Source of the DNA: Candidatus Moraniibacteriota bacterium | Lineage (GTDB): Bacteria > Patescibacteriota > Minisyncoccia > Moranbacterales > UBA1568 | Direction of reading: 5' to 3' | Length of the DNA: 64,000 nt | Assembly (NCBI GenBank): GCA_049287005.1 | Contig: JBAQEZ010000003.1 | Span: 265,745 to 329,744 of the forward strand | In this document: positions 1-64,000 of the stretch, piece by piece | How the letters are laid out: the number at the start of each line of letters is the position of its first letter | Position numbering within the stretch: position 1 is the first letter of the stretch | Notes under the pieces: model-generated | Seen by the model: only the letters and a program-made list of their open reading frames with translations | Told to the model about the DNA's origin: nothing | Databases searched by the model: none | Position numbers and translations under genes: made by a program

Positions 1-573
1 CTCGAATATCTGGATGAATTGGAGCTGCCCTATACGATCAACACGCGTTTGGTGCGCGGACTCGATTATTATACGAAGACCGTGTTTGAAATCTGGTCCA
101 GCGACAAGGATGGGAAAAAATATTCGCTGGGCGGCGGCGGACGCTATGACCGCCTGATCCAAATGTTGGGCGGGGAAGCGACTCCGGCTATCGGTTTCGC
201 GCTGGGACTCGATCGCATCATCCTGGAGATGAAGCGGACCCAGGTCAAGCCGTATCAGGAGCCGAAAGCGCGGGTATTCTTGGCTCAGCTCGGTGATATG
301 GCTAAGAAAAAGAGTTTGAAATTATTTTCCGAGCTGGAAAGGAACAGTATCCTGATCGCGGAAAGTTTCGGCCGGGGGAGCCTGAAGTCACAGATGCGTG
401 TCGCCAATCGTTTGGGCGCGGAAGTGACTATCATTATCGGACAGAAAGAAGCGCTGGATGACACGGCTATCGTCAAAGATATGGTATCGGGCACGCAGGA
501 GACCGTGACGCACGCAAGGCTGGCGGACGCTGTGAAAAAGATTCTCAAAACCAATCAGGAACTGAAAGTATAG
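1..573 (+). CDS. hisS: histidyl-tRNA synthetase, C-terminal part (5' end lies outside the window)
   Basis: The translation has the class-II motif-3-like GGGRYDRL and a HisRS-type anticodon-binding C-terminus. The reading frame is open from base 1. Confidence 0.75.
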
Positions 574-703
574 GAAGGCTGGCCCGTGACTTGAATATTT
601 CCGCGAAAGGGTATAAGCTTTTAATCTGAGGTATCCGGCTGAGCGAGCGCTCATTTATTACTGTTTTTCCCTAAGTGGAAATGAGGAAAGGAGGTTGTTT
701 GTT

Positions 704-952
704 ATGATTCAAGTAAGAAAAAAAGAAAAGGAAACAGCTGAAAGTCTTATTCGGCGTTTTTCACGGCGCGTCCAACAAAGTGGCGTGCTCAGACAAGTCC
801 GCAAGATACGTTTTCATCAGCCGGAACAAAGCCGCGTGAAACGACGCGATGAAGCCTTGTATAAAGTGAAAATTCGCAAAGAAATCAGCCGTCTCAAGAA
901 ATTGGGAAAATTTGATGAGGATGCGCTCCGCGATATCAAGAAAAAGATGTAG
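704..952 (+). CDS. rpsU: 30S ribosomal protein S21
   Basis: MIQVRKKEKE...RRFSRRVQQSGVLRQVRK is a typical S21. AAGGAGG sits 9 nt upstream of the ATG at 704. The ORF track extends it to a TTG at 695. Confidence 0.8.
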   Translation: MIQVRKKEKETAESLIRRFSRRVQQSGVLRQVRKIRFHQPEQSRVKRRDEALYKVKIRKEISRLKKLGKFDEDALRDIKKKM

Positions 953-1067
953 AAATCTTGCCGTACGAAAAACCGTCCCTGCACTCGCCTGTTGGCGGAT
1001 GGGACGGTTTTTGTTTTGAGAAGAAACTTGCTATGATACAGAGGATAATTCGATTGTATAAAAGAGT

Positions 1068-1520
1068 ATGACGTTGTACGAAACTATCGGAGCGCATTTG
1101 AAAGAAGCGATGAAAGCGGGAGACGCGTCGCGTCGGGATACTTTGCGTCTGCTGCAAAGCGCTATGAAGAATGTGGCTATCGAGAAGCGTAAAGCCGCGG
1201 CGGAACTTTCTGACGCGGAGATCGAGGCTGTCCTGCGCCGTCTCGTTAAGCAGCGGAAAGACAGCGTCGAACAGTTTCGTACCGGCCATCGGGAAGATCT
1301 CGCCGTGAAGGAAGAGGCGGAACTGACTCTCTTGGCCGCGTATCTGCCTCAGGCGATGCCGGAGGAAGAACTCACGGCGCTTATCGAATCGGCTCTCAAG
1401 GAGTCTGGTATAACTGCCAAAGCTCAGATGGGTCAGGCGATGGGAGCAGTGATGAAGGCAGTCGCTGGACGCGCTTCAGGTGATGATGTACGGAGGATAG
1501 TCGAATCTTTGCTTTCATAA
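1068..1520 (+). CDS. GatB/YqeY domain protein
   Basis: The N-terminus ETIGAHLKEAMKAGDASRRDTLRLLQSAMKN and the overall helical architecture match YqeY-like proteins. Confidence 0.7.
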   Translation: MTLYETIGAHLKEAMKAGDASRRDTLRLLQSAMKNVAIEKRKAAAELSDAEIEAVLRRLVKQRKDSVEQFRTGHREDLAVKEEAELTLLAAYLPQAMPEEELTALIESALKESGITAKAQMGQAMGAVMKAVAGRASGDDVRRIVESLLS

Positions 1521-1523
1521 GAT

Positions 1524-1644
1524 AAAGCTTGCGAATTTGGCGCATTTCTTTGTTATAAGCTCCGATATTCGGCACGGTATTATGAAATACCGCTTACTCC
1601 GTTTCTCACTTGCGCCTCGAACCGCACTCAGATTCGCAAGCTTT
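1524..1644 (+). repeat. Structured intergenic element, copy A: a 13-bp perfect closing stem around a conserved core
   Basis: The stem AAAGCTTGCGAAT (1524-1536) pairs with ATTCGCAAGCTTT (1632-1644). The core contains GC(G/A)CATTTCTTTGTT, the internal hairpin GGTAT-tatgaa-ATACC, GCTTACTCCG and TTGCGCCTCGAAC. A second copy lies at 29053-29175. Confidence 0.6.
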
Positions 1645-1656
1645 ATATAATTCAAA

Positions 1657-2124
1657 TTGAATATGCATGTTGTCGTAGAATACACAGGAGAAGTCAAAAC
1701 TCCCTTCCGAGAGGATTTTTTTCAGAAGATTGCTTTGCGAACGCTTGAGGAATGTCGGTTTTCTTTTTTGGAGGGGAAGGAAATCAGCTTGAATGTCGTC
1801 GCTCTCTCACCGGAGAAAATCCAGGCGCTCAACGCCAAGTATCGCGGGAAAGATGGGGTGACGGATGTCTTGTCCTTCGGCGAGTATGGCGACAGGGAAT
1901 CTCTCGAACGGGGAGAGGAAGAAGAAATATTTTTGGGAGAGATCTTCGTTTGCCCGGCCTTTATCGAAACCGCAGCCAAAGAAGACGAGGTAACCTTCGA
2001 GCGTGAAATGGCGTATATTTTTTCACATGGCGTTTTGCATTTGGTGGGATATGATCACGAGGAAGAGATGTTCGCGATCCAAGAGGCGGTGACAGATGTT
2101 TTTACCGGAGAAAAAAGAGTATAA
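1657..2124 (+). CDS. ybeY: rRNA maturation endoribonuclease YbeY
   Basis: HGVLHLVGYDHEEE is the metal-binding H-x3-H-x5-H motif of YbeY. Confidence 0.85.
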   Translation: MNMHVVVEYTGEVKTPFREDFFQKIALRTLEECRFSFLEGKEISLNVVALSPEKIQALNAKYRGKDGVTDVLSFGEYGDRESLERGEEEEIFLGEIFVCPAFIETAAKEDEVTFEREMAYIFSHGVLHLVGYDHEEEMFAIQEAVTDVFTGEKRV

Positions 2125-2140
2125 TACGGATATAATCTAG

Positions 2141-2515
2141 ATGGTTTTCATTATGAACCGATTTTCTCGAAGTCTTTATTATGCGGTCAAGGGGATTTTT
2201 TTCGCGATACGCAATGAGAGAAATTTTCAGATTGAGATATGTGCAGGAATGGCGGTAGTCGTACTGATGATTGTCTTCCCTTTGTCTTCGTCTGAACGGT
2301 CACTTGTTGTTTTGTCCGTCTCTTTGGTATTGACTTTGGAACTGGCGAATACGGCGTTGGAACGAGTGATGGATATTTTGAAGCCGCGCGTTCATCCGTA
2401 TGCGCGGGTCATCAAGGACGTGATGGCTGGGGCGGTGCTTCTCGCTTCTCTTTCTGCGATTGCGATTGGAATAGTGATTTTTTCCCCCTATATTCTGACA
2501 TCCCTGCATCTGTGA
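2141..2515 (+). CDS. dgkA: prokaryotic diacylglycerol/undecaprenol kinase family protein
   Basis: About 120 aa with three transmembrane segments and an ELANTALERVMD motif that resembles the DgkA active region. Confidence 0.65.
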   Translation: MVFIMNRFSRSLYYAVKGIFFAIRNERNFQIEICAGMAVVVLMIVFPLSSSERSLVVLSVSLVLTLELANTALERVMDILKPRVHPYARVIKDVMAGAVLLASLSAIAIGIVIFSPYILTSLHL

Positions 2516-2528
2516 TCAGCTGAGTCCT

Positions 2529-2556
2529 TTGCGTTTGAAAACTTTCGGGGTATAAT
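2529..2556 (+). promoter_or_regulatory. Possible sigma70-type promoter upstream of ftsA (TTGCGT-16-TATAAT)
   Basis: TATAAT at 2551-2556 with TTGCGT 16 nt upstream. Confidence 0.3.
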
Positions 2557-2621
2557 GCAGAGTGAAGGAGCTCTGTTTTGGAGAGCTTGAATGTTTGATT
2601 TTGACTTTTTTCATTTATAAT

Positions 2622-3884
2622 ATGTCACGAGGCCATTATTATGTCGGTTTGGATATCGGCTCTGCAGAAATTCGGGCAGTGATCGCTCAAGAGATTTCTG
2701 CCGAGGAACCGTTGCGCGTTATCGGCGTCGGCATAGCCCCCTCTTTCGGTATGCGGCGCGGAGTGGTAGTGGATACGGATAGCGTGGCCAAGGCATGTAA
2801 CAGCGCCTTGGAACAAGCCGAACGTATGGCCGGGCACCCGGCGGAGAGTTTGGTGGCGAGCGTCAGCGGAACAGAAATTATCTGCCAGGACGCCTTAGGC
2901 GTGATTGCGGTCGGTCGAGCTGATGGAGAAGTCGTCGAAGATGATGTGGCGCGTGTTCTGGAAGAAGTGCAGGCGCGACTGAGTATGCCGCTCAATCGTG
3001 AGATCATTCATGTCATTCCTAAAGATTATCGTCTGGATGACCAGAAAAATATCAAAAATCCCATCGGTATGCGCGGAGTGCGGCTTGAGATGAACGCGCT
3101 CGTGGTGAGCGGGAGCACGGCACACCTGAAGAATATTTCTCGCAGCCTTGAACAGGCCGGAACGAGCGCGGAGAGTTTCGTGGTAGAGCCGCTGGCTTGT
3201 GCTGAGGCGGTGTTGTCTACCAAACAAAAGGAGCTGGGGACGGTGCTCATCAATATAGGTGGCAGTACCACGACGCTGGCCGTGTTTGAAGATGGAGATT
3301 TGCTGCACCTGGCTGTCTTGCCGGTGGGGAGCGGACACATTACCAACGATATCGCGATCGGACTCCGGACGTCGATCGAAGTGGCGGAAGCGGTCAAACT
3401 GCAATTCGGCAGCGCGATGCCTGAAGACATCAGCAAAAAAGAAGAGATCGATTTGAGCGTTTTTGATTCCCAGGAGGACGTCCTGGTATCACGTCGGCAC
3501 GTCGCAGAGATTATTGAAGCGCGCTTGGAAGAAATCTTTTCTTTCGCAAATGCGGAATTGAAAAATATCGGGCGCGAAGGGCTCTTGCCTGGTGGCGCGG
3601 TCTTGTCCGGCGGAGGAGCCCTCCTTCCTGGCGCGACCGATTTGGCCAAACAAGTGCTGCGGCTGCCCGTTCAAATCGGGTATCCGAAACCGCTTGGTGG
3701 CATCCTCGATCAAGTGGATACTCCGCAGTTTGCGACCGCTGTCGGATTGCTGCTTCTGGCGCAAGCGAACCATTCTCACAAAAGCTCTTTTTCTTCTTCA
3801 AACAAAATGATGAGCGCTCTTCCGGAAAGCGTGTATGATATAATAAGGAAGGTAAAGCGCTGGTCAAAACAATTCCTCCCATAA
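2622..3884 (+). CDS. ftsA: cell division protein FtsA
   Basis: YVGLDIGSAEIRAVIA is the actin-fold phosphate-1 motif, and the protein is FtsA-like along its length. The ATG at 2622 is preferred over the upstream ORF-track start. Confidence 0.9.
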   Translation: MSRGHYYVGLDIGSAEIRAVIAQEISAEEPLRVIGVGIAPSFGMRRGVVVDTDSVAKACNSALEQAERMAGHPAESLVASVSGTEIICQDALGVIAVGRADGEVVEDDVARVLEEVQARLSMPLNREIIHVIPKDYRLDDQKNIKNPIGMRGVRLEMNALVVSGSTAHLKNISRSLEQAGTSAESFVVEPLACAEAVLSTKQKELGTVLINIGGSTTTLAVFEDGDLLHLAVLPVGSGHITNDIAIGLRTSIEVAEAVKLQFGSAMPEDISKKEEIDLSVFDSQEDVLVSRRHVAEIIEARLEEIFSFANAELKNIGREGLLPGGAVLSGGGALLPGATDLAKQVLRLPVQIGYPKPLGGILDQVDTPQFATAVGLLLLAQANHSHKSSFSSSNKMMSALPESVYDIIRKVKRWSKQFLP

Positions 3885-3922
3885 GCGTTATCACAAAAAA
3901 TACATAAACAATAGAAGTTCTT

Positions 3923-3952
3923 CTCGGAAAACAGCGTTTTCCTGAGTTTTTT
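3923..3952 (+). terminator. Rho-independent terminator after ftsA
   Basis: The hairpin CTCGGAAAAC-agcg-GTTTTCCtGAG is followed by TTTTTT. Confidence 0.5.
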
Positions 3953-4098
3953 CGCTACCTTGACACCTTTTCTCGCGTTATGATAGAGTAATGAATCAGA
4001 AACTTTTCTGTCGGAAGGGGTTCCTGGAAAGCGGGAAAGGGAAGGTGTGGCATGGCGACTACTGATTATTTAACCAACTTTTTTTAAAGGGGACACAT

Positions 4099-5352
4099 AT
4101 GGCAGAGATCAAACCCGATATCGAAACGTTTGCGAAAATCAAGGTTGTGGGCGTTGGGGGTTCTGGAGGCAATGGTATTACGCGGATGATCGATGCCAAG
4201 ATTAAGGGCGTAGAATTTGTAGCGATCAATACGGATGCGCAGGCGCTCCATAATTCGAAGGCTCAGGAAAAAATCCATATCGGGAAGAATCTGACCAAAG
4301 GACTGGGTGCCGGTATGAATCCGGAAATCGGACGTCAAGCTGCTGAAGAGAATCGCGACGAAATCCAGGAAGTGCTGAAAGGCGCGGATATGGTATTCGT
4401 CACCTGCGGTTTGGGCGGTGGTACCGGATCCGGCGCGGCTCCGATCGTTGCGGAAACTGCCAAAGAATTGGGAGCGCTGACTGTCGGCGTCGTGACAAAA
4501 CCGTTTGCTTTTGAAGGATCGCAACGCCGTGCGATTGCCGAAGAAGCTCTCGCCAATTTGAAAGACCGTGTCGATACGCTGATTACGATCCCGAACGATA
4601 AACTGCTTTCCATCATTGACCGCAAGACAACACTCGTCAACGCGTTCCGTATCGTCGACGATGTGCTGCGCCAGGGCGTGCAGGGTATTTCCGATCTGAT
4701 TACCAAGCCGGGTATCGTGAATGTCGACTTCGCCGATGTGCGAGCTATTATGGAAGACAGCGGCAGTGCCCTCATGGGTATCGGTATCGCTTCCGGCGAC
4801 AATCGCGCGGTGGAAGCCGCCAAAGCAGCTATCAACAGCCCTCTCTTGGAACTTTCTATCGATGGTGCCAAAGGCGTGCTGTTCAATATTTCTGGTTCCA
4901 GCGATCTGACCATGCTGGAAATCAATGAGGCTGCCAGTATCATTACCGAAAATATCGATCCGAATGCCAAGGTTATTTTCGGGGCGGTGACGGATGATCA
5001 GATCCGCAAGGGCGAGATCCAAATTACGGTGGTTGCGACCGGTTTCGATGTGGCGCGTGTCAATGAACCCACGCTTGGACTGATTACCAATCGTTCCGTA
5101 TCTTCGGCACCCTCTTCTCAATCTCAGCCACGGTATGCGTCTCAGACGGAAGAAGACCGCGCGGAGGATGAAAAAAAAGAGGAACATGAAGATGAAATCC
5201 GTTTCTCCAGCCGGAAAGTCGAACAACCGGTGATGATCATCGAGGAAAAGATTCAGCCACGGAGTATCGCTCCACGCAACGAATCCAAAGAGTTGGTGGA
5301 AGAAGAAGATCTTGAGATTCCCGCGTTCATTCGCCGCAAGATGAAGAAATAA
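4099..5352 (+). CDS. ftsZ: cell division GTPase FtsZ
   Basis: [14 protein letters not shown] is the tubulin signature. There is an acidic C-terminal tail and a conserved C-terminal peptide ([11 protein letters not shown]). Confidence 0.95.
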
Positions 5353-5500
5353 TCGTATCCTTTCTTCGTTCAAGCCACAGAAGAGGCGAAAGGAGCATAG
5401 GCTCCTTTTTCTTTTTTTCATCAGTTTGCTATAGTAGGAGCATCTTGAGCCCCGGCTTTCCCAAAAAGCTCATGAAGCTAAAAGCTAAAAAGCTATTCAT

Positions 5501-5947
5501 ATGCGTTGCCCCTTCTGCAATTTTGAAGACACGAAGGTAGTGGATTCGCGCGATACCCAGGAGGGTCGGGCTATCCGTCGCCGGCGTGAATGCGAGAAAT
5601 GTCAAGCCCGCTTCAGTACGTACGAGGAAGTGGAGATTTTTCATTTGCTGATTGTCAAGAAAGATGGACGCAAGGAAGAGTATGATCGAACCAAAATCGA
5701 ACACGGATTGGAGCGTGCCTTCGTGAAGCGTCCGGCAGCCGAAGAGCGTATCGAGAAAATCATGGGAGAAATAGAATACGCGTTGCATGAAAAGCAGGCG
5801 AGTGAAATTTCCAGCCGGGAAATCGGCACTCTCATCATGCAGAAATTGAAAGAAACCGATGAGGTGGCGTATATCCGTTTTGCGAGCGTCTACAAATCTT
5901 TCGGCAGCGCCAAGAGTTTTCTCAAGGCGTTGGAAACATTGGAGTAA
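5501..5947 (+). CDS. nrdR: transcriptional repressor NrdR
   Basis: MRCPFCNFEDTKVVDSRD...CEKCQARFSTYE is the NrdR zinc ribbon, followed by an ATP-cone. Confidence 0.9.
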   Translation: MRCPFCNFEDTKVVDSRDTQEGRAIRRRRECEKCQARFSTYEEVEIFHLLIVKKDGRKEEYDRTKIEHGLERAFVKRPAAEERIEKIMGEIEYALHEKQASEISSREIGTLIMQKLKETDEVAYIRFASVYKSFGSAKSFLKALETLE

Positions 5948-5956
5948 GAAATTTCT

Positions 5957-6178
5957 ATGTCAAAGATTTTCGTGAAGGTCATTCCGAAGGCGATGAAGAA
6001 TATGGTGGAGTGTATCGCGGAAGGGGAATACCGCGTACGGCTGACCAAGGCTCCGACTGACAATGAGGCGAATGAACAGCTGATGAAGATACTCGGCAAG
6101 CATTTCGGTATCGCACCGAGTCTGATACGTATTGTCTCGGGCGCCAATAGTCGGAAAAAAATTATCGAGTTGCCATAG
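5957..6178 (+). CDS. DUF167/YggU-family small protein
   Basis: About 73 aa; the IFVKVIPKA...VRLTKAP pattern is typical of UPF0235. Confidence 0.55.
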   Translation: MSKIFVKVIPKAMKNMVECIAEGEYRVRLTKAPTDNEANEQLMKILGKHFGIAPSLIRIVSGANSRKKIIELP

Positions 6179-6183
6179 GAGTT

Positions 6184-7665
6184 ATGCGCAAAGATCAGAT
6201 TCTGCTTGCGGCATGCCTGGGATATATCGGAGGAGTCTTCGCGGGCTCTTTTTTTGTTTTGCCGTGGTGGACTTTGTTGTTTGCGGTCTTCTTGCTGCTC
6301 GCCGTTGTGATAGCGTTTCCGCACAGCACGATATTCGCTTGCTTCCTTCCTCTTGGGTTATTCGCTTGTGGTACGTTTTTGGCCACTGCCGCTACGGATC
6401 ATTTTCGCTCGGGCGCGCTGTATCCGGGAGCGGTATCCGGTATGGCACGCGTGGTGGATGATCCGGAAGAAAAGAGTTTTTACCGGCAGGTTATCGTAGC
6501 GTTGGAGTCGTGCGTGAGCGAGCCGTGTCCGTCGGAGAAAATCCTTTGGCAGGCGCCGCGGACGGCAGCTATCGCCGCCGGAGCACGCGTCGCATTTTCC
6601 TGTTCGCTTGCATTGCCGGAGAATTTTGATCCGGCATTCGATTACCGCATGTTTCTGGCCAAGGATAATGTCGCTTACGTCTGTTCGAAAGCAGTGCAGG
6701 CGGATGTGTTGCCGGAAGATACGCGGGCGCGTTTGACGCGCCTCTTTTTCCTGCCGAAACGGGCATTCGAAACGGCGCTGAGCAAGAGTCTACCGCAGCC
6801 GGAAGCGGGATTGGCGGCGGGGCTTTTGATCGGCGGCGGCAATCGTCTGCCAGAAACGGTGCAAGCGGGATTCGTCACGGCGGGGCTTTCTCATATTGTC
6901 GCTATTTCCGGATACAACATCGCTCTCATCGCCCAAGGATTCGTGTTCCTCGGTATCGGTATCGGACTGTGGCGGAGACAAGCGCTCTGGTTCGCTATAG
7001 GAGGCGTCGCATTGTTTGTTTTTCTGGTCGGCGCTCCGGCATCGGCAGTCCGAGCCGGAGTGATGGGGGCGTGCGCCTTTGCGGCGCTTTTTTTCGGTAG
7101 GTTGTCACGAAGCATCAATATGCTGGTGCTCGCCGGAGCCGTGATGCTCTTTTTCCAACCGCTCCTCCTCCGTTATGATATCGGGTTTCAGCTTTCTTTT
7201 CTGGCGACACTGGCTATCATCGTCGCGGCACCATATGTGAACCGACTCGTGTCCAAAGAATTCTTCGGCAAGAGTTTCGTTGAAGCAGCGCTGATCACTT
7301 TTGCGGTGGAGCTTTTTGTTGTGCCATTGATTGCCTATCAATTTCATATTTTTTCTTCTTTTGCGCTTGTCATGAATATTCTTCTGCTCCCGCTGGTGCC
7401 GTATGCGATGGCGGCAGCGTTTATATCTGCGCTCGGATTTTTTCTTTTGCCAGGACTGCATATGCTGCCAGCCGGTATCGCTTATGGTTTTCTGCGCACG
7501 ATCACGTACGCCGTCGAACGATTGAATGCTGTTCCGAGTGCGAAATTCGAGGTGTCCATTCATCCTTGGGGGATTTTCCTCTGGTATACGCTTTTGTTCT
7601 TTGTTATTCTGATGACGCGAAGATATTCTATCCGGAAATATGTCCAAACAGAAAATATATCGTAG
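6184..7665 (+). CDS. comEC: ComEC/Rec2 competence channel, membrane (DUF4131 + competence) part
   Basis: A polytopic membrane protein carrying GLSHIVAISGYNIALIA, the core motif of the ComEC competence domain. Confidence 0.8.
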   Translation: MRKDQILLAACLGYIGGVFAGSFFVLPWWTLLFAVFLLLAVVIAFPHSTIFACFLPLGLFACGTFLATAATDHFRSGALYPGAVSGMARVVDDPEEKSFYRQVIVALESCVSEPCPSEKILWQAPRTAAIAAGARVAFSCSLALPENFDPAFDYRMFLAKDNVAYVCSKAVQADVLPEDTRARLTRLFFLPKRAFETALSKSLPQPEAGLAAGLLIGGGNRLPETVQAGFVTAGLSHIVAISGYNIALIAQGFVFLGIGIGLWRRQALWFAIGGVALFVFLVGAPASAVRAGVMGACAFAALFFGRLSRSINMLVLAGAVMLFFQPLLLRYDIGFQLSFLATLAIIVAAPYVNRLVSKEFFGKSFVEAALITFAVELFVVPLIAYQFHIFSSFALVMNILLLPLVPYAMAAAFISALGFFLLPGLHMLPAGIAYGFLRTITYAVERLNAVPSAKFEVSIHPWGIFLWYTLLFFVILMTRRYSIRKYVQTENIS

Positions 7666-8488
7666 GCTCCTAGTTCTTATTTTTTGCGCGGGCCTTTTTG
7701 CTGCGGGTATTTCGTGGCTGGAGGCTTATCAAAAAATAACCACCGTCACATTTCTCGCTGTCGGAGAAGGGGACGCCATACTCATCTCTCAGGGATCGAA
7801 TCAGATTCTCATCGACGGGGGACGGACAGGAAAGGACTTGCTTTCACGACTGGGAAGACGGATGCTATTCTGGGATCGGACGGTAGAAATTGTCATCGCG
7901 ACGCACCCCGACGCTGATCATATCGGCGGTTTTACCGATTTGCTTGTGGCGTATCATGTGGATAAATTTCTGTACACCGGGGCGGAGAGCAAAACGGAAA
8001 CATACGCGTTGTTGCAGAAAGCGCTGGCGGCACAATATACCGATATGCTCAAGATATTCCGTGGAGGTACGGTACGGTTGCCTGGCGGCGGAGACCTTTC
8101 TATCGAATATCCGCTCACGCCATTGCCTCAAGAGACGGCAGAGGCTAACACGGGGAGTATCGTGGCACGTTTCACCTATGGGGCGACGCAGATGTTGTTT
8201 ACGGGGGATTTACCGAGTGAGGAAACAGTGCTTCCGGACACGGCGCCGGTCGCTATTTTGAAGGTCGCGCATCACGGGTCTCGCTATTCGACTAGTGCGG
8301 CCTTTTTGGATCTCGTGAAACCGCAGGAAGCCGTCATTTCCGTGGGGAAGAATATGTACGGTCATCCGACCCTGGATGTTATAGAGCGTCTTTTGGAACA
8401 TCATGTACGGATCCACCGCACGGATACGGAGGGTGATATATCGTATCGGTGCACGGAAGAACTTGGAAAATGTGTTTTTGTGCAGTAA
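7640..8488 (+). CDS. comEC: ComEC C-terminal metallo-beta-lactamase domain, encoded as a separate, overlapping ORF in another frame
   Basis: One N-terminal TM helix is followed by FLAVGEGDAILI...HPDADHIGG, an MBL fold. It overlaps the upstream ORF by 26 nt. Confidence 0.75.
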   Translation: MSKQKIYRRLLVLIFCAGLFAAGISWLEAYQKITTVTFLAVGEGDAILISQGSNQILIDGGRTGKDLLSRLGRRMLFWDRTVEIVIATHPDADHIGGFTDLLVAYHVDKFLYTGAESKTETYALLQKALAAQYTDMLKIFRGGTVRLPGGGDLSIEYPLTPLPQETAEANTGSIVARFTYGATQMLFTGDLPSEETVLPDTAPVAILKVAHHGSRYSTSAAFLDLVKPQEAVISVGKNMYGHPTLDVIERLLEHHVRIHRTDTEGDISYRCTEELGKCVFVQ

Positions 8489-8644
8489 CAGCAAAAATTC
8501 TTTTGGTCGGCGAACGAGTCTCTGATTGCTCAAAACAATAAAAACTACCCTTACTCGGTGAGGCTGAGATTGATGAGAATTGCCAGGATTGTTTTTTTGT
8601 GTCATGCTTCTATAAAGCAGAATAATTGGTTTAGAAGCAATATT

Positions 8645-9250
8645 ATGGCGGCGCATCCGAAGAAAGAACGCTCATTCGTGATCATCAAGCCGGACGGCGT
8701 GCAGCGTGCCCTCATTGGCAGCATTATCGATCGTTTCGAGCGGACGGGATTGAAATTCATCGCCATGAAACTCATCGTGCCGAAGGCGGAGCAGTGCTGG
8801 GCGCATTATAACAAAGATGAAGCCTGGTTCTTGAAAAAAGGGACGCGTGTCCTTGAGGATCGTCAGGCACAAGGGCTGCCGGTGGAAAAAGAAGCGATTG
8901 AATATGGAAGAGATATCATCGGTCAGCTTGCTGATTTTATGACCTCTGGACCGGTACTGGCTTTTGTTGTCGAAGGAAATCAGTCAGTCGCTATTGTGAA
9001 GAAGCTTGTGGGAGGGACTGAGCCGACGACTTCCGATGTGGGAACGATCCGCGGTGATTTCACTGTCGATTCCTACACGCTTTCCAGCTTGGACAATCGT
9101 GCGGTACGCAATCTCGTGCATTGTTCGGATAGTCCGGAAGAAGCGGAGCGGGAGATTCCCATCTGGTTTGAGAAAAATGAACTGATTGGTTATCGCCTTG
9201 TCGGGGAGCAGATCCTCTACGATGTGAACCTCGACGGTATCTTGGAATAG
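8645..9250 (+). CDS. ndk: nucleoside diphosphate kinase
   Basis: ERSFVIIKPDGVQRALIGSIIDRFERTGLKFIAMK is the NDK N-terminal signature. The ATG at 8645 is preferred. Confidence 0.9.
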   Translation: MAAHPKKERSFVIIKPDGVQRALIGSIIDRFERTGLKFIAMKLIVPKAEQCWAHYNKDEAWFLKKGTRVLEDRQAQGLPVEKEAIEYGRDIIGQLADFMTSGPVLAFVVEGNQSVAIVKKLVGGTEPTTSDVGTIRGDFTVDSYTLSSLDNRAVRNLVHCSDSPEEAEREIPIWFEKNELIGYRLVGEQILYDVNLDGILE

Positions 9251-9286
9251 ACTTTTTCGCCTGAAAGCAGCTTCTTTTCTTGGGGG

Positions 9287-9315
9287 TTGCTTTTTTGATG
9301 TTTTTGTAGTATAAT
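9287..9315 (+). promoter_or_regulatory. sigma70-like promoter (TTGCTT-17-TATAAT)
   Basis: TTGCTT at 9287-9292, a 17-nt spacer, then TATAAT at 9310-9315. It would drive a transcript through 9322-9740 and possibly the tRNA-Pro. Confidence 0.4.
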
Positions 9316-9416
9316 GAGGTATTGGGAGCAGAACAGTGTTTCTAATGACAGCATGGTTCTTTGGTGCCCTGAGCAGGAAGACAGGGCGATTTTAGTGAAA
9401 AACAGGAGGAAAAAAA

Positions 9417-9623
9417 ATGGCGTGCAGCCATAATAAGCTCTGCCCGCATCGTGCCAGTCATAGCAAGTGTCGGAATGATGTTGCAAACGGTATCTGTAAA
9501 CCCCCGTCTGCCGTGAGGGTTGAGCTGCACTTGTCGCTCAGGGGCGTTGATGCCGAAGAGTTCAACAAGTTTCTCAGTCGTAATGGTGGCAAGATACCGG
9601 TGGCGGGTTTTTCCGGAAAATAA
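9417..9623 (+). CDS. hypothetical small Cys-rich protein (68 aa); it could instead be part of a noncoding leader
   Basis: AGGAGG lies 9 nt upstream of the ATG and the protein has four Cys in its first 27 residues. No family was recognised. Confidence 0.25.
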   Translation: MACSHNKLCPHRASHSKCRNDVANGICKPPSAVRVELHLSLRGVDAEEFNKFLSRNGGKIPVAGFSGK

Positions 9624-9743
9624 ATTTTCCGGCAAATAACAAGGAGACATCTCACAGGAGGCGACCAAGTATCATCTGGCCGCCTTTAAAATTTCCCCAA
9701 AAGTATGGTAGAGTGAGATGGTGCTTTTTGATATAAAGAATAG

Positions 9744-9814
9744 CGGGCTGTAGTATATCGGCAGTACGCGTGCATGGGGTGCACGTAGGCCGGGTTCGAT
9801 TCCCGGCAGCCCGA
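9744..9814 (+). tRNA. tRNA-Pro (anticodon GGG)
   Basis: Folded by hand: a 7-bp acceptor CGGGCTG/CAGCCCG with the bacterial tRNA-Pro-type C1-G72 pair; D stem GTAT/GTAC; anticodon stem CGTGC/GCACG with loop A-T-GGG-G-T (U33, G37); T arm CCGGG-TTCGATT-CCCGG; discriminator A; CCA not encoded. Confidence 0.75.
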
Positions 9815-10000
9815 CTGTGAGTATTTTGATAGAATAAGGCTGGGGGGCGCAAAATGAACTGCTTCACTTTGTGCGAGCGTTTCCGTGAGACGTCTCGGCT
9901 CATGGATTAAAAACGCTCTGGAACTTGTAGTCGGAGTCCGATTCTCCGCGCCCCGACAATGAAGATAAAGTAAACTTTTTTTGGTAGCTTATCTGATAAA

Positions 10001-10033
10001 AAAAAGAACCCCGCTTGAGGCGGGGTTTGTTTG
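10001..10033. terminator. Bidirectional rho-independent terminator
   Basis: The hairpin CCCCGC-ttga-GCGGGG is flanked by an A-run upstream and TTTGTTTG downstream. It can terminate the tRNA transcript on the plus strand and rpmB on the minus strand. Confidence 0.5.
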
Positions 10034-10048
10034 TAATCAAGTCTTTCT

Positions 10049-10225
10049 TTACGCTGTGGCCTTGGCGAGCGTGCGCAGAGCGCGAGTAGAAACACGCAGC
10101 TTCATGCCGCCGATGCGCTTGGTCTGCAGGTTGATCTTGAATTTGCGACGGGTAGCGATGTTGGAATGGCTGCGGGCATTGCCTGAGGCTGTTCCTCGTC
10201 CGGTGAGTTGGCACATTCGACTCAT
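10049..10225 (-). CDS. rpmB: 50S ribosomal protein L28 (58 aa; too short for the ORF track)
   Basis: The minus-strand translation [58 protein letters not shown] matches the L28 consensus (MSR.C..TGK....GN..SHA.N.T.R.F.PNL). Confidence 0.8.
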
Positions 10226-10330
10226 ACTGGTGTTCTTGAGATATTACTGAGAGTAAGGTATCATACGTTCATGCTTTTGGCAATAGTCGCCAAAACGCTC
10301 AGAAGCTAATGAAGCTAAAAGCTCGTTATT

Positions 10331-11053
10331 ATGGCAAGTGAAATAGTCCTCATCGGGTTTTATCTGCTGACGCTGGTGTATTCCGTGATGATTCACGAAG
10401 TGGCGCACGGCATGATGGCTCTCTATCTGGGGGATATGACGGCGAAATATGCCGATCGCTTGAATCTCAATCCGCTCAAGCACATCGATCCCTTCGGTTC
10501 GGTGATTCTACCGGTGCTCTTGTTCATCAGCACGGGCTTTGCTTTTGGCTGGGCGAAACCCGTTCCCTATAACCCGTACAATCTCCGCAACCAGAAATGG
10601 GGACCAACGCTGGTGGCGCTGGCCGGACCGGGGATGAACCTGCTTCTGGCTCTTTCAGCTGCTCTCGTCGCGAAGACTCTACCGCTTATTCAGCCCGTTA
10701 AAATAGATATTCTGAATCGTTTCTATGAGGTGATCGGTGGCAATGGAAATTTTCTTGACCGTTTTGCTCTTTTGGTAGAGGCGCTCTCGGGGTCATTGCC
10801 AGGCATCTTTTATGGATTGTTGCTCCTCGTGATTTTTTGGAATGTCGTTTTGGCTTGTTTCAATCTTTTGCCCGTACCGCCTTTGGACGGCTCAAAATTA
10901 CTCTATGCGCTGGTGCCGCTGCGCGAACGAACCGTTTTTCTTTTGGAGCAATATGGGCTTTTCTTGCTCATTTTCGTTATCTTCTTCTTCTCTACGCCCA
11001 TCAGTATTTTCATCGGTTCTGTGCTGAGAATCTTTTTCGATATTACTCGCTAG
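10331..11053 (+). CDS. site-2 protease family (M50) zinc metalloprotease
   Basis: HEVAHG is an HExxH motif in a TM helix, and NLLPVPPLDG is the M50 signature. The protein is polytopic. Confidence 0.75.
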   Translation: MASEIVLIGFYLLTLVYSVMIHEVAHGMMALYLGDMTAKYADRLNLNPLKHIDPFGSVILPVLLFISTGFAFGWAKPVPYNPYNLRNQKWGPTLVALAGPGMNLLLALSAALVAKTLPLIQPVKIDILNRFYEVIGGNGNFLDRFALLVEALSGSLPGIFYGLLLLVIFWNVVLACFNLLPVPPLDGSKLLYALVPLRERTVFLLEQYGLFLLIFVIFFFSTPISIFIGSVLRIFFDITR

Positions 11054-11190
11054 GAAACGGAATACAGATCATAGCGGGTCGGGGTTGACAAGTATAAAGC
11101 TTTTCGATACTATAGACAGTACGAAAAGCCAGAGGCTTTTTTGTTTATCTTCCGTTTAATTTATATTTGGATATTTAATTTTTCACTCCT

Positions 11191-11607
11191 GTGGCCACGA
11201 TCAACCAGCTCATAAAACATCCCCGCACCTCCGCTTCCAAGAAGTCGAAGTCTCCTGCGATGACGTATTCCATCAACAGCGTCAAAAACCGAAACACATT
11301 TCATGACAGTCCGTTCAAGCGCGGTGTCTGTATCAAGGTATCTACCACGACTCCCAAGAAACCGAACTCGGCTCTCCGGAAAATCGCCCGTGTGCGTTTG
11401 ACGAACGGTATGGAAGTTACTGCCTATATCCCGGGCGAAGGGCACAACCTTCAGGAACATTCCATTGTGATGATTCGCGGTGGTCGCGTGAAGGATCTGC
11501 CAGGGGTGCGGTATCACATCGTGCGCGGTATTTTCGATGCCGCCGGAGTGAATCGCAAGCAGAGCCGATCGAAATACGGCGCCAAGAAGGAAAAGAAAAA
11601 AGACTAA
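11191..11607 (+). CDS. rpsL: 30S ribosomal protein S12 (GTG start)
   Basis: ATINQLIK...[10 protein letters not shown]...[17 protein letters not shown]. Confidence 0.95.
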
Positions 11608-11608
11608 T

Positions 11609-11706
11609 TTTAGCTTGTAGCTTCTCTAGCTGCTTAGCTTCTTAGGGAAGAGGTTTGCGTAAGAGAAAGCTAATGAAGCTAAAAAGCTAATAAGCTAATG
11701 AAGCTG
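11609..11706. repeat. 'AAGCTAA'-family intergenic element: an inverted block plus a direct block that can form an imperfect long hairpin
   Basis: TTAGCTTGTAGCTTCtctAGCTgcTTAGCTTCTTAG (11609-11646) faces AAGCTAATGAAGCTAAAAAGCTAATAAGCTAATGAAGCTG (11667-11706). Confidence 0.55.
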
Positions 11707-11713
11707 TTGAGAT

Positions 11714-12181
11714 ATGCCACGAAGAAAACGACAATTTACACGCGAATGGAAACCGGATGCTTTGTATAGCAATCCGCTGGTTGGTCATTTCGTGGGTATG
11801 ATTATGTGGAATGGCAAGAAAAGCGTGGCTGAGAAAATCATCTACGATTCTTTTGATATTATTCACGAGCGTACCAAGAAGGGCGGATTGAATACTTTCG
11901 AACAAGCGATCAAGAACGTCTCGCCGCTTTTGCAATTGAAATCTCGGCGCGTCGGTGGTGCCAACTATCAGGTGCCGGTTCCGGTTTCCGGCGAACGCCG
12001 TCAGGTGCTCGCTATGCGCTGGATCCGTGATGCCTGCCGCAAGCGCAAGGGCAAGGGTATGGCGGAAAAACTGGCCGATGAGCTCTTGGATGCTTCGAAC
12101 AAAATTGGTACGGCCATGAAAAAGCGTGATGAAACACACCGTATGGCTGAAGCCAACAAGGCTTTCGCACATTTTGCCTAG
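11714..12181 (+). CDS. rpsG: 30S ribosomal protein S7
   Basis: MPRRKRQFTREWKPDALYSNPLV... Confidence 0.95.
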   Translation: MPRRKRQFTREWKPDALYSNPLVGHFVGMIMWNGKKSVAEKIIYDSFDIIHERTKKGGLNTFEQAIKNVSPLLQLKSRRVGGANYQVPVPVSGERRQVLAMRWIRDACRKRKGKGMAEKLADELLDASNKIGTAMKKRDETHRMAEANKAFAHFA

Positions 12182-12205
12182 CGGGTGATGTATGATTTAA
12201 GAATA

Positions 12206-12236
12206 AAAGATCGCTTGGCGATCTTTATCTTTCTCA
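12206..12236 (+). terminator. Terminator-like hairpin directly after rpsG, inside the str operon
   Basis: AAAGATCGC-ttgg-GCGATCTTT followed by ATCTTTCTC. Confidence 0.4.
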
Positions 12237-12268
12237 GAATCTTTGGTTTTCACCAAAAAAATAGTTTT

Positions 12269-12547
12269 ATGGCACATAAGACGGCTGAAGAATTGAAGTG
12301 TGCTTTACAAAAAGCAAGGGAAAGAGTGCTGGTGAGGAGACAGTACTTTCATTACAAGCATCCGGAGTTGTTCTATACGATTGTCGATTTAGTGATTATT
12401 GAAGAAACGGATGGTGTAGGGGTGCTGTATCGGGCTGATTATGAATCGTTGAAAGGGATTGGTTTTCTCAGACCGATCGAGAGCTTCTTGGATGAGGTAG
12501 AGATTGCAGGGGAAAAAATGAAGCGGTTTTCGTTAGTAGAAATTTGA
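12269..12547 (+). CDS. hypothetical protein (92 aa) inserted between rpsG and fusA
   Basis: A clean ORF from the ATG at 12269, placed after the hairpin. No family was recognised. Its GC looks lower than its neighbours. The ORF track extends it to 12185. Confidence 0.4.
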   Translation: MAHKTAEELKCALQKARERVLVRRQYFHYKHPELFYTIVDLVIIEETDGVGVLYRADYESLKGIGFLRPIESFLDEVEIAGEKMKRFSLVEI

Positions 12548-12589
12548 AGGCATTATTCATAAATCTAAAATCTTAAATCTAGCATTCTT

Positions 12590-14695
12590 ATGGCCCGAAA
12601 AACCCCGATTGAAAAATATCGTAATATCGGCATCATCGCCCATATCGACGCCGGCAAGACGACGACGACTGAGCGTATTTTGTTCTATACGGGTATCACG
12701 CACAAGATCGGCGAAGTGCATGAGGGAGCGGCTACGATGGACTGGATGGAACAGGAGCAAGAGCGCGGCATTACCATCACTTCCGCTGCGACGACCTGTT
12801 TTTGGAAGGGACATCATATCAATATCATCGATACGCCGGGACACGTGGATTTCACCGTCGAGGTAGAGCGTTCACTGCGCGTACTTGATGGCGGTGTTGT
12901 GGTGTTCGATGGCAAAGAAGGCGTCGAACCACAATCTGAAACCGTGTGGCGTCAAGCCGAGAAATACAACGTGCCTCGCATGTGTTTTATCAACAAAATC
13001 GACAAAGAAGGAGCTGTCTTTGAAGAAGCTCTCGATTCTATTGTGAACCGCCTCACTCCACACGCTGTCGCTATTCAATACCCGATGGGACTTCGCGGTG
13101 ATTTTTTTGGTTTGGTTGATTTGATGACAATGAAGTCCTTTACATTCGAAGGAGAAATGGGAGAAAAAGTAATTGAAGCGGAAATCCCAGCTGAATATCA
13201 GGACAAAGCCAAAGAATGGCGTGAAAAAATGGTAGAGAAAATTTCCGAGACAGACGATGCTTTGACTGAGAAGTATTTAAATGGTGAAGAAATTTCTGTA
13301 ACAGAATTGAAGGCCGCTCTTCGTAGAGCAACTATCAGTGTGAAACTTCACCCAGTCCTTATTGGAACAGCTCTTCGAAATAAGGGTGTGCAGCTTATGC
13401 TCGATGCTGTCGTTGATTATCTCCCATCGCCGATTGATATTCCTCCAGTCGCTTGTATCGATATGAAGACGGACAAAGAGGTGGTACGAGAAACGAGAGA
13501 TGATGAAAAATTCTCGGCGCTGGCTTTCAAGATCGCAACTGATCCGTTCGTCGGACAACTGACATTTTTCCGCGTGTATTCTGGTACCGTGAAAGCCGGA
13601 TCCTATGTGCTCAACTCCAGCAAGAATGAAAAAGAACGTATCGGACGCATTCTCCGTATGCACGCCAATCATCGCGAAGAAATTGAAGAGTTGACAGCGG
13701 GAGATATCGGAGCGCTGGTCGGCATGAAAGCGACTACCACCGGCAATACTCTCTGTGACCTGGATTTTCCAGTGATTCTCGAATCCATCACTTTTCCGGA
13801 ACCGGTTATCGATATTTCTATCGAGCCGAAGACGAAAGTCGATCAAGAGAAGATGGGTGTGGCCTTGAAGAAACTTCTGGAAGAAGATCCGACGTTCCGG
13901 GTGCATACCGACGAAGAAACCGGTCAGACAATCATGTCTGGTATGGGTGAACTCCATCTCGATATTCTTGTCGATCGGATGAAGCGCGAATTCAAGGTAG
14001 AAGTGAATGTCGGTCGTCCGCAGGTAGCCTACCGCGAAACGATTCGTGACAAAGCCGAGTCGGAAGGAAAATATATCCGTCAGTCAGGCGGTCGCGGACA
14101 GTACGGCCATTGTTGGCTGCGTGTCGAACCTCAGGAAGAGCCGGGTATGGGGTATGAGTTTTTGAACGAAGTGAAGGGCGGTGCTATTCCCCAGGAATTC
14201 ATCAAGCCGATCGACAAAGGTGTGCAGGAAGCGATGTTGACCGGCGTGTTGGCAGGCTATCCGATGGTGGATATCAAAGCGACTGTCTATGACGGCTCCT
14301 ATCATGATGTCGACTCGTCCGAAGCGGCTTTCCGTATTGCTGGTTCCATGGCGTTCAAAGAGGCCTGTCGCAAGGCGCGGCCGGTTCTTCTCGAACCGAT
14401 TATGAAAGTAGTTGTTATCACACCGGAGCAGTTTATGGGTGATATCGTAGGGGATATTTCTGCCAAGCGCGGAGTGATCAAAGAAATGAACGCTCGTGGC
14501 GAAGGAACATCCGCAGTGAAAGAAATCCATGCCGAAGTGCCGCTGTCTTCGATGTTCGGCTATGCCACCCAGATGCGTTCCATGTCCCAGGGCCGTGCCA
14601 ACTATTCGATGGAATTTGGTCATTATGCCGAAGTCCCGAACAATGTGGCAACGGAAATTATCGGTTCCCGCACCCCGACAGGGGAGGCGAAGTAG
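12590..14695 (+). CDS. fusA: elongation factor G
   Basis: [19 protein letters not shown] is the G1 motif. It is EF-G over all 701 aa. Confidence 0.97.
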
Positions 14696-14739
14696 GGCGG
14701 AAACTACGAATGAGGAGCCGGGAATTATGCATTATGGCA

Positions 14740-14764
14740 ACCAGCCGCTGTGGCTGGTTTTATT
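14740..14764 (+). terminator. Rho-independent terminator after fusA
   Basis: CCAGCC-gctgt-GGCTGG followed by TTTTATTG. Confidence 0.6.
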
Positions 14765-14840
14765 GTGTTTGTTAAAAAATACTTTAGATAAGCCAGGAGA
14801 GGTTGTGATTTTGCCCGGATTGTGCTATAAATGAAGCATG

Positions 14841-14868
14841 CTGAATCTGTATTCAGGTGTTTTTATTT
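14841..14868 (+). terminator. Second terminator-like hairpin
   Basis: CTGAAT-ctgt-ATTCAG followed by GTGTTTTTATTT. Confidence 0.4.
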
Positions 14869-15096
14869 CCTCTCTCGCATGTATGGTATTGGGCACTGGC
14901 ATTTTCAGGAAAACAAAATTGGCAACTCAGATAAGAAAACTCCGAGCGTAAGTTTGGGGTTTTTATGAATGGGAAAAAATAAAGGAAAACAAGATGGAAA
15001 CGAATGAGGAAAAGTTTTATCAAGAAGATTTTCTAAGGATCAAGAAGATGTATTTTCTAAAATATTTGCAGCATAAAGGCAAATTTTAGCGGGATT

Positions 15097-15741
15097 ATGA
15101 TACGAATAATCAGCGGGGGTAAAAAAATTGTTTGTTCATGCACGGAAGTCGGCATCGCGATGGTGCAAATCGCGACATACATTGCTTTTTCTAGAATTTT
15201 ACGTTATTTTTTTCGGGCTGATCGCAAAGTATCCCGGACGATAAGCCAGCTCAGAAGGGGGTCGCTGATCATTTCTAATCACCAATCGATCTTGGACCCC
15301 TTCATTATTTTGGCGCATTTGCCGACTCGCTCATTCCTCAAAGCGGTGCCTATTCGTTTCCCGGTGACTCACAGCTATTATAAATATCTGCGGTTTTTGG
15401 CTTTATTTGGAGCCTACGATATCGGTGCAGACAAAAGGGAACGGATGCTGGGATTGTTTTATACCCGAGATTTATTAAAATCAGGGGAAAGCGTCATGAT
15501 TTTTCCTGAAGGCAGGATTTGTGCGGCCGGAGAGATGCTGGATTTCCAAAATGGAATCAAATTTCTTACGGATGTCTCTGCTAATGTGGTTTTTGTCAAA
15601 ATGGAAGGATTTTATCAAAAAGACTGGCTGAAATTCCAAATGTTGCGCGGAGTTATTTTCAGCGAAGTCCGATATTTTAATGGAGAACAGGAAGACCCGG
15701 AAAATATCCGGGTGTTGATGAAAAAATTATCAGCTCATTGA
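15097..15741 (+). CDS. PlsC/LPLAT-family acyltransferase (lysophospholipid acyltransferase-like)
   Basis: NHQSILD is the H-x4-D acyltransferase motif and FPEGR is the second PlsC motif. The N-terminus is hydrophobic. Confidence 0.7.
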   Translation: MIRIISGGKKIVCSCTEVGIAMVQIATYIAFSRILRYFFRADRKVSRTISQLRRGSLIISNHQSILDPFIILAHLPTRSFLKAVPIRFPVTHSYYKYLRFLALFGAYDIGADKRERMLGLFYTRDLLKSGESVMIFPEGRICAAGEMLDFQNGIKFLTDVSANVVFVKMEGFYQKDWLKFQMLRGVIFSEVRYFNGEQEDPENIRVLMKKLSAH

Positions 15742-16400
15742 TAGCTAGTATGCACATAGCTATCGCTCAGTCAAAAAATATAAGTCCCAGCTATTTTTCC
15801 AAGTCTGAATTGGATGAATTGGAAAAATTGGCGGATTATAGAAAGGCAGACTGGTTGGCCAGTCGTTTGGCTGTCAAAAAAGCTCTTCGAAGATTTTTTT
15901 CGGAAAACCAAAAAAAAATTGTATTGAATGAGATACGTATAATCAGTCGGAAATCTTCCCGACCATCTTTCGAAGTCAAAGGAAAGAAATATCTAAACAT
16001 CGCTATCAGTTTGGCACATAGCAATGGCATCGGAGTAGGTGCTGTCAGCGAGACAGAATTAATCGGTGTGGATGTCGAAAATATCAGGAAATTTTCCGAA
16101 GAGTTTAAAGCAGGTTTCCTCACCGAAAAGGAGCTCAGGTGGTTCAAGAAAGTGAAAAAGGCTGAGAATGACAGAATAGCGACACTCTTCTGGTGTATCA
16201 AAGAAGCCTACCTGAAGGCGCTCGGCAGGGGGCTTAAAAAACACCCTCGGGAATTGGAAATACGGTCGAAAAATGGTAGTATGAGGTATATTTCTATTCA
16301 AGATAAAGGAATTCTGACCAATGCAACGGTTTCTTGGTCAATAAGCGATGGATATGCTGTGGCGGCCGTAATCATTCATAATGATGAGAGCGATGAATAA
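15738..16400 (+). CDS. 4'-phosphopantetheinyl transferase (Sfp/EntD-type)
   Basis: IGVDVENI matches the G-x-D-x-E motif and WCIKEAYLKALG matches the W/F-x3-KE-A-x2-KA motif. It overlaps the upstream stop. Possible starts are the TTG at 15738 or the ATG at 15750. Confidence 0.7.
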   Translation: MIASMHIAIAQSKNISPSYFSKSELDELEKLADYRKADWLASRLAVKKALRRFFSENQKKIVLNEIRIISRKSSRPSFEVKGKKYLNIAISLAHSNGIGVGAVSETELIGVDVENIRKFSEEFKAGFLTEKELRWFKKVKKAENDRIATLFWCIKEAYLKALGRGLKKHPRELEIRSKNGSMRYISIQDKGILTNATVSWSISDGYAVAAVIIHNDESDE

Positions 16401-16668
16401 GAAAATTTTTGAAATCGTGAAGGGCGTGATTTTCGAAACCTTGCAAGTCGATACCGAAGGAGTGAGTCTGGAAGACAAGATAGAGGATATTTGCCAGGAC
16501 TCCATCCAGATTTTCAGCCTGGTGATGAATTTTGAAAAAAAATTCAACTATAGGATCAATTACGGCGACTTGATAAAAATAGAAACGGTCGGCGATATCG
16601 TCGATCTGGTTGTTCAGTTGGAGGAAAAGGGGGAGATTTCATCTGAGGAGACCAATTTTAAAGGATAA
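16393..16668 (+). CDS. acyl/peptidyl carrier protein
   Basis: About 90 aa and acidic. DSIQIFSLVMNFEKKF fits the D-S-(L/I) phosphopantetheine attachment site at the start of helix 2. Its start overlaps the PPTase stop. Confidence 0.65.
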   Translation: MNKKIFEIVKGVIFETLQVDTEGVSLEDKIEDICQDSIQIFSLVMNFEKKFNYRINYGDLIKIETVGDIVDLVVQLEEKGEISSEETNFKG

Positions 16669-16672
16669 TTAA

Positions 16673-17440
16673 ATGGACATATTGAAAGTAATACTGGTTT
16701 TTTCTCTGATATGCATCCTATCGTTTGCGGTCTTTTTTGTGATTCCATCGGGATTTTTCAAAAACTTTTCGTTTAAGTGGCATTACTATGCCTACTCTTT
16801 CTCTGGGACTCCGGAGAAGATGGACGCGCTGAATAAGGAGAGTATCGATACTTCGCGAACAACCGGAAAGCCGATAACGATCGTGATTCATGGAGCGGAG
16901 ACAACATACTATAAGGATGTGTACGGCACCGTGGTTTGGTTTAAAGAAAATGGAGTAAACGTGGTTTCTTTCGATTATGATTTTAAAGCCGCGCCGGATG
17001 TATCCGCACGAAAATTAAGCGATTTTGTCGATGAAACATTGAAAGAAACCGGCACCAGAAAAGTCAATATCATGGGCACCTGCCTGGGGGGCATACTTGC
17101 AAAGTACTATGCGGAAAATTTCGGAGGGGCGGAGCATATCGATAAGTTGATTACGGTCATTTCTCCGGCCAGACCGATTCCCGAGACTGCGATCGCCTAC
17201 CAGTATGATACATTATTCTCTTTCGATCCGGCGTCATGGAATCAGGTTCTGGCAGGGCTGCAGGATAAGAACCCCGTCAAGGATCATATGTATTTCTACT
17301 GCAAGAATGACATTACGGTGCCGGCAAAGTATCAATTTTCGAGCGTGGGAAATTTTATCGGGTTAGAATGCGAGCACTCTTTCAATAACGTGAATCCGGA
17401 AGTGCTCGAGCCAGCATTGGATTTCATCAATACTCATTAA
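16673..17440 (+). CDS. lipase_2 (LipA)-like alpha/beta hydrolase with Cys in the nucleophile position
   Basis: An N-terminal TM/signal segment is followed by ITIVIHGAE...VNIMGTCLGG. That is the lipase class-2 layout, with G-T-C-L-G in place of G-x-S-x-G. Confidence 0.5.
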   Translation: MDILKVILVFSLICILSFAVFFVIPSGFFKNFSFKWHYYAYSFSGTPEKMDALNKESIDTSRTTGKPITIVIHGAETTYYKDVYGTVVWFKENGVNVVSFDYDFKAAPDVSARKLSDFVDETLKETGTRKVNIMGTCLGGILAKYYAENFGGAEHIDKLITVISPARPIPETAIAYQYDTLFSFDPASWNQVLAGLQDKNPVKDHMYFYCKNDITVPAKYQFSSVGNFIGLECEHSFNNVNPEVLEPALDFINTH

Positions 17441-17459
17441 AATATTATTACACATCAGA

Positions 17460-18200
17460 ATGGAAAGGATACTGGAAAAAGACGAATATACTTCTCCGGT
17501 CAGCGCCGAAGCCTATAGCGATATGGTCGACAAGTACAAATCGATGGTCCATGGCGGATTTGTCGAGCGCATATTGGAACGCGCCGACGATGGGTCAAAA
17601 ATTCTGGATGTCTGCACCGGCCCCGGACAGGTGCCGATCGAATTGGTTGAGAGGGGTGATTTCGAGATTACCGGCCTGGATGTTTCGCGAGAAATGCTGA
17701 ACGTAGCGGAAAGGAACGCTGCGGCCCGGAATGTGAAAGAGAAAATACGTTTTGTTCGGGGGAGTGTCGAACAGAATGATCTGCCAAAAAACTCTTTTGA
17801 TATCGTGGCTTGCTTCAACGCCATGCATCATTTCGAAGACCCTATTTTTCTGTGGCAGAAATTGAGAGCGCTCACGAAGCCGGGAGGAAGCATTTTTCTT
17901 GAGGATCTCGTCCGTCCGTCAGGGTGGCTTATCCCTCTCTATGTCATCGTATTCGGAGGGTTCGACCGGGAAGTTAGGAAACAATATCGCGATTCTTTAT
18001 TGGCGGCTTTATCGAGAAAAGAATGGATGAATCTTTTCGCTTCCGTGAAAAAGAACGACCCAGCGATCCTGAAGACGCATTTCTTGACGCATATGAGCAT
18101 CGTCATGACCGGTTCGAGCAATGCGGTCAAAAAAAATGTGGAAATAGGCTTGGGTGGAAATTTCTTTATCAGGGCCATCAGGGAGATTTTCTACAAATAA
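17460..18200 (+). CDS. class I SAM-dependent methyltransferase
   Basis: ILDVCTGPGQVPIEL is motif I, there is an acidic residue after beta-2, and FNAMHHFEDP is the motif IV region. Confidence 0.7.
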   Translation: MERILEKDEYTSPVSAEAYSDMVDKYKSMVHGGFVERILERADDGSKILDVCTGPGQVPIELVERGDFEITGLDVSREMLNVAERNAAARNVKEKIRFVRGSVEQNDLPKNSFDIVACFNAMHHFEDPIFLWQKLRALTKPGGSIFLEDLVRPSGWLIPLYVIVFGGFDREVRKQYRDSLLAALSRKEWMNLFASVKKNDPAILKTHFLTHMSIVMTGSSNAVKKNVEIGLGGNFFIRAIREIFYK

Positions 18201-18228
18201 CGGGTATTGACACGATTTTACCGGCACT
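18196..18228 (+). promoter_or_regulatory. Shared upstream motif, copy 1 (AAATAACGGGTATTGACACGATTTTACCGGCACT), in front of the exporter genes
   Basis: Near-identical to the reverse complement of 26868-26900, which lies upstream of the ThiF-like gene. It contains TTGACA. Confidence 0.45.
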
Positions 18229-18311
18229 GCGCTTGGGGCCGAAAGGTTGCTTTCGTTTCGCTCGCTTCGTTTGGTAATAAAAATCAGGTTTCAGTTAATG
18301 CTCGTGGTTTT

Positions 18312-19517
18312 ATGAATCATTATGTCAGTCGTTTGAAGATTCTGCTTTCTTTCGCTTTGCGGGATGTCTCCAAGAGCCGGATTATTTTGGTTTTTACCAT
18401 TATGAGCCTGAGTGCCGCGTTCACGGCTGTTTTTGTTTCGGCCGGAGTTTTGGATGGTTTTCAGGCCATGTTGGAGAGAGGATCGATCGATACGGGAGGG
18501 GAGCTGACTATAAAGGCGAAAACCGGGAATGGGGGCATCGAAAATATCGATGATGTGACACGGATTCTGGGTGCTGAAAAAAATATAGCAGGGTATAGTG
18601 TCAGAAGCTATGGCGGCCTGAAAGCAAAAATGGATGGCAAGTATAAGGGGCATGGGTATGCTGCTATCGGTGTCGATCCGATGCAGGAACGGGAGGCGAC
18701 GCAGATACCGGATCGGGTGATTGCCGGCCGTTACCTGCTTCCGGGAGATACGCGCAGCGTGGTGGTCGGTATAACTATGGCGGATTCGCTCAAAGGATTG
18801 CTCTATGACAATCAGGAGGTTCATGTCGGAGATAAGATCAGATTCATCGGACCGTCGAATAATAAGGGCAGAGACTATACTATAGTGGGAATTGCCAGTA
18901 CTAAATATTTTCATCCCGATTGGAGCACCTATTTTCCTAAAAAGGAAATCGAATGGCTGGACAATACGCGTGAGGATAGCGAAATCATCGTGAAACTGAA
19001 AGATCCCGCGCAAATGGATGAAACGAAAAAAAAGTTGCAGCGCTTGTTGCCGTATGCTGAAGTTTTCAATTGGAAGGAAAGAGAAGGCTATATTTTCAAT
19101 ATAGTGACCATGGTCAATTTCATTACCAGTACGATCAGCAATCTGCTTATCATTACCACGTTTGTCATCATGAGCGTGATCATTTTCATCAACGTGCACC
19201 AGCGTCGGCGGCAGATCGCCATCCTCAAGTCCATGGGCGCCAGCAGCCGGTTCGTCGTGGCCATCTATGTCGTACAGACTTTGACGTACTCGCTGTTCTC
19301 ATTCGCGCTGGCTTATCTGACATTTCTTCTGATGCATAGTTTTTCCCTGAACCATCCGATACCGATGCAGATCGGAGATTTTCATACGGTCGTAGTGGAT
19401 AAAAGCATGGCGCAGATGTTCGGGATACTCTTCCTTGCTTCTCTCGTGGGGAGTCTTTTTCCTTCGTATATGGCCGCACGAACCCGTATCGTCGATGTTT
19501 TGCGAAATACGGTTTAG
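18312..19517 (+). CDS. ABC transporter permease, FtsX/MacB-like
   Basis: An N-terminal TM helix, a large extracytoplasmic domain and a C-terminal FtsX 3-TM domain with ILKSMGASSRFVVAIYV. The ATG at 18312 is chosen by homology to the paralog start MSHYLSRL. Confidence 0.8.
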   Translation: MNHYVSRLKILLSFALRDVSKSRIILVFTIMSLSAAFTAVFVSAGVLDGFQAMLERGSIDTGGELTIKAKTGNGGIENIDDVTRILGAEKNIAGYSVRSYGGLKAKMDGKYKGHGYAAIGVDPMQEREATQIPDRVIAGRYLLPGDTRSVVVGITMADSLKGLLYDNQEVHVGDKIRFIGPSNNKGRDYTIVGIASTKYFHPDWSTYFPKKEIEWLDNTREDSEIIVKLKDPAQMDETKKKLQRLLPYAEVFNWKEREGYIFNIVTMVNFITSTISNLLIITTFVIMSVIIFINVHQRRRQIAILKSMGASSRFVVAIYVVQTLTYSLFSFALAYLTFLLMHSFSLNHPIPMQIGDFHTVVVDKSMAQMFGILFLASLVGSLFPSYMAARTRIVDVLRNTV

Positions 19518-19539
19518 AAAAAAATAACAGTTGGTTCTT

Positions 19540-20739
19540 ATGAGTCACTATCTCAGCCGGTTGGGCATCCTTCTCTCCTTCGTATTGCGGGATGTTTCCA
19601 AAAGCCGCTTCGTTCTCATTTTTACGACCATCAGTCTGAGTACCGCTTTTACGGCCGTTTTCCTTTCGGCCGGCATCTTGGAAGGTTTCCAAGTTATGCT
19701 GAAAAGCGGCGCTATAGATACGATGGGTGAAATCGTCATTTATCCGAAAGACGGAGAGACTCACATCGAAAATATCGAATCTATCAGTCAAGAAATCAAA
19801 GATACGGAAAACGTCGAATCATTCAGTGTCAGGGATGTGGGAGAAGCTATCATAGAATATGGCGATACGAAAATCGGTCCTTATGCCACCATGGGTATGG
19901 AGGTTGCGCGAGAAGCATCCGTTACCAAATTGCCCGAGGATATCACAGAGGGAAGATTTTTGAACAACAAAGATTCAAAAAACGTGGTTTTGGGCGCGAC
20001 ACTCGCGGACGCGTTGGTCGGCCTTCAATATGACGGCAGGAGGGTCCCCATCGGTGGCAAGGTCAAGATATCCTCCGGTACCGGTCAGCAGGGAGAATAC
20101 ACTGTTGTCGGTATCCTAGATGGTAAGACATTTGCTCCCAACTGGGTTGTCTATTTCAATAAAGATGAGTTGGACAAGTTCGAACCACGGTATAAAGACA
20201 ACCAGATCGTGGTGAAGCTGAAGGATCCAACGCAGCCCGCAATAACCAAGCAGATTTTGCGGCAAAAAAAATTAGATATGCAGGTTGTGACTTGGCAGGA
20301 TGAGGCCGGATTCATAGCCAATATAGTCTCTGCGACCAAATTCGTGACCGGTTCCATCAGCGGACTTTTGATAATTGCGGTGTTCGTCATCATGAGTGTG
20401 ATTATTTTCATCAATGTCTCCCAGCGTCGGCGGCAGATCGGTATTTTGAAATCCATGGGCGCGAGCAATCGGTTTATCGTGGCCATCTATGTTTTTGAGG
20501 CTTTCACCTACGCTACCATCTCCTTCGCTTTCGGACTCTTGTTTTTCATGCTCATTCATATCCATTCGACCAGCAACCCAATGCATACTCTCATAGGTGA
20601 TTTTCATACTGAATTCAACCCTCAAGATATCGTTCCTTCGCTTATCGTGCTGGTACTGGCTTCAATGGGTGGGAGTTTTTTCCCGGCCCTTTCGGCGGCA
20701 AGAACGCGCATTGCTGATGTCGTTCGTAGCGGTGTATAA
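19540..20739 (+). CDS. ABC transporter permease, FtsX/MacB-like (paralog)
   Basis: Same architecture as the upstream permease, with ILKSMGASNRFIVAIYV. Confidence 0.8.
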   Translation: MSHYLSRLGILLSFVLRDVSKSRFVLIFTTISLSTAFTAVFLSAGILEGFQVMLKSGAIDTMGEIVIYPKDGETHIENIESISQEIKDTENVESFSVRDVGEAIIEYGDTKIGPYATMGMEVAREASVTKLPEDITEGRFLNNKDSKNVVLGATLADALVGLQYDGRRVPIGGKVKISSGTGQQGEYTVVGILDGKTFAPNWVVYFNKDELDKFEPRYKDNQIVVKLKDPTQPAITKQILRQKKLDMQVVTWQDEAGFIANIVSATKFVTGSISGLLIIAVFVIMSVIIFINVSQRRRQIGILKSMGASNRFIVAIYVFEAFTYATISFAFGLLFFMLIHIHSTSNPMHTLIGDFHTEFNPQDIVPSLIVLVLASMGGSFFPALSAARTRIADVVRSGV

Positions 20740-20753
20740 TCATAATTAAGCAT

Positions 20754-21467
20754 ATGGAAATTCTTGCCAGTTTGAAAGATGTTCACAAAGAATATCGGAT
20801 GAGCAAAGTGCTGACCATCCCGGCGCTTAATGGTGTCACTCTGGATATCTTCAAAGGCGAGTTCCTGGCGATTACCGGACATTCCGGCTCCGGAAAGAGC
20901 ACGATGCTGAATATTCTGGGGCTTCTGGACGAACCGACACGCGGCGAGATGTATTTCGCGGGACACGAAGTCCACAATTTTACGGAAAAGCAGAGAGTCG
21001 ATCTGCGTTTGAATACGATGAGTTTTGTGTTTCAGTTTTTCAATCTGATTGACAATTATACGGCGCTGGAAAATATAAAATTCCAGCTGTTCCTGCAGGG
21101 CTGTGGCGGCAGGGAGGCGAATCGTCGATCGCAAGAAATTATTGATTTTTTGGGGCTCAAGGAACGTGCTTCCTTTTTCCCGCACGAGCTTTCCGGCGGC
21201 GAACAGCAGCGAGTGGCTATCGGGCGGGCGCTCGCCAAGGACTCCCTGATCATTATGGCTGATGAACCGACGGCGCATCTGGATTCCGCGAACGGGCAGG
21301 CAACTATCCAGTTATTGCACGATATCAACAAGAAATTCAATCGGACAGTGGTTCTGGTGACGCACGAAGAAGAGGAGGCGCGTCATGCTGATCGCAACGT
21401 GATGATGAGTGACGGAAAAATCTTGGAAATCAAGATACACCAAAAGATTGAAATAAAGCCTGAGTAG
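20754..21467 (+). CDS. ABC transporter ATP-binding protein (MacB/LolD-type)
   Basis: GHSGSGKST is Walker A, LSGGEQQRVAIGRAL is the signature motif, and IIMADEPT is Walker B. Confidence 0.9.
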   Translation: MEILASLKDVHKEYRMSKVLTIPALNGVTLDIFKGEFLAITGHSGSGKSTMLNILGLLDEPTRGEMYFAGHEVHNFTEKQRVDLRLNTMSFVFQFFNLIDNYTALENIKFQLFLQGCGGREANRRSQEIIDFLGLKERASFFPHELSGGEQQRVAIGRALAKDSLIIMADEPTAHLDSANGQATIQLLHDINKKFNRTVVLVTHEEEEARHADRNVMMSDGKILEIKIHQKIEIKPE

Positions 21468-21484
21468 ATGCTATAATTGGAAGT

Positions 21485-23038
21485 ATGCAAGGCAAAAAAA
21501 TAATTCTTACCATTCTGGTACTCGCGTTTTTGGGAGGCGCGGGACTTTTTGTATTTTTGAAATTTACGACAACCGAAAACGCAAAAAATATTTCTCCGGA
21601 AAATGGTAACGGATTTGTTGTCCAGAGTGGTTCTGCCGACCCTTCTGTGGAAGTGGATGACGCAGCACTTGTTCCGAAGGAAGACATGCACCTGGCGTTT
21701 GAGATGGGCGGAAAAATCCAAAAAGTGCTGGTAACGGAAGGACAAAGCGTGAACGAGGGAGATGCCCTGGTACAACTGGATACGACACAGCTGGCTATCG
21801 TCAAACGGCAGGCAGAGGCCGGAGTGAAGCAGGCACGGGCCGGCTTGGATAGATTGATCAATGGACTAACGGTGGCAGATCTCAAAGTCTTGCAAGCTGG
21901 TAAGAAGTCCGCTGATGAGTCGGCCGATGCTTTGCATGGAGGCGTCTTGGACGCCTTGCAGGGTTCTTTCACAGCGGCGGATGACGCAATGCGCGGCAAA
22001 ACGAATGCGCTTTTTACTGATCCGGATGGCGCGGATCCACAATTGAATATCCCGGTTTCTGACAGCAGCCTCGAGTTGGCTATCGAATCGTCTCGCCTCG
22101 AATTGAATACGGATCTGGAGTCTTTCAAAAATCGTGTCAATGGCCTAGGTTCGGGTAGTGATCCGGATAAAGAAACATCTCATGCCAAAGATTTTCTCAA
22201 TGAAGTGGCTAGTTATCTGACGAATGTAGCCAAGGCAGTGGATATACTGACGACTGCAGACGGTCTTACTCAAGACGAAATCGATGCCTTGAATGTGGCG
22301 GTTTCTACTGGTCGGGGAGAAGTGGATACAGCCAAAGCCGCCCTGGCCAAGGGATTGGCAAAGTTCAGCTTAGCGAATGGGGCATTTTCAGTAGCCACGA
22401 AGGATTATAAATCGAAAACGGTCGGACCGCGGCCGGAAGATATCGCGGTTGCGACCGCGCAAGTAGATGTGGCACGCGACCAGCTGAGCCTGGTAAATGA
22501 ACAGATAGCGAAAACTATATTAATTGCACCACATGCCGGAATGGTGAGTAAGATATGGTTCAAGGAAGGAGAAATTGATCCAGCTGGCCAGCCGGTCATC
22601 TCTTTTCGTAGTTCAGAAATGAAGATCCAGGCTGACGTGCCGGAAGAGGATATTTTGAAAGTTGCTATTGGTTCAGCTGCACGCGTAAAATTCAAAGCAT
22701 TGGTGCAGACAGTTTTTTTCGGAAAAGTCGACGCTATCGAAGCTCATGAAATCAACAAAGATGGGGATGTTTATTATCGCGTAGATATCGGGTCGTCGGA
22801 CTTTAACCCGCCTTTGCGTTCAGGTATGACCGCAGACGTGTTCATTGATTCGGCAGAGCAAGATAGTGCCATCAAGATTCCCTCAAGCTATGTCAGCTGG
22901 CGCGCCGGCCGTAGTTATGTTACGGTTGTAAATGCCGGTAAACGGCAAGAGGTCGAGGTCGAAACCGGAGCGACTGACGGAGACTCCACTGAGATCAGCA
23001 GCGGACTACAGGAAGGTCAGCAGCTCCTTTCGCCCTAA
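21485..23038 (+). CDS. HlyD-family periplasmic adaptor (membrane fusion protein)
   Basis: An N-terminal TM helix; the biotin/lipoyl-like hairpin GGKIQKVLVTEGQSVNEGDALVQLDTT; a long helical segment; a C-terminal beta-barrel. Confidence 0.75.
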   Translation: MQGKKIILTILVLAFLGGAGLFVFLKFTTTENAKNISPENGNGFVVQSGSADPSVEVDDAALVPKEDMHLAFEMGGKIQKVLVTEGQSVNEGDALVQLDTTQLAIVKRQAEAGVKQARAGLDRLINGLTVADLKVLQAGKKSADESADALHGGVLDALQGSFTAADDAMRGKTNALFTDPDGADPQLNIPVSDSSLELAIESSRLELNTDLESFKNRVNGLGSGSDPDKETSHAKDFLNEVASYLTNVAKAVDILTTADGLTQDEIDALNVAVSTGRGEVDTAKAALAKGLAKFSLANGAFSVATKDYKSKTVGPRPEDIAVATAQVDVARDQLSLVNEQIAKTILIAPHAGMVSKIWFKEGEIDPAGQPVISFRSSEMKIQADVPEEDILKVAIGSAARVKFKALVQTVFFGKVDAIEAHEINKDGDVYYRVDIGSSDFNPPLRSGMTADVFIDSAEQDSAIKIPSSYVSWRAGRSYVTVVNAGKRQEVEVETGATDGDSTEISSGLQEGQQLLSP

Positions 23039-23112
23039 GAGACTTTTGAGCAGACACTGAGAACAGTAGATTATTGAAGGAGCTGTCTTTTAAATTATCT
23101 GAATCTTATCGT

Positions 23113-24201
23113 ATGTTTCATTTTTTATACGTCCATATTTTCAGAAGAATAGTTTTTTTGCTTGATCCTGAAAAAGTGCATGATGGCATAGTGATGTTTG
23201 GAAGGAATTTGGGCAAATATAGTCTCACAAGGAAGATGACCAGAAGCCTATTGAGTTATCAGAACCAGGCTCTTTCGCAAACGGTAAGAGGAATACATTT
23301 CTCTAATCCGGTCGGGCTTTCAGGTGGCTTCGACAAGAATGCTGAGCTGACTGATATTATTCCGGAGGTTGGTTTTGGCTTTATGGAAATCGGTTCGGTC
23401 ACTGGAGAAAAATGTGATGGCAATGCAAAGCCGCGGTTGTGGCGACTCAAAAAATCCAAAAGTATCCTGGTCTATTATGGTTTGAACAATGATGGTGCCG
23501 AAGCTATTGCTCAAAGGTTGCGGGGAAAAAAGTTCAGGATTCCCGTCGGTGCCAATATCGCTAAGACGAATAATCAGAATACGGTAGGGAAAGAAGCCGG
23601 CGCAGCCGATTATTTGAAAGCTTATAAAGCGATGCAGGACATAGCTGATTATTTTACGATCAATATCAGCTGTCCGAATGCCTATGGCGGCTGCCCGTTT
23701 ACGGACAAAGAGTATCTGGATCATTTATTGTCGAGACTTGCAGAAGTTCCCAAGACAAAGCCGAGCTTTATCAAGCTCTCGCCCGATCTTTCGCATGAAG
23801 AAATCGACGGTATCATCGAGGTGGCCAGAAAACACGATATCGATGGGTTCGTTTGTTCGAATCTGACCAAGAGCCGCAACAATCCGAAGATCGTAGAAAA
23901 AGATTTTTCTGAATGTGGAGGGATGAGTGGAAAAGTAGTCATAGATCTTTCCAATGATCTCGTCGAGTATATTTATCGGAAAACAGGGAAAGAGTTCGTG
24001 CTCATCGGCCTAGGCGGTATTTTTTCCGCCGAGGATGCGTATAAGAAAATCCGTCTGGGCGCAACCTTGGTGGAACTGATAACGGGCATGATTTTTGAAG
24101 GCCCTCAGGTGATCGGTGATATCAATCAGGGGCTGGTAAAATTGTTAAAAAAAGATGGCTTCAAGAATATTTCCGAGGCAATTGGTGCCGATATCAGATA
24201 A
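23113..24201 (+). CDS. pyrD: dihydroorotate dehydrogenase-like flavoenzyme (class-2-type N-terminus)
   Basis: LDPEKVHDGIV is the class-2 N-terminal region. GFGFMEIGSVT, GLNNDG and NISCPN (Cys where class 2 has the catalytic Ser) also fit. GGIFSAEDAYKKIRLGATLVEL closes the FMN site. Confidence 0.75.
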   Translation: MFHFLYVHIFRRIVFLLDPEKVHDGIVMFGRNLGKYSLTRKMTRSLLSYQNQALSQTVRGIHFSNPVGLSGGFDKNAELTDIIPEVGFGFMEIGSVTGEKCDGNAKPRLWRLKKSKSILVYYGLNNDGAEAIAQRLRGKKFRIPVGANIAKTNNQNTVGKEAGAADYLKAYKAMQDIADYFTINISCPNAYGGCPFTDKEYLDHLLSRLAEVPKTKPSFIKLSPDLSHEEIDGIIEVARKHDIDGFVCSNLTKSRNNPKIVEKDFSECGGMSGKVVIDLSNDLVEYIYRKTGKEFVLIGLGGIFSAEDAYKKIRLGATLVELITGMIFEGPQVIGDINQGLVKLLKKDGFKNISEAIGADIR

Positions 24202-24211
24202 GATACGTCTT

Positions 24212-24868
24212 ATGCAGATTGATTTTTGTCGGGCTCGCTGTGATGCTGATCAACAGGGTGCGTTCGATCTTGTTTCAGAGGAATATAAGAAGGACGGATA
24301 TATCGATGTTGACGCCCGTCCGGACATCCCTGTCTATAATTTTTTGCTGACCTCGGCAACTTTTATCGCTAAGGCTGATAAGACAATAATCGGAACGGTG
24401 ACAATCGTTGGTGATGGGGAAAAAGGCTTGCCCATGGAAAATATCTATGAGGAAGAAATCGGGGAGCTGCGTTGGTCTGGAAAAAAAATGGCGGAAATCT
24501 CGCAATTAGCAATCAAGCGCGGAACGGCTGAAAATCCGGATATGCATCAAAGAAAAATCCAGACGAGCATTCCGCTTGCCCTCTTCAGGGTCGTTTATTT
24601 TTTTGCGAAAAGCCAGGGTATCGGGAATTTCTGTATCGCCATCAATCCGAAGCATGAAACTTTTTATAAATTACTCGGCTTCGAAGACATCGGTGGATTG
24701 AAAAGCTATTCTTTTGTCAACGGTGCTCCAGCTTTGGCCAGGATGTTGGACATCACGCAGGATCCCAAAGTACTGGCAGAAAAAAGCTTTATTTTTGATG
24801 AGATAATAAAAAATCCGCTGACGGCAGGGGATTTTGAACAAGCAATCATTTTTTCGCAAGAAATCTAG
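24212..24868 (+). CDS. putative GNAT-fold N-acyltransferase (FeeM/OlsB/autoinducer-synthase-like)
   Basis: About 218 aa. The call rests on overall residue pattern and size only; it is not motif-proven. Confidence 0.35.
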   Translation: MQIDFCRARCDADQQGAFDLVSEEYKKDGYIDVDARPDIPVYNFLLTSATFIAKADKTIIGTVTIVGDGEKGLPMENIYEEEIGELRWSGKKMAEISQLAIKRGTAENPDMHQRKIQTSIPLALFRVVYFFAKSQGIGNFCIAINPKHETFYKLLGFEDIGGLKSYSFVNGAPALARMLDITQDPKVLAEKSFIFDEIIKNPLTAGDFEQAIIFSQEI

Positions 24869-25938
24869 ACATTCTTCATAATTTTCTCGATTGCTTTTCT
24901 GCCGGAAACGGCGGATGGGCCTTTGGCATAGCCCAAACGGAAAAGAGCGACTGGAGTTTCGTTTTTCAGGTTTGGAAACGTTGCGTGAAAAAAATCAGCA
25001 ATCTCATTTTGTATCCGTTGATACTTCGGAGAGAGACCTCCTCGGGATAAGCGCTGGTTGAGTATCAGACACAGCGTTCCGAAAAGCGGTTGCATAAAGA
25101 TATTTTTCGTCGTCAGATATAGCCAGATGGCTTGCATTGCTCGTCCTCCTCCGAGGTAGGTGTGTGGATGGTGATCCTTGGAGTATGTTATGAAGGCGAG
25201 CGCTCCGGATCTTTTCACGTTTTGACTAGTATGTATCACTGAACCGACCCCCATGACTTTCCAAAGAAGCTTGATCTTTTCTGCCAGATAGATGGTCGGT
25301 TTGAAAAAATGCTTTTTCAGCCCGAGTTCTAGGCTTTCTAAGGGCAAGCCGACGACGGCCTGTTCATTTTTTTCAAAGCTGACCATGCGTAGCAGGTTAT
25401 CGCGTAAAGCCTTATCTCCCCAAAGTATGTAGTCATGAATACCTATGATTCGAGAAAATTGTTTGATGATTTGTGGATCTTCAATCCAACACAGATGGGC
25501 GCCTTTCGCTTCGGCCAAGGCTTGGAGCTTATTTTTGATATCTCTGGCTATTTTTTTCGTCGAGTAAGCGCGACGGTTCGTTTTTCGCTTGGCGAGAGAA
25601 TCAAGCAGATCTGATGAATAAGGATCGTGGGTTTTTTTGAGTTCGATTTTTGCTATAGGATGAGCACTTTCAAAAAAATTGATTTCTGGCGTGTATCCCA
25701 AGTGATGCGCCTGTACGTGCATGTTTTCGATGACCGCTCCTAAGCTGACATAATCAGCGAAAAAATCGATATTGTACAAATGATTGGCAGCCGTATGTTC
25801 CACGTCATGATGCACATAAATCGCATTTTCTTCAACGGTAAAAAACCACGGCTGGGAGTTATCCGCAGACGGTGAAAGTCGACCGGCCTCGATTATTTTC
25901 TGAATATTTTCTTTCATTTTCAAAATCTCAGTCATCAC
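24865..25938 (-). CDS. tandem nitroreductase-fold flavin oxidoreductase (SagB/ThcOx-like dehydrogenase candidate)
   Basis: The N-terminal half AGRLSPSADNSQPWFF is a nitroreductase FMN motif. The second half begins RRAYSTKKI, typical of a second nitroreductase-like subdomain. Confidence 0.55.
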   Translation of the reverse strand: MMTEILKMKENIQKIIEAGRLSPSADNSQPWFFTVEENAIYVHHDVEHTAANHLYNIDFFADYVSLGAVIENMHVQAHHLGYTPEINFFESAHPIAKIELKKTHDPYSSDLLDSLAKRKTNRRAYSTKKIARDIKNKLQALAEAKGAHLCWIEDPQIIKQFSRIIGIHDYILWGDKALRDNLLRMVSFEKNEQAVVGLPLESLELGLKKHFFKPTIYLAEKIKLLWKVMGVGSVIHTSQNVKRSGALAFITYSKDHHPHTYLGGGRAMQAIWLYLTTKNIFMQPLFGTLCLILNQRLSRGGLSPKYQRIQNEIADFFHATFPNLKNETPVALFRLGYAKGPSAVSGRKAIEKIMKNV

Positions 25939-25965
25939 ATAAGGCGGGGCACCGTGAATAGTCGT

Positions 25966-26838
25966 TTAGAGACGGCCGCGAGATTTCAGGACTGAAGTCA
26001 TAATGATTCGTTTCAGGCGCTGGATCGGATTCTTGTTACCGAAAGGCACCCAGACCCTTTTGAGTTTTTTCAGGTATGGATCAAAGTGCAAGGATGCCGG
26101 TGCCGAGCGTACTTTTTCTCCGAAGATAATTTTCAGGGCTTCGCAGGAAACAAGGTTGGCGCATAAGAGGGTTCCCGTGACCAACGAGGGAGCCTTTCTT
26201 TCTTTCCAATTGACAGCATCCGGATTGAAATAAGATCTTTGAAGCAAGGTGGGAGTCAGTCCGAGACCGAAGCGTACGAGCATCTCTTCTTTTGTCTGGC
26301 TATCTTCAAGATCGAAATATTCATCGAAGCGCATTCCCTGTGGGTTGAAGACGAGCATGGAAGAACCGAAGCCGACGGGTCCGGCCGTGAGGGCGAAGAG
26401 GCCGCGCTTCTGTGACTCTCGAAACAGCATCCGCCGGGTCGCGATACTGAAGAAGTCTATTCCATCCAAAACAATATCGGTATTATCCAGAAACTCCGCG
26501 ATATTCTCATCGTGGATGCCTTTGGGAAAGGCGGTCACTTTTGCGTAGGGATTGATCGCGAGGATCATGTTTTTTATCACCTCGGTTTTCGGTTTTCCGG
26601 CAGTCTCTATCGTTGATCCGGCCTGGCGATTCATATTGCCCACTTCGAAAACATCGAGATCGGCAATATGAAAATTTCCGAATCCCAGGCGAGCGAAAGT
26701 GGTCGCATAGATCCCGCCTGCGCCTCCCAGCCCGGCTATGGCGACTGTACTCTCTCGGAGCTTCTCTTGCTGTTCGTCCGTCAGAAGGCCCTTATTCCGT
26801 GAAAAGGCTTCCTGATAAAAGCGTAATGATTCGTCCAT
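25966..26838 (-). CDS. ThiF/MoeB/HesA-family E1-like adenylyltransferase
   Basis: IAGLGGAGGIYATTFARLGFGNFHIADLDVFEVGNMNRQ is a Rossmann-type nucleotide loop plus the E1 NRQ motif. The start is placed at MDESL (26838). The ORF-track start at 26892 would run through the shared upstream motif. Confidence 0.75.
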   Translation of the reverse strand: MDESLRFYQEAFSRNKGLLTDEQQEKLRESTVAIAGLGGAGGIYATTFARLGFGNFHIADLDVFEVGNMNRQAGSTIETAGKPKTEVIKNMILAINPYAKVTAFPKGIHDENIAEFLDNTDIVLDGIDFFSIATRRMLFRESQKRGLFALTAGPVGFGSSMLVFNPQGMRFDEYFDLEDSQTKEEMLVRFGLGLTPTLLQRSYFNPDAVNWKERKAPSLVTGTLLCANLVSCEALKIIFGEKVRSAPASLHFDPYLKKLKRVWVPFGNKNPIQRLKRIIMTSVLKSRGRL

Positions 26839-26867
26839 AGCGATAAGGTTAATAGCTTTATTACCAA

Positions 26868-26900
26868 ACGAGTGCCGGTAAAATCGGGTCAATACCCGTT
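26868..26900 (-). promoter_or_regulatory. Shared upstream motif, copy 2 (reverse complement AAATAACGGGTATTGACCCGATTTTACCGGCACT)
   Basis: It matches 18196-18228 except at one position (A/C, right after TTGAC). It lies upstream of the ThiF-like gene. Confidence 0.45.
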
Positions 26901-27248
26901 ATTTTAGAATCTTGCGACTATCTGGTAGTGCGGAAAAGTATAGATAGACCGTCTTAAAAAATCATGGTATCGCAAAATCATACCAAATGCAATTTCAATG
27001 TATTGCCAAACCATTCGAATGATAAATAACGCAACTGTTTTTCAGGAAAATGCTCTTTATAGTGCTATTCCCTATGTCAAAGGTATGAGGGAAATCACTC
27101 TATATATTATACAAAATATACGTGAGAAGCGCCATCTCAGAACTTCAAGTGAGGGTTACCAATCGGCCTAAGTCTATTGTTATATTTTCTGACTTCAATT
27201 AACAATTCAGGAGACTAAAGACTAGGATGATACAGCGGGCCGAGAACC

Positions 27249-27277
27249 TTGACAGATATTTCGTCAGCTGTTATTAT
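27249..27277 (+). promoter_or_regulatory. sigma70-type promoter upstream of tuf (TTGACA-17-TATTAT)
   Basis: TTGACA at 27249-27254, a 17-nt spacer, TATTAT at 27272-27277. Confidence 0.4.
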
Positions 27278-27432
27278 TCTCAGTGATGCTTTTACCCAAG
27301 CTTTTTTCATTTTTGTTTGGAAAAACTTTGGAGCGAAAAGAACATTTTTGAGTAAAAAATAATTCGTAATTATTAGGAGAGCACGGATACTTTACGGAAC
27401 GTAAAGGCACGCGCAATCATACGATAAAAGTT

Positions 27433-28623
27433 ATGGCAGAGCAATTTGACCGCAGCAAGCCCCATGTAAACGTCGGTACAATTGGCCACGTTGACCACGG
27501 CAAAACAACCTTGACCGCCGCTATTTTGCATGTCCAGCATTTCTTGGGCATGGCGAAAGAAAAGGGTATCGACGAAATCGACAAGGCTCCAGAAGAGCGC
27601 GAGCGCGGTATCACTATCGCGACAGCTCATTGTGAGTATGAAACTGAAAAGCGTCATTACGCGCATGTTGATTGCCCTGGTCACGCTGACTATATCAAGA
27701 ACATGATTACGGGTGCCGCTCAGATGGACGGTGCTATCCTCGTGGTCTCTGCTACTGATGGTCCGATGCCGCAGACACGTGAGCATATCCTCTTGGCTCG
27801 CCAGGTAGGTGTGCCGGCTATCGTTGTTTTTTTGAACAAGGTAGACATGGTGGATGACGCGGAACTCATTGAGCTCGTGGAAGCTGAAGTGCGCGAACTC
27901 CTTTCCAAATATGAATTTGATGGCGATAAGGCGGTTATCATTCGTGGCAGCGCTTTGAAAGCTTTGGAATCGAAATCAGCTGATGATGCTGATGCCAAGC
28001 CGATTCTTGATCTCATGAAGGCTATCGATGAAAACATTCCACAGCCAGTGCGTGATCTGGACAAGCCGTTCCTCCTCCCGATCGAAGATATTTTCTCGAT
28101 TGAAGGTCGTGGTACGGTAGTGACTGGTCGTATCGAGCGCGGTATCGTGAATGTCGGTGACGAAGTGGAAATCGTCGGTCTCCGTGATACTGCCAAGACG
28201 GTGGTAACGGGTATCGAAATGTTCAACAAATCTCTGAATCGCGGTGAATGTGGTGATAATGCCGGTATCCTGATTCGTGGTATCAAGAAGGAAGATGTCG
28301 AGCGCGGTCAGGTTTTGGCCAAGCCAGGTTCCATCACTCCGCATACGGAATTTGATAGCGAAGTCTATGTGTTGTCCAAAGAAGAAGGTGGACGCCACAC
28401 TCCGTTTTTCAAAGGATACAAACCGCAGTTTTATATTCGCACCACTGACGTGACTGGCGAAGTAGAATTGCCGGAAGGCACTGAAATGGTGATGCCGGGT
28501 GACACTGTGAAGCTCAAGATCAAGCTTTTGGCACCTGTGGCCATGGAAGAAGGGATGCGCTTCGCCATTCGTGAAGGTGGCCGTACGGTCGGTGCCGGCG
28601 TCGCAACCAAGATTTTGAAATAG
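27433..28623 (+). CDS. tuf: elongation factor Tu
   Basis: [27 protein letters not shown] and NKVDMVDD are the G1, G3 and G4 motifs. Confidence 0.97.
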
Positions 28624-28725
28624 TTTTTGAGGGAATCGAGTGACGAGTCATCCGCCGGTTGGCGAATGACTCCCACGATCATTCTCTTGAAGAAGGGGAT
28701 AAACAGGTACTTATAAAACGACGCA

Positions 28726-29052
28726 ATGAAAAAGACAGAAACGACGCAGAATCTGCGTGTCAGGATTAAAATCAAGGCTTACGATCACAAGGTGATTGAT
28801 CAGTCTGCCAGGAAAATCGTCGAAACAGCCGAACGTACCGGCGCAGTGATTACCGGTCCGGTGCCGCTGCCGACAGAAATCCACAAGGTGACCGTTAATC
28901 GTTCCACGTTCGTGCACAAGAACTCTCGCGATCAGTATGAGATGCGGGTACACAAGAGATTGATCGATATCGTCAACCCGACGGCCAAAACGATCGAGAA
29001 CCTGACGAACCTGGATCTCCCCGCCGGAGTCGATGTCGAAATTAAAATGTAA
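28726..29052 (+). CDS. rpsJ: 30S ribosomal protein S10
   Basis: [28 protein letters not shown]... Confidence 0.95.
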
Positions 29053-29175
29053 GAGAATTCTTCTCTTCGGCACATTTCTTTGTTGCAACCTCTAGTGCTC
29101 GACGCTGTATTATGAAATACAGCTTACTCCGCGCTTCGGTTGCGCCTCGAACTGTACTCGAAGAGAAGAATTCTC
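29053..29175 (+). repeat. Structured intergenic element, copy B (17-bp perfect closing stem)
   Basis: GAGAATTCTTCTCTTCG (29053-29069) pairs with CGAAGAGAAGAATTCTC (29159-29175). The core shares GCACATTTCTTTGTT, TGTAT-tatgaa-ATACA, GCTTACTCCG and TTGCGCCTCGAAC with copy A. Confidence 0.6.
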
Positions 29176-29328
29176 AAAAACATTCGTTCAAGTCCCCCTT
29201 CATTTGGTAGAGTCTCCGGATGAGAAGTCAGGGATACTAAGCGAGCCAGGTTTTCCAAAAACCGCGGCTGTGTCTTAGCAGGACCAGCTTTTTATTTGTC
29301 ACAGCATTATCCAAGATATAATACAGCC

Positions 29329-29937
29329 ATGAAATTTCTCCTCGGCAAAAAACTCGGCATGACGACGCTCTTCGATGATACGAAGGGGGCCTTGAATGTG
29401 ACCCTCATTACCTGCCAGGAAAATACGGTGACGCTCAACCGGACGTTCGAAAAAGATGGCTATCTGGCCGTGCAGCTCGAAATCGAAAAGACGGGCAAGA
29501 AAACCATCCGCAAAGAATTCCGCGTCGATAAGGCGGTGACGGTAGCAGCGGATCGCGCTGGTATGGTCAAGGAACTGGAGCAGTATCCGGTGGATGGGAA
29601 AGTGAATGTTTCTCTGTTTGAGGTAGGCGAGCGTGTGAATATCGCCGGTGTGACCAAAGCCAAAGGATTTCAGGGTACGGTGAAACGCTACGGATTCGCC
29701 GGAGGCCGCAAAAGTCATGGCGGCAAGCACGATTTGCGCAAGCCAGGATCCATCGGTGCGACTTTTCCGGAACACGTTGTGAAGGGACGTCGTATGGCGG
29801 GTCGTATGGGCGGTGCAAATATGACGGCTCTCAATCTGACGGTGGTATATATCAACGAGGCCGAAGGGCTGATCGGCGTGCGCGGCGCGGTACCGGGAGT
29901 GAATGGCCGGATTGTCAAAATAATGAGCGTGAAATAA
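29329..29937 (+). CDS. rplC: 50S ribosomal protein L3
   Basis: MKFLLGKKLGMTTLFDD... Confidence 0.9.
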   Translation: MKFLLGKKLGMTTLFDDTKGALNVTLITCQENTVTLNRTFEKDGYLAVQLEIEKTGKKTIRKEFRVDKAVTVAADRAGMVKELEQYPVDGKVNVSLFEVGERVNIAGVTKAKGFQGTVKRYGFAGGRKSHGGKHDLRKPGSIGATFPEHVVKGRRMAGRMGGANMTALNLTVVYINEAEGLIGVRGAVPGVNGRIVKIMSVK

Positions 29938-29952
29938 TATTCCTCGAATACT

Positions 29953-30606
29953 ATGACCAAGGTGACTGTGAAAAATATAGCTGGGAAAGACGTGAAAGAA
30001 ATCGAACTGAAAGATTTCGTTTTCAATGTGGCTTCCAATGACACATTGCTTCACCAGATATACGTTGCACAGACCGGGAACTTGCGTAAAGCCATCGCTC
30101 ATACGAAAGATCGCGGCGAACGCAGCGGTTCAGGTATCAAGCCATGGCGTCAGAAGGGTACCGGACGTGCTCGTGCCGGTTCCGCTCAGAGTCCTTTGTG
30201 GCGCAAGGGTGGCGTGACGTTCGGTCCGACCAAAGATCGCAATTTCAGCAAAGATACGAACCAGAAGATGCGTCAGAAAGCGGTCATGATCGCTTTGAGC
30301 GAGAAACTGCGTTCCGGACAAATAATCGTTATGGATGCTTTGAATTATCCTGAAAAGAAGACGAAGTTGTTTTCGGAAACGTTACGGGCTTTCGGTATTA
30401 CCGGGAAAAGTCTGATCCTCTCCCTGACTGGCGATGAACGTGCCTGTACGGTGATGAGTCGCAATATACCCAAGGTAGAAAATACGCCGACCGAAATGCT
30501 CAACGTGGTGCAGCTGCTCAATCGTGAATATCTGATTATCACGGAGGCGGGTATCAGGAATCTCGAGGCTCGTTTTATCGCCTGGGAGAAGCAAGGGACC
30601 AAATAA
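29953..30606 (+). CDS. rplD: 50S ribosomal protein L4
   Basis: The L4 pattern, including ...RQKGTGRARAGS. Confidence 0.9.
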   Translation: MTKVTVKNIAGKDVKEIELKDFVFNVASNDTLLHQIYVAQTGNLRKAIAHTKDRGERSGSGIKPWRQKGTGRARAGSAQSPLWRKGGVTFGPTKDRNFSKDTNQKMRQKAVMIALSEKLRSGQIIVMDALNYPEKKTKLFSETLRAFGITGKSLILSLTGDERACTVMSRNIPKVENTPTEMLNVVQLLNREYLIITEAGIRNLEARFIAWEKQGTK

Positions 30607-30615
30607 TATAACCGT

Positions 30616-31011
30616 ATGGCATTATTCAAGGATACAATCGAAGAGGTAAAAGAGAAGGTTGTGAAAACAGTGTCTTCTTCGAAAGTTTCTGCCGCCAAAA
30701 AAACGCTGACGGTCAAAGAAAGCCCCCTGGCGACCAGAATCCTGTCTCGTCCGCGTGTGACGGAAAAGTCGTACGCCCTGAACGCTCTCAATCAGTATGT
30801 TTTCGTAGTGACCAAGGAGGCGACGAAACAATCAGTGAAACGAGCCGTTGAAGAAGCCTATGCCGTAGAGGTGGAGAAGGTGCGTATCGTGAAGCTCCCT
30901 GCTAAGAAGCGTATTATGGGTAAGAATATCGGTACGAAAAGCGCCATCAAGAAAGCGATTATCAGTGTGGCGAAAGGACAGACAATAGAACTCTTTAAGG
31001 GCGGCATGTAA
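30616..31011 (+). CDS. rplW: 50S ribosomal protein L23 (with N-terminal extension)
   Basis: ILSRPRVTEKSYAL...NQYVFVV. Confidence 0.85.
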   Translation: MALFKDTIEEVKEKVVKTVSSSKVSAAKKTLTVKESPLATRILSRPRVTEKSYALNALNQYVFVVTKEATKQSVKRAVEEAYAVEVEKVRIVKLPAKKRIMGKNIGTKSAIKKAIISVAKGQTIELFKGGM

Positions 31012-31015
31012 AGAT

Positions 31016-31843
31016 ATGGCAATCAAAATCTACAAAAAGAATAATGCGGGACGGCGCAATATGTCCGTGGTCAAGCCGGAGGGTGTGACTGATAGGGCTC
31101 CGGAGAAATCCCTTTTGACGCCACTACCGAAGAAAGCTGGTCGTTCAGGCGGGAAGATTTCCGTGCGTCATCAGGGTGGCGGTGCCAAGCGTCGCTATCG
31201 TATCGTTGACTTCCGTCAGGATAAATTGAATGTGCCTGGCCGGATCGCCAGTATTGAAAAAGACCCGAATCGTTCCGCTTTGATTGCCCTCGTACATTAT
31301 GTGGACGGTGAAAAACGGTATGTGTTGGCTACGAATGGTATGCGCCAAGGTCAGGAAATTATTTCCGGAGAAGTGACGCCGATCGTCAACGGCAACCGTT
31401 TGCTGCTCAAGAATATCCCTATCGGAACCACTATCTGCAACATTGAAATGAAGATCGGCAAGGGTGGACAGATCGTGAGAAGCGCCGGGACGCAGGCATC
31501 ACTCATGGCTCTCGATGGTCCGATGGCACAGATCAAATTGAGCTCGGGAGAAATCCGCTTGATCAGCAAAGAATGCTATGCTACGCTCGGACAAGTGAGC
31601 AATTTCGAACACAGCGCAGAAACGATCGGGAAAGCCGGGCGCGCTCGTCATATGAATCATCGTCCGGTAGTCCGTGGTAGCGCGATGAACCCTGTCGATC
31701 ATCCGCACGGCGGCGGTGAAGGCCGTCAGCCGATCGGCATGCATCCGAAGACTCCATGGGGGAAGCCGGCACTCGGTAAGAAGACCCGCAAGAAAAAGAA
31801 TGTCACCAACAAATACATCGTCAAGCGTCGTCAGAAGAAGTAG
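31016..31843 (+). CDS. rplB: 50S ribosomal protein L2
   Basis: VDHPHGGGEGR and the overall L2 sequence. Confidence 0.95.
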   Translation: MAIKIYKKNNAGRRNMSVVKPEGVTDRAPEKSLLTPLPKKAGRSGGKISVRHQGGGAKRRYRIVDFRQDKLNVPGRIASIEKDPNRSALIALVHYVDGEKRYVLATNGMRQGQEIISGEVTPIVNGNRLLLKNIPIGTTICNIEMKIGKGGQIVRSAGTQASLMALDGPMAQIKLSSGEIRLISKECYATLGQVSNFEHSAETIGKAGRARHMNHRPVVRGSAMNPVDHPHGGGEGRQPIGMHPKTPWGKPALGKKTRKKKNVTNKYIVKRRQKK

Positions 31844-31864
31844 TATCATAATAGAGAGAAATAT

Positions 31865-32209
31865 ATGTCACGAAGTCTCAAAAAAGGTCCATACGTCGAT
31901 CCTCGCGTGCTCAAGAAGCTCGAAGGAAAGCAACTCGGTGATCGTACTATTATCAAGACATGGTCGCGCTCATGCACTATCTCTCCGGAGATGACCGGTT
32001 TTACTTTCGGCGTGCACAATGGCAAGGATTTCATTTCTGTCTTCGTAACCGAAGAAATGGTAGGCCATAAATTGGGAGAGTTTTCCCCGACCCGCAAGTT
32101 CAGCCGTCATGGAGGAAAGATGCAGAAAGATTTGGAAACAGCGGCCAAGCAGCGTGACCTCGATGCCGCCAAAGCCGCCAAGAGTGCCACTCCAGCCGCT
32201 AAGAAATAA
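31865..32209 (+). CDS. rpsS: 30S ribosomal protein S19 (K/A-rich C-terminal extension)
   Basis: [12 protein letters not shown]...TFGVHNGK. Confidence 0.9.
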
Positions 32210-32297
32210 CACATATGAATTTGTTTTTACCAGCACTGCGTTCGGAAGTAAAAATAAATTTTAGCCTCACTCACTTCGTTTGGTAATAGATATCGTT

Positions 32298-32837
32298 ATG
32301 AAAGTACACGCTACCCTCACAAATCTCCGTATCGCTCCGCGTAAAGTGCGTCTCGTGACTCACTCTATTATCGGCGTGGATGCGCGCGAAGCCCTTCTCC
32401 AACTCTCCAAGCAGGTGAAGAAATCTTCTCAGCCGATCTATGATCTGGTGAAAAGCGCCATGGCCAATGCCACCAATAATAATGGATTGGACGAGGCGAA
32501 CCTCTATGTTTTGGAGATTCGGGTGGGAGATGGGCTGCGTTTGAAGCGGTGGCTGCCGCGCGCGTTCGGCAGAGCCACTCCTCTGCTGCATCGCGGTTCC
32601 AATGTGACGGTGATTTTGGAAGAAAAAATAGAAGGCAAGAATCGTACTGCCAAGAAACAAGCGGCAGCAATTGTGACCGTCAAGGAAGAGGAGAGCACCG
32701 AATCGCAGGCAGAAAAAAAGATCGCTCAAGGCGCGAAAAATACGGAGAAAGTTGAATCTTTCAAAGGGGGTGTAACCAGCAATAAGACAGCCAGCGGCAA
32801 GGTAATCAAAAAAGTGTTTCAGAGAAAATCGGTTTAA
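32298..32837 (+). CDS. rplV: 50S ribosomal protein L22 (long K/E-rich C-terminal extension)
   Basis: MKVHATLTNLRIAPRKVRLV. Confidence 0.85.
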   Translation: MKVHATLTNLRIAPRKVRLVTHSIIGVDAREALLQLSKQVKKSSQPIYDLVKSAMANATNNNGLDEANLYVLEIRVGDGLRLKRWLPRAFGRATPLLHRGSNVTVILEEKIEGKNRTAKKQAAAIVTVKEEESTESQAEKKIAQGAKNTEKVESFKGGVTSNKTASGKVIKKVFQRKSV

Positions 32838-32858
32838 ATAAGAAAGCAAAACATCGCT

Positions 32859-33518
32859 ATGGGCAATAAAGTCAATCCAACTGGCATCCGTCTCGGTATT
32901 ACGACCACCTGGCAGTCACGCTGGTTCGGGAATAAGAAGACGTATAGCGCGCAGCTGCGCAAAGACGTGGAAATCCGCACGCTTATCATGAGCAAGTGGA
33001 AGGCCGCGGCGATCGCCTCAGTGCAGATTGACCGTTCTGCCAATGTGGTGAAGCTGTTTATCCTGACAGCCCGTCCGGGAGTACTCATCGGCCGCGGCGG
33101 TACCGGCATCGAAGATCTGACGCGCGCTATCAAAAAACAATTTTTCGCAGGCAAGAAAGTGGATCTCAAAGTGGAAGTGCAAGAAGTGAAGAGCCCGGAA
33201 ACGAACGCCATGCTGGTTGGCCAGCAGGTAGCGGAACAATTGGAGAAACGTATGCCGTTTCGGCGCATTTTGAAAAGCATGCTGGATCAGGTGGAGGGCA
33301 ATAAGACCGTGCAGGGCGTGAAGATAGAAATTTGCGGTCGCCTGGGAGGGGCTGAAATGTCTCGGCGCGAATGGTTGTCCCGTGGAAAAATTCCTTTGCA
33401 TACGCTGCGCGCCGATATCGACTTCGCTCGGGCTGAGGCGCACACGACGTACGGTGTCATCGGAGTGAAGACATGGATTTACAAGGGTGAAAAGTTTGAA
33501 GAGAAAGAAAAAGAATAA
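32859..33518 (+). CDS. rpsC: 30S ribosomal protein S3
   Basis: MGNKVNPTGIRLGI... includes the KH domain. Confidence 0.95.
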   Translation: MGNKVNPTGIRLGITTTWQSRWFGNKKTYSAQLRKDVEIRTLIMSKWKAAAIASVQIDRSANVVKLFILTARPGVLIGRGGTGIEDLTRAIKKQFFAGKKVDLKVEVQEVKSPETNAMLVGQQVAEQLEKRMPFRRILKSMLDQVEGNKTVQGVKIEICGRLGGAEMSRREWLSRGKIPLHTLRADIDFARAEAHTTYGVIGVKTWIYKGEKFEEKEKE

Positions 33519-33530
33519 CGGAAGTATCCT

Positions 33531-33941
33531 ATGTTAATGCCAAGAAAAGTAAAACATCGCAAGATCCACCGTGGCGGTTGGTCCGGGAGTCCGGCCACGC
33601 GCGGAGATAAGGTGAGCTTCGGAGGCTACGGCTTGAAGGCTGTAGAAGAAGGGCTGGTCTCAGCTCGTCAAATCGAGGCTGCGAGACGGGCTATGACTCG
33701 CTCGATCCAGCGCGGTGGCAAGGTATGGATCCGCATTTTTCCGGATAAGCCGATGACCAAGAAAGGCGAGCAGACGCCGATGGGGAAAGGAAAGGGCAGC
33801 GTCGATCATTTTGTCGCCAAGATACGCGCCGGAAAAGTTCTCTTCGAACTCGATGGCATTTCCAAGAAAGATGCGGCTGAGGCCATGCGTTTGGCGTCCC
33901 ACAAGCTGGCGATCAAAACAAAATTCGTGGAACGACAATAA
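33531..33941 (+). CDS. rplP: 50S ribosomal protein L16
   Basis: [15 protein letters not shown]. Confidence 0.95.
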
Positions 33942-34008
33942 GAGGAGTGAAAAGTTCATAAAGTCGTAGAGTCGAAAGCCTATAAAGTTCATAAAGTTGA
34001 TCGAAGGT

Positions 34009-34212
34009 ATGAAAGCAAAAGAATGGCGGGAAAAATCAGACGGGGAGCGCGAGAAAGCGCTGCTCGAGTTAGCCGGCAAGGCTCGCAAGCTGCGGTTTGA
34101 TTTGGCGACTCGGGAAACAAAAATCCACAGCGAGTATAGAAAAATCCGGAAAGATGTCGCTCGTCTGATGACGCTCAAGCAGGAGGCGCTGCTTTCAATT
34201 AATGTAGACTAA
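34009..34212 (+). CDS. rpmC: 50S ribosomal protein L29
   Basis: [10 protein letters not shown]...EL is the L29 consensus start. Confidence 0.85.
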   Translation: MKAKEWREKSDGEREKALLELAGKARKLRFDLATRETKIHSEYRKIRKDVARLMTLKQEALLSINVD

Positions 34213-34216
34213 GCAT

Positions 34217-34480
34217 ATGAAAAAAGTGATACCGGCAATGGAAAAAGCGAACAAGGCGCCCCAGTGGAGCGGCGTGGTCGTGAGCAACAAAATGGACAAG
34301 ACGATCATCGTGGCCGTGGATACGCTCAAGACCCATCCCAAGTACCTGAAACAGTATCGTTCCACGAAGCGATACAAGGTGCATGTCGAAGAAAATAAGT
34401 ACGCCCTCGGAGAGAAAGTAGTGTTTCAAGAGTGTCGTCCGGTCAGCCGTGATAAGCGCCATAAGATTGTCGCCGCATAA
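34217..34480 (+). CDS. rpsQ: 30S ribosomal protein S17
   Basis: GVVVSNKMDKTIIVAV. Confidence 0.9.
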   Translation: MKKVIPAMEKANKAPQWSGVVVSNKMDKTIIVAVDTLKTHPKYLKQYRSTKRYKVHVEENKYALGEKVVFQECRPVSRDKRHKIVAA

Positions 34481-34495
34481 TAAGAAAAGTATTCT

Positions 34496-34867
34496 ATGAT
34501 CCAAGCAGAATCAAAATTGATGGTAGCGGACAACAGTGGCGCGAAAATGATCAAGTGCTTCAAGGTGCTTGGTGGCACGAGACGGCGCTATGCAGGACTC
34601 GGCGATATCGTGGTAGCTTCCGTGAAGTCGGCTGAACCGCGCGGCATCGTGAAAAAGGGCGAAATCGTGAAAGCGGTGATCGTCCGTCAGGTCAGATCGC
34701 ATCGTCGCAAAGACAATTCCTATATCCGTTTTGATGAGAACGCTGCCGTCATTCTCGATGCCAACAATATCGACCCGAAAGGGACACGTATTTTCGGGCC
34801 AGTAGCGCGCGAATTGCGAGAGAAAGGCTTCGCGAAGATTGTCTCGCTGGCTCCGGAAGTTTTATAA
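34496..34867 (+). CDS. rplN: 50S ribosomal protein L14
   Basis: [17 protein letters not shown]. Confidence 0.95.
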
Positions 34868-34875
34868 ATATACCT

Positions 34876-35181
34876 ATGAAGATCAAGAAAGGCGACCAAG
34901 TGGAAATAACAGCAGGGAAAGATTCCGGTAAGCGCGGAGAAGTTCTGTATGTGTTTCCGAAATTGGAAAAGATAGTGGTCAAGGGCGCGAATATCGTGAA
35001 GCGTCATATCAAGGCGCGGCGCGATGGCGAGAAAGGACAGCGTATCGAAAAAGAAGCTCCTTTCCATGTCTCCAACGTGATGCTCGTGTGTCCTCATTCC
35101 GGGAAGTTGACGCGGATCGGATACAAGATCGAGGGCGGAGAAAAAGTGCGGATCAGCAAGAAGTCGGGCAAGGTCATCTAA
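34876..35181 (+). CDS. rplX: 50S ribosomal protein L24
   Basis: MKIKKGDQVEITAGKDSGKRGEV is the KOW motif. Confidence 0.9.
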   Translation: MKIKKGDQVEITAGKDSGKRGEVLYVFPKLEKIVVKGANIVKRHIKARRDGEKGQRIEKEAPFHVSNVMLVCPHSGKLTRIGYKIEGGEKVRISKKSGKVI

Positions 35182-35210
35182 TCCAACAAGCGTGTAGCGG
35201 AAGATTTCGT

Positions 35211-35777
35211 ATGAAAATGTTACAGAAGAAACAATTGTATACTGAAAAGGTAGTGCCTGCCTTGAAGAAAGAGCTTGGCATCAAGAACCCGATGGCTGTT
35301 CCGCGTGTGGGAAAAATCGTGGTGAACATCGGTACGGGGAAAATTCTGAAAGATTCGAAACGAGTAGAAGACGCGATCGCCTCCCTGGAAGTGATTACCG
35401 GGCAAAAGGTGCTGCCGACGAAGGCGCGCAAGGCTATCGCCGGTTTCAAGACCCGAGAAGGATTGGAAATAGGCGCTCGAGTGACGCTTCACGGTAAGCG
35501 CATGTGGGATTTCTTGGATCGCCTGGTGAACGTCGCTTTGCCACGGGTACGCGATTTCCAGGGTATTCCGAAAAGCGCCATCGATCAGAGCGGCAACTGC
35601 AATATCGGCATCAAAGAGCATCTCGTGTTTCCAGAAATCATTCCTGAAAAAGTCCAGCATATTTTCAGTTTCCAAGTGAATATCGTTACGACAGCCAAGA
35701 ATAAACAGGAAGGTGAAGCATTGTTCCGTCTTCTCGGATTACCGCTCGAACAAGGTGAGGTAAGAAGGGAAAAGTAA
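35211..35777 (+). CDS. rplE: 50S ribosomal protein L5
   Basis: LGIKNPMAVPRVGKIVVNIG. The ATG at 35211 is preferred over the ORF-track start at 35088, which overlaps rplX. Confidence 0.9.
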   Translation: MKMLQKKQLYTEKVVPALKKELGIKNPMAVPRVGKIVVNIGTGKILKDSKRVEDAIASLEVITGQKVLPTKARKAIAGFKTREGLEIGARVTLHGKRMWDFLDRLVNVALPRVRDFQGIPKSAIDQSGNCNIGIKEHLVFPEIIPEKVQHIFSFQVNIVTTAKNKQEGEALFRLLGLPLEQGEVRREK

Positions 35778-35792
35778 TATATCGAAATTTAT

Positions 35793-35978
35793 ATGGCAAA
35801 GACATCTACAGCAGCAAGAGCACTCAAAACCCCGAAATTTTCAACCCGGATTGTGAATCGGTGTTGGAAGTGTGGTCGTAAACGCGGGTACCTGCGCAAA
35901 TATGATGTGTGTCGTATCTGTTTCCGTGAACTCGCCAACAGCGGCCAGATTCCCGGAGTGAAGAAGTCGTCTTGGTAA
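35793..35978 (+). CDS. rpsN: 30S ribosomal protein S14, zinc-binding type Z
   Basis: 61 aa; [23 protein letters not shown] has the four-Cys cluster. Confidence 0.9.
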
Positions 35979-36000
35979 AGCTAAAAGCTAGATAAAGAAT

Positions 36001-36408
36001 ATGTTAGATCCAATCGCAGACATGTTAACGAGAATTCGCAACGCGCAGGCTGCCGGTCACGCATCGGTTTCCATGCACGCTTCGAAGATAAAATTCGTTC
36101 TTGCTTCAATCCTGGAGCACGAGGGATTTGTCGGCCGCGTTGAGAAACAAACCGCGGAAGATGCGCATGAGAACTTGTGTATCTGGCTTAAATATACTCA
36201 AGTTTCTCCAACGAAAAAAGTCCCGGCTATCCAGGAATTGACGCGTGTCAGCAAACAGGGGTGCCGTATCTACGTCAAGAAGAGCGAAATCAAAAAGGTG
36301 AAGAACGGCTACGGTATCGCGATCGTGTCTACTTCCCAGGGGGTGATGACCGGAACGGAAGCCTATCGGCGCGGTTTGGGTGGGGAATATATCTGTCGAG
36401 TGTGGTAA
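36001..36408 (+). CDS. rpsH: 30S ribosomal protein S8
   Basis: MLDPIADMLTRIRNAQ. Confidence 0.95.
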   Translation: MLDPIADMLTRIRNAQAAGHASVSMHASKIKFVLASILEHEGFVGRVEKQTAEDAHENLCIWLKYTQVSPTKKVPAIQELTRVSKQGCRIYVKKSEIKKVKNGYGIAIVSTSQGVMTGTEAYRRGLGGEYICRVW

Positions 36409-36413
36409 AAAAT

Positions 36414-36512
36414 GAGCTTGTAGGTGGTAGCTTCTTAGCTTGTAGGAGAATATCTTTTCTCACAAAGCTAAAATCTAAGAAGCTACTAGCTACCAGCTAA
36501 TAAGCTAAAATT
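36414..36512. repeat. 'AAGCTAA'-family intergenic element (hairpin-forming) between rpsH and rplF
   Basis: GGTAGCTTCTTAG (36430-36442) pairs with CTAAGAAGCTAC (36476-36487), a 12-bp stem. It shares AGCTTGTAG and TAGCTTCTTAG blocks with 11609-11646. Confidence 0.55.
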
Positions 36513-37049
36513 ATGAGTAGAATCGGAAAAAAACCAGTGAGCATCCCCAGCGGCGTAGAGATACGGCTTGCTCTCAACGTGATCACCGTCAAAGGACCGA
36601 AAGGCACACTCGAGTTCGCTCATCCCCGTGAAGTGAAGGTGGCTGTGGCCGAGAATGAGGTGGTGGTGACGAAAGTCGGCGATACCAAGAAGGCTCAGGC
36701 TATCTGGGGAACGACCGCGAAATTGGTTGCCAACATGATCATCGGAGTAACCAGCGGGTTCCAGAAGCAGCTCGAACTGAACGGTGTCGGATTCCGTATG
36801 GCGGCGGCAGGCAAGAAACTGACCTTGGCGCTCGGTTTCTCTCATCCGGTGGAGCAGATACTGCCCCTGGACTTGGAAGCAAAAGTGGAAAATAATATTC
36901 TGACTATTTCTGGTATCGATAAGCAAAAGGTGGGCGAGATGACAGCCGTTATCAGAAAGCTCAAGCCGGTCGAGCCATACAAGGGAAAAGGTTTCCGTTA
37001 TGTAGGGGAAGTCGTCCGTCGTAAAGAGGGGAAGAAGGCCACGGCCTAA
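36513..37049 (+). CDS. rplF: 50S ribosomal protein L6
   Basis: MSRIGKKPVSIPSGVEI. Confidence 0.95.
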   Translation: MSRIGKKPVSIPSGVEIRLALNVITVKGPKGTLEFAHPREVKVAVAENEVVVTKVGDTKKAQAIWGTTAKLVANMIIGVTSGFQKQLELNGVGFRMAAAGKKLTLALGFSHPVEQILPLDLEAKVENNILTISGIDKQKVGEMTAVIRKLKPVEPYKGKGFRYVGEVVRRKEGKKATA

Positions 37050-37068
37050 TGAATTTTTGTAAACACTT

Positions 37069-37431
37069 TTGAGTATGTTAAAGCGAGAAATGAAAAAGGT
37101 GAAGCGATTTGAACGGAAGCGCCGCGTTCGTGCCAAGCTGGTTGGGACGGCGACCCGTCCTCGTCTTTCGGTATTTCGCAGTTTGAAAAATATTTCCGTG
37201 CAGGCTATCGACGATGTGGCAGGAAAGACGATCGCTCAAGCCAATCTGGCGCTCCTTGGCAAAAAGGCCAAGCATACGGTGGAGGGTGCGGCTTTGGTGG
37301 GAACGGAAATCGCGACGCAATTGATGAAACTGGATGTCAAGACGGCCGTCTTTGATCGCTCCGGGTACCGCTATCATGGCAAGGTCAAAGCGCTGGCTGA
37401 AGCGGCGCGTGCCGGCGGACTGGAGTTTTAA
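37069..37431 (+). CDS. rplR: 50S ribosomal protein L18
   Basis: RKRRVRAKL...PRLSVFRS. Confidence 0.9.
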   Translation: MSMLKREMKKVKRFERKRRVRAKLVGTATRPRLSVFRSLKNISVQAIDDVAGKTIAQANLALLGKKAKHTVEGAALVGTEIATQLMKLDVKTAVFDRSGYRYHGKVKALAEAARAGGLEF

Positions 37432-37463
37432 GTGGTGCTAATAATCGAGAATTCACGTATTTT

Positions 37464-37982
37464 ATGGTAAAGCAAGGAAAAAAAATGGGGAGACGCGAGA
37501 AACCGGAGTTTGATCAAAAGCTCCTCAATTTGGCGCGCGTGACACGTGTGGTAAAAGGAGGTCGGCGTTTCCGTTTTCGTGCGACGCTCGTTATCGGTAA
37601 TCGTAAGGGCAAGGTGGGCGTAGGCGTCGCTAAGGGTTCCGACGTGTCCGATGCCATCCAGAAAGCATTCAATGATGCCAAGAAAAATATGGTCACTATC
37701 GAACTGAACGGTTCGACTATTTCTCATGATGTCGCTGCCAAACTGGGAAGCGCGCGAGTGCTTCTGAAACCAGCTTCTGAAGGACGCGGTATTATCGCCG
37801 GTGGAGCCGTGCGCTCCGTAGTGAACCTGCTCGGTGTCAAAGATATCGTTTCCAAATCTCTCGGTGCTTCGAATCCTCTCAATGTCGCGCGCGTGACCGT
37901 GAAAGCGCTCCTGATGCTGAAACCGCCGCGAGCTCCTCGAGCCGTGAAAGAAGCAGCGGTCGTTGAAACTCCAGTAGCCTAA
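37464..37982 (+). CDS. rpsE: 30S ribosomal protein S5
   Basis: RVTRVVKGGRRFRFRATLVIGN. Confidence 0.95.
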   Translation: MVKQGKKMGRREKPEFDQKLLNLARVTRVVKGGRRFRFRATLVIGNRKGKVGVGVAKGSDVSDAIQKAFNDAKKNMVTIELNGSTISHDVAAKLGSARVLLKPASEGRGIIAGGAVRSVVNLLGVKDIVSKSLGASNPLNVARVTVKALLMLKPPRAPRAVKEAAVVETPVA

Positions 37983-38006
37983 TGTGATCTCGTAAGCGAT
38001 AAATAT

Positions 38007-38432
38007 ATGCAAATTCATCAACTCACTGTTGCGAAGAAGAAATTACGCAAGCGCATCGGGCGTGGTGGCAAGCGTGGAACGACGGCTGGACGCGGAAGCA
38101 ATGGTCAGAAATCACGTTCAGGCGCATCGGTTGATCCTTTGTTCGAAGGTGGCCGTTCGACGTTCTTGGAACGTTTGAAAAAAGTCCGTGGCTTCAAATC
38201 GATTCATCCGAAGAAATGCGTTATCAAGCTTTCTGCTCTTGAGGGCGCCTACGCGGATGGCGAGATCGTTACCCTGGCTACTCTGATGGAGAAAAAACTG
38301 GCTCCGAAAGCAGCGCTGGCTCGCGGTGTCAAGATTGTGGCCACCGGGGAGCTGACGAAAAAACTGACGTTAGGAAAAGATGTGGCTGCTTCAGAGAAGG
38401 CGCAAGCTTCCTTCCAGACCATTGCTGAGTAA
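38007..38432 (+). CDS. rplO: 50S ribosomal protein L15 (directly follows rpsE; no L30 gene)
   Basis: LRKRIGRGGKRGTTAGRG. Confidence 0.9.
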   Translation: MQIHQLTVAKKKLRKRIGRGGKRGTTAGRGSNGQKSRSGASVDPLFEGGRSTFLERLKKVRGFKSIHPKKCVIKLSALEGAYADGEIVTLATLMEKKLAPKAALARGVKIVATGELTKKLTLGKDVAASEKAQASFQTIAE

Positions 38433-38462
38433 TAAGCAGACAGACTTCGAGAGAAATTTTAA

Positions 38463-39749
38463 GTGATTTTTTCTGTCATGCGTGAAACCTTGCTGAATAT
38501 TTTTCGCATAAAAGACCTCCGGAATAAGATCTTGTTTATTCTCGGCTTGCTGGTCATTTATCGGATGGCTGCCAATATCCCTCTTCCCGGAGTGGATGTT
38601 TTGGCGCTGAAACGGCTTTTTGAGCAGAATGCTTTCCTGGGACTGCTCAACGTTTTTTCTGGCGGAGGGCTTTCCAACATTTCGATCGTACTTTTGGGTG
38701 TCGCGCCATATATCACGGCCTCTATCATCATGCAGCTTTTGACGACCATCGTTCCCAGTCTGGAGCGGCTGTACAAGGAAGAGGGGGAAATAGGCCGACA
38801 AAAGTTCAATATGTGGACGCGCTGGATTACGCTACCTTTGGCCGCGCTGCAGTCTTTCAGCATGCTTTCACTGCTGCGCTCACAGAATATTTTGGGGGAT
38901 ATTACGCCGTTCAGTATGGCAGTGATTATTGTCAGCGCCACTGCCGGAACCATCTTTCTGATGTGGCTCGGCGAACTGATTACGGAAAAGGGTCTCGGCA
39001 ATGGAGTTTCGATCATTATTTTCGCCGGCATCGTATCCAGTTTGCCGACGGGTATCTCGCGCTTTGTCGCTACGTGGGATCCTTCACAGGTTTTCACGTA
39101 TTTCTTGTTCATTGCGGTAGCGGCGGTGACGGTGGCCGGAGTGATTTTTGTCAATGAGGGGCAGCGGACGATACCGGTAGCGTATGCCAAGCGCGTGCGT
39201 GGCGCGCAGGTGTACGGCGGCACCGCAACGCACTTGCCTTTGCGGGTCAATCAAGCGGGTGTCATCCCGATTATTTTTGCGGTATCGCTTATCCTGATTC
39301 CGACGATGGTAGCCAATTTTATGACGCAAAACAGCCATGCGAAAATCGCGGACATCGCTCTCAATGTCAGTGCCTGGTTGCAGAACCAATGGGTGTATGG
39401 ATCGCTCTATTTCTTTTTGGTTGTGGTGTTCACCTATTTTTATACGGCAGTCGTTTTCGACCCGGTGAAGATTGCGGAAAATCTCCAAAAACAAGGCGGC
39501 TATGTTCCGGGTATCCGTCCTGGCAATACGACGGCGGAATACCTGTATCACATCATCAATCGTATTACGCTGGCCGGCGCCTTTTTCTTGGGTTCCATCG
39601 CCGTGCTCCCTCTCATTATCCAGGGGATGACGGGCATCAAGGCTTTTTCTATCGGGGGCGTGAGCATCTTGATCGTCGTATCGGTTGTGCTGGAAACAGT
39701 GAAGCATGTGCAGAGTCAGCTGACGATGCGCAGTTACGAGTCCTTTTAG
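38463..39749 (+). CDS. secY: preprotein translocase SecY
   Basis: A 10-TM protein with the SecY N-terminal pattern. GTG start at 38463 (an alternative ATG lies at 38478). Confidence 0.9.
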   Translation: MIFSVMRETLLNIFRIKDLRNKILFILGLLVIYRMAANIPLPGVDVLALKRLFEQNAFLGLLNVFSGGGLSNISIVLLGVAPYITASIIMQLLTTIVPSLERLYKEEGEIGRQKFNMWTRWITLPLAALQSFSMLSLLRSQNILGDITPFSMAVIIVSATAGTIFLMWLGELITEKGLGNGVSIIIFAGIVSSLPTGISRFVATWDPSQVFTYFLFIAVAAVTVAGVIFVNEGQRTIPVAYAKRVRGAQVYGGTATHLPLRVNQAGVIPIIFAVSLILIPTMVANFMTQNSHAKIADIALNVSAWLQNQWVYGSLYFFLVVVFTYFYTAVVFDPVKIAENLQKQGGYVPGIRPGNTTAEYLYHIINRITLAGAFFLGSIAVLPLIIQGMTGIKAFSIGGVSILIVVSVVLETVKHVQSQLTMRSYESF

Positions 39750-39853
39750 AAGAATGCGGATGATGGGCTCGCGTCGTTCATGTGTGCATTTTTTACTATT
39801 GAGTTTTGGAAAATTCCTACCTATCCGGTAGATGAGACGGGGAAATTAAAAAA

Positions 39854-40531
39854 TTGTCTTTCAATCACATGCCTCTCAAAGATACCTATATTTTGCTCGG
39901 TTCAGCCGGAAGCGGTAAAAGTACGCAAGCCGAACTTTTGAAAAGCTCTCTGCATTTGGTCCATATCGATATTGGATCGGAATTGCGTGCCGTAGCATCG
40001 CAAAATACGGCACTCGGGCAGCAGGTCAATGATATTATCAACAAGCAGCACGCTCTGATACCGGATGAGATTATTGCTTCCGTGCTTTCGGATGCTCTCC
40101 ACTCTGTCCCTCAGTCAGTCGGTGTTCTCATCGATGGGGCGCCGCGGCGAGAAAGTCAGATTGAGAACGTGCTTGATGTCTTGGAAGAAACAGGCAGGGA
40201 GTTGAATACGGTGATTTTTATCGACGTGCCGGAAGCAGTTTCTGTCGAGCGCATTTCCAAGCGTTATGCCTGCGAGGAATGCAAGCGAACGTATATTTTG
40301 GGAAAAAATCTCATTGATAATCATGCTCCTTGCCGGTATTGCGGGGGAACCATTTCTCAGCGACAGGATGATACGGAGGCAGGCGTGCGTAAACGGCACC
40401 AAATCTTTCGCGAAGAGACGTACCCGGTGGTACAATATTTTAAATCCACGGGGCATCTGCTGTCTGTGGATGGCAATCAAGAAACATACAAGGTCTTCAG
40501 ATTTATTTTGGAACACGTGCGTCCTGAGTAG
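39854..40531 (+). CDS. adk: adenylate kinase (zinc-lid type)
   Basis: GSAGSGKSTQAE is the P-loop. The lid carries CEECKRTY...CRYCGG. Confidence 0.9.
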   Translation: MSFNHMPLKDTYILLGSAGSGKSTQAELLKSSLHLVHIDIGSELRAVASQNTALGQQVNDIINKQHALIPDEIIASVLSDALHSVPQSVGVLIDGAPRRESQIENVLDVLEETGRELNTVIFIDVPEAVSVERISKRYACEECKRTYILGKNLIDNHAPCRYCGGTISQRQDDTEAGVRKRHQIFREETYPVVQYFKSTGHLLSVDGNQETYKVFRFILEHVRPE

Positions 40532-40550
40532 CCTATGACCGTAGTAGCCT

Positions 40551-41330
40551 ATGACAAACGATTGGATCAAAACAGACGATGAAATCGCTCGCCTGAAGGA
40601 ATCAGGAGTGCGTTTGGCATGGGTTTTGGAAACGATCATGGCTTCCGTACGTCCCGGAATGACTACCAAAGAAATAGATCGGCTGAGCGAGCGTTTGATT
40701 TTCGAACAAGGAGGGATTCCGATTTTCAAGGGGTACGGAGGTTCTGGGCGCCCGTTTCCGGCGACGCTGTGCACCTCGCTCAATGAGGAAGTCGTGCATG
40801 GTATACCGAGCAAGAAAAGAATCATCCGAGAACACGATCTTTTGAAGCTGGATATCGGGATGCGTTATGCCGGCATGGTGACCGATATGGCGCGTACCGT
40901 CAAAGTCGGAACGGTAACGCCCCAGGCAGAGAAGTTGGTAGCGGTGACCGAAGAGAGTTTGCGACGGGGGATTGCCGAGCTACGCCCGGGCGCCCGGATT
41001 TCGGCGTACGCACGAGCCGTTCAGAGTTTCGTGGAAGCCAACAATTTTTCGGTCGTGCGCGATCTCGTCGGTCATGGTGTCGGATATGAACTGCATGAAG
41101 ATCCGCAGATACCAAATTATGTCTCACCGGAGATGCATGATTTCATTCTTCAGCCAGGTATGACGCTGGCGCTGGAGCCGATGATCAATATTGGCACCTA
41201 CCGGGTGAGGGTCGCTCCGGACGACTGGACGTTTATCACGGCGGACGGCAAGTGGAGCGCTCACTTCGAAGACACGGTGGTGATCACGGACACGGGCGCG
41301 GAAGCGGTGACGAGAATTGGCATTGAGTAG
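40551..41330 (+). CDS. map: methionine aminopeptidase type I
   Basis: The MetAP pita-bread pattern: ...VHGIPS...DIGM...GHGVG... Confidence 0.9.
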   Translation: MTNDWIKTDDEIARLKESGVRLAWVLETIMASVRPGMTTKEIDRLSERLIFEQGGIPIFKGYGGSGRPFPATLCTSLNEEVVHGIPSKKRIIREHDLLKLDIGMRYAGMVTDMARTVKVGTVTPQAEKLVAVTEESLRRGIAELRPGARISAYARAVQSFVEANNFSVVRDLVGHGVGYELHEDPQIPNYVSPEMHDFILQPGMTLALEPMINIGTYRVRVAPDDWTFITADGKWSAHFEDTVVITDTGAEAVTRIGIE

Positions 41331-41420
41331 TACGTATGATGTATCACGCGCATACTACATGATTCATGATACCGTATACGCTTTTTGTTTTTAGATACAA
41401 CATATTATAGAGTTACATTG

Positions 41421-41828
41421 ATGAAGAATGAAAAAGCTAACTATCTCGGCGTAGATTGGGGCGCCACGAATATCGGGGTGGCTTTGGCGCACCAGGAAAC
41501 GGGCGTGGCGCTGCCGTATGCCACGCTTCCGAATGACAAGAATGCGCTCTCTGCTCTGGGCAAGATCATTGCCGCCGAAGCGATCGGTACCGTGATCATC
41601 GGGGTGCCTGTCTATGCCCATCAGGCAAAAGGAGAGCACCCGGGCGAAACATTCGGCAAGCTGCTGGCCGAGTCTTTTCCAGTGCGCGTCGAGTATCAGA
41701 ATGAGATGTTCACGACCAAAATGGCTCAGGCCAATCTGCTGGAGCAGGGAATCAAGCATTCCTCCAAAAACAATGATGAGGAAGCGGCACGGCTTATCTT
41801 AGAGGGATGGCTGAGCGCCCGCCGCTAA
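41421..41828 (+). CDS. ruvX: RuvX/YqgF family pre-16S rRNA nuclease (Holliday junction resolvase-like)
   Basis: NYLGVDWGATNIGVALA is the YqgF N-terminal motif. Confidence 0.8.
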   Translation: MKNEKANYLGVDWGATNIGVALAHQETGVALPYATLPNDKNALSALGKIIAAEAIGTVIIGVPVYAHQAKGEHPGETFGKLLAESFPVRVEYQNEMFTTKMAQANLLEQGIKHSSKNNDEEAARLILEGWLSARR

Positions 41829-41921
41829 GGATGTCTGCCTTACGGGTGATGGAAGGATATTTTTTGGGTTTGCCTTCATTTATGCTACAATGGAAATGTA
41901 ATTTGTGAGTTTTATGGCCGT

Positions 41922-42695
41922 ATGGAACAACCGTTTCTTTCGGTGATCATCCCTGCTTACAAGGAGGGGGAGCGCATCGGACGCAATCTGCTCGAAATAG
42001 ACAAGTATCTCAAGGGAAAAAGCTATACATACGAAATCGTTGTCATTGTTGATGGTTCTCCGGACAATACCGCGGAGGTGGCTCGCAATTATGCTTTGCA
42101 AATCCCGCACGTGCGCATTATTGAAAATACGGAGAATTACGGCAAGGGGTATGTCGTGCGACAGGGACTGCTCGCGGCAGTGGGGAAGTGGCGGCTGTTT
42201 TTGGATGCTGACGGTTCGACTTCGATCACGCACCTCGATTCTTTCGAAGCGCAGTTCGCGGCCGGGTATGACGTGATTATCGGATCGCGCAAGATCGAGG
42301 GCTCTTTTATCCAGGTGCACCAAGCCAAGTATCGCGAAATTATGGGTGAAGGGGGAAACTGGCTGATCCGCATTGTCTTGGGACTGTGGAGCTATCCGGA
42401 CACGCAATGCGGGTTCAAAATCCTGTCCGACACGGCCGCGAACGAAATCGCCAAACGGATGGTAGTCAATCGTTTCGGCTTTGATTTCGAACTCATCGTG
42501 CTGGCTCTCAAACTCGGATTCAAGATCAAACAAATGCCGGTGCGTTGGATGAATGAAGAGGGTTCCACGGTGAAACTGACTGGTCCGAACGGGTTCATTC
42601 AAGTGCTGATCGATTTGTTCAAAACGAAATGGCGTTTTCTGACCGGCGCCTATCATATCGGTGAATATACGAAAAAGAAAGTGATTATCGCCTAG
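41922..42695 (+). CDS. GT2-family glycosyltransferase (polyprenol-phosphate sugar synthase, DPM1-like)
   Basis: LSVIIPAYKE, VVIVDGSPD and LDADGS are the GT-A D-x-D region. Confidence 0.8.
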   Translation: MEQPFLSVIIPAYKEGERIGRNLLEIDKYLKGKSYTYEIVVIVDGSPDNTAEVARNYALQIPHVRIIENTENYGKGYVVRQGLLAAVGKWRLFLDADGSTSITHLDSFEAQFAAGYDVIIGSRKIEGSFIQVHQAKYREIMGEGGNWLIRIVLGLWSYPDTQCGFKILSDTAANEIAKRMVVNRFGFDFELIVLALKLGFKIKQMPVRWMNEEGSTVKLTGPNGFIQVLIDLFKTKWRFLTGAYHIGEYTKKKVIIA

Positions 42696-42737
42696 GGCAT
42701 CTCTCTATTGGTGTTCGCGTAACAAACAAAAAAATCA

Positions 42738-43769
42738 ATGTCACACGAGGAAGGAAAAAAAGAAAGGAAAGCGGTCTCGTACGAATCAGAGTTGCGCCAG
42801 GATATCGTGACGGGCGATTGGGTGGTCATCGCTACGGGACGAGCCAAGCGGCCGCATGACTTTGCGCAGTTTGAACGTGCCGTGACGGATGAGGAGCATG
42901 ACCCCTTCGCGGATCCGGAAGTCAGCGGTCAGGAGAAAGACACGCTGATTTACCGACGCGAAGATGGAGAGTGGAGCCTGCGTGTTTTTCCGAATAAATA
43001 CCCGGCATTTTCTCGTGGCAAAGCAGCGAAAGAGATCTCGGAGGGGCCATATTTTGCCATGACCGGTGTCGGTTATCATGAACTGATAGTGACGAGGGAT
43101 CCGCGCAGATCGCTGGCGCTCCTTGATGCGTGGCAGGGCGCGGAGGTATTTGATGCCTATCAAGAGCGGTACCTCGATCTCATGAACAAGAAAAGCGTCA
43201 ATTATATCCAGATTTTCCATAATCATGGCAAAGAAGCCGGAGCCTCTCTGGCTCATCCTCATTCGCAGTTGTTGGCGATCCCGGTCATTTCGCCGTACAT
43301 CAGTCTGGAACTGAATGGAGCGGAGCAATACTATAAGAGCAATAAGCACAAGGTCTACGGGGTGATGACAGAATTCGAGAGCGAAACGAAGAAACGGGTG
43401 CTGTATGAGAATGAGCATTTCATCGCTTTTTGTCCTTTTGCCTCCCGGGCGGCTTTTGAGATTTGGGTGGTGGGCAAGCGGACGAATCCGTATTTTGAAC
43501 GGATTACTGATGAGGAGAAATTCGCTCTGGCGGAAGTGATGCAAAAGGCGCTTTTCTCGATTTACCGTGGTTTGAATGATCCGCCGTATAATTTTTACAT
43601 CCATACCGCGCCGTGCGATGGGAAAGAATACCCGCATTACCAGTGGCACATCGAGATTTTGCCGCATACGGCTACCTGGGCCGGCTTCGAACTCTCTACG
43701 GGAATAGAGATCTCGACCATTCAACCGGAGGTCGCTGCACAGTATTTACGGGAGCAATTGAATCAATAA
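42738..43769 (+). CDS. galactose-1-phosphate uridylyltransferase-like HIT-family nucleotidyltransferase
   Basis: HPHSQLLAIPV is an H-x-H-x-Q motif. The protein is the size of GalT. Confidence 0.6.
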   Translation: MSHEEGKKERKAVSYESELRQDIVTGDWVVIATGRAKRPHDFAQFERAVTDEEHDPFADPEVSGQEKDTLIYRREDGEWSLRVFPNKYPAFSRGKAAKEISEGPYFAMTGVGYHELIVTRDPRRSLALLDAWQGAEVFDAYQERYLDLMNKKSVNYIQIFHNHGKEAGASLAHPHSQLLAIPVISPYISLELNGAEQYYKSNKHKVYGVMTEFESETKKRVLYENEHFIAFCPFASRAAFEIWVVGKRTNPYFERITDEEKFALAEVMQKALFSIYRGLNDPPYNFYIHTAPCDGKEYPHYQWHIEILPHTATWAGFELSTGIEISTIQPEVAAQYLREQLNQ

Positions 43770-43918
43770 GCCGCAACCGATCAGCGTATGCCCGGCAGGA
43801 GAATGTCGACTGGGCTTGAGGAAAGGGGTTGCATTGAAACAGAAGAAAAAATAACAGTAACTCATAAGCTTTCACAACTTGTCATAAGATAAAGTTGTCG
43901 AAGTTTCACTGATCGGAT

Positions 43919-44707
43919 ATGCAGAAGTTTTATGTCGTGGGGAATTTGAAAATGAACATGCTGTCACGCGAGGAAGCTTTGCAGTATCTTACCGTGCTCA
44001 GTCGCGAAGCCGGGGACAAAGAATATGAGCATGTGGTCGGAGTGCTTTGCCCATCGTTCATTTATCTGACGCAATTCGATCGTTTGCCGAAGAGCATCAA
44101 GAAGGGCGCTCAGAATCTTTTTCCGGAAAAGAGTGGCGCGTATACGGGGGAGATTTCCCCGGTCATGCTGAAGGATGACGGGGTAGAGTATGTCATTGTC
44201 GGCCATAGCGAACGGAGAAAATATGGAGGCGAGACCGATGAGATGATTCGCGAGAAAGCTCTCGCGGCACTCAAGTCCTATATGACGCCTATCGTGTGTA
44301 TCGGAGAGACGGAGACGGAGCGGCGGGCGGAAAAGACGGAGAGTGCCCTCTCGGCGCAAGTACGGACTCTTTTTTTCGGCTGTTCTAAAACGCAAGCAGA
44401 AAAAATGATCATCGCTTATGAACCGCGCTGGGCGATCGGTACTGACGCTGTGCCGACTACGGCGGAGATCTTTCGGGTTAGAGTGCTGCTTCGCAAACTG
44501 CTGACAGACATGTTCGATCTGCAGACGGCGGAGAGGATTGCGATTCTGTATGGTGGATCAGTGAAGAGTTCCTTTCTGGGATCGGTGTCGTGGGAAGCGG
44601 AGATGGATGGGGTCCTGGTCGGGCGGGAGAGTCTTTTCCCGTATGAACTGGTGAAGATGATGGGATTGTTTGAAGAGGAGGCCAAGCGCAAATTGGCAAA
44701 AATGTAA
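43919..44707 (+). CDS. tpiA: triosephosphate isomerase
   Basis: VIVGHSERR and the AYEPRWAIGT active-site region. Confidence 0.9.
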   Translation: MQKFYVVGNLKMNMLSREEALQYLTVLSREAGDKEYEHVVGVLCPSFIYLTQFDRLPKSIKKGAQNLFPEKSGAYTGEISPVMLKDDGVEYVIVGHSERRKYGGETDEMIREKALAALKSYMTPIVCIGETETERRAEKTESALSAQVRTLFFGCSKTQAEKMIIAYEPRWAIGTDAVPTTAEIFRVRVLLRKLLTDMFDLQTAERIAILYGGSVKSSFLGSVSWEAEMDGVLVGRESLFPYELVKMMGLFEEEAKRKLAKM

Positions 44708-44729
44708 TCTGCGTAGCACATCGCATCCT

Positions 44730-45605
44730 ATGTTAGTGAATGTCAAGACAATGCTCGAGGAAGCCAAGGCTGGCAAATATGCTGTAGGGGCTTTCAATAC
44801 GGTGAACCTGGAAACGACCCGCGCCATTATCGAAGCGGCCAAGGAGCTCTCTTCGCCGGTCATCGTGCAGCTGACGGAGAAGACGTTCGATTATGCCGGC
44901 GGTCGGGCGATTTTTCATTTGATCAAGAATATCGCTGAGTTTTATGCGGCTGAGATCCCGATCGGCATCCACCTTGATCACGGAAAAAGTTTCGAGGTGG
45001 TGGAACGCGCCATGGACATTGGATTCACTTCGGTGATGTATGATGGATCGCGGAAAGAATACGTCGACAATCTCATGACTACCAAGAAAATTGTTGAAAT
45101 CGCTCACGCCCGAGGCGTCGTGGTGCAGGCAGAGCTGGGCAACGTCCCGTATTTGGGGGAGATGCAGATGGAAAACATCGATTGGACGAAATATATGACT
45201 GATCCGGATCAGGCGGCGCAATTCGTGACAGAGACCGGCATCGATACGTTGGCGGTGGCTATCGGCAATGCGCATGGGTTTTTTCGCGAGCGCAGTGAAC
45301 CGGATTATGCTCGATTGGCTTCGATCGCAGAACGCGTCTCTTTGCCGCTGGTCATGCATGGAGCTTCCGATTGGCATAATGGTCGGGTGACAGAAGTGAT
45401 CAACCGCGGTATCAGCTGCTTCAATGTGGATACGGCGCTGCGGCTGGCTTTTATCGGCGGACTGCGCGAAGCCCTGCTGGCCGAGGAGGAAACCGATTTA
45501 CGGAAAGTTCTGACCAAAGCCAAAGAACATACTAAGGAAGCGGTGAAAGAAAAAATGCTCGCTTTCGGCAGCGCGGGCAAAGCGCGGATCATGAATCAAC
45601 CATAA
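44730..45605 (+). CDS. fba: class II fructose-bisphosphate aldolase
   Basis: AKAGKYAVGAFN, IHLDHGKS and the metal-binding His pattern. The ATG at 44730 is preferred. Confidence 0.85.
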   Translation: MLVNVKTMLEEAKAGKYAVGAFNTVNLETTRAIIEAAKELSSPVIVQLTEKTFDYAGGRAIFHLIKNIAEFYAAEIPIGIHLDHGKSFEVVERAMDIGFTSVMYDGSRKEYVDNLMTTKKIVEIAHARGVVVQAELGNVPYLGEMQMENIDWTKYMTDPDQAAQFVTETGIDTLAVAIGNAHGFFRERSEPDYARLASIAERVSLPLVMHGASDWHNGRVTEVINRGISCFNVDTALRLAFIGGLREALLAEEETDLRKVLTKAKEHTKEAVKEKMLAFGSAGKARIMNQP

Positions 45606-45616
45606 CAAGCAACAAT

Positions 45617-46621
45617 ATGGAAAAGATAAGAATCGCCATCAATGGTTTCGGGCGGATCGGTCGAGCAGCCTTCAAAATCGCTCTTGAAAAGCAGGATATT
45701 GAAGTGGTTGCTATCAACGATCTGACGAGCGCGGACATTCTCGCTCATCTGTTGCGCTACGATACCGCGTACGGACACTATCGAAAATCAGTAGGCGTGA
45801 GCGATGGGCAGCTGATGGTGGAAGGAAAGGCATTCCCCGTATATGCGGAACCGGATCCTAAAAAACTGCCTTGGAAGGAGCTGGCTGTCGATGTGGTGCT
45901 CGAATGCACCGGGCGTTTTACGGATCAGGTGACAGCCGGACAACATATCACGGCAGGAGCGAAGAAGGTGATTCTTTCGGCTCCAGCCAAAGGAGAAGAC
46001 GATTCCGTCCCATCCTTTTTGATGGGGGTCAATGAGCACGACTACGCGAATGAAACGGTCATTTCCAATGCTTCATGTACGACCAATTCGTTGGCACCGG
46101 TGGCGAAAATACTCAGTGACGTGTTCGGTATCGAGAAGGCGCTCATGACGACGATTCACTCATATACTGGAGATCAGAATATTCAGGATGGTCCGCATAA
46201 GGATTTGAGGCGGGCTCGAGCTGCCGCGCAGAATATCGTGCCGACCACGACAGGAGCCGCCCTCGCCGTGACGCAGGTGATTCCGCAGCTCGAGGGGCTT
46301 TTCGACGGTATTTCCGTGCGCGTACCGACGATCGTCGTGTCACTTTCGGACTGTACCTTTCTTTTGAAGCGTAAAACGACCAAAGAAGAAATCAATCAAG
46401 TGTTGAAAGATGCTGCGCATTCTGCGCCATATCGTACCGTATTGGCGGTCACGGATGAACCGTTGGTATCATCGGATTTTATTGGCAACCCGCACTCGAG
46501 CATCGTGGACTTGTCCATGACCAAGGTGGTGGATGGGGATCTGGTCAAGGTGATCGCGTGGTATGATAATGAATGGGGATATTCGAATCGTTTGGTAGAG
46601 TTGGCAGCGCTGGTCGGGTAA
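45617..46621 (+). CDS. gap: glyceraldehyde-3-phosphate dehydrogenase
   Basis: IAINGFGRIGR, and ASCTTN with the catalytic Cys. Confidence 0.95.
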   Translation: MEKIRIAINGFGRIGRAAFKIALEKQDIEVVAINDLTSADILAHLLRYDTAYGHYRKSVGVSDGQLMVEGKAFPVYAEPDPKKLPWKELAVDVVLECTGRFTDQVTAGQHITAGAKKVILSAPAKGEDDSVPSFLMGVNEHDYANETVISNASCTTNSLAPVAKILSDVFGIEKALMTTIHSYTGDQNIQDGPHKDLRRARAAAQNIVPTTTGAALAVTQVIPQLEGLFDGISVRVPTIVVSLSDCTFLLKRKTTKEEINQVLKDAAHSAPYRTVLAVTDEPLVSSDFIGNPHSSIVDLSMTKVVDGDLVKVIAWYDNEWGYSNRLVELAALVG

Positions 46622-46624
46622 ATC

Positions 46625-47752
46625 ATGTGTGAAAAGATTATGGCAAAAGCTCCGAAGGAACAGGAGGCTCTCGAAGAGAGCAGGCAACGGTTGCAAGAAA
46701 TTGCTGGGATACAGTTTGGCGGGCTTTCGGATGACGAAATTCTCCATTTTTTGGCTGAGCGCAAACGTCTTTCCGATCTCGAACGTGAGTATGAGAAAGC
46801 ACAGGAAGAGGAGGCAGAGCGTTTCAAACGAGAAAAATCAGCCGCGGCGTTGAAAGTATCGGAAAAAAAGAAAGCCGCGATTTTGAAAAAAATTGAGGTA
46901 CTCAATCAGTCTATTACTCCGGAGAAGCAGGATGATGACCTCTTGGTGCTGGTCGCAGAGCGGAGAGCGCTGGAAAAAGAATTGGCAGCAGCGGGAGGAG
47001 AAACGGTTTCCGAGACAGGCGAGGCGATGCCTGAGCCTCGCGCTCCCGCACCAGTTGCGGTTGCGGAAGAGGCACTCCCCGCAAAGGCACTGGTGCCGCC
47101 GAGAGAAACGGTACCGGAGATTGCTCCCGAAGAACCAAAAGAGACAGAGGGAGATGGTGGACAGGAAACAGGAGGAGAAACGGCGGTGGAAACGCCCCCA
47201 CAGGGATTTCAGCAAGCGGTTCGTTTTGGGAATGAGAAAATTTCGGATCATGGGATCGAAGGAGGGACGGAATTTGACCGTTATTTCAACCAGTTGCAAA
47301 GCAATGTCGGCTCTCTTGGAGAATTGCTGCAGGCGTTGCCGTTGAATGCCAAAAAGAACAAAGCCTTCATGCTGAAAGTGGCAGAGATTGATCCTGCGTA
47401 TGCCATGCATTATGCGGACAAAGAGACTCTCAAGAGAGATGAAGATTTCAATGTGCGTATCGCCGCCTTGAATAACCCGCGCAATTCCGGCAATGCCCTC
47501 TCTGAAATGTTGCCCGAAGCCAGGACGTCGAAAGTCCTCTTGGTGGCCGTGAAACAGGATTATCGCAATGTCAGGTTTATCCAGCCTGATATGGCGGACT
47601 ATGATGAGATGCTCGATATAGCGAAAAAAACGACCCTGGAGAAAGTGAAGAGTCTCAAGGAGGCAGCCGATATTACGGTGCTTGTTCCAAGATTGTTGCA
47701 GCAGGACAAGCCATTCATGCTTCAGGTGAAAGCGATGACAGATCCGCAGTGA
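46625..47752 (+). CDS. hypothetical protein: E-rich coiled-coil N-terminus plus a C-terminal repeat region (DUF4116-like?)
   Basis: A charged coiled-coil N-terminus. The C-terminus has repeated FML.V/AY-type degenerate motifs. No firm family. Confidence 0.4.
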   Translation: MCEKIMAKAPKEQEALEESRQRLQEIAGIQFGGLSDDEILHFLAERKRLSDLEREYEKAQEEEAERFKREKSAAALKVSEKKKAAILKKIEVLNQSITPEKQDDDLLVLVAERRALEKELAAAGGETVSETGEAMPEPRAPAPVAVAEEALPAKALVPPRETVPEIAPEEPKETEGDGGQETGGETAVETPPQGFQQAVRFGNEKISDHGIEGGTEFDRYFNQLQSNVGSLGELLQALPLNAKKNKAFMLKVAEIDPAYAMHYADKETLKRDEDFNVRIAALNNPRNSGNALSEMLPEARTSKVLLVAVKQDYRNVRFIQPDMADYDEMLDIAKKTTLEKVKSLKEAADITVLVPRLLQQDKPFMLQVKAMTDPQ

Positions 47753-47785
47753 GGAGCGTAGGTTTTCCATAGAGACCAGGAAAAT

Positions 47786-49381
47786 ATGTATGATGTCGTG
47801 ATAAAAAACGGAATGGTCATCGACGGCAGCGGCCGTCCGATGTATCGTGCCGATGTTGCCGTCAAAGAAGGGCGTATTGTTCTGATAGGTGATTTGGCGC
47901 ATACTCAGGCACAGAAAGTAATCGATGCGGAAGGACAGTATGTCACTCCAGGCTTCGTGGATGTCAACAACCACTCCGACACCTATTGGCAACTGTTCAC
48001 GAATCCGGGATTAGAAAGCCTTCTCTATCAGGGTGTGACCACGATTATCGGCGGGAATTCCGGATCATCGCTCGCCCCGCTCGCCCACCCGGATATTATC
48101 CGTTCTATCCAGAAATGGACTGACGTAGAGAAAATCAATTTCAATTGGCTTTCGATGAAGGATTTTTTACGGGAAGTAGAACGACGGAAACTAGCGATTA
48201 ATTTCGCTACGTTGGTGGGGCACGGAACGATTCGTCGTGGCGCTATGCGGGATAAATCACGGACAATCACGCCGGATGAGATCAACGCGATGCAGAAGAT
48301 GCTGAAAAGAGGCATGCAAGAAGGAGCGATCGGGCTTTCCACGGGGCTGATGTATACGCATGCGCGCGGTGCCAGGACACGAGAATTGTCCCTGCTCGCG
48401 AAAACGGCCATGTCTTTCGGCGGAGTGTACGCGACCTATGTACGCGATGAAGGGAAAGAGTTGGTCGCGTCGGTGGAGGAAGCGATCTCGGTAGCTCGTG
48501 ACGCTGACGTTCCTCTGCATATTTCCCATCTCAAAGCGGTAGGGAAAAGTAACTGGCATTTGATGGACGAGGTGTTCAATCTGATCGAAACGGCGGCACT
48601 CAATGATATAGCGATCAGTTTCGACGTGTATCCTTATACGACCACTGGTTCGGTCCTGTATACGCTATTGCCGGAATGGATCACCGGAGAAGGGCGCAAA
48701 ATGATGCTGGAGCGCTTGAAGGATCCCGGAGTAAGAAGTACCGCTTTGCGTGACATGGGGCAAAAGGAAATAGATTATTCACAAATTATCATTTCCTCAT
48801 CGAAGCTGAGCAAAATGATGTCGCGACGAAAAATTTCGGATATTGCGACCCTGCAAGGAAAAACCCCGGAAGAGACGGTGCTGGATCTGCTGATTGCCAG
48901 CAATGGTCAGGCCATAGTTTCTTTCGAGGCGCTTTCAGAGAAAAATGTTTTGAAAGCTATCCAGCATCCATTTTCGATCATCAGCAGTAACGGTGCCGGT
49001 TATGCGGTAACGCATGCGACGACTGGTAACTTGGTACACCCGCGCAATTTTGGCACGTTTCCGAAGGTCTTTGCTGAATACGTGCGCACGCGGCAGGCTC
49101 TCAGCTGGGAAGAAGCGGTTCATAAGATGAGCGGCAAGCCGGCTCTGAAATTTCAGCTGGAAAAAAGAGGTCTTTTACAGCAGGGATATTTCGCCGATAT
49201 CGTCATCTTCGATCCGGAGACGATTGCGGATAGAGCGACCATGGAGGATCCGTATCAATATGCGACGGGCATCTCGGCTGTGCTTGTCAACGGGTCTATC
49301 GCTCTTGAGGACGGGGAAATGTCCTCCGGGGAACGGCATGGCATGGTCTTGAGAAAAAGCAAGGGTTGGTTCGAATGGTAG
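47786..49381 (+). CDS. N-acyl-D-amino-acid deacylase family amidohydrolase
   Basis: YDVVIKNGMVIDGSGRPMYRADVAVKEGRIVLIGDL...TPGFVDVNNHSD is the D-aminoacylase N-terminal pattern. Confidence 0.8.
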   Translation: MYDVVIKNGMVIDGSGRPMYRADVAVKEGRIVLIGDLAHTQAQKVIDAEGQYVTPGFVDVNNHSDTYWQLFTNPGLESLLYQGVTTIIGGNSGSSLAPLAHPDIIRSIQKWTDVEKINFNWLSMKDFLREVERRKLAINFATLVGHGTIRRGAMRDKSRTITPDEINAMQKMLKRGMQEGAIGLSTGLMYTHARGARTRELSLLAKTAMSFGGVYATYVRDEGKELVASVEEAISVARDADVPLHISHLKAVGKSNWHLMDEVFNLIETAALNDIAISFDVYPYTTTGSVLYTLLPEWITGEGRKMMLERLKDPGVRSTALRDMGQKEIDYSQIIISSSKLSKMMSRRKISDIATLQGKTPEETVLDLLIASNGQAIVSFEALSEKNVLKAIQHPFSIISSNGAGYAVTHATTGNLVHPRNFGTFPKVFAEYVRTRQALSWEEAVHKMSGKPALKFQLEKRGLLQQGYFADIVIFDPETIADRATMEDPYQYATGISAVLVNGSIALEDGEMSSGERHGMVLRKSKGWFEW

Positions 49382-49504
49382 GACAGGAACAGGGCCGCGC
49401 ATACCCCCGCTCCTGCCGCTTCGCTCCGGAGTCCTTCTCGGGGGCTTTTTTGTTTTCAACGGCAAAAGGTGTAGAATAGAAGATATTCTTTTTCACGGGA
49501 CACT

Positions 49505-50908
49505 ATGCTGCAAGAATCTTTTTTCAAGAATAAGCGTATTACCGTATTCGGACTCGGCCTCAATATGGGCGGCGTCGGTACGGTGAGGTTTCTTGCGGAG
49601 CATGGGGCGCGTGAAATCATCGTGACGGACATCAAGTCGCGCGAGGAACTGGAACCGGCTGTCGTGAAACTGGCCAAGTACAAGAACATCACTTATATTT
49701 TTGGTCAGCATCGGCCGGAAGATTTTACGCGCGTGGATATGGTGATCAAAAACCCTGTTATTCCATGGACGAATGAATATATACAATTGGCCAAAAAAAA
49801 TCATGTACCGGTAGAGATGGACTCCAGCATCTTTTTTGCTTTGTGCAAAGCGCCGATTATCGGCGTGACAGGGACAAAGGGCAAGACAACGACAGCAAGC
49901 TTGATCGCGCACATATTAGAAAAATGTGGAAAACAGGTGGTGCGTGTCGGGATCGGTCAGATCGGAGTACTCTCCGCGCTCGAGAAAATAACGTCCGAGA
50001 GCGTCGTGGTGTTCGAGCTTTCTTCGTGGCGTCTGTCTGCGCTGGCGCATCTCAAGAAAAGCCCTCATATAGCGGTTTTTACCAATCTTTACCCTGATCA
50101 CCTCAATTATTATAAGACGATGGAAAGCTACGGAGCCGACAAGAGAAATATCTTCCTTTTTCAGAAGAAAAAGGATGTTACGCTTGCTAATGCCGAAAAT
50201 GAAGAGGTTCGTGCCTTGGTGCAAGACGCGCCGGCTTCGCTGATCTGGTTTGGGGTAAGTCAGGATATCGATGGTGACGGTGTCTGGCGAGAAGGGGAGA
50301 GGTTATTCGTCCGGCAGGGAGAAAAACAGAGCGTCCTGATGTCTCTGGAACAGGTGCCTCTCAAAGGAGAACATAATATCGGGAACGTGCTCGCCGCCGC
50401 TCTCGCCGCTCTCGCTTTTGGATTGTCTCCAGAGCAGGTGAGCGCTGGGATCAAGAGCTTTCCCGGAGTGTCTCATCGGCTTGAATTGGTAGCGGAAAAA
50501 AATGGCGTGCGGTATTACAATGATACGGCAGCAACGATTCCCGAAGCGGCGATCGCGGCACTCCGTTCTTTTGCCGAACCGGTGATCTTGATTGCCGGTG
50601 GGAGCGACAAGCGTTTGACATTCGATGCGTTAGCGAAAGAGATTCTTGACCGTTCCAAAGGGCTGATCCTGTTGAAGGGGGCAGCTACAGAAAAATTGAC
50701 CCAGGCATTGAAGGCATGTCTTCCAGAAGCGGAGAAAAATCGTCCGATCACGGTAGTGGAAAGCATGGCAAAAGCAGTAGAATTGGCTTCGCGTAGCGCT
50801 GAGCCGGGGGATATAGTGCTGCTGTCGCCAGGCGCGACCAGCTTTGGTCTCTTCCAAAACGAATTCGATCGCGGTGATCAATTCAAGAAAATAGTGGGAG
50901 AGCTATAA
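49505..50908 (+). CDS. murD: UDP-N-acetylmuramoyl-L-alanine--D-glutamate ligase
   Basis: ITVFGLGLNMGGVG is the N-terminal Rossmann region. GVTGTKGKTTTASLIAHIL is the Mur ligase P-loop. Confidence 0.85.
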   Translation: MLQESFFKNKRITVFGLGLNMGGVGTVRFLAEHGAREIIVTDIKSREELEPAVVKLAKYKNITYIFGQHRPEDFTRVDMVIKNPVIPWTNEYIQLAKKNHVPVEMDSSIFFALCKAPIIGVTGTKGKTTTASLIAHILEKCGKQVVRVGIGQIGVLSALEKITSESVVVFELSSWRLSALAHLKKSPHIAVFTNLYPDHLNYYKTMESYGADKRNIFLFQKKKDVTLANAENEEVRALVQDAPASLIWFGVSQDIDGDGVWREGERLFVRQGEKQSVLMSLEQVPLKGEHNIGNVLAAALAALAFGLSPEQVSAGIKSFPGVSHRLELVAEKNGVRYYNDTAATIPEAAIAALRSFAEPVILIAGGSDKRLTFDALAKEILDRSKGLILLKGAATEKLTQALKACLPEAEKNRPITVVESMAKAVELASRSAEPGDIVLLSPGATSFGLFQNEFDRGDQFKKIVGEL

Positions 50909-50966
50909 AGCATCGCTCAAAAATCCTGCAGAGCAGGTATCCAGAAGACTGGTCAGAGACGCCTGC

Positions 50967-50995
50967 TTGACGTTTTATTGAAACTATTCTAATAT
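50967..50995 (+). promoter_or_regulatory. sigma70-type promoter (TTGACG-17-TAATAT) for the csoR-family gene
   Basis: TTGACG at 50967-50972, a 17-nt spacer, TAATAT at 50990-50995. Confidence 0.5.
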
Positions 50996-51010
50996 ACCCC
51001 TACGGGGTAT
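50994..51010 (+). promoter_or_regulatory. CsoR-type operator: perfect inverted repeat ATACCCC-TAC-GGGGTAT overlapping the -10/+1 region
   Basis: A GC-tract palindrome of the kind bound by CsoR/RcnR-family repressors, placed so that it would occlude the promoter. Confidence 0.6.
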
Positions 51011-51028
51011 ATTTTTTATGAAAAACAT

Positions 51029-51286
51029 ATGGCACAAAAAAGAGAAGCAGAAGGAAAAAACAAAGTGCTTTCCCGTATCGCCCGTATCGAAGGACAGTTG
51101 CGCGGTGTCAAAAAAATGGTCGAAGGTGGCCAGGAGTGTTTGGATGTCATCACGCAGATTTCCGCTATCCGTGAAGCGGTCGCGATGCTCGGGGTAGCGT
51201 TACTGAAAGACGATATCACGTGCAAGTGGGATGGCAAGAAGAAAATTGATGAAGTCTATCTGAAGAGCCTGTTTAAGATGCAATAA
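51029..51286 (+). CDS. CsoR/RcnR/FrmR-family (DUF156) metal- or thiol-sensing transcriptional repressor
   Basis: VLSRIARIEGQLRGVKKMVEGGQECLDVITQISAIREAV is the family core with the conserved Cys. Asp sits where CsoR has the His ligand. Confidence 0.75.
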   Translation: MAQKREAEGKNKVLSRIARIEGQLRGVKKMVEGGQECLDVITQISAIREAVAMLGVALLKDDITCKWDGKKKIDEVYLKSLFKMQ

Positions 51287-51301
51287 TATTTTTTTCAATG
51301 C

Positions 51302-52543
51302 ATGCGTATGAATAATCCTTTCGAAAGCGCGAAAAAACAACTGCAAGCCGTACAAGAAATTGTGAAATTTGATGACAATATCATGATGCAGCTCATGAGT
51401 CCCAAGCGGGTCATCGAAGCATCGCTCCCGATCAGAATGGACGATGGCACGGTGCAGGTGTTTACCGCGTATCGGTCTCAATATAATGATGCTCGCGGCC
51501 CGTTCAAGGGCGGTATCCGTTTTCATCCTGGCGTCACCTTAGACGAAGTCAAGGCTCTTTCTGCTTGGATGACATGGAAGACGGCGGTGGTGGATATTCC
51601 TTTGGGCGGCGGCAAAGGCGGCGTCATCGTCGATCCGAAGAAACTCTCTTTGCGTGAACTCGAGGCTCTTTCGCGCGCTTATGCGCGTGCGTTCGCACCT
51701 TTTATCGGCTCAGATGTCGATATACCGGCGCCGGATGTTTCTACTGATCCGCGTATCATGGGCTGGATGCTGGATGAATACGAAGGTATGGTAGGGAGGC
51801 ATGTCCCTGGCGTCATCACCGGCAAGCCTCTCTCTATCGGCGGATCGGCGGCGCGTGGTTATGCCACGGCGCAGGGCGCGTTCTCTGTGATTGAGAAAGC
51901 GGTCAAACGTCTGGGGCTTGTCGAGGGAGCGACCGTGGCTATTCAGGGCTTCGGCAATGGTGGCGGTTTTCTGGCGCAGATTTTGGATAAAGCCGGGTAT
52001 ACGGTGGTGGCTATCGCCGATTCGAAATCGACTGTCTATCGCAACAAAGGTCTCAATGTAGCCGAAATCGATGAACATAAGCGTACGACGGGCAATCTGA
52101 AAAAATGTATCGGCTGTGAAGAGTTGTCCAGTGAAGCGATACTCTCTATCCCGGTTGACATCTTGGTGCCGGCCGCTTTGGAAAACGCTTTGCATGAAGG
52201 CAATATGCAAGATGTCAAAGCCAAGCTTATCGTTGAAGTGGCTAACGGCCCGGTCACGCCGGAGGCGGAAGCCTTCCTTTTCGACAAGGGCATTGTGGTG
52301 GTGCCGGATATCTTGGCCAATGCCGGCGGCGTCACCGTGAGTTATTTCGAGCAAGTTCAGAACGCTATGAATTATGCCTGGGCAGAACAGGACATTCTTG
52401 ATAAACTCAAAAGAACGATGGACGGAGCGTTTGACGCGGTCTGGAAAGAAATGGAGATCTACAACACGACGATGCGTATGGGAGCCTATGCTCTGGCAAT
52501 CAAGCGGGTGGCACAGGCGATGCAGGATCGCGGAAGAATTTAA
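51302..52543 (+). CDS. gdhA: glutamate dehydrogenase (Glu/Leu/Phe/Val dehydrogenase family)
   Basis: DIPLGGGKGG is the catalytic Lys-Gly-rich motif. GFGNGGGFLA is the NAD(P) site. Confidence 0.9.
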   Translation: MRMNNPFESAKKQLQAVQEIVKFDDNIMMQLMSPKRVIEASLPIRMDDGTVQVFTAYRSQYNDARGPFKGGIRFHPGVTLDEVKALSAWMTWKTAVVDIPLGGGKGGVIVDPKKLSLRELEALSRAYARAFAPFIGSDVDIPAPDVSTDPRIMGWMLDEYEGMVGRHVPGVITGKPLSIGGSAARGYATAQGAFSVIEKAVKRLGLVEGATVAIQGFGNGGGFLAQILDKAGYTVVAIADSKSTVYRNKGLNVAEIDEHKRTTGNLKKCIGCEELSSEAILSIPVDILVPAALENALHEGNMQDVKAKLIVEVANGPVTPEAEAFLFDKGIVVVPDILANAGGVTVSYFEQVQNAMNYAWAEQDILDKLKRTMDGAFDAVWKEMEIYNTTMRMGAYALAIKRVAQAMQDRGRI

Positions 52544-52631
52544 TTCATTGTTGAATGGTTGCATAGTTATCTTGCCAAAGAAAACTTTGTAAGAGGGCAA
52601 CAATGTGACAATAAAACAATATAACCAGCAC

Positions 52632-53558
52632 ATGACTATGTATGATGTAGTGATAATCGGCGGGGGGCCGGGCGGCGTAGCGGCAGGAGTCTATGCGGCT
52701 CGCAAACGAATGAAGACACTTTTTATTACGGAAAGCTTTCAGAGTCAGTCGGCAGTGTCGGCGAGTATCGAGAATTGGATCGGGACGGTGACGATTCCCG
52801 GCTGGGAATTCGCCCAAGCGCTCGAGAAACACGTGCGCGCGCAAGAAGGCATCGAAATCGTCACCGGGGCACGAGCCACCGGTGTCGCGGAACAAAGCGG
52901 CCATTATGTGGTCAGTATTGCCAATGGCAATCAATATGAAACGAAAACCATTATCATCGCGACCGGCGGACGGCACCGTCATCTCGATATTCCCGGTGAA
53001 GAAAAATGGAGTGGCAAGGGTGTCGTATACTGCTCAACCTGTGACGCGCCTTTCTTCCGCGACAAGGACGTTGTTGTGGTAGGCGGCGGGAATGCCGGAT
53101 TGGAAGCCGTGGAAGATCTGTTGCCGTACGCTTCTCATATCACGCTGATGATTCGTTCCGGTGTTCTGAAGGGCGATCCGGTAACGCAGGAAAAAATCTT
53201 GGCGTCAGAAAAAGTGAATGTCCTGTACAGCGTGCTGCCACAAGCGGTGCTCGGCGAGACAAGGGTCACGAGCCTGGCCTATAAAGACGCCGTGACAGGC
53301 GAAGCCAAAACGCTGGGAACAGAGGGCGTGTTCGTCGAAATCGGCATGGTACCGAATACGGAGTTTGTCAAAGGAGTGGTGGACTTAAATGAACGCGGGG
53401 AGATCGTGCTCGATCATCGGACCAAAGTCACTTCCAAGCCGGGCATCTTCGCGACCGGCGATGCGACCGATGCTCCTTACAAGCAGAACAATATTTCCGC
53501 CGGTGATGGTGTCGTAGCGGCACTGTCCGCGTATGAGTATCTGAGGAAACAGTCGTAA
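52632..53558 (+). CDS. trxB: thioredoxin-disulfide reductase
   Basis: YDVVIIGGGPGG is the FAD site, CSTCD is the redox C-x-x-C, and VVVGGGNAGLE is the NADPH site. Confidence 0.85.
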   Translation: MTMYDVVIIGGGPGGVAAGVYAARKRMKTLFITESFQSQSAVSASIENWIGTVTIPGWEFAQALEKHVRAQEGIEIVTGARATGVAEQSGHYVVSIANGNQYETKTIIIATGGRHRHLDIPGEEKWSGKGVVYCSTCDAPFFRDKDVVVVGGGNAGLEAVEDLLPYASHITLMIRSGVLKGDPVTQEKILASEKVNVLYSVLPQAVLGETRVTSLAYKDAVTGEAKTLGTEGVFVEIGMVPNTEFVKGVVDLNERGEIVLDHRTKVTSKPGIFATGDATDAPYKQNNISAGDGVVAALSAYEYLRKQS

Positions 53559-53673
53559 GATATTGTCGGATGTCTTTCTGACGCGTACAGGCCTTAGTCT
53601 CCGGTTCACCCTCCACGATTGGCTTGTGGCGGGTGACTCAGGGCACTTCATATGAGGATCTCAGGACGACCGG

Positions 53674-53702
53674 TTGACGAGAGAGAAAAAAAGTGCTATA
53701 AT
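53674..53702 (+). promoter_or_regulatory. Consensus sigma70 promoter (TTGACG-17-TATAAT) inside a 535-nt noncoding region
   Basis: TTGACG at 53674-53679, a 17-nt spacer, a perfect TATAAT at 53697-53702. Confidence 0.55.
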
Positions 53703-53708
53703 AAACAG

Positions 53709-54060
53709 GTAATGAAAAAAGCGGGCCGTCTCGATCAAGAATCGAGCAAGCCTCGCCAAAACGGCGGGTGTTTCCTTCGGGAGAAGCATCCGTTTTCTTT
53801 TTTCAAGAGAGGAGAGAACGACACTGTGAAGCAGGGTTCGCTGTTCTCTTGGGGAAAGAAAAGGTTCTTTGAAAATCAAAATAAAAACAAAAAACAAAAA
53901 ACTTTGTTTTCCCAAAAACAAGGCAAATTCCTTTGCCTTCACCTCTTCTCAAGAGGTCAGATAAGTCGTTCCGATAGAATATATCGGCACGACTTTTTCG
54001 TTCTTTCGGCATTTGCCCGGATATTGATTTAAAGCTTATTCTGGGCTATACTCACCCATA
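53709..54060 (+). ncRNA. Candidate noncoding RNA(s) or long structured leader upstream of murA
   Basis: No credible ORF. Several strong hairpins: GAGAACgac...CGCTGTTCTC, AAGGCAAA-ttcc-TTTGCCTT, CCTCTT-ctc-AAGAGG, and GTCGTtccgatagaatatatcggcACGAC followed by TTTTTCGTTC. There is also a poly-A/T-rich stretch. Confidence 0.3.
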
Positions 54061-54093
54061 TGCTCGGTAATTATGTAAAGCTTCATCCTCTCT

Positions 54094-55359
54094 ATGGAAG
54101 TTTTTGAAATCGAAGGGGGGAAACGGCTCAAGGGCGAGATCTCGGTCAGCGGGTCCAAGAATGCGACGACGCCGATTCTGGCGGCCACGCTCCTCACCCA
54201 AGAAACCTGCGTGTTTTCCAATCTGCCTCTCATCGAGGACGTTTTTCGTATGCTGGAGATCCTGCAGAGTATGGGCGCGAAGGTGGAGTGGCGGGGCAAG
54301 CGGACAGTAGCTATCACGGCTCAGGATATCGATCCGGCCAAAATGGATGTTTCCGCAATGAAAAAAATCCGTTCGTCTATCCTGTTGCTCGGATCGCTGG
54401 CGGCGCGTTTCGAGAATTTTTCTTTCTATCACCCCGGGGGATGCGTGATCGGCGCGCGGCCGGTGGGGACGCATTTCGATGCGTTACGGAAATTGGGCGT
54501 TAATATCCGGAATAAGGAGAAAGAATATCAGATTGATGCCAGCAGGCGTCATCCGGCTTCGTTTGCGTTGCGGGAATTTTCTGTCACGGCGACGGAGAAT
54601 GCGATGATGCTGGCGGCCAGTTTGCCGGGCAAGACAATCATCAAGATCGCGGCCGCGGAACCGCACGTGGAAGATCTGGGAAAATTTCTCATCGCGATGG
54701 GCGCCAAGATCAAGGGTCTCGGAACGCATACTCTGGAAATCCAGGGCACCAAGAAATTGCGTGGCGCCACGCACTCTATCGTACCGGACGCCAATGAGGC
54801 CGCGACCTTTCTCATCCTTGGCGTGGCGACGGGGAGCGCTCTTACGGTGAAGAATGCACGCGAGCAGCACCTTGATCTCGTGTTGGAAAAGCTGCGTGAG
54901 TTCGGCGCGGATTTCATCGTGAAGAAGAATATGATCACGGTCATGCCGGCGAAAAAACTGAAAGCAGTCGCCAAGGTGGACGCTCGGACCTACCCGGGAT
55001 TGCCGACGGACGTACAGGCTCCGTTCGGCGTGCTGGCAACGCAGGCAGAAGGCGAGACGCTCATTTTTGACACTATTTTTGAAGGACGTTTCAATTATGT
55101 GTCAGAACTGGCCAAGATGGGCGCCCAAGCGACCGTGCTCAATCCGCATCAGGTCATAGTAAATGGCAAGACGCCTCTGTGCGGTACGGTCATCAAGAGT
55201 TATGACTTGCGGGCAGGGGCAGCTCTGATCATCGCGGCCTTGTGCGCGAAGGGGAAAACGATTATCGAAGATATTTACCAGGTGGATCGTGGCTATGAAC
55301 GCATCGAAGAGCGTTTGCAGAAAATTGGCGCTCGTATCAAAAGAGTTGAGAGAGCATAA
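54094..55359 (+). CDS. murA: UDP-N-acetylglucosamine 1-carboxyvinyltransferase
   Basis: The EPSP-synthase fold with the MurA N-terminal pattern KLKGEISVSGSKNATTPILAA. Confidence 0.9.
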   Translation: MEVFEIEGGKRLKGEISVSGSKNATTPILAATLLTQETCVFSNLPLIEDVFRMLEILQSMGAKVEWRGKRTVAITAQDIDPAKMDVSAMKKIRSSILLLGSLAARFENFSFYHPGGCVIGARPVGTHFDALRKLGVNIRNKEKEYQIDASRRHPASFALREFSVTATENAMMLAASLPGKTIIKIAAAEPHVEDLGKFLIAMGAKIKGLGTHTLEIQGTKKLRGATHSIVPDANEAATFLILGVATGSALTVKNAREQHLDLVLEKLREFGADFIVKKNMITVMPAKKLKAVAKVDARTYPGLPTDVQAPFGVLATQAEGETLIFDTIFEGRFNYVSELAKMGAQATVLNPHQVIVNGKTPLCGTVIKSYDLRAGAALIIAALCAKGKTIIEDIYQVDRGYERIEERLQKIGARIKRVERA

Positions 55360-55361
55360 AT

Positions 55362-56378
55362 ATGAAACCCATGTTTTTACGCAAAATTGGCATTGACCTG
55401 GGGACGACGAACACCCTCGTCTTCGTTCCGGGTCAGGGCGTGGTGATTAATGAGCCTTCCGTTGTGGCGATTTCTTTACTTGAAAATAAAGTGCTGGCTG
55501 TCGGCAACGAAGCCAAGGAGATGCTGGGGCGCACGCCGGATACGATCGTGGCCAGTCAGCCGTTGAAAGATGGAGCGATCGCCGACTATCGCGTGACGGA
55601 AGCGATGCTCAAATATTTCCTGAATCGTGTGAGCGGGCGTCTCCGTTTTTTCCGTCCGGAAGTCGTGTTGTCTATTCCGGCCGGCGTGACTTCGACGGAG
55701 CGCCGCGCGGTCATCGATGCTGCCCTCAAAGCCGGCGCCAAAACGGCTTATGTCGTGAAAGAGCCGATCCTGGCGGCGATCGGGGCGGGGATTCCGATTC
55801 ACGCCGCCCAGGGCAACATGATTATCAATATCGGTGGAGGAACATCGGAAATCGCCATCATTTCTCTGGGAGGTATCGTCGCGGCGCATAGCGCGCGCGT
55901 CGGTGGCAACCGCATCGATCAGGCGATTTCCGATTATATCAAGCGCAAGTACAGCCTGGCCATCGGCGACCGGACCGCGGAGGAGATCAAGATCAAGATC
56001 GGATCCGCGATCGCGCAAGTGAAAGAAGACCATGTCGAGGTGCGCGGGCGCGATCTGATGGGCGGCTTGCCGAAAACCATCGTCGTCTCTTCCAATGAAG
56101 TGACCGAAGCCATCCAGGATGAATTGCGCGAGATCATCAACGTCATCAAGCAGGTGCTGCAGGAAACGCCGCCGGAACTGGCGGCCGACATCATGGACAA
56201 GGGCATGGTGCTTTCCGGCGGCACGGCTCAGCTCAAGTATCTGGATCAGCTGATCTCGAAAACCATCAACGTGCCGTGCTATGTGGCGGATGATCCGGCG
56301 TTCTGCGTCGTGAAAGGCACCGGTATTGTTTTGGAAAATTTGGAAGTGTATAAGCGTAGTATTATGTTGGCTAAGTAA
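55362..56378 (+). CDS. mreB: rod shape-determining protein MreB
   Basis: IGIDLGTTNTLV is actin-fold phosphate 1. It is MreB-like throughout. Confidence 0.9.
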   Translation: MKPMFLRKIGIDLGTTNTLVFVPGQGVVINEPSVVAISLLENKVLAVGNEAKEMLGRTPDTIVASQPLKDGAIADYRVTEAMLKYFLNRVSGRLRFFRPEVVLSIPAGVTSTERRAVIDAALKAGAKTAYVVKEPILAAIGAGIPIHAAQGNMIINIGGGTSEIAIISLGGIVAAHSARVGGNRIDQAISDYIKRKYSLAIGDRTAEEIKIKIGSAIAQVKEDHVEVRGRDLMGGLPKTIVVSSNEVTEAIQDELREIINVIKQVLQETPPELAADIMDKGMVLSGGTAQLKYLDQLISKTINVPCYVADDPAFCVVKGTGIVLENLEVYKRSIMLAK

Positions 56379-56573
56379 CTTTTTTTGAGTCATCAAAATT
56401 TTCCCTTTTTCATTCTTCGTATTTCCCGAACATTTCTGACTCACTCTGTCGAACAGGGAGCTGTCCTGTCGAGACCATCCGTCACGCTCGACTGTTACCG
56501 ACACGTTCGTCACAAATGTTACCGGTAAAAACGAGGCGAAGAAAAAAGAAAATCTTTTGATTTGTATACATAG

Positions 56574-57743
56574 TTGATGTTTATGATAATTGGAATAGAC
56601 GCATCGCGGGCATTTCTCAAGCGCCGGACAGGGATTGAGGAATATGCGTATCAAACCATCAAGCATCTACGCAGTGTCATCTCTGAAACGGACACTGTTG
56701 TTTTATATGTGAGAAAAAAGATTGTTTTTCGGAGTGGACGGATACGATTTATATTTCCAGAAATAGATTTTTCTTTGCCGACGAATTGGGGCCTGAGAGG
56801 AATCTGGGCGCCGCGGTTTTGGACTCAGATCGCACTCTCTGTCGAAATGATATGGAAGCGCCCGGACGTGTTATTCGTTCCGGCTCACACGGTGCCGCTC
56901 GTCCATCCTGCCAAGACGGTCGTGACCATCCATGGTTTGGAGTATGAATTTTGTTCACAGGGCTATACCCTGTGGGAACGCCTGTATATGCGTTTCTCAA
57001 TACGCTATTCGTGCCGTGTAGCATCAACGGTCATCTGCGTTTCAGAAAATACCAAGCGTGACGTGATGTCTCTCTATGGGGTGGCAGAGGAGAAAATACG
57101 CGTGATCTATGAAGGTTTTGATGAAAAATTCAAATTACGAAGTCAGAATTTCGAATCAAATTCAAATGTGCAAATTTCGAAATCAGGCATTGAATCAAAA
57201 TTCAAAATTCAAAATTCAAAATTCCTTCTTTTCATAGGTCGGTTAGAGGAAAGGAAAAATATCGTGCGTATCATCGAGGCTTTTGAAATTTTGGAAGAAA
57301 AATATCGGACTCCTCACCAGTTGGTATTGGTAGGGAAGCCGGGATACGGCTATGAACACATCCGATTCAAAATTCAAAATTCAAAATTCAAAATTTCTAT
57401 CAAAGAGTTGGGGTATGTGACCGAAGAAGAGAAGTGGGAATTATTGAAACATGCCGATGTCTTTCTCTTTCCGACGCTGTATGAGGGTTTCGGTATTCCG
57501 GTGCTGGAAGCGCAGTCGGTCGGCGTACCGGTCGTAGCCTCGGAGACGTCTTCCTTGCCGGAGGTGGGCGGGGAGGGCGCGGTGTATGTGGACCCAAAGA
57601 GTGCGCAAAGTATCGCGGCAGGCATCCAGAGGGTGCTTTCGGACAAGGGGTTGCGAGGTGATATAATAGAAAAAGGGCTGAAGAACGTGGAGCGGTTTAG
57701 CTGGATGCAATGCGCGGACAAAATTGTTCATCTTTTAAAATAG
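56574..57743 (+). CDS. GT4-family glycosyltransferase with two in-frame (AAAATTC)n heptanucleotide repeat insertions
   Basis: The C-terminal GT-B motifs are EGFGIPVLEA and VPVVASETSSLPEV. The repeat tracts at 57195-57225 and 57365-57397 encode KFKIQNSKF-like segments. Confidence 0.75.
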   Translation: MMFMIIGIDASRAFLKRRTGIEEYAYQTIKHLRSVISETDTVVLYVRKKIVFRSGRIRFIFPEIDFSLPTNWGLRGIWAPRFWTQIALSVEMIWKRPDVLFVPAHTVPLVHPAKTVVTIHGLEYEFCSQGYTLWERLYMRFSIRYSCRVASTVICVSENTKRDVMSLYGVAEEKIRVIYEGFDEKFKLRSQNFESNSNVQISKSGIESKFKIQNSKFLLFIGRLEERKNIVRIIEAFEILEEKYRTPHQLVLVGKPGYGYEHIRFKIQNSKFKISIKELGYVTEEEKWELLKHADVFLFPTLYEGFGIPVLEAQSVGVPVVASETSSLPEVGGEGAVYVDPKSAQSIAAGIQRVLSDKGLRGDIIEKGLKNVERFSWMQCADKIVHLLK

Positions 57744-57744
57744 T

Positions 57745-58929
57745 ATGGAAACACGGCAAGATACAATCAACACCGTCAAAGACAAGAAAGTGGCGTTGGT
57801 GCACGATTTTTTGGTGGCTTATGGAGGGGCGGAACGAGTGTTTGAGGCGATGGCGGAAATGTTTCCGGAGGCGCCGATCTATACGCTTTTGTATGACAAA
57901 GAGCGCATGGGCGAACATTTTCAGGGACGCGATATCCGCGTATCGTGGCTGTCGAAGTTGCCGCGGTTTTTGAAAAAGCGCTACCGTTTCTTTCTCCCGT
58001 TCTTTCCGGTCGCGGTGGAATCGTTCGACTTGCGGGATTTCGATCTGGTACTCTCTTCTTCCGGAGCCTGGAGCAAGGGGATCGTGACGCGGCTCAACAC
58101 GAAGCATATTGCCTATCTGCATTCGCCGATGCGCTATGCCTGGGATTATCATGAGCAGTATTTGGGAGAGCTCGGTGCGCATGGGAAGAGAAAGATTTTC
58201 ACACGCATGCTCCTCTCGTATCTCCGCATGTGGGACAGGCAGGCGGCGGAACGGCCGGATGCACTCCTGGTGAATTCCCGATTCACGCAGGCGCGGGTCA
58301 AGAAATACTACCGCCGCGACAGTACTGTGGTCTATCCCGGCGCCCTGGATTTGCTGGAAAAATCGCTGAAGTTTCCATCCCAAGCAGCGGTGGAGCGCGG
58401 ACCCGCCCACATTGCTACGCAAAGTGTTTCGGGCAGGCATTTTCTCGTCGTGTCGCGCCTGACGCGTTCCAAAAAAATCGACCCGGTCATCGAGGCCTTC
58501 AATAAATTAGGCTTTCCCTTGGTGATTGTCGGTGACGGACCGGAACGCGGAGCCCTTGAGCGGATGGCGGAGAAAAATATCACCTTCAGAGGCTTTGTCG
58601 GGGACAGCGAGCTAGTCGGACTGTACCGCGGCGCCAGGGCAGTCATTTTTCCTTCGGAAGAAGATTTCGGCATGGTGGCGGCGGAAGCCCTGTCGTTCGG
58701 TACGCCGGTCGTCGCGTATGAGTATGGCGGTATCCGGGAAATCATCGCAGCGGGGAAAACGGGCGAATTGTTTCATGCCCAGACGCCGGAGATCATCGCC
58801 GAGGGCGTGCGCCGTTTTCTCCAGCATGAGGGGCAATATGATGAAGCTCTGATGAAGCAGTCCGTCGCGCATCTGACGAAAGAAAATTTCCAGAAGCGAA
58901 TGAGAGAATGTATTGAAAAATATCTGTAG
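57745..58929 (+). CDS. GT4-family glycosyltransferase
   Basis: N-terminal VALVHDFLVAYGGAERV and C-terminal EDFGMVAAEALSFGTPVVA are the GT-B/GT4 signatures. Confidence 0.8.
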   Translation: METRQDTINTVKDKKVALVHDFLVAYGGAERVFEAMAEMFPEAPIYTLLYDKERMGEHFQGRDIRVSWLSKLPRFLKKRYRFFLPFFPVAVESFDLRDFDLVLSSSGAWSKGIVTRLNTKHIAYLHSPMRYAWDYHEQYLGELGAHGKRKIFTRMLLSYLRMWDRQAAERPDALLVNSRFTQARVKKYYRRDSTVVYPGALDLLEKSLKFPSQAAVERGPAHIATQSVSGRHFLVVSRLTRSKKIDPVIEAFNKLGFPLVIVGDGPERGALERMAEKNITFRGFVGDSELVGLYRGARAVIFPSEEDFGMVAAEALSFGTPVVAYEYGGIREIIAAGKTGELFHAQTPEIIAEGVRRFLQHEGQYDEALMKQSVAHLTKENFQKRMRECIEKYL

Positions 58930-58979
58930 ATCGTTTGCGATCGGTGACACTCTGATCCGCGACTTTTATATTCTGCGCT

Positions 58980-59885
58980 ATGCACATAATAGGACATAAA
59001 AAAGAAAGAGAAAGATTAAAGACACTGGCACTGGAAAATAAGGTTTCCCAGGGCTATCTTTTTGTTGGACCGCAAAGCGTGGGCAAGAGCTTGTGTGCGC
59101 TAGAGTTCGCCATGGAACTGGTAGCCGAACCCGATTTCGAGCCGAACGAAAACAAACCGTATCCATTCGATGTGCTGGTCGTGAAGCCAGAAGAAGAAAC
59201 CAAGCGCGGTGTCACGAAACAAAAAGGTATCGGAGCGGAGGCGATGCGTGACGCGCTTGTCTTCCTCTCTCGTTTTCCTGCCAAAGGGCGCTTCCGTGTG
59301 GTGATGGTCGAAGAGGCGCACAAGCTTTCTTCGGCAGCCCAGAATGTTATTTTGAAAAACCTGGAAGAACCGAATCCGACCGCCGTGATGATTCTTATCA
59401 CCCATGATGTGGGGAGCATCCTGCCGACCGTCCTTTCGCGTGTAGAGAGAGTGCGTTTCAACTATGTTCCTCAGGAAGACATGGAAAGGGCAAGCGCGAT
59501 TGTGACGGTACAAAAAACCGGGCATCCGATCGCGCCTTTTTTCTTTTCGCTCGGCCGTCCAGGGATGATCGTGCGGGCGGCAGAGGACCCGCAACAGTTC
59601 GTTCAGGAACAGGAAAGGCTCGGGCGCCTTTTCCGGCTCTCATCGCTCACGCTTGGTGAACGGTTGCGCCTCGCGGAAGAATTGGCGAAAAATGTTCCTG
59701 AGACGATACGGCTTTTGGAGTGGTGGTTGCCAGGGCTGCATGCGCAGGCCCTGAAGGGTACGGATGCTCGTTATACGGCGCGCTTCTTCGGTTTATTGGA
59801 AGAAACGGAACGGACACTGACGTTGTTCAAGACGACGCAGAGCAACGCGCGCCTGCTCTTGGAAAAATTATTTTTTTCATTGTAA
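58980..59885 (+). CDS. holB: DNA polymerase III delta' subunit-like AAA+ clamp-loader protein
   Basis: GYLFVGPQSVGKS is the P-loop region, followed by a short helical lid. It is about 300 aa. Confidence 0.6.
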   Translation: MHIIGHKKERERLKTLALENKVSQGYLFVGPQSVGKSLCALEFAMELVAEPDFEPNENKPYPFDVLVVKPEEETKRGVTKQKGIGAEAMRDALVFLSRFPAKGRFRVVMVEEAHKLSSAAQNVILKNLEEPNPTAVMILITHDVGSILPTVLSRVERVRFNYVPQEDMERASAIVTVQKTGHPIAPFFFSLGRPGMIVRAAEDPQQFVQEQERLGRLFRLSSLTLGERLRLAEELAKNVPETIRLLEWWLPGLHAQALKGTDARYTARFFGLLEETERTLTLFKTTQSNARLLLEKLFFSL

Positions 59886-59894
59886 GTTTCTGTT

Positions 59895-60869
59895 ATGTGG
59901 TTTTCGTCCAAACAAGTTCATCTGAAACGTCAGGGAAAAGGCACGGTGCATTTTTTGCGTAAAGCCTTGCCTCAGCGTCAGGAACGACGGGTGCTGAAAC
60001 AAAAACCAGGAGGGGGTAAAGCAGTGCTGGTGCTGTGGCTCTTTTTTTTGGGAACGCTTGTGTACGTACTTTTCTTTTCGCCCTTCGTTTTCATCGAGCA
60101 TGTCCAGATAACGGGAACGCATGAGCTTTCTCGGGAAACAGCGCAGGACTTTGTGGAAGCCCAGATAACAGGAAAGTACTGGGGTATCCTTCCGAAACGG
60201 GCGTATATACTGGTGCGACCACGGGTTTTGGAAGAGTGTTTGCGTGCGGAATACCCGCTGCTCGCTGCTGTTTCTGTGGAGCGTACTTTTCCGAGTAGCA
60301 TGCGTATTCTCGTGACGGAACGAAAATATATCATCCTATTGAATGCTGCGGATGTGAGATATCTCGTTGATGAGGCTGGGGTGACGCAGGAGGGTGCACG
60401 GGCATTGTCTCCGGAGAACGCGGCTTACGTAATTACGCTGACTGACACGAGTGGCAAACCGGTGAAGAGAGGAGAGAAGGTTTTCGATCCAAGCTATGGG
60501 ATATTCGTTGCCGGAATACAGGAGATGTTTCCGGAACAGTTGGGACTGACGTTGGCTCCGTACTATACGATGGCTTCTCGCTTTGCCGAAGAGTTGCGTG
60601 CCCAAACGGATGAAGGCTGGGCGGTGTATTTCAATACGGGCATCCCCATCGAGACGTCTTTGCATACGCTCAAGCTTCTTTTCGAGAAGGAACTGCCGCA
60701 AGAAAAACGCCTGAACCTTGACTATATCGATCTGCGGGCGGAGAATCGCGTGTACTATGCTTTTCGCGATGGGGAAAGCGCCGAGACGGACCCGTCCGCT
60801 CTGGTCCCGTCTGATACGCAAAAGTCAGGTGAGGATAAGAGCGTGTCGGCAAAGAAAGAGAAGAAGTGA
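59895..60869 (+). CDS. FtsQ/DivIB-like cell division protein (POTRA domain)
   Basis: A basic N-terminus, one TM helix, then FVFIEHVQITGTHELSRE, the typical start of a POTRA domain. Confidence 0.55.
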   Translation: MWFSSKQVHLKRQGKGTVHFLRKALPQRQERRVLKQKPGGGKAVLVLWLFFLGTLVYVLFFSPFVFIEHVQITGTHELSRETAQDFVEAQITGKYWGILPKRAYILVRPRVLEECLRAEYPLLAAVSVERTFPSSMRILVTERKYIILLNAADVRYLVDEAGVTQEGARALSPENAAYVITLTDTSGKPVKRGEKVFDPSYGIFVAGIQEMFPEQLGLTLAPYYTMASRFAEELRAQTDEGWAVYFNTGIPIETSLHTLKLLFEKELPQEKRLNLDYIDLRAENRVYYAFRDGESAETDPSALVPSDTQKSGEDKSVSAKKEKK

Positions 60870-60906
60870 ACGGAGGATGCAAGCTGCAGGACAAGCGATG
60901 CCTGAT

Positions 60907-60998
60907 AAAAATCAAAAAAGATTCAAACGTTTTTAGGGAACCATTGGCAAGATTGCTTTGGTACGGTTCATCTAAAACGTTTGAATCTTTTTTGATTT
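60907..60998. repeat. 27-bp perfect inverted repeat with a 35-nt (itself partly palindromic) loop between convergent genes
   Basis: AAAAATCAAAAAAGATTCAAACGTTTTTAG (60907-60936) pairs with CTAAAACGTTTGAATCTTTTTTGATTT (60972-60998). Confidence 0.7.
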
Positions 60999-61040
60999 CT
61001 TTTTCCCTGTTTGGCTCCTTTGTCTATTATCAATTATCCC

Positions 61041-63119
61041 TCATCTCTTTTCGGGGATGTAATAAATGAAGATGGAGTCTCCGGCGCGGGTGACGGGGGT
61101 CATCTGTGTCAGCCAGTCATATGTTGGGTCCCCTGGCTTGAGATAGCGAGCAAAAGAACTTTCCTGGATAACTCCGCCTATCGAGAGGGCGTACCAGCCG
61201 GGTTCCGTGGCATTGTAGGAGTGCCATGAGATGTATTTGTTTCCGAGATAATATTGCGGATTCGCGCCGTTGAAGTAGTCGGTACGGATTTTTCCGATGT
61301 CAGGGTAAGTGTTCGCGAGAGCGCAGGTATCTCGGGGCGAATCCGTTCCTGCTCGGCAGCGATTCAGCATATCCAGGAGGGCGTACCAATCCGGTTCTGG
61401 ATCATTGAAGGAATGCCAGGGGACGTATGTGTCTCCGAGATAATAAGAGGGACTCGATCCTCCGAAGTAGTCGACGCGGATCTTATCGATAGACGGGTAT
61501 CCGGCCGCGATAGAGCAGTCATCCTCGGGAGCCGCTATCCCTGCTGCACAGCGGTTATGGGACTCGACAAAATTGCGGAGTCGTTTCAGATCCTGACCCC
61601 AGTCATAGTTAGAATCAGTGACGTATTTGTATCCATTCAGATGTCCGCCGGATGCGACATTGAAATAGGAGAGATAGTGCGGGTATGCCAGGACGGGAAT
61701 CGCCATGATGGACAAGGTTAATCCGCCGAGAAGAAACGCCAGCATTTTTTTCGTTGTCGTATCGTCAGCGTGGTGTTTGAAGCAGTCGAAGATGGTTTTG
61801 GCCACGAGCATGTAGAGAAAAGGCAGAATCGGGAAGAGATGCCGGAAGCCGATGGTCAGATTGCCGGTGATGCTCACGTAGCCGTAGAACAGGATAAAGA
61901 AGACGGAGAGGTATTGCGTGATCTTGTTCTGGAAGGAACGGGCGAAAAGATCCCAGAGAGTAGTGGCAGCAACCAATGATTTCCCAATGCGCGCCAGGGT
62001 GTAGACGGTCGTCGCGAGAAGCAGGAAGAGAAAGACCAGCGTTTCTTTGAGAACAAAAACGACGGGGAAATACGAGGCGACTGCCTGATTGGAAACAGTA
62101 CCCAGATAGTAGTAGTTATTGCCTCCGGTGACTCGGGCGAATACCATGGCTACGCCGAGGAAATATTCGCTCAAAGGTTTGAGGAAAATCGATTGGCTGG
62201 TTGTCACGACGAGCGTGTGAGCGAAGCGTGCGGGAAGATTATTCTGGGACAGGCTGTGATCGGCGAGTGTGATGAGTTTCTCACCTGGCATGTTGATCGT
62301 ATTGAAGAAATACAGCACCCAGATGAGCACGAAACAAACAAGGATAATGCTGAGGTATTTGAAGCCGTATGCGAAAATGGCGTGCCATCGGAAGACAGCG
62401 GGAGAGCGGGGGTCATCGACCGCCTTCTGTTTGGTGAACGCGTAGAGAAGAACGAAGAGACCAAAAACAGGAAAGAGCAGCACGGCGGAAAATTTGGCAA
62501 GCTCTGCGAGACCCAGAAAGATGCCTGCCACGATAACGTTCTTGAAATTCGGATGTTTCAGGAAACGGACGAAAAAATAAAACGCGAAAAAAAGAAAGGC
62601 CGCAATACCGATATCAGTGGTCACATAATGGTTATGCGCGATGATATTGGGGTCGAAGGCATAGAGTGTGACCGCCAGAAGGCCGGCCAGCGTTCCGCCG
62701 AGTTCTTTGGTCCAGAGGAAAAGAGCGATGCCCAGAATGACAGCAATCAGCGTGATAGGCAGGCGAGCCCAAAAAAGGATAGCGTCAGCATCATTGCAGC
62801 CAATTTCCGGTCGTGTGCAATTCACGAACATGTCCCCGATGGTCCATTGCTCGTTGGTTCCGGATCGCCATTCGTCTGACTGGAGAGGGAAAGAGAGATG
62901 CATCATGAGTAGCGGCAGGCCGGCGAGGTCTTTGAGCAGCGGTGGATGCTCCGGATTGAGGCGCATGTCGCCGAACCGGACATAGCTGTAGGCGGCCGGA
63001 ATATGCGCTCGTTCGTCATAAACCATCGATTCTTGGCTAGAAATCACGAGGGAGAGGATGAAATGGAAGGAGAGGATGCCGGCGACGATCAGATAAGCAC
63101 GTTTTTTCAGGAAATCCAT
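61041..63119 (-). CDS. GT-C fold membrane glycosyltransferase (PMT/ArnT-like, GT39/83 family) with a tandemly duplicated Cys-containing C-terminal domain
   Basis: The N-terminus has a DE motif in the first loop (YDERAHIPAAYSYVRFG), followed by many TM helices. The C-terminus carries two ~60-aa repeats of the form C-x10-C...YP.I.KIR.DYF.G..P.YYLG..Y..WHS.N..EP.WYAL. Confidence 0.7.
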   Translation of the reverse strand: MDFLKKRAYLIVAGILSFHFILSLVISSQESMVYDERAHIPAAYSYVRFGDMRLNPEHPPLLKDLAGLPLLMMHLSFPLQSDEWRSGTNEQWTIGDMFVNCTRPEIGCNDADAILFWARLPITLIAVILGIALFLWTKELGGTLAGLLAVTLYAFDPNIIAHNHYVTTDIGIAAFLFFAFYFFVRFLKHPNFKNVIVAGIFLGLAELAKFSAVLLFPVFGLFVLLYAFTKQKAVDDPRSPAVFRWHAIFAYGFKYLSIILVCFVLIWVLYFFNTINMPGEKLITLADHSLSQNNLPARFAHTLVVTTSQSIFLKPLSEYFLGVAMVFARVTGGNNYYYLGTVSNQAVASYFPVVFVLKETLVFLFLLLATTVYTLARIGKSLVAATTLWDLFARSFQNKITQYLSVFFILFYGYVSITGNLTIGFRHLFPILPFLYMLVAKTIFDCFKHHADDTTTKKMLAFLLGGLTLSIMAIPVLAYPHYLSYFNVASGGHLNGYKYVTDSNYDWGQDLKRLRNFVESHNRCAAGIAAPEDDCSIAAGYPSIDKIRVDYFGGSSPSYYLGDTYVPWHSFNDPEPDWYALLDMLNRCRAGTDSPRDTCALANTYPDIGKIRTDYFNGANPQYYLGNKYISWHSYNATEPGWYALSIGGVIQESSFARYLKPGDPTYDWLTQMTPVTRAGDSIFIYYIPEKR

Positions 63120-63129
63120 AGATGTTCTG

Positions 63130-64000
63130 TTATTCTGTTGTTACTTTTGGCAACACGATGACATTGAAATCTCCGCCTGCGCGATTCGGTCCATTCATAT
63201 CGATACGTTCCGTGTATGCTCTGGGATAGAGGTCTTTCAGTCGCTGCGCGAGGGTGTCGTTATAATGGAGCATGAGGAGGATACTCGGCCTTTGAATGAG
63301 GGTATCGCTCTTGATGATTTCTAAATTGGCGACGCGGCCGTAGGTGAGGAAATAGACGGGATGTGCGAACACAGGGAGATTGAAACGATCACTGTTGCCT
63401 TTTTCATCAGCGAGCATATATTTTTTCGTTTCCGGAGGAAGAGACAGAAGATAGCGTCCCATATTGGTATAGCCTTCGTTGAAAGAGTCGGCAGCAGCGG
63501 GACTCTCCGCGAAGAAAACGAAATATTTGGTGAGATTGAAAATGGCGCTGCCTCCCAGGGCAATGGCGAGGAGGGTCAGCAAAGCGATGCGCGAGCCCAT
63601 CTGTGAGCGCAGCGCCTTTTGCAGAATCCAGAATGCGGGAAAGGCCGCCATCAAAAACACCGGCATCTGCGTCCCGATAGAGCGCAGCGCGTGCGGCAAG
63701 CCTTCGTCCGTGAGAAATTCCGGGATCAGCATGATGATAAAAGAGCCGAGCAAAAAGAAGCCAGTGACCAGGCGGGTGTCCCGATCGCCACTGCGGATAC
63801 GGCGGACGAGCAGCGCGATCGTCTGCCAGAGAGTGAACAAAAAACCGGCCAGGAAGAATGTCCCGACGAAAGGATCGAGAATCGGGTAGGGTGGATAGTT
63901 GTGGCGCCAATTCTGGTCGCCGAAGAAATTGTATTGGACGAGCGAAAGAGAAACTGTTTTGGTGAGCGTGCCCAACAAGTTTCCATGATTCACTTCCGGG
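63130..64000 (-). CDS. second GT-C-like polytopic membrane protein (C-terminal part; N-terminus beyond the window)
   Basis: A polytopic membrane protein with an ArnT/PMT-like layout. The reading frame stays open to the window edge. Confidence 0.5.
   Translation of the reverse strand, partial: PEVNHGNLLGTLTKTVSLSLVQYNFFGDQNWRHNYPPYPILDPFVGTFFLAGFLFTLWQTIALLVRRIRSGDRDTRLVTGFFLLGSFIIMLIPEFLTDEGLPHALRSIGTQMPVFLMAAFPAFWILQKALRSQMGSRIALLTLLAIALGGSAIFNLTKYFVFFAESPAAADSFNEGYTNMGRYLLSLPPETKKYMLADEKGNSDRFNLPVFAHPVYFLTYGRVANLEIIKSDTLIQRPSILLMLHYNDTLAQRLKDLYPRAYTERIDMNGPNRAGGDFNVIVLPKVTTE

Follow-up and report, generated by a model that had tools for sequence, protein, structure and literature searches.

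What might a ThiF/E1-like adenylating enzyme and a tandem nitroreductase be doing side by side in an ultra-small candidate-phylum (CPR) bacterium? The two genes lie in a low-GC island of 12.5 kb, between fusA and tuf, in the 64,000-nucleotide stretch of Candidatus Moraniibacteriota (Patescibacteria) DNA that was analysed here (the window). They form one operon on the minus strand, the flavoprotein gene 48 nt downstream of the ThiF gene, and share the island with genes for a FeeM-type synthase, an acyl carrier protein (ACP), a phosphopantetheinyl transferase (PPTase), a PlsC-like acyltransferase, a Cys-type DHODH-like flavoenzyme, a methyltransferase and a MacB-type exporter (Table 1). The initial annotation had located both ORFs and had assigned the pair to the island, and on both points we agree. 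Since the same gene arrangement was assembled independently in two further sequencing runs (L107 and L108), it is not an assembly artefact, and a 290 aa MAG protein at NCBI (P0028) is 100% identical to the island ThiF.

Table 1. Features of the island, in window coordinates.
Feature	Position	Strand	Basis or remark
PlsC/Aas-type acyltransferase	15097-15741	+	Pfam Acyltransferase 1.9e-11
Sfp/HetI-type 4'-phosphopantetheinyl transferase	15738-16400	+	Pfam ACPS 3.1e-20; TIGR00556
Dedicated acyl carrier protein, DSI phosphopantetheine motif	16393-16668	+	NCBIfam ACP subfamily 6.5e-15
Alpha/beta hydrolase, thioesterase- or lipase-like	16673-17440	+	Pfam Abhydrolase_1 8e-06; Palm_thioest weak
Class I SAM methyltransferase (putative tailoring)	17460-18200	+	Pfam Methyltransf_25 4.5e-21
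Element copy B	18195-18281 (18195-18228 + 18267-18281)	+	38-nt insert; methyltransferase stop to FtsX-1 start
MacB/LolCE-type FtsX permease 1	18313-19517	+	Pfam MacB_PCD, FtsX; TIGR02212 lolCE 1.9e-28
MacB/LolCE-type FtsX permease 2	19531-20739	+	Pfam FtsX 3.9e-18
ABC ATPase, exporter	20754-21467	+	Pfam ABC_tran 1.9e-30
HlyD/YknX-type membrane-fusion adaptor, exporter	21485-23038	+	Pfam HlyD_D23, HlyD_3; TIGR01730 1.2e-39
Class-2-like dihydroorotate-dehydrogenase homologue	23074-24201	+	Pfam DHO_dh 4e-64
FeeM-type N-acyl amino acid synthase (OxzA/TyzA/NasY role)	24212-24868	+	Pfam FeeM PF21926 3.5e-30
Tandem nitroreductase flavoprotein, 350 aa, single chain	24865-25917	-	NCBIfam, fold match, motifs
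ThiF/E1-like adenylating enzyme, 290 aa, TyzB / OxzB-N-domain type cyclase homologue	25966-26838	-	Pfam, NCBIfam, motifs, model
Element copy A	26857-26904	-	18-66 nt before ThiF ATG

The ThiF protein matches the Pfam ThiF domain over residues 15-261 (7.9e-43), the standalone NCBIfam family PRK08223 above its cutoff (348.7 bits, cutoff 266, 2e-104) and the N-terminal half of PRK14851 (303.5 bits, 2.3e-90). The GLGGAGG loop, the NMNRQ motif with its NRQ arginine and the Asp of VLDGID (the Mg-ATP aspartate) all align with E. coli ThiF, and the predicted structure (pLDDT 95) matches the folds of ThiF, MoeB, PaaA and AclA. Judged by its sequence, the protein is a ThiF of the oxazolone-cyclase cluster whose ATP-binding and adenylation motifs appear intact. 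With two cysteines in total it has no zinc CxxC site, and neither Pfam nor a sequence check found a sulfur-transfer, rhodanese or peptide-binding domain. Full-length identity of 40-50% links it to the ThiF genes or domains of FeeM-ThiF-nitroreductase clusters in Desulfobacterota, Nitrospirota, Omnitrophota and Planctomycetes, and none of those loci contains PlsC.

For the flavoprotein, an alternative GTG start makes the ORF 24865-25938. The ATG at 25917 is the more likely start, since it fits the NCBI call (P0001) and the homologue alignment (A1). The protein aligns with residues 371-719 of the 722 of the NCBIfam Rv1355c family, which is TrzS (167.9 bits, 3e-49), and with the C-terminal half of PRK14851 (1.5e-44), while the match to the NCBIfam Acg family (1.3e-33) is below cutoff (116.8 vs 199). 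The ThiF and the flavoprotein align with the respective halves of two fused-family models, PRK14851 and PRK07877. The PSxDNxQPW and RxxNR motifs are invariant in the homologue alignment. In the PDB, the AlphaFold model (pLDDT 91) has a single full-length match, MsAcg 2YMV (TM 0.71/0.76), and its match to ordinary nitroreductases extends over only about half the chain (TMq ~0.4), which bears out the earlier proposal of two nitroreductase subdomains in one chain. The protein is an FDO-type nitroreductase, Acg-like and a monomeric pseudo-dimer, whose gene adjoins that of the ThiF. Its identity to most relatives is 25-35%, and an exhaustive search returned only two cluster representatives above 40%.

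On the other side of the flavoprotein gene lies a synthase of the FeeM/AHL-synthase fold, a presumptive third partner. Its ORF can be extended to 24155, and its product, included in an alignment (A3), also matches the N-terminal region of PRK14852 (8e-14). The 4-bp convergent overlap with this N-acyltransferase gene, already noticed in the initial annotation, is a palindromic CTAG (24865-24868) that contains the stop codons of both genes. The overlap recurs in the closest relatives (L001-L003 and L007), so that the linkage of the two genes is kept. A second previously reported feature, a motif shared upstream, is also present: a 34-nt stretch (33/34 identical) and a further 15 identical nt precede both the ThiF gene and the first FtsX gene, with no third copy elsewhere in the window or in related loci.

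We read the pair as a split oxazolone synthetase of the TyzB/TyzC type, the two-gene equivalent of OxzB/TrzS, acting on a small lipid and not on a peptide, and we give this reading a probability of about 0.7. The homology, folds, motifs and neighbourhoods behind it were computed, while the chemistry of the three core steps comes from the literature; the ThiF is connected to OxzB/TyzB, and the flavoprotein to TyzC, through NCBIfam models and published work and not by direct alignment. Oxazolone-lipid pathways are known from Pseudoalteromonas (OxzA/OxzB) and from M. tuberculosis (TyzA/TyzB/TyzC and TrzA/TrzS). In these, a synthase makes an N-acyl amino acid, which a ThiF adenylates and cyclises; desaturation is the work of an Acg-like flavin oxidase (PMC10404671, PMC12856293, bioRxiv 10.1101/2020.06.11.147165). 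One alternative offered in the initial annotation, in which an E1 activates the carboxylate of an aminolipid and the flavoenzyme serves as a desaturase or oxidase, came close to this published mechanism.

For the island, everything that concerns the amino acid and acyl chain used, the step order, the tailoring roles or the export is inferred, and the route that we propose runs as follows. The convergent FeeM-type synthase would N-acylate an amino acid from an acyl thioester, the acyl donor probably being carried on the island ACP after activation by the island PPTase. The ThiF would then use ATP to adenylate the N-acyl amino acid at its free alpha-carboxylate, and attack of the amide oxygen on the acyl-adenylate would close a 5(4H)-oxazolone. 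From this, the Acg-like FMN oxidase may take two hydrogens across C-alpha/C-beta to give an unsaturated oxazolone, which upon hydrolysis would yield an N-acyl-2,3-dehydro amino acid. Four further enzymes could tailor the product, namely the methyltransferase, the alpha/beta hydrolase, the PlsC-like acyltransferase and the Cys-type DHODH-like flavoenzyme, and the FtsX-FtsX-ABC-HlyD transporter could carry it out of the cell or place it in the envelope.

Some of these putative accessory genes have peculiarities of their own. The DHODH-like protein scores above the class 2 PyrD cutoffs (NF003652, 352.9 vs 267; TIGR01036, 299.9 vs 200). Class 2 DHODHs have a Ser catalytic base in an N-x-S-S-P-N-T motif, whereas class 1 enzymes use Cys. 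In an alignment to rat DHODH, Cys replaces Ser at the base position of the island protein, in the motif NISCPNAYGGCPF (NISCPNA), so the class 2 serine base is missing from this gene. The Cys is kept in all cluster-linked homologues, and the L001 homologue also loses the following Asn. The DHODH-like gene is found wherever, among the fetched loci, a close-clade oxidase adjoins FeeM and flanking sequence is available; the alpha/beta hydrolase gene recurs in L005, L007, L009, L010 and L089, and the ACP gene recurs in relatives as well. The two permease genes have an internal DNA repeat in common (D1 and D2); the ATG of permease 1 (18313) was placed by alignment to permease 2, the mechanical ORF starting at 18207.

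To survey the linkage of the pair, 80 genome loci were collected by way of the flavoprotein. In 72 of them a ThiF was fused, adjacent or nearby: 18 had a fusion, 38 a ThiF no more than 300 bp away, 12 one within 3 kb and 4 one at a greater distance. Several of the 8 loci where it was absent are cut contigs. A FeeM homologue was found in 26/80. Within the Patescibacteria lineage, the ThiF tracks PlsC-PPTase-ACP and the nitroreductase tracks the DHODH-like gene. The closest ThiF homologues (L089-L091, 63-67% identical) sit in FeeM clusters that have no nitroreductase or DHODH-like gene, and around the closest flavoprotein homologue (L001, 64%), the 6.5 kb on one side and the 10 kb on the other are free of ThiF. 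That the ThiF does not track the flavoprotein in this lineage is a point against the split-synthetase reading, as are the identity of only 40-50% to the nearest architecture-matched ThiFs and the 25-35% of the flavoprotein to most of its relatives. In every assessable close-clade locus, the ThiF and PlsC-PPTase-ACP are either co-present or co-absent: all four are found in the window, the P0005 contig, L009, L010, L089-L091 and L097-L102, and all four are lacking in L001. PlsC directly adjoins ThiF in L009, L010 and L097-L102, the two genes overlap or abut (17086/17089 in L009; 2941/2944 in L101), and a compact ThiF-PlsC-PPTase-ACP-FeeM operon recurs among relatives.

This pattern favours the strongest rival explanation, in which the ThiF would be an E1-style loader: it would adenylate a carboxylate, that of a scavenged fatty acid or of the N-acyl amino acid, and hand the product over, as a thioester, to the phosphopantetheine thiol of the dedicated ACP. 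From there the PlsC/Aas-like acyltransferase would move it to an acceptor lipid, as in a split, E1-based Aas analogue, and the flavoprotein and the DHODH-like enzyme would form a separate, optional desaturation module. Since Pfam and NCBIfam found no ANL-type acyl-ACP synthetase in the island, the ThiF is its sole ATP-dependent carboxylate activator, and the PlsC protein has its best NCBIfam matches in the acyltransferase domains of acyl-[ACP]--phospholipid O-acyltransferases of the Aas type (9e-13). Patescibacteria genomes have been described as streamlined and of limited metabolic capacity, and to our knowledge these bacteria generally do without fatty-acid synthesis, which also counts for a loader. 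Against it, we know of no ThiF-family enzyme that loads the phosphopantetheine of a carrier protein, and the full-length homologues at 40-50% identity beside nitroreductases work without ACP or PlsC. The co-occurrence may reflect just one operon inherited as a unit, and because FeeM-type synthases themselves require acyl-ACP, the presence of an ACP and a PPTase is already explained. We consider this explanation unlikely, and we are equally doubtful of its specific claim that an E1-like ThiF was recruited in this lineage as an ATP-dependent ACP loader for PlsC-type transfer. If that claim were true, no E1-like enzyme before this one would have been shown to charge the prosthetic group of a carrier protein. 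A host-dependent bacterium deficient in fatty-acid synthesis would have a self-contained route to an exported aminolipid, with desaturation left to an independent, swappable module made up of the Acg-like oxidase and the Cys-type DHODH-like enzyme.

Very improbable is the TOMM/RiPP explanation, the main suggestion of the initial annotation, which took the pair for the accessory half of a thiazole/oxazole RiPP machinery: an E1-like docking or adenylating protein with a SagB/McbC-type dehydrogenase. On this explanation the YcaO and the precursor would have to be encoded elsewhere. RiPP pathways do include ThiF-like and nitroreductase-family proteins (PMC12596934), the broad superfamilies (nitroreductase-fold FMN dehydrogenase and E1-like fold) are common to both, and the ThiF model resembles PaaA and MccB too. 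However, neither a SagB-type (TIGR03605) nor an ocin_ThiF_like NCBIfam match was obtained at E<=0.1; the flavoprotein falls with the Rv1355c-family, PRK14851 and Acg models instead, as an Acg/FDO and not a SagB type. At its N-terminus the ThiF also lacks the ~100-aa peptide clamp seen in MccB and PaaA, as well as any RRE extension, and the partner that relatives conserve is an N-acyl amino acid synthase. As previously stated, the window contains no YcaO, no match being found among the scanned plausible coding ORFs of at least about 250 aa. Nor do we find support for the proposed precursor, a 19-aa ORF (27226-27285) with a Cys/Ser/Tyr-rich tail: it overlaps a near-consensus promoter-like TTGACA-17-TATTAT (27249-27277) about 155 nt upstream of tuf, and the matched pathway requires no precursor peptide. 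Profile classification largely refutes this explanation.

Least probable of all is a housekeeping sulfur-carrier adenylyltransferase of the ThiF/MoeB kind (thiamin/molybdopterin) beside an unrelated NfsA/B-type nitroreductase: many homologues are annotated 'molybdopterin/thiamine biosynthesis adenylyltransferase', and TyzB itself long carried the annotation MoeW (PMC10404671), but the ThiF scores far below the NCBIfam cutoff of every ThiF/MoeB/MoeZ equivalog (e.g. 96.6 vs 159 and 73.6 vs 266), has neither CxxC pairs nor a rhodanese domain, and has no ThiS/MoaD-like (beta-grasp) partner gene in the island, while NfsB-type models match only the N-terminal 33 residues of the flavoprotein, marginally (E 0.0019).

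Returning to the split oxazolone synthetase, its resemblance to published systems is graded. With Acg/Rv3131 (FDO-B, DosR regulon), the flavoprotein has in common the single-chain pseudo-dimeric nitroreductase fold; however, FDO-B proteins have no link to ThiF or N-acyltransferases (PMC10404671), and the window flavoprotein scores higher on the ThiF-fused FDO-A models than on Acg. In Planctomycetes, clusters of synthase, ThiF, nitroreductase and methyltransferase have been linked to N-acyl-dehydrotyrosines (PMC12479983). [quoted passage not shown] No oxazolone was observed for the stieleriacines and related acids, where the role of the ThiF was termed enigmatic (PMC12479983), which counts against the oxazolone reading. 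Their N-acyl-2,3-dehydrotyrosines would be a plausible end product for the island too.

OxzA/OxzB, which make tyrazolones in Pseudoalteromonas rubra and other proteobacteria (bioRxiv 10.1101/2020.06.11.147165), and TrzA/TrzS (Rv1356c/Rv1355c; PMC12856293) likewise partner ThiF cyclase and FDO nitroreductase domains with an N-acyltransferase. In TrzS, the mutation D217A abolishes cyclisation and R540A abolishes desaturation (PMC12856293). OxzB and TrzS are fused proteins of ~680-720 aa with a co-directional acyltransferase gene, whereas the island has two genes convergent with its acyltransferase gene. The closest arrangement is that of M. tuberculosis tyzABC (Rv2336, Rv2338c and Rv2337c), where TyzA N-acylates Tyr/Phe, an NTR-superfamily oxidase desaturates, a ThiF homologue cyclises with ATP, and the product is an N-acyl tyrazolone (PMC10404671). 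In both, a FeeM-fold N-acyltransferase, a ThiF of ~300 aa and an Acg-like FDO nitroreductase of ~350-370 aa are separate proteins, the latter two encoded in one operon with the acyltransferase gene adjoining on the opposite strand (for tyzA and tyzBC, PMC10404671), and a transporter is encoded nearby (mmpL9 in M. tuberculosis, the MacB-type exporter in the island). In contrast, TyzA uses acyl-CoA while the island has its own ACP and PPTase; the island further adds the PlsC-like acyltransferase, the Cys-type DHODH-like enzyme, the methyltransferase, the hydrolase and a MacB-type exporter, and it comes from a Patescibacteria MAG rather than from an actinobacterium. The core three-step pathway has already been published, and what is new is its setting, an unusually elaborate, exporter-equipped island in Patescibacteria.

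The two minus-strand genes at the right-hand end of the island encode an E1-like protein of 290 aa and an Acg-like flavoprotein (table below). Both ORFs recognized in the initial annotation are real. In the NCBIfam scan the E1-like protein scored above the cutoff for the standalone family PRK08223 (348.7 bits, cutoff 266), matched the N-terminal half of PRK14851 (2.3e-90), fell far under all cutoffs of the ThiF, MoeB, MoeZ and TcdA equivalogs and matched no ocin_ThiF_like model. Aligned with E. coli ThiF, the sequence retains the glycine loop, the Arg of NRQ and the Asp of VLDGID (VLDCTD in E. coli), and inspection of the sequence and Pfam matches found no CxxC zinc site, rhodanese domain or N-terminal peptide clamp. 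The structure model (pLDDT 95) matched AclA (9EGB), E. coli ThiF, MoeB and PaaA in the fold search. Its closest structural neighbour is PDB 9EGB, a 2025 ThiF-fold structure from Tenacibaculum discolor described as 'AclA in complex with substrate', for which a literature search gave no relevant paper; the reaction of AclA may bear on ThiF enzymes that act on small molecules.

Coordinates of the gene pair, its upstream element and the neighbouring features
Feature	Position	Strand	Remarks
ThiF-family protein, 290 aa	25966-26838	minus	Pfam ThiF 7.9e-43
Acg-like flavoprotein	24865-25938 from GTG; 24865-25917 from ATG	minus	NCBIfam Acg-like models, end-to-end
FeeM-type N-acyl amino acid synthase	24155/24212-24868	plus	Pfam PF21926, 3.5e-30
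DHODH-like flavoenzyme	23074-24201	plus	above NCBIfam cutoffs for quinone-type PyrD
Duplicated element, copy before ThiF	26857-26904	minus	18-66 nt upstream of ThiF ATG
Duplicated element, copy before exporter	18195-18281	plus	between methyltransferase stop and first FtsX permease start
Acyl carrier protein (ACP)	16393-16668	plus	
Island, 12.5 kb	14696-27432		GC 44-46%, flanks 49-50%
fusA	12590-14695		
tuf	27433-28623		

For the flavoprotein, the ATG start is the likelier one, giving 350 aa, as both the NCBI protein P0001 and the alignment of homologues indicate. Its Pfam nitroreductase matches are short and N-terminal only, while the NCBIfam scan aligned it with the 'Rv1355c family' model (722 residues, match over 371-719, 3e-49), the C-terminal half of PRK14851 (1.5e-44) and the Acg family model (1.3e-33). 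Since the flavoprotein lies on the C-terminal halves and the ThiF protein on the N-terminal half of the fusion models, the two genes are a split version of a known ThiF-nitroreductase fusion. The flavoprotein model (pLDDT 91) has a single full-length structural match, MsAcg (2YMV, TM 0.71/0.76), and ordinary dimeric nitroreductases cover only about half of it; the predicted fold thus confirms a single-chain pseudo-dimer and bears out the earlier proposal of two nitroreductase subdomains in one chain. The accompanying assignment to SagB/ThcOx/McbC-type dehydrogenases did not hold, as no SagB-type model matched and the protein is Acg-like instead; the profile classification of both proteins that had been proposed as a check therefore returned neither ocin_ThiF_like nor SagB. 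Relatives of the flavoprotein numbered 3348 cluster representatives in an exhaustive HMMER search, of which only 46 reached E<=1e-30 and only two exceeded 40% identity, so that the clade to which the window's flavoprotein belongs is small and divergent.

The ThiF gene lies upstream of the flavoprotein gene on the same strand, 27-48 nt apart according to the start chosen. The convergent 4-bp overlap with the N-acyltransferase gene had been described correctly: the palindromic CTAG at 24865-24868 contains the stops of both the flavoprotein and FeeM genes. The order ThiF, oxidase (the flavoprotein), then the convergently oriented FeeM and DHODH-like genes was assembled independently in two other sequencing runs (L107, L108). 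The upstream motif that had been noted as shared with the island is likewise genuine, and consists of 34 nt (33/34 identical) plus 15 identical nt, the two stretches being separated by 38 inserted nt in the copy preceding the FtsX genes. No further copies were found in the rest of the window or in 106 related loci, and the -35-like TTGAC(A/C) it contains has no -10 at proper spacing. As the only two copies are both within the window, we rejected the motif as a conserved regulatory element; it could be an operator or promoter, or a scar of ThiF relocation.

The 540-bp spacer between ThiF and tuf contains no tRNA or Rfam elements, the sole RNA match in the window being a tRNA-Pro at 9744. The 19-aa ORF at 27226-27285, which had been put forward as a precursor-like candidate, was rejected because it overlaps a promoter-like TTGACA-17-TATTAT site with an upstream TG, located some 155 nt ahead of tuf, and because the matching pathway requires no peptide; the likeliest interpretation is that this stretch belongs to the tuf promoter region. 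The reported absence of a YcaO domain was upheld among the plausible coding ORFs of the window that were scanned.

The island lies between fusA and tuf, thereby splitting the usual str operon. On the plus strand it carries, in order, a PlsC/Aas-like acyltransferase, an Sfp-type PPTase, an ACP, an alpha/beta hydrolase, a SAM methyltransferase, two FtsX permeases, an ABC ATPase, an HlyD/YknX adaptor, the DHODH-like flavoenzyme and the FeeM synthase. In relatives the equivalent cluster was found beside secE-nusG-rplK-rplA (L001, L089), beside rnhB-rpmF-nusB (on the P0005 contig) and near an integrase (L005), and these differing places indicate that it is mobile among genomes and tends to be inserted next to operons of translation genes. 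The FtsX permease genes (18207-20739) form a tandem duplication still visible in the DNA, with 71-73% identity over 185-245 nt. Elsewhere in the window (37464-38432), L15 begins 24 nt after S5 without an intervening L30, consistent with the assignment to the Patescibacteria, a radiation in which L30 is typically absent. Both proteins of the pair are also 100% identical to proteins that a 'Candidatus Moraniibacteriota' MAG encodes on a contig of 766,823 bp. A 375-aa ORF (46625-47752) without a Pfam match at E<=1e-4 directly follows GAPDH in a glycolytic run (TIM, aldolase, GAPDH), a place in which one might expect phosphoglycerate kinase.

Scanning a genome collection with the flavoprotein alignment as seed yielded 80 loci, which were annotated with HMMs built for this analysis. 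In 18 of them ThiF was fused to the flavoprotein; in a further 38 it lay no more than 300 bp away, in 12 no more than 3 kb and in 4 at a greater distance, and it was absent from 8, several of which are truncated contigs. FeeM homologues were detected in 26 of the 80, mainly in Desulfobacterota, Nitrospirota, Omnitrophota, Planctomycetota, Methylomirabilota and Elusimicrobia; a metagenome scan with the FeeM alignment gave only 15 loci, which serve to reveal patterns and are too few for statistics. ThiF proteins 50-67% identical to that of the window cluster with PlsC, PPTase, ACP and FeeM, those at 40-50% belong to classical FeeM-ThiF-nitroreductase clusters, and those at 23-38% are the long (about 373 aa) ThiFs which accompany a nitroreductase in most other Patescibacteria. 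In this last type (L025-L085), carried by Paceibacterota, Saccharibacteria, Doudna-, Magasanik- and Kaiserbacteria, an N-terminal extension of about 95 aa, which could be a peptide-binding domain, precedes the ThiF domain, the Acg-like nitroreductase follows directly, and no FeeM homologue was detected nearby. One such pair (L076, 8859-11056) is flanked by a 515-aa protein of no known family and a 7TM histidine kinase.

In the close clade the genes form two modules, ThiF with PlsC, PPTase and ACP, and the oxidase with a Cys-type DHODH-like enzyme. The flavoprotein is always beside FeeM, in every case with the DHODH-like gene present as well (window, L001-L003, L005-L010, L093, L107), and its closest homologue (L001, 64%) has no ThiF, PlsC, PPTase or ACP within the fetched flanks. 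ThiF adjoins PlsC at the far cluster end in L009, L010 and the P0005 contig and comes first in a compact ThiF-PlsC-PPTase-ACP-FeeM operon in L097-L102, and its closest homologues (63-67%, L089-L091) belong to FeeM/PlsC/PPTase/ACP/exporter clusters in which neither the flavoprotein nor the DHODH-like gene is present. In two of these nitroreductase-less clusters (L090 9429-10004, L091 3917-4480) a protein of about 190 aa without a Pfam match, papain- or C39-like by eye with the motif LHWIAIxGYxD...FYVYD, is encoded immediately upstream of ThiF; the window has no homologue of it. In the metagenomic relative L093 (5031-5900) the nitroreductase gene beside FeeM is broken into ORFs of 55 and 225 aa, so that it is a pseudogene unless a sequencing error caused the break. 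Within this clade, the flavoprotein gene has ThiF directly upstream only in the window and in the same-species contigs L107 and L108, and in the window the ThiF leader contains a copy of the element preceding the exporter genes, an arrangement consistent with recent local relocation or promoter duplication.

The DHODH catalytic base is Ser in class 2 and Cys in class 1. The protein encoded in the island, despite its quinone-type PyrD scores, has Cys and not the class-2 Ser at this position (NISCPNAYGGCPF), and the cluster-linked homologues, which are always adjacent to FeeM in related clusters, share this Cys; in L001 the next Asn is lost as well, SCPS replacing SCPN. DHODH itself desaturates an N-acylated aspartate ring across C-alpha/C-beta, which makes a second lipid desaturase or reductase plausible by analogy. 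The Cys-type protein is possibly a new lipid-directed subfamily and not a pyrimidine enzyme.

Taken together, homology, motifs, folds and linkage from this analysis, with the chemistry taken from the cited papers, lead us to give a probability of roughly 70% to the pair being enzymes of oxazolone or N-acyl-dehydroamino-acid lipid synthesis, acting in the order FeeM, ThiF, oxidase, then tailoring and export; what we infer is the substrate, the order of the steps, the tailoring and the export. FeeM would form an N-acyl amino acid, with the island's own ACP as the likely acyl donor, ThiF would adenylate its alpha-carboxylate and close the oxazolone, the Acg-like oxidase would introduce the 2,3-double bond, and the product would be modified by tailoring enzymes and exported by the MacB-type system. 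The co-occurrence of ThiF with PlsC, PPTase and ACP, in an island with no other carboxylate-activating enzyme, would also suit an E1-style loading of the ACP by ThiF, which we consider unlikely. That the pair is the accessory half of thiazole/oxazole RiPP (TOMM) machinery, as the initial annotation had it, is highly improbable, and was rejected after the profile scans and the lack of YcaO among the scanned ORFs. Least credible of all is a housekeeping ThiF/MoeB role with an NfsA/B-type partner, which was rejected on sub-cutoff scores and absent motifs.

Reading a ThiF-nitroreductase pair without YcaO as oxazolone or N-acyl-dehydroamino-acid lipid chemistry corrects a plausible mis-annotation, either as orphan RiPP machinery or as 'MoeB'. 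What is new here is the Patescibacteria setting, the dedicated ACP/PPTase/PlsC module, the Cys-type DHODH-like partner and the exporter; full-text searches of a limited literature gave no paper that connects Patescibacteria to N-acyl amino acid synthases or oxazolones. The putative oxazolone-lipid genes come with their own carrier protein, PPTase, acyltransferase and exporter and lie between fusA and tuf. Contact between these episymbionts and their hosts could be mediated by an N-acyl amino acid derivative that is exported or inserted in the envelope. The modularity of ThiF and oxidase also bears on the putative DHODH-like subfamily and yields testable hypotheses on the ThiF of N-acyl-dehydrotyrosine producers. 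In those producers, N-acyl-2,3-dehydrotyrosines (stieleriacines, thalassotalic and kyonggic acids) are associated with clusters of a synthase, ThiF, nitroreductase and methyltransferase, with no oxazolone seen there and the role of ThiF termed enigmatic (PMC12479983).

The alternative offered in the initial annotation, an E1 and a flavoenzyme acting on an aminolipid, was essentially right, since the trio matches OxzA/OxzB, TyzA/TyzB/TyzC and TrzS. [quoted passage not shown] Rv1355c is the fused tryptazolone synthetase TrzS, in which D217A abolishes cyclisation and R540A desaturation (PMC12856293). In M. tuberculosis, TyzA N-acylates Tyr or Phe, the monomeric Acg-like flavin-dependent oxidase TyzC carries out an O2-dependent desaturation of the TyzA product, and the standalone ThiF homologue TyzB an ATP-dependent cyclisation, the tyzBC operon adjoining tyzA in opposite orientation (PMC10404671). 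The gene layout is the same in the window, where the ThiF-oxidase operon lies opposite the acyltransferase gene, and the combination of FeeM, ThiF and Acg-like oxidase corresponds to a characterised pathway, by which the core function is already explained.

Follow-up and report, generated by a model that had tools for sequence, protein, structure and literature searches.

A GT4 glycosyltransferase gene carries perfect heptanucleotide tracts

The window, a stretch of 64,000 nt from a Candidatus Moraniibacteriota bacterium, contains an intact (ON) gene at 56583-57743 (+ strand) that encodes 386 aa, and its product is 100% identical to the NCBI entry 'MAG: glycosyltransferase family 1 protein [Candidatus Moraniibacteriota bacterium]'. 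Pfam Glyco_transf_4 (PF13439; E 4e-15, 56.7 bits) matched the N-terminus and Glycos_transf_1 (PF00534; E 5e-35, 121 bits) matched the C-terminus, both above their cut-offs, which bears out the initial annotation of the host gene as a GT4 glycosyltransferase gene. An AlphaFold2 model built on 39 orthologues gave a two-Rossmann GT-B fold (mean pLDDT 88.9, pTM 0.85), the EX7E motif (E301/E309) was invariant among the 39 orthologues, and the sequence relatives in the PDB were MshA, PimA and GlgA-type GT4 enzymes. By domain order, modelled fold and the EX7E motif, the predicted product is a member of the GT4/GT-B retaining glycosyltransferases. No NCBIfam equivalog matched at cut-off, the best matches all being far below it. 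The order of the neighbouring genes, murA-mreB-GT4-GT4-holB-ftsQ, is conserved in relatives, and because of this envelope-gene neighbourhood and the GT4 family membership, the enzyme probably makes a cell-envelope glycoconjugate. The second GT4 gene, an adjacent paralogue at 57745-58929 (+; 394 aa, identified with Pfam), carries no tract in this genome.

Tandem Repeats Finder detected two perfect period-7 tracts (100% matches) on the + strand of the gene, (AAAATTC)x4.3 at 57195-57224 (site 1b) and (AAAATTC)x4.4 at 57365-57395 (site 2), and the positions given for such tracts in the initial annotation were right to 1-2 nt. Directly before site 1b, the segment 57125-57194 (+; site 1a) holds the degenerate remains of a heptanucleotide tract, as judged from Tandem Repeats Finder, alignment and a pLDDT of 44-52, and degenerate repeats of period 14/40 with 70-81% matches were found at 57130-57206. 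One more position, site 0 (56715-56762, +; residues 45-60), is without a tract here but has one in some orthologues. Sites 1b and 2 are both in frame within the ORF 56583-57743 (+) and encode SKFKIQNSKF (residues 205-214) and RFKIQNSKFKI (residues 263-272), the KFKIQNSKF-type peptide that had been read from the sequence. G+C was 0.30-0.32 at the tracts vs about 0.5-0.6 in the flanks.

In the AlphaFold2 model, site 1b and the preceding degenerate repeats fill the inter-domain linker (pLDDT 44-52 at residues 181-200), and site 1b is followed immediately by LLFIGRLEERKN, the first strand of the C-terminal domain. Site 2 is the end of a helix of the C-terminal Rossmann domain (residues 257-265, pLDDT >90) together with the next turn, and no length variation was found there among orthologues. 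Site 0 is a beta-hairpin with strands E46-50/E53-57. The initial annotation regarded both tracts as loop insertions between the GT-B domains; this holds for the first tract, which lies in the inter-domain linker, but not for the second, which is an alpha-helix where the orthologues have equal length.

The 21-mer (AAAATTC)3 occurred at two places only in the 64-kb window, site 1b and site 2, and in 0 of 100 dinucleotide-preserving shuffles, whereas the 14-mer with at most one mismatch had six matches in the window vs 0.12 expected. The tracts are therefore real in the sense that neither chance nor an assembly artefact is a credible source of them; we regard this explanation as having almost no probability, because nothing beyond the general difficulty of repeat assembly speaks for it, the shuffles gave no match, tracts of 28-31 nt are far shorter than reads and k-mers, and the same architecture was present in >90 independent assemblies from many projects. 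Collapse of the repeats in assembly is likewise unlikely, because both the reads and the k-mers (141) exceed the tract length by far. The only other assembly of the window organism (L168) was 100% identical over 13.8 kb.

When one unit was removed or added in silico, the product changed from 386 aa to 215 or 236 aa at site 1b and to 276 or 302 aa at site 2, and these truncated products were without all or most of the donor-binding domain, in agreement with the earlier claim that gain or loss of one unit frameshifts the enzyme. With a unit of 7 nt, the tracts are unlike in-frame repeat generators, whose units are multiples of a triplet. Programmed ribosomal frameshifting was rejected from established knowledge, because the gene is in frame and AAAATTC does not fit the X_XXY_YYZ pattern of slippery sites.

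Period-7 tracts recur at the same positions in orthologues

The comparison of orthologues that the initial annotation had called for was made with a set of 87 genes (54-75% identity, 96 kb of gene sequence), for which loci were retrieved from species-representative genomes (80) and from metagenomes (six), and with a protein alignment of 39 orthologues of 65-75% identity. Period-7 DNA was found at the same positions: among perfect tandem tracts of 19 nt or more in the 87 orthologues, 59 had period 7, and not a single one had a period of 2-6 or 8-12. All 59 tracts, distributed over 35 genes with at least one tract, were confined to site 0 (4/87 orthologues; e.g., L006 (AAGTTAC)x4.6, L025 (AATGGAG)x5.1, L057 (AAAAATC)x4.6), site 1 (27 genes) and site 2 (21/87 orthologues, using other units). 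The tract length peaked at 30-33 nt, which corresponds to 4.3-4.7 units, and there were usually 4-5 copies. The 59 tracts were built from 38 different units, AAAATTC being the commonest (9 tracts), and the units were A-rich (45% A, 9% G). A unit that is read in three frames would have to be stop-free in each of them, and this demand would therefore give the recurrent 'A-run, T-run, C' unit shape.

The autocorrelation at lag 7 was 0.53 at site 1 and 0.46 at site 2 vs 0.26-0.31 at the other lags from 3 to 12, and lag 7 was the best lag in 40/47 and 38/47 loci, respectively. Across 1.33 Mb of orthologous loci, tracts with at least three copies numbered 57 for period 7, vs 6, 5 and 1 for periods 5, 6 and 8, and 0 for periods 9-15. 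About 48 of the 57 lay inside the GT4 gene or within ~110 bp upstream of it, and the remainder lay in the paralogous GT4 gene, leaders or intergenic DNA. A genome-wide heptamer phenomenon was rejected, since nearly all 7-nt tracts in the 1.33 Mb were in the GT4 gene or its paralogue. Tracts in the paralogue were (AATTTCC)x3.7 and (CAAAATT)x3.1 at its own linker in L060, (AAATACT)x3 in L057, and (AAATTCA)x4.4 in the N-domain in L059. Some distant GT4 homologues (29-34% identity) also had heptamer tracts at equivalent positions; the metagenome scan mostly gave such distant homologues, and they served as an outgroup only.

The low-complexity peptides at sites 0, 1 and 2 differed between orthologues in the 39-orthologue alignment (e.g., KIQNSKF, KLQATSY, SILNSQF, RIKNQES, KIQDSRF, KYQVSSI and AIRHSPF), and each of them was some 7-nt repeat read through all three frames. 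It is conceivable that the peptide itself is selected, with a KFKIQNS-type heptad acting as an amphipathic element in membrane or partner contact and the DNA repeat arising as a by-product; a 7-nt DNA repeat does give a 7-residue peptide period, and the helix at site 2 is confidently predicted and does not vary in length. We consider this very unlikely, because peptides at the same site are radically different between species, the stretch has only ~10 residues, and the synonymous codons are frozen, as described below, which selection on the peptide does not require.

Site 1 varied widely in length, from 3 to 45 residues, and accepted unrelated in-frame palindromic inserts in L006, L014 and L068; because such inserts are tolerated, relaxed constraint seems to contribute at this site. 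One possible interpretation is accordingly that the tracts are tolerated slippage debris, that is, an old 7-nt microsatellite homogenised by slippage in a permissive linker and a surface helix, in which case one-unit changes would be loss-of-function mutations in incipient pseudogenes with no adaptive on/off role. The low model confidence, variable length and permissiveness of site 1 and the low copy number of the tracts agree with this interpretation, but it leaves unexplained why the frame-breaking period 7 alone is found, never 3, 6 or 9; segments that are merely permissive would be expected to favour multiples of three, and none was seen. It also leaves unexplained that tracts recur where the paralogue and distant GT4 genes have the equivalent structural positions, and the path from one copy to four must pass viable out-of-frame states. 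We therefore judge that slippage debris is a possible but rather unlikely account of the tracts.

Site 1b is conserved as DNA

The (AAAATTC)x4 tract at site 1b was nucleotide-identical in the window, L005, L010, L035 and L047, and almost identical in L040. The proteins of these six species share only 57-73% identity, and the species are scattered over the orthologue tree. Where these six species had identical amino acids in an alignment column, the same codon was used in 140/145 pairs inside the tract vs 42% outside, and 8/10 codons inside the tract were invariant in all six species vs 5/135 outside. Because of this nucleotide identity across six diverged species, the site 1b tract is old and not recent, contrary to the initial annotation, in which the locus was a candidate for recent expansion. 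Site 1a of the window aligned column for column with a perfect (AATTTCG)x4.4 tract of L005, L035 and L047, and on this alignment it is the decayed counterpart of that tract.

Synonymous-site conservation of the tract between species with proteins 57-73% identical is a further observation that slippage debris leaves unexplained, and, together with the exclusivity of period 7, it points to maintenance of the repeat beyond the neutral expectation. Rapid turnover as the only process was also rejected, because some tracts are ancient and identical across species while others differ between close strains. Segments at sites 0 and 2 were reshuffled among strains with at least 90% identity.

Conservation at the nucleotide rather than the peptide level could also indicate a cis-acting nucleic-acid element, either one for protein or RNA binding or one in which identical 28-bp tracts, placed at the domain boundary of the adjacent GT4 paralogues, serve as recombination joints through which acceptor and donor domains are swapped. 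In favour of such an element, both L060 paralogues share a unit at the equivalent linker position, the L173 and L174 sequences described below diverge abruptly right after site 1, and there is the reshuffling of site 0 and site 2 segments among strains at least 90% identical. However, as many as 38 different units at the same sites are hard to fit to one conserved binder, the tracts had no hairpin or cruciform potential (z between -0.3 and 0.1), and no Rfam match was found at the tracts, the sole Rfam match in the window being a tRNA at 9744. In addition, none of the genes seen was an N(A)-C(B) hybrid, and the natural variants were unit deletions, not rearrangements. A cis-acting element is thus improbable as the reason for the conservation.

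The initial annotation also raised a deletion between the two direct repeats. No relative showed one, and the essential LLFIGRLEERKN strand would be lost in such an event.

Natural alleles lack exactly one unit

All 87 reference orthologues gave a single in-frame match (ON). DNA alignment revealed three related species with assemblies in which exactly one 7-nt unit was deleted and the gene was split, and a fourth allele was found in L174, which is one unit short at site 2. In the P0004 species, whose protein is ~75% identical to that of the window, L082 has (AATTCCA)x4 and an intact gene, while L081 and L167, from two other samples, have (AATTCCA)x3, and their gene is broken into parts of 229 (or 215) + 159 aa; one SNP was the sole other difference in 260 nt. 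This SNP lies 22 nt from the tract, and each of its alleles was found with ON as well as with OFF, suggesting that on/off events have been recurrent in this species.

The closest relative found, with 80% identity in the N-domain, is represented by L174 and L173. At site 1a, L174 has (CAGTCAA)x4 while L173 has three copies, and the loss of one unit in L173 gives a 201-aa product; the two sequences diverge sharply beginning right after site 1. At site 2, L174 in turn lacks one (TCAATTC) unit, and its gene is split into 259 + 110 aa: the three units are read as '...SILNSQFIFKNWDM*', and with a fourth the consensus 'SILNSQFSIHI.ELGYV' would be read. The L040 gene has (CAGGAAT)x5 and is intact, and it also carries (AAAATTC)x4 at site 1b as in the window. 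Its counterparts in L175, L176 and L177, from three samples, have (CAGGAAT)x4 and are split into 253 + 109 aa, and the one missing unit is the sole difference from L040 over 340 nt.

Among the alleles seen, the unit changes that break the frame were deletions only, and length variants of 21 nt (3 units), which stay in frame, were found between strains 94-99% identical. Ten further 90% clusters (26 members) yielded no additional OFF allele. Several candidates were discarded: L178 (P0236) is one unit short, but a poly-A slip explains its sequence equally well and the allele is ambiguous; P0147 (323 aa, 20 contigs), a candidate for an OFF allele at site 0, has the DNA of an ON locus with a different called start; and P0150, P0217, P0222 and P0224, considered as tract-mediated truncations, were chimeric, carried several indels or an unrelated tail, or had lost the frame ahead of the tract.

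These alleles bear on the interpretation of the tracts as slippage debris in both directions. That deletions alone were seen, and that no OFF allele occurred among the 87 species representatives, would be expected of occasional loss-of-function mutations, but it does not explain why OFF alleles are at consensus frequency in more than one independent sample and occur on two SNP backgrounds. The contingency reading by slipped-strand mispairing, which had been proposed from the window sequence, gains support by homology from the one-unit OFF alleles at the same positions in relatives.

The tracts as candidate frameshift switches

Taken together, we think it reasonably probable that the (AAAATTC)4 tracts are slippage-prone frameshift switches of a conserved cell-envelope GT4 gene. 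The window gene, currently in frame, would be in the ON state, and replication slippage (slipped-strand mispairing) would remove or add one 7-nt unit. In the shifted frame, translation would stop at 215-302 residues, ahead of or inside the C-terminal domain that binds the nucleotide sugar, giving a null (OFF) product, and a second slip at the same tract would bring the frame back. If the ancestor had a single copy, four may be the lowest number of repeats that leaves its frame unchanged (1+3 units), and the narrow range of copy numbers could be due to this. Repeated slippage would keep the units mutually identical, and the tract would stay perfect because selection acts on the repeated DNA rather than on the encoded peptide.

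Three parts of this reading are inferred, namely that the tracts of the window itself would slip at a useful rate, that switching would be reversible, and that OFF would sometimes be advantageous, e.g., through a change in a surface glycan that phages or partner cells make use of. At classical contingency loci, the tracts are long and vary greatly in length, and OFF genomes are numerous. Against the switch, the ON copy number of 4-5 units hardly varies in the 87 orthologues, their species representatives include no OFF allele, the OFF alleles seen elsewhere are all deletions, site 1 also accepts unrelated inserts, and the tracts lie in mid-gene and not near the 5' end. Because four units are short, the switching rate of such tracts may be low.

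More tentatively, and with somewhat less than even confidence, the tracts could form an ancient class-wide 'phasome' of the Candidate Phyla Radiation (CPR), with heptanucleotide switches at 2-3 positions of the GT4 gene and in the adjacent paralogue. If so, the tracts would have been retained because their DNA is mutable, throughout the time in which Moranbacteria diversified and beyond, and they would provide a combinatorial, heritable on/off control of a surface glycan, e.g., against phages or for partner recognition. The CPR bacteria concerned are ultra-small and probably cell-attached.

Comparison with known repeat systems

SSR phase variation is regarded as a hallmark of small-genome, host-adapted pathogens. 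The homopolymer tracts of Campylobacter, Neisseria and Helicobacter cause stochastic ON/OFF switching of surface-glycan glycosyltransferases, and genus-wide conservation of phase-variable genes (the 'phasome') is known; unlike those of the window, these tracts are mononucleotide, belong to host-adapted pathogens and usually number one per gene. Borg tandem repeats are perfect nucleotide repeats inside genes that encode low-complexity peptide, with units that are multiples of three. Units of this kind, shared by the Borg repeats and the PTD 9-mer of Gracilibacteria, never break the frame, whereas each single-unit change in the 7-nt tracts of the window is a frameshift. The in-frame PTD repeat otherwise resembles the window tracts, being a perfect repeat inside a gene of an uncultivated lineage that encodes a low-complexity peptide (PMC6851277).

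Phase-variable genes typically carry their SSRs near the 5' end or N-terminus (PMC3315296). In H. influenzae, heptanucleotide SSRs of at least three units are an accepted class of phase-variation tract, one of them in mid-ORF, and both window tracts are above this 3-unit threshold (PMC2651432). The LPS loci of this species (lgtC GACA, lic2A CAAT, lex2A and others) are like the window in having a perfect non-triplet SSR inside a glycosyltransferase ORF, and, as proposed for the candidate here, gain or loss of a unit switches the enzyme on and off and the repeats are conserved as DNA (PMC2651432). They differ in that their repeats are tetranucleotides in 5-50 copies, of strain-variable length and placed just after the start codon, whereas the window system has 7-nt units in 4-5 copies in mid-gene, at 2-3 fixed structural positions, and tracts of its type occur in an adjacent pair of paralogues and are conserved, at the level of DNA, throughout a class of environmental CPR bacteria. 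The H. influenzae hmw1A/hmw2A promoter repeats and the hmw1a (AATTTTG)14 tract of strain PittAA are closer in unit, being 7-nt and A/T-rich, and the PittAA tract is also mid-ORF and frameshift-associated like those of the window (PMC2651432). Even so, the hmw tracts have 13-38 copies, are strain-specific and are not deeply conserved, and those in the promoters exert graded transcriptional control of an adhesin.

The kind of mechanism proposed here, an SSR contingency locus, is thus already known, and what would be new is its CPR setting. Full-text literature searches found no paper linking contingency loci or SSR phase variation with CPR/Patescibacteria, and the only related CPR report found was that of the in-frame 9-nt PTD repeat in a Gracilibacterium. 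Within the literature searched, the GT4 gene is therefore the first candidate for an on/off contingency gene in CPR. If the phasome reading is true, no contingency locus would have been described in the Candidate Phyla Radiation before this one, and its great age would be unusual.

If the switch is real, uncultivated ultra-small bacteria of groundwater and soil would also bet-hedge their cell surface, and the tract would be an example of hypermutable DNA conserved at the nucleotide level over very deep divergence. The presence of 3, 4 or 5 units would then be a marker readable from metagenomic reads, with which ON/OFF states could be compared with the abundance of phages or hosts. For annotation, one-unit changes in these tracts would account for the recurrent 'split' or 'partial' GT4 genes in Moranbacteria MAGs.

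Mosaic structure of the GT4 gene

The GT4 gene is mosaic across strains. The two assemblies of the closest relative found (L173 and L174) were identical upstream of position ~3090, just past the inter-domain linker (site 1), and their DNA was ~25% divergent from there onward. Within the protein clusters of P0002, P0051, P0090 and P0020, the segments at the N-domain hairpin (site 0), at site 1 and at the C-terminal-domain helix (site 2), each with a few flanking residues, were exchanged independently among proteins otherwise at least 90% identical. Because the L173 and L174 sequences part immediately after site 1 and the segments move independently of one another, the comparison suggests that recombination breakpoints lie at or near the heptanucleotide tracts.

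The site-1 linker of three orthologue loci carried another kind of sequence, in-frame insertions of G+C-rich palindromic elements (L006, ~10530–10640; L014, ~10540–10640; L068, at site 1). An example from L006, CCCGCCTGCCGGACGGGCAGG, was present in two copies, the insert of L014 encodes the peptide CHSERSEEPR...IPRQARDD, and the peptide PPAGG is shared by several orthologues. The inserts resemble small repeats of the hairpin or MITE-like kind that the coding sequence has tolerated.

Heptanucleotide tracts in other GT4 genes

In three loci (L060, 11772–11879; L057, 8093–8113; L059, 1734–1764), heptanucleotide tracts also occurred in the adjacent second GT4 gene, within the linker between its two domains, and in L060 the two-tract architecture of the first gene was seen again, with the same AAAATTC-type unit immediately 5' of the FLIVSRL strand. 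The window's copy of this paralogue (57745–58929) was without a heptanucleotide tract. Perfect heptamer tracts were present as well in two GT4 homologues from metagenome contigs, (AATTTCC)x4.3 at the equivalent linker of L113 (2017–2046) and (ATGGAGA)x3.7 at the N-domain hairpin of L125 (1644–1669). Since these proteins are only 29–34% identical to the window protein, such tracts in GT4 genes may reach beyond Moranbacteria.

Leader motifs and locus layout

In the window, the motif AAGCTAA was clustered in intergenic leaders at a spacing of 7–9 nt (5458–5495, 10303–10318, 11605–11706, 35978–35984 and 36428–36510), with start codons 5–30 nt downstream (5501, 10331, 11714, 36001 and 36513). It occurred 15 times against 6.5 expected, a count reached in 0 of 100 shuffles, and no Rfam family matched the clusters, which may represent a lineage-specific leader or translation signal. 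Some copies form inverted arms (TTAGCTT...AAGCTAA), and an (AAATCTA)x3 tract (12561–12581) precedes the ATG at 12590. In the orthologue locus L047 an (AGCTAAA)x4.9 tract directly adjoins the GT4 start codon; in the calls of some orthologues, N-terminal "extensions" (for instance MVKLTANSYKLKARV) are translations of this motif.

The two GT4 genes are adjacent in the window and in most loci, unlike in L174, where three small unannotated ORFs on mixed strands (106, 74 and 68 aa) lie between them (3664–4750). Many species-representative MAGs with this Moranbacteria-type gene and synteny (e.g., L001, L004 and L005) bear the public title "uncultured Bdellovibrionales bacterium", which looks like a labelling problem of these third-party assemblies.
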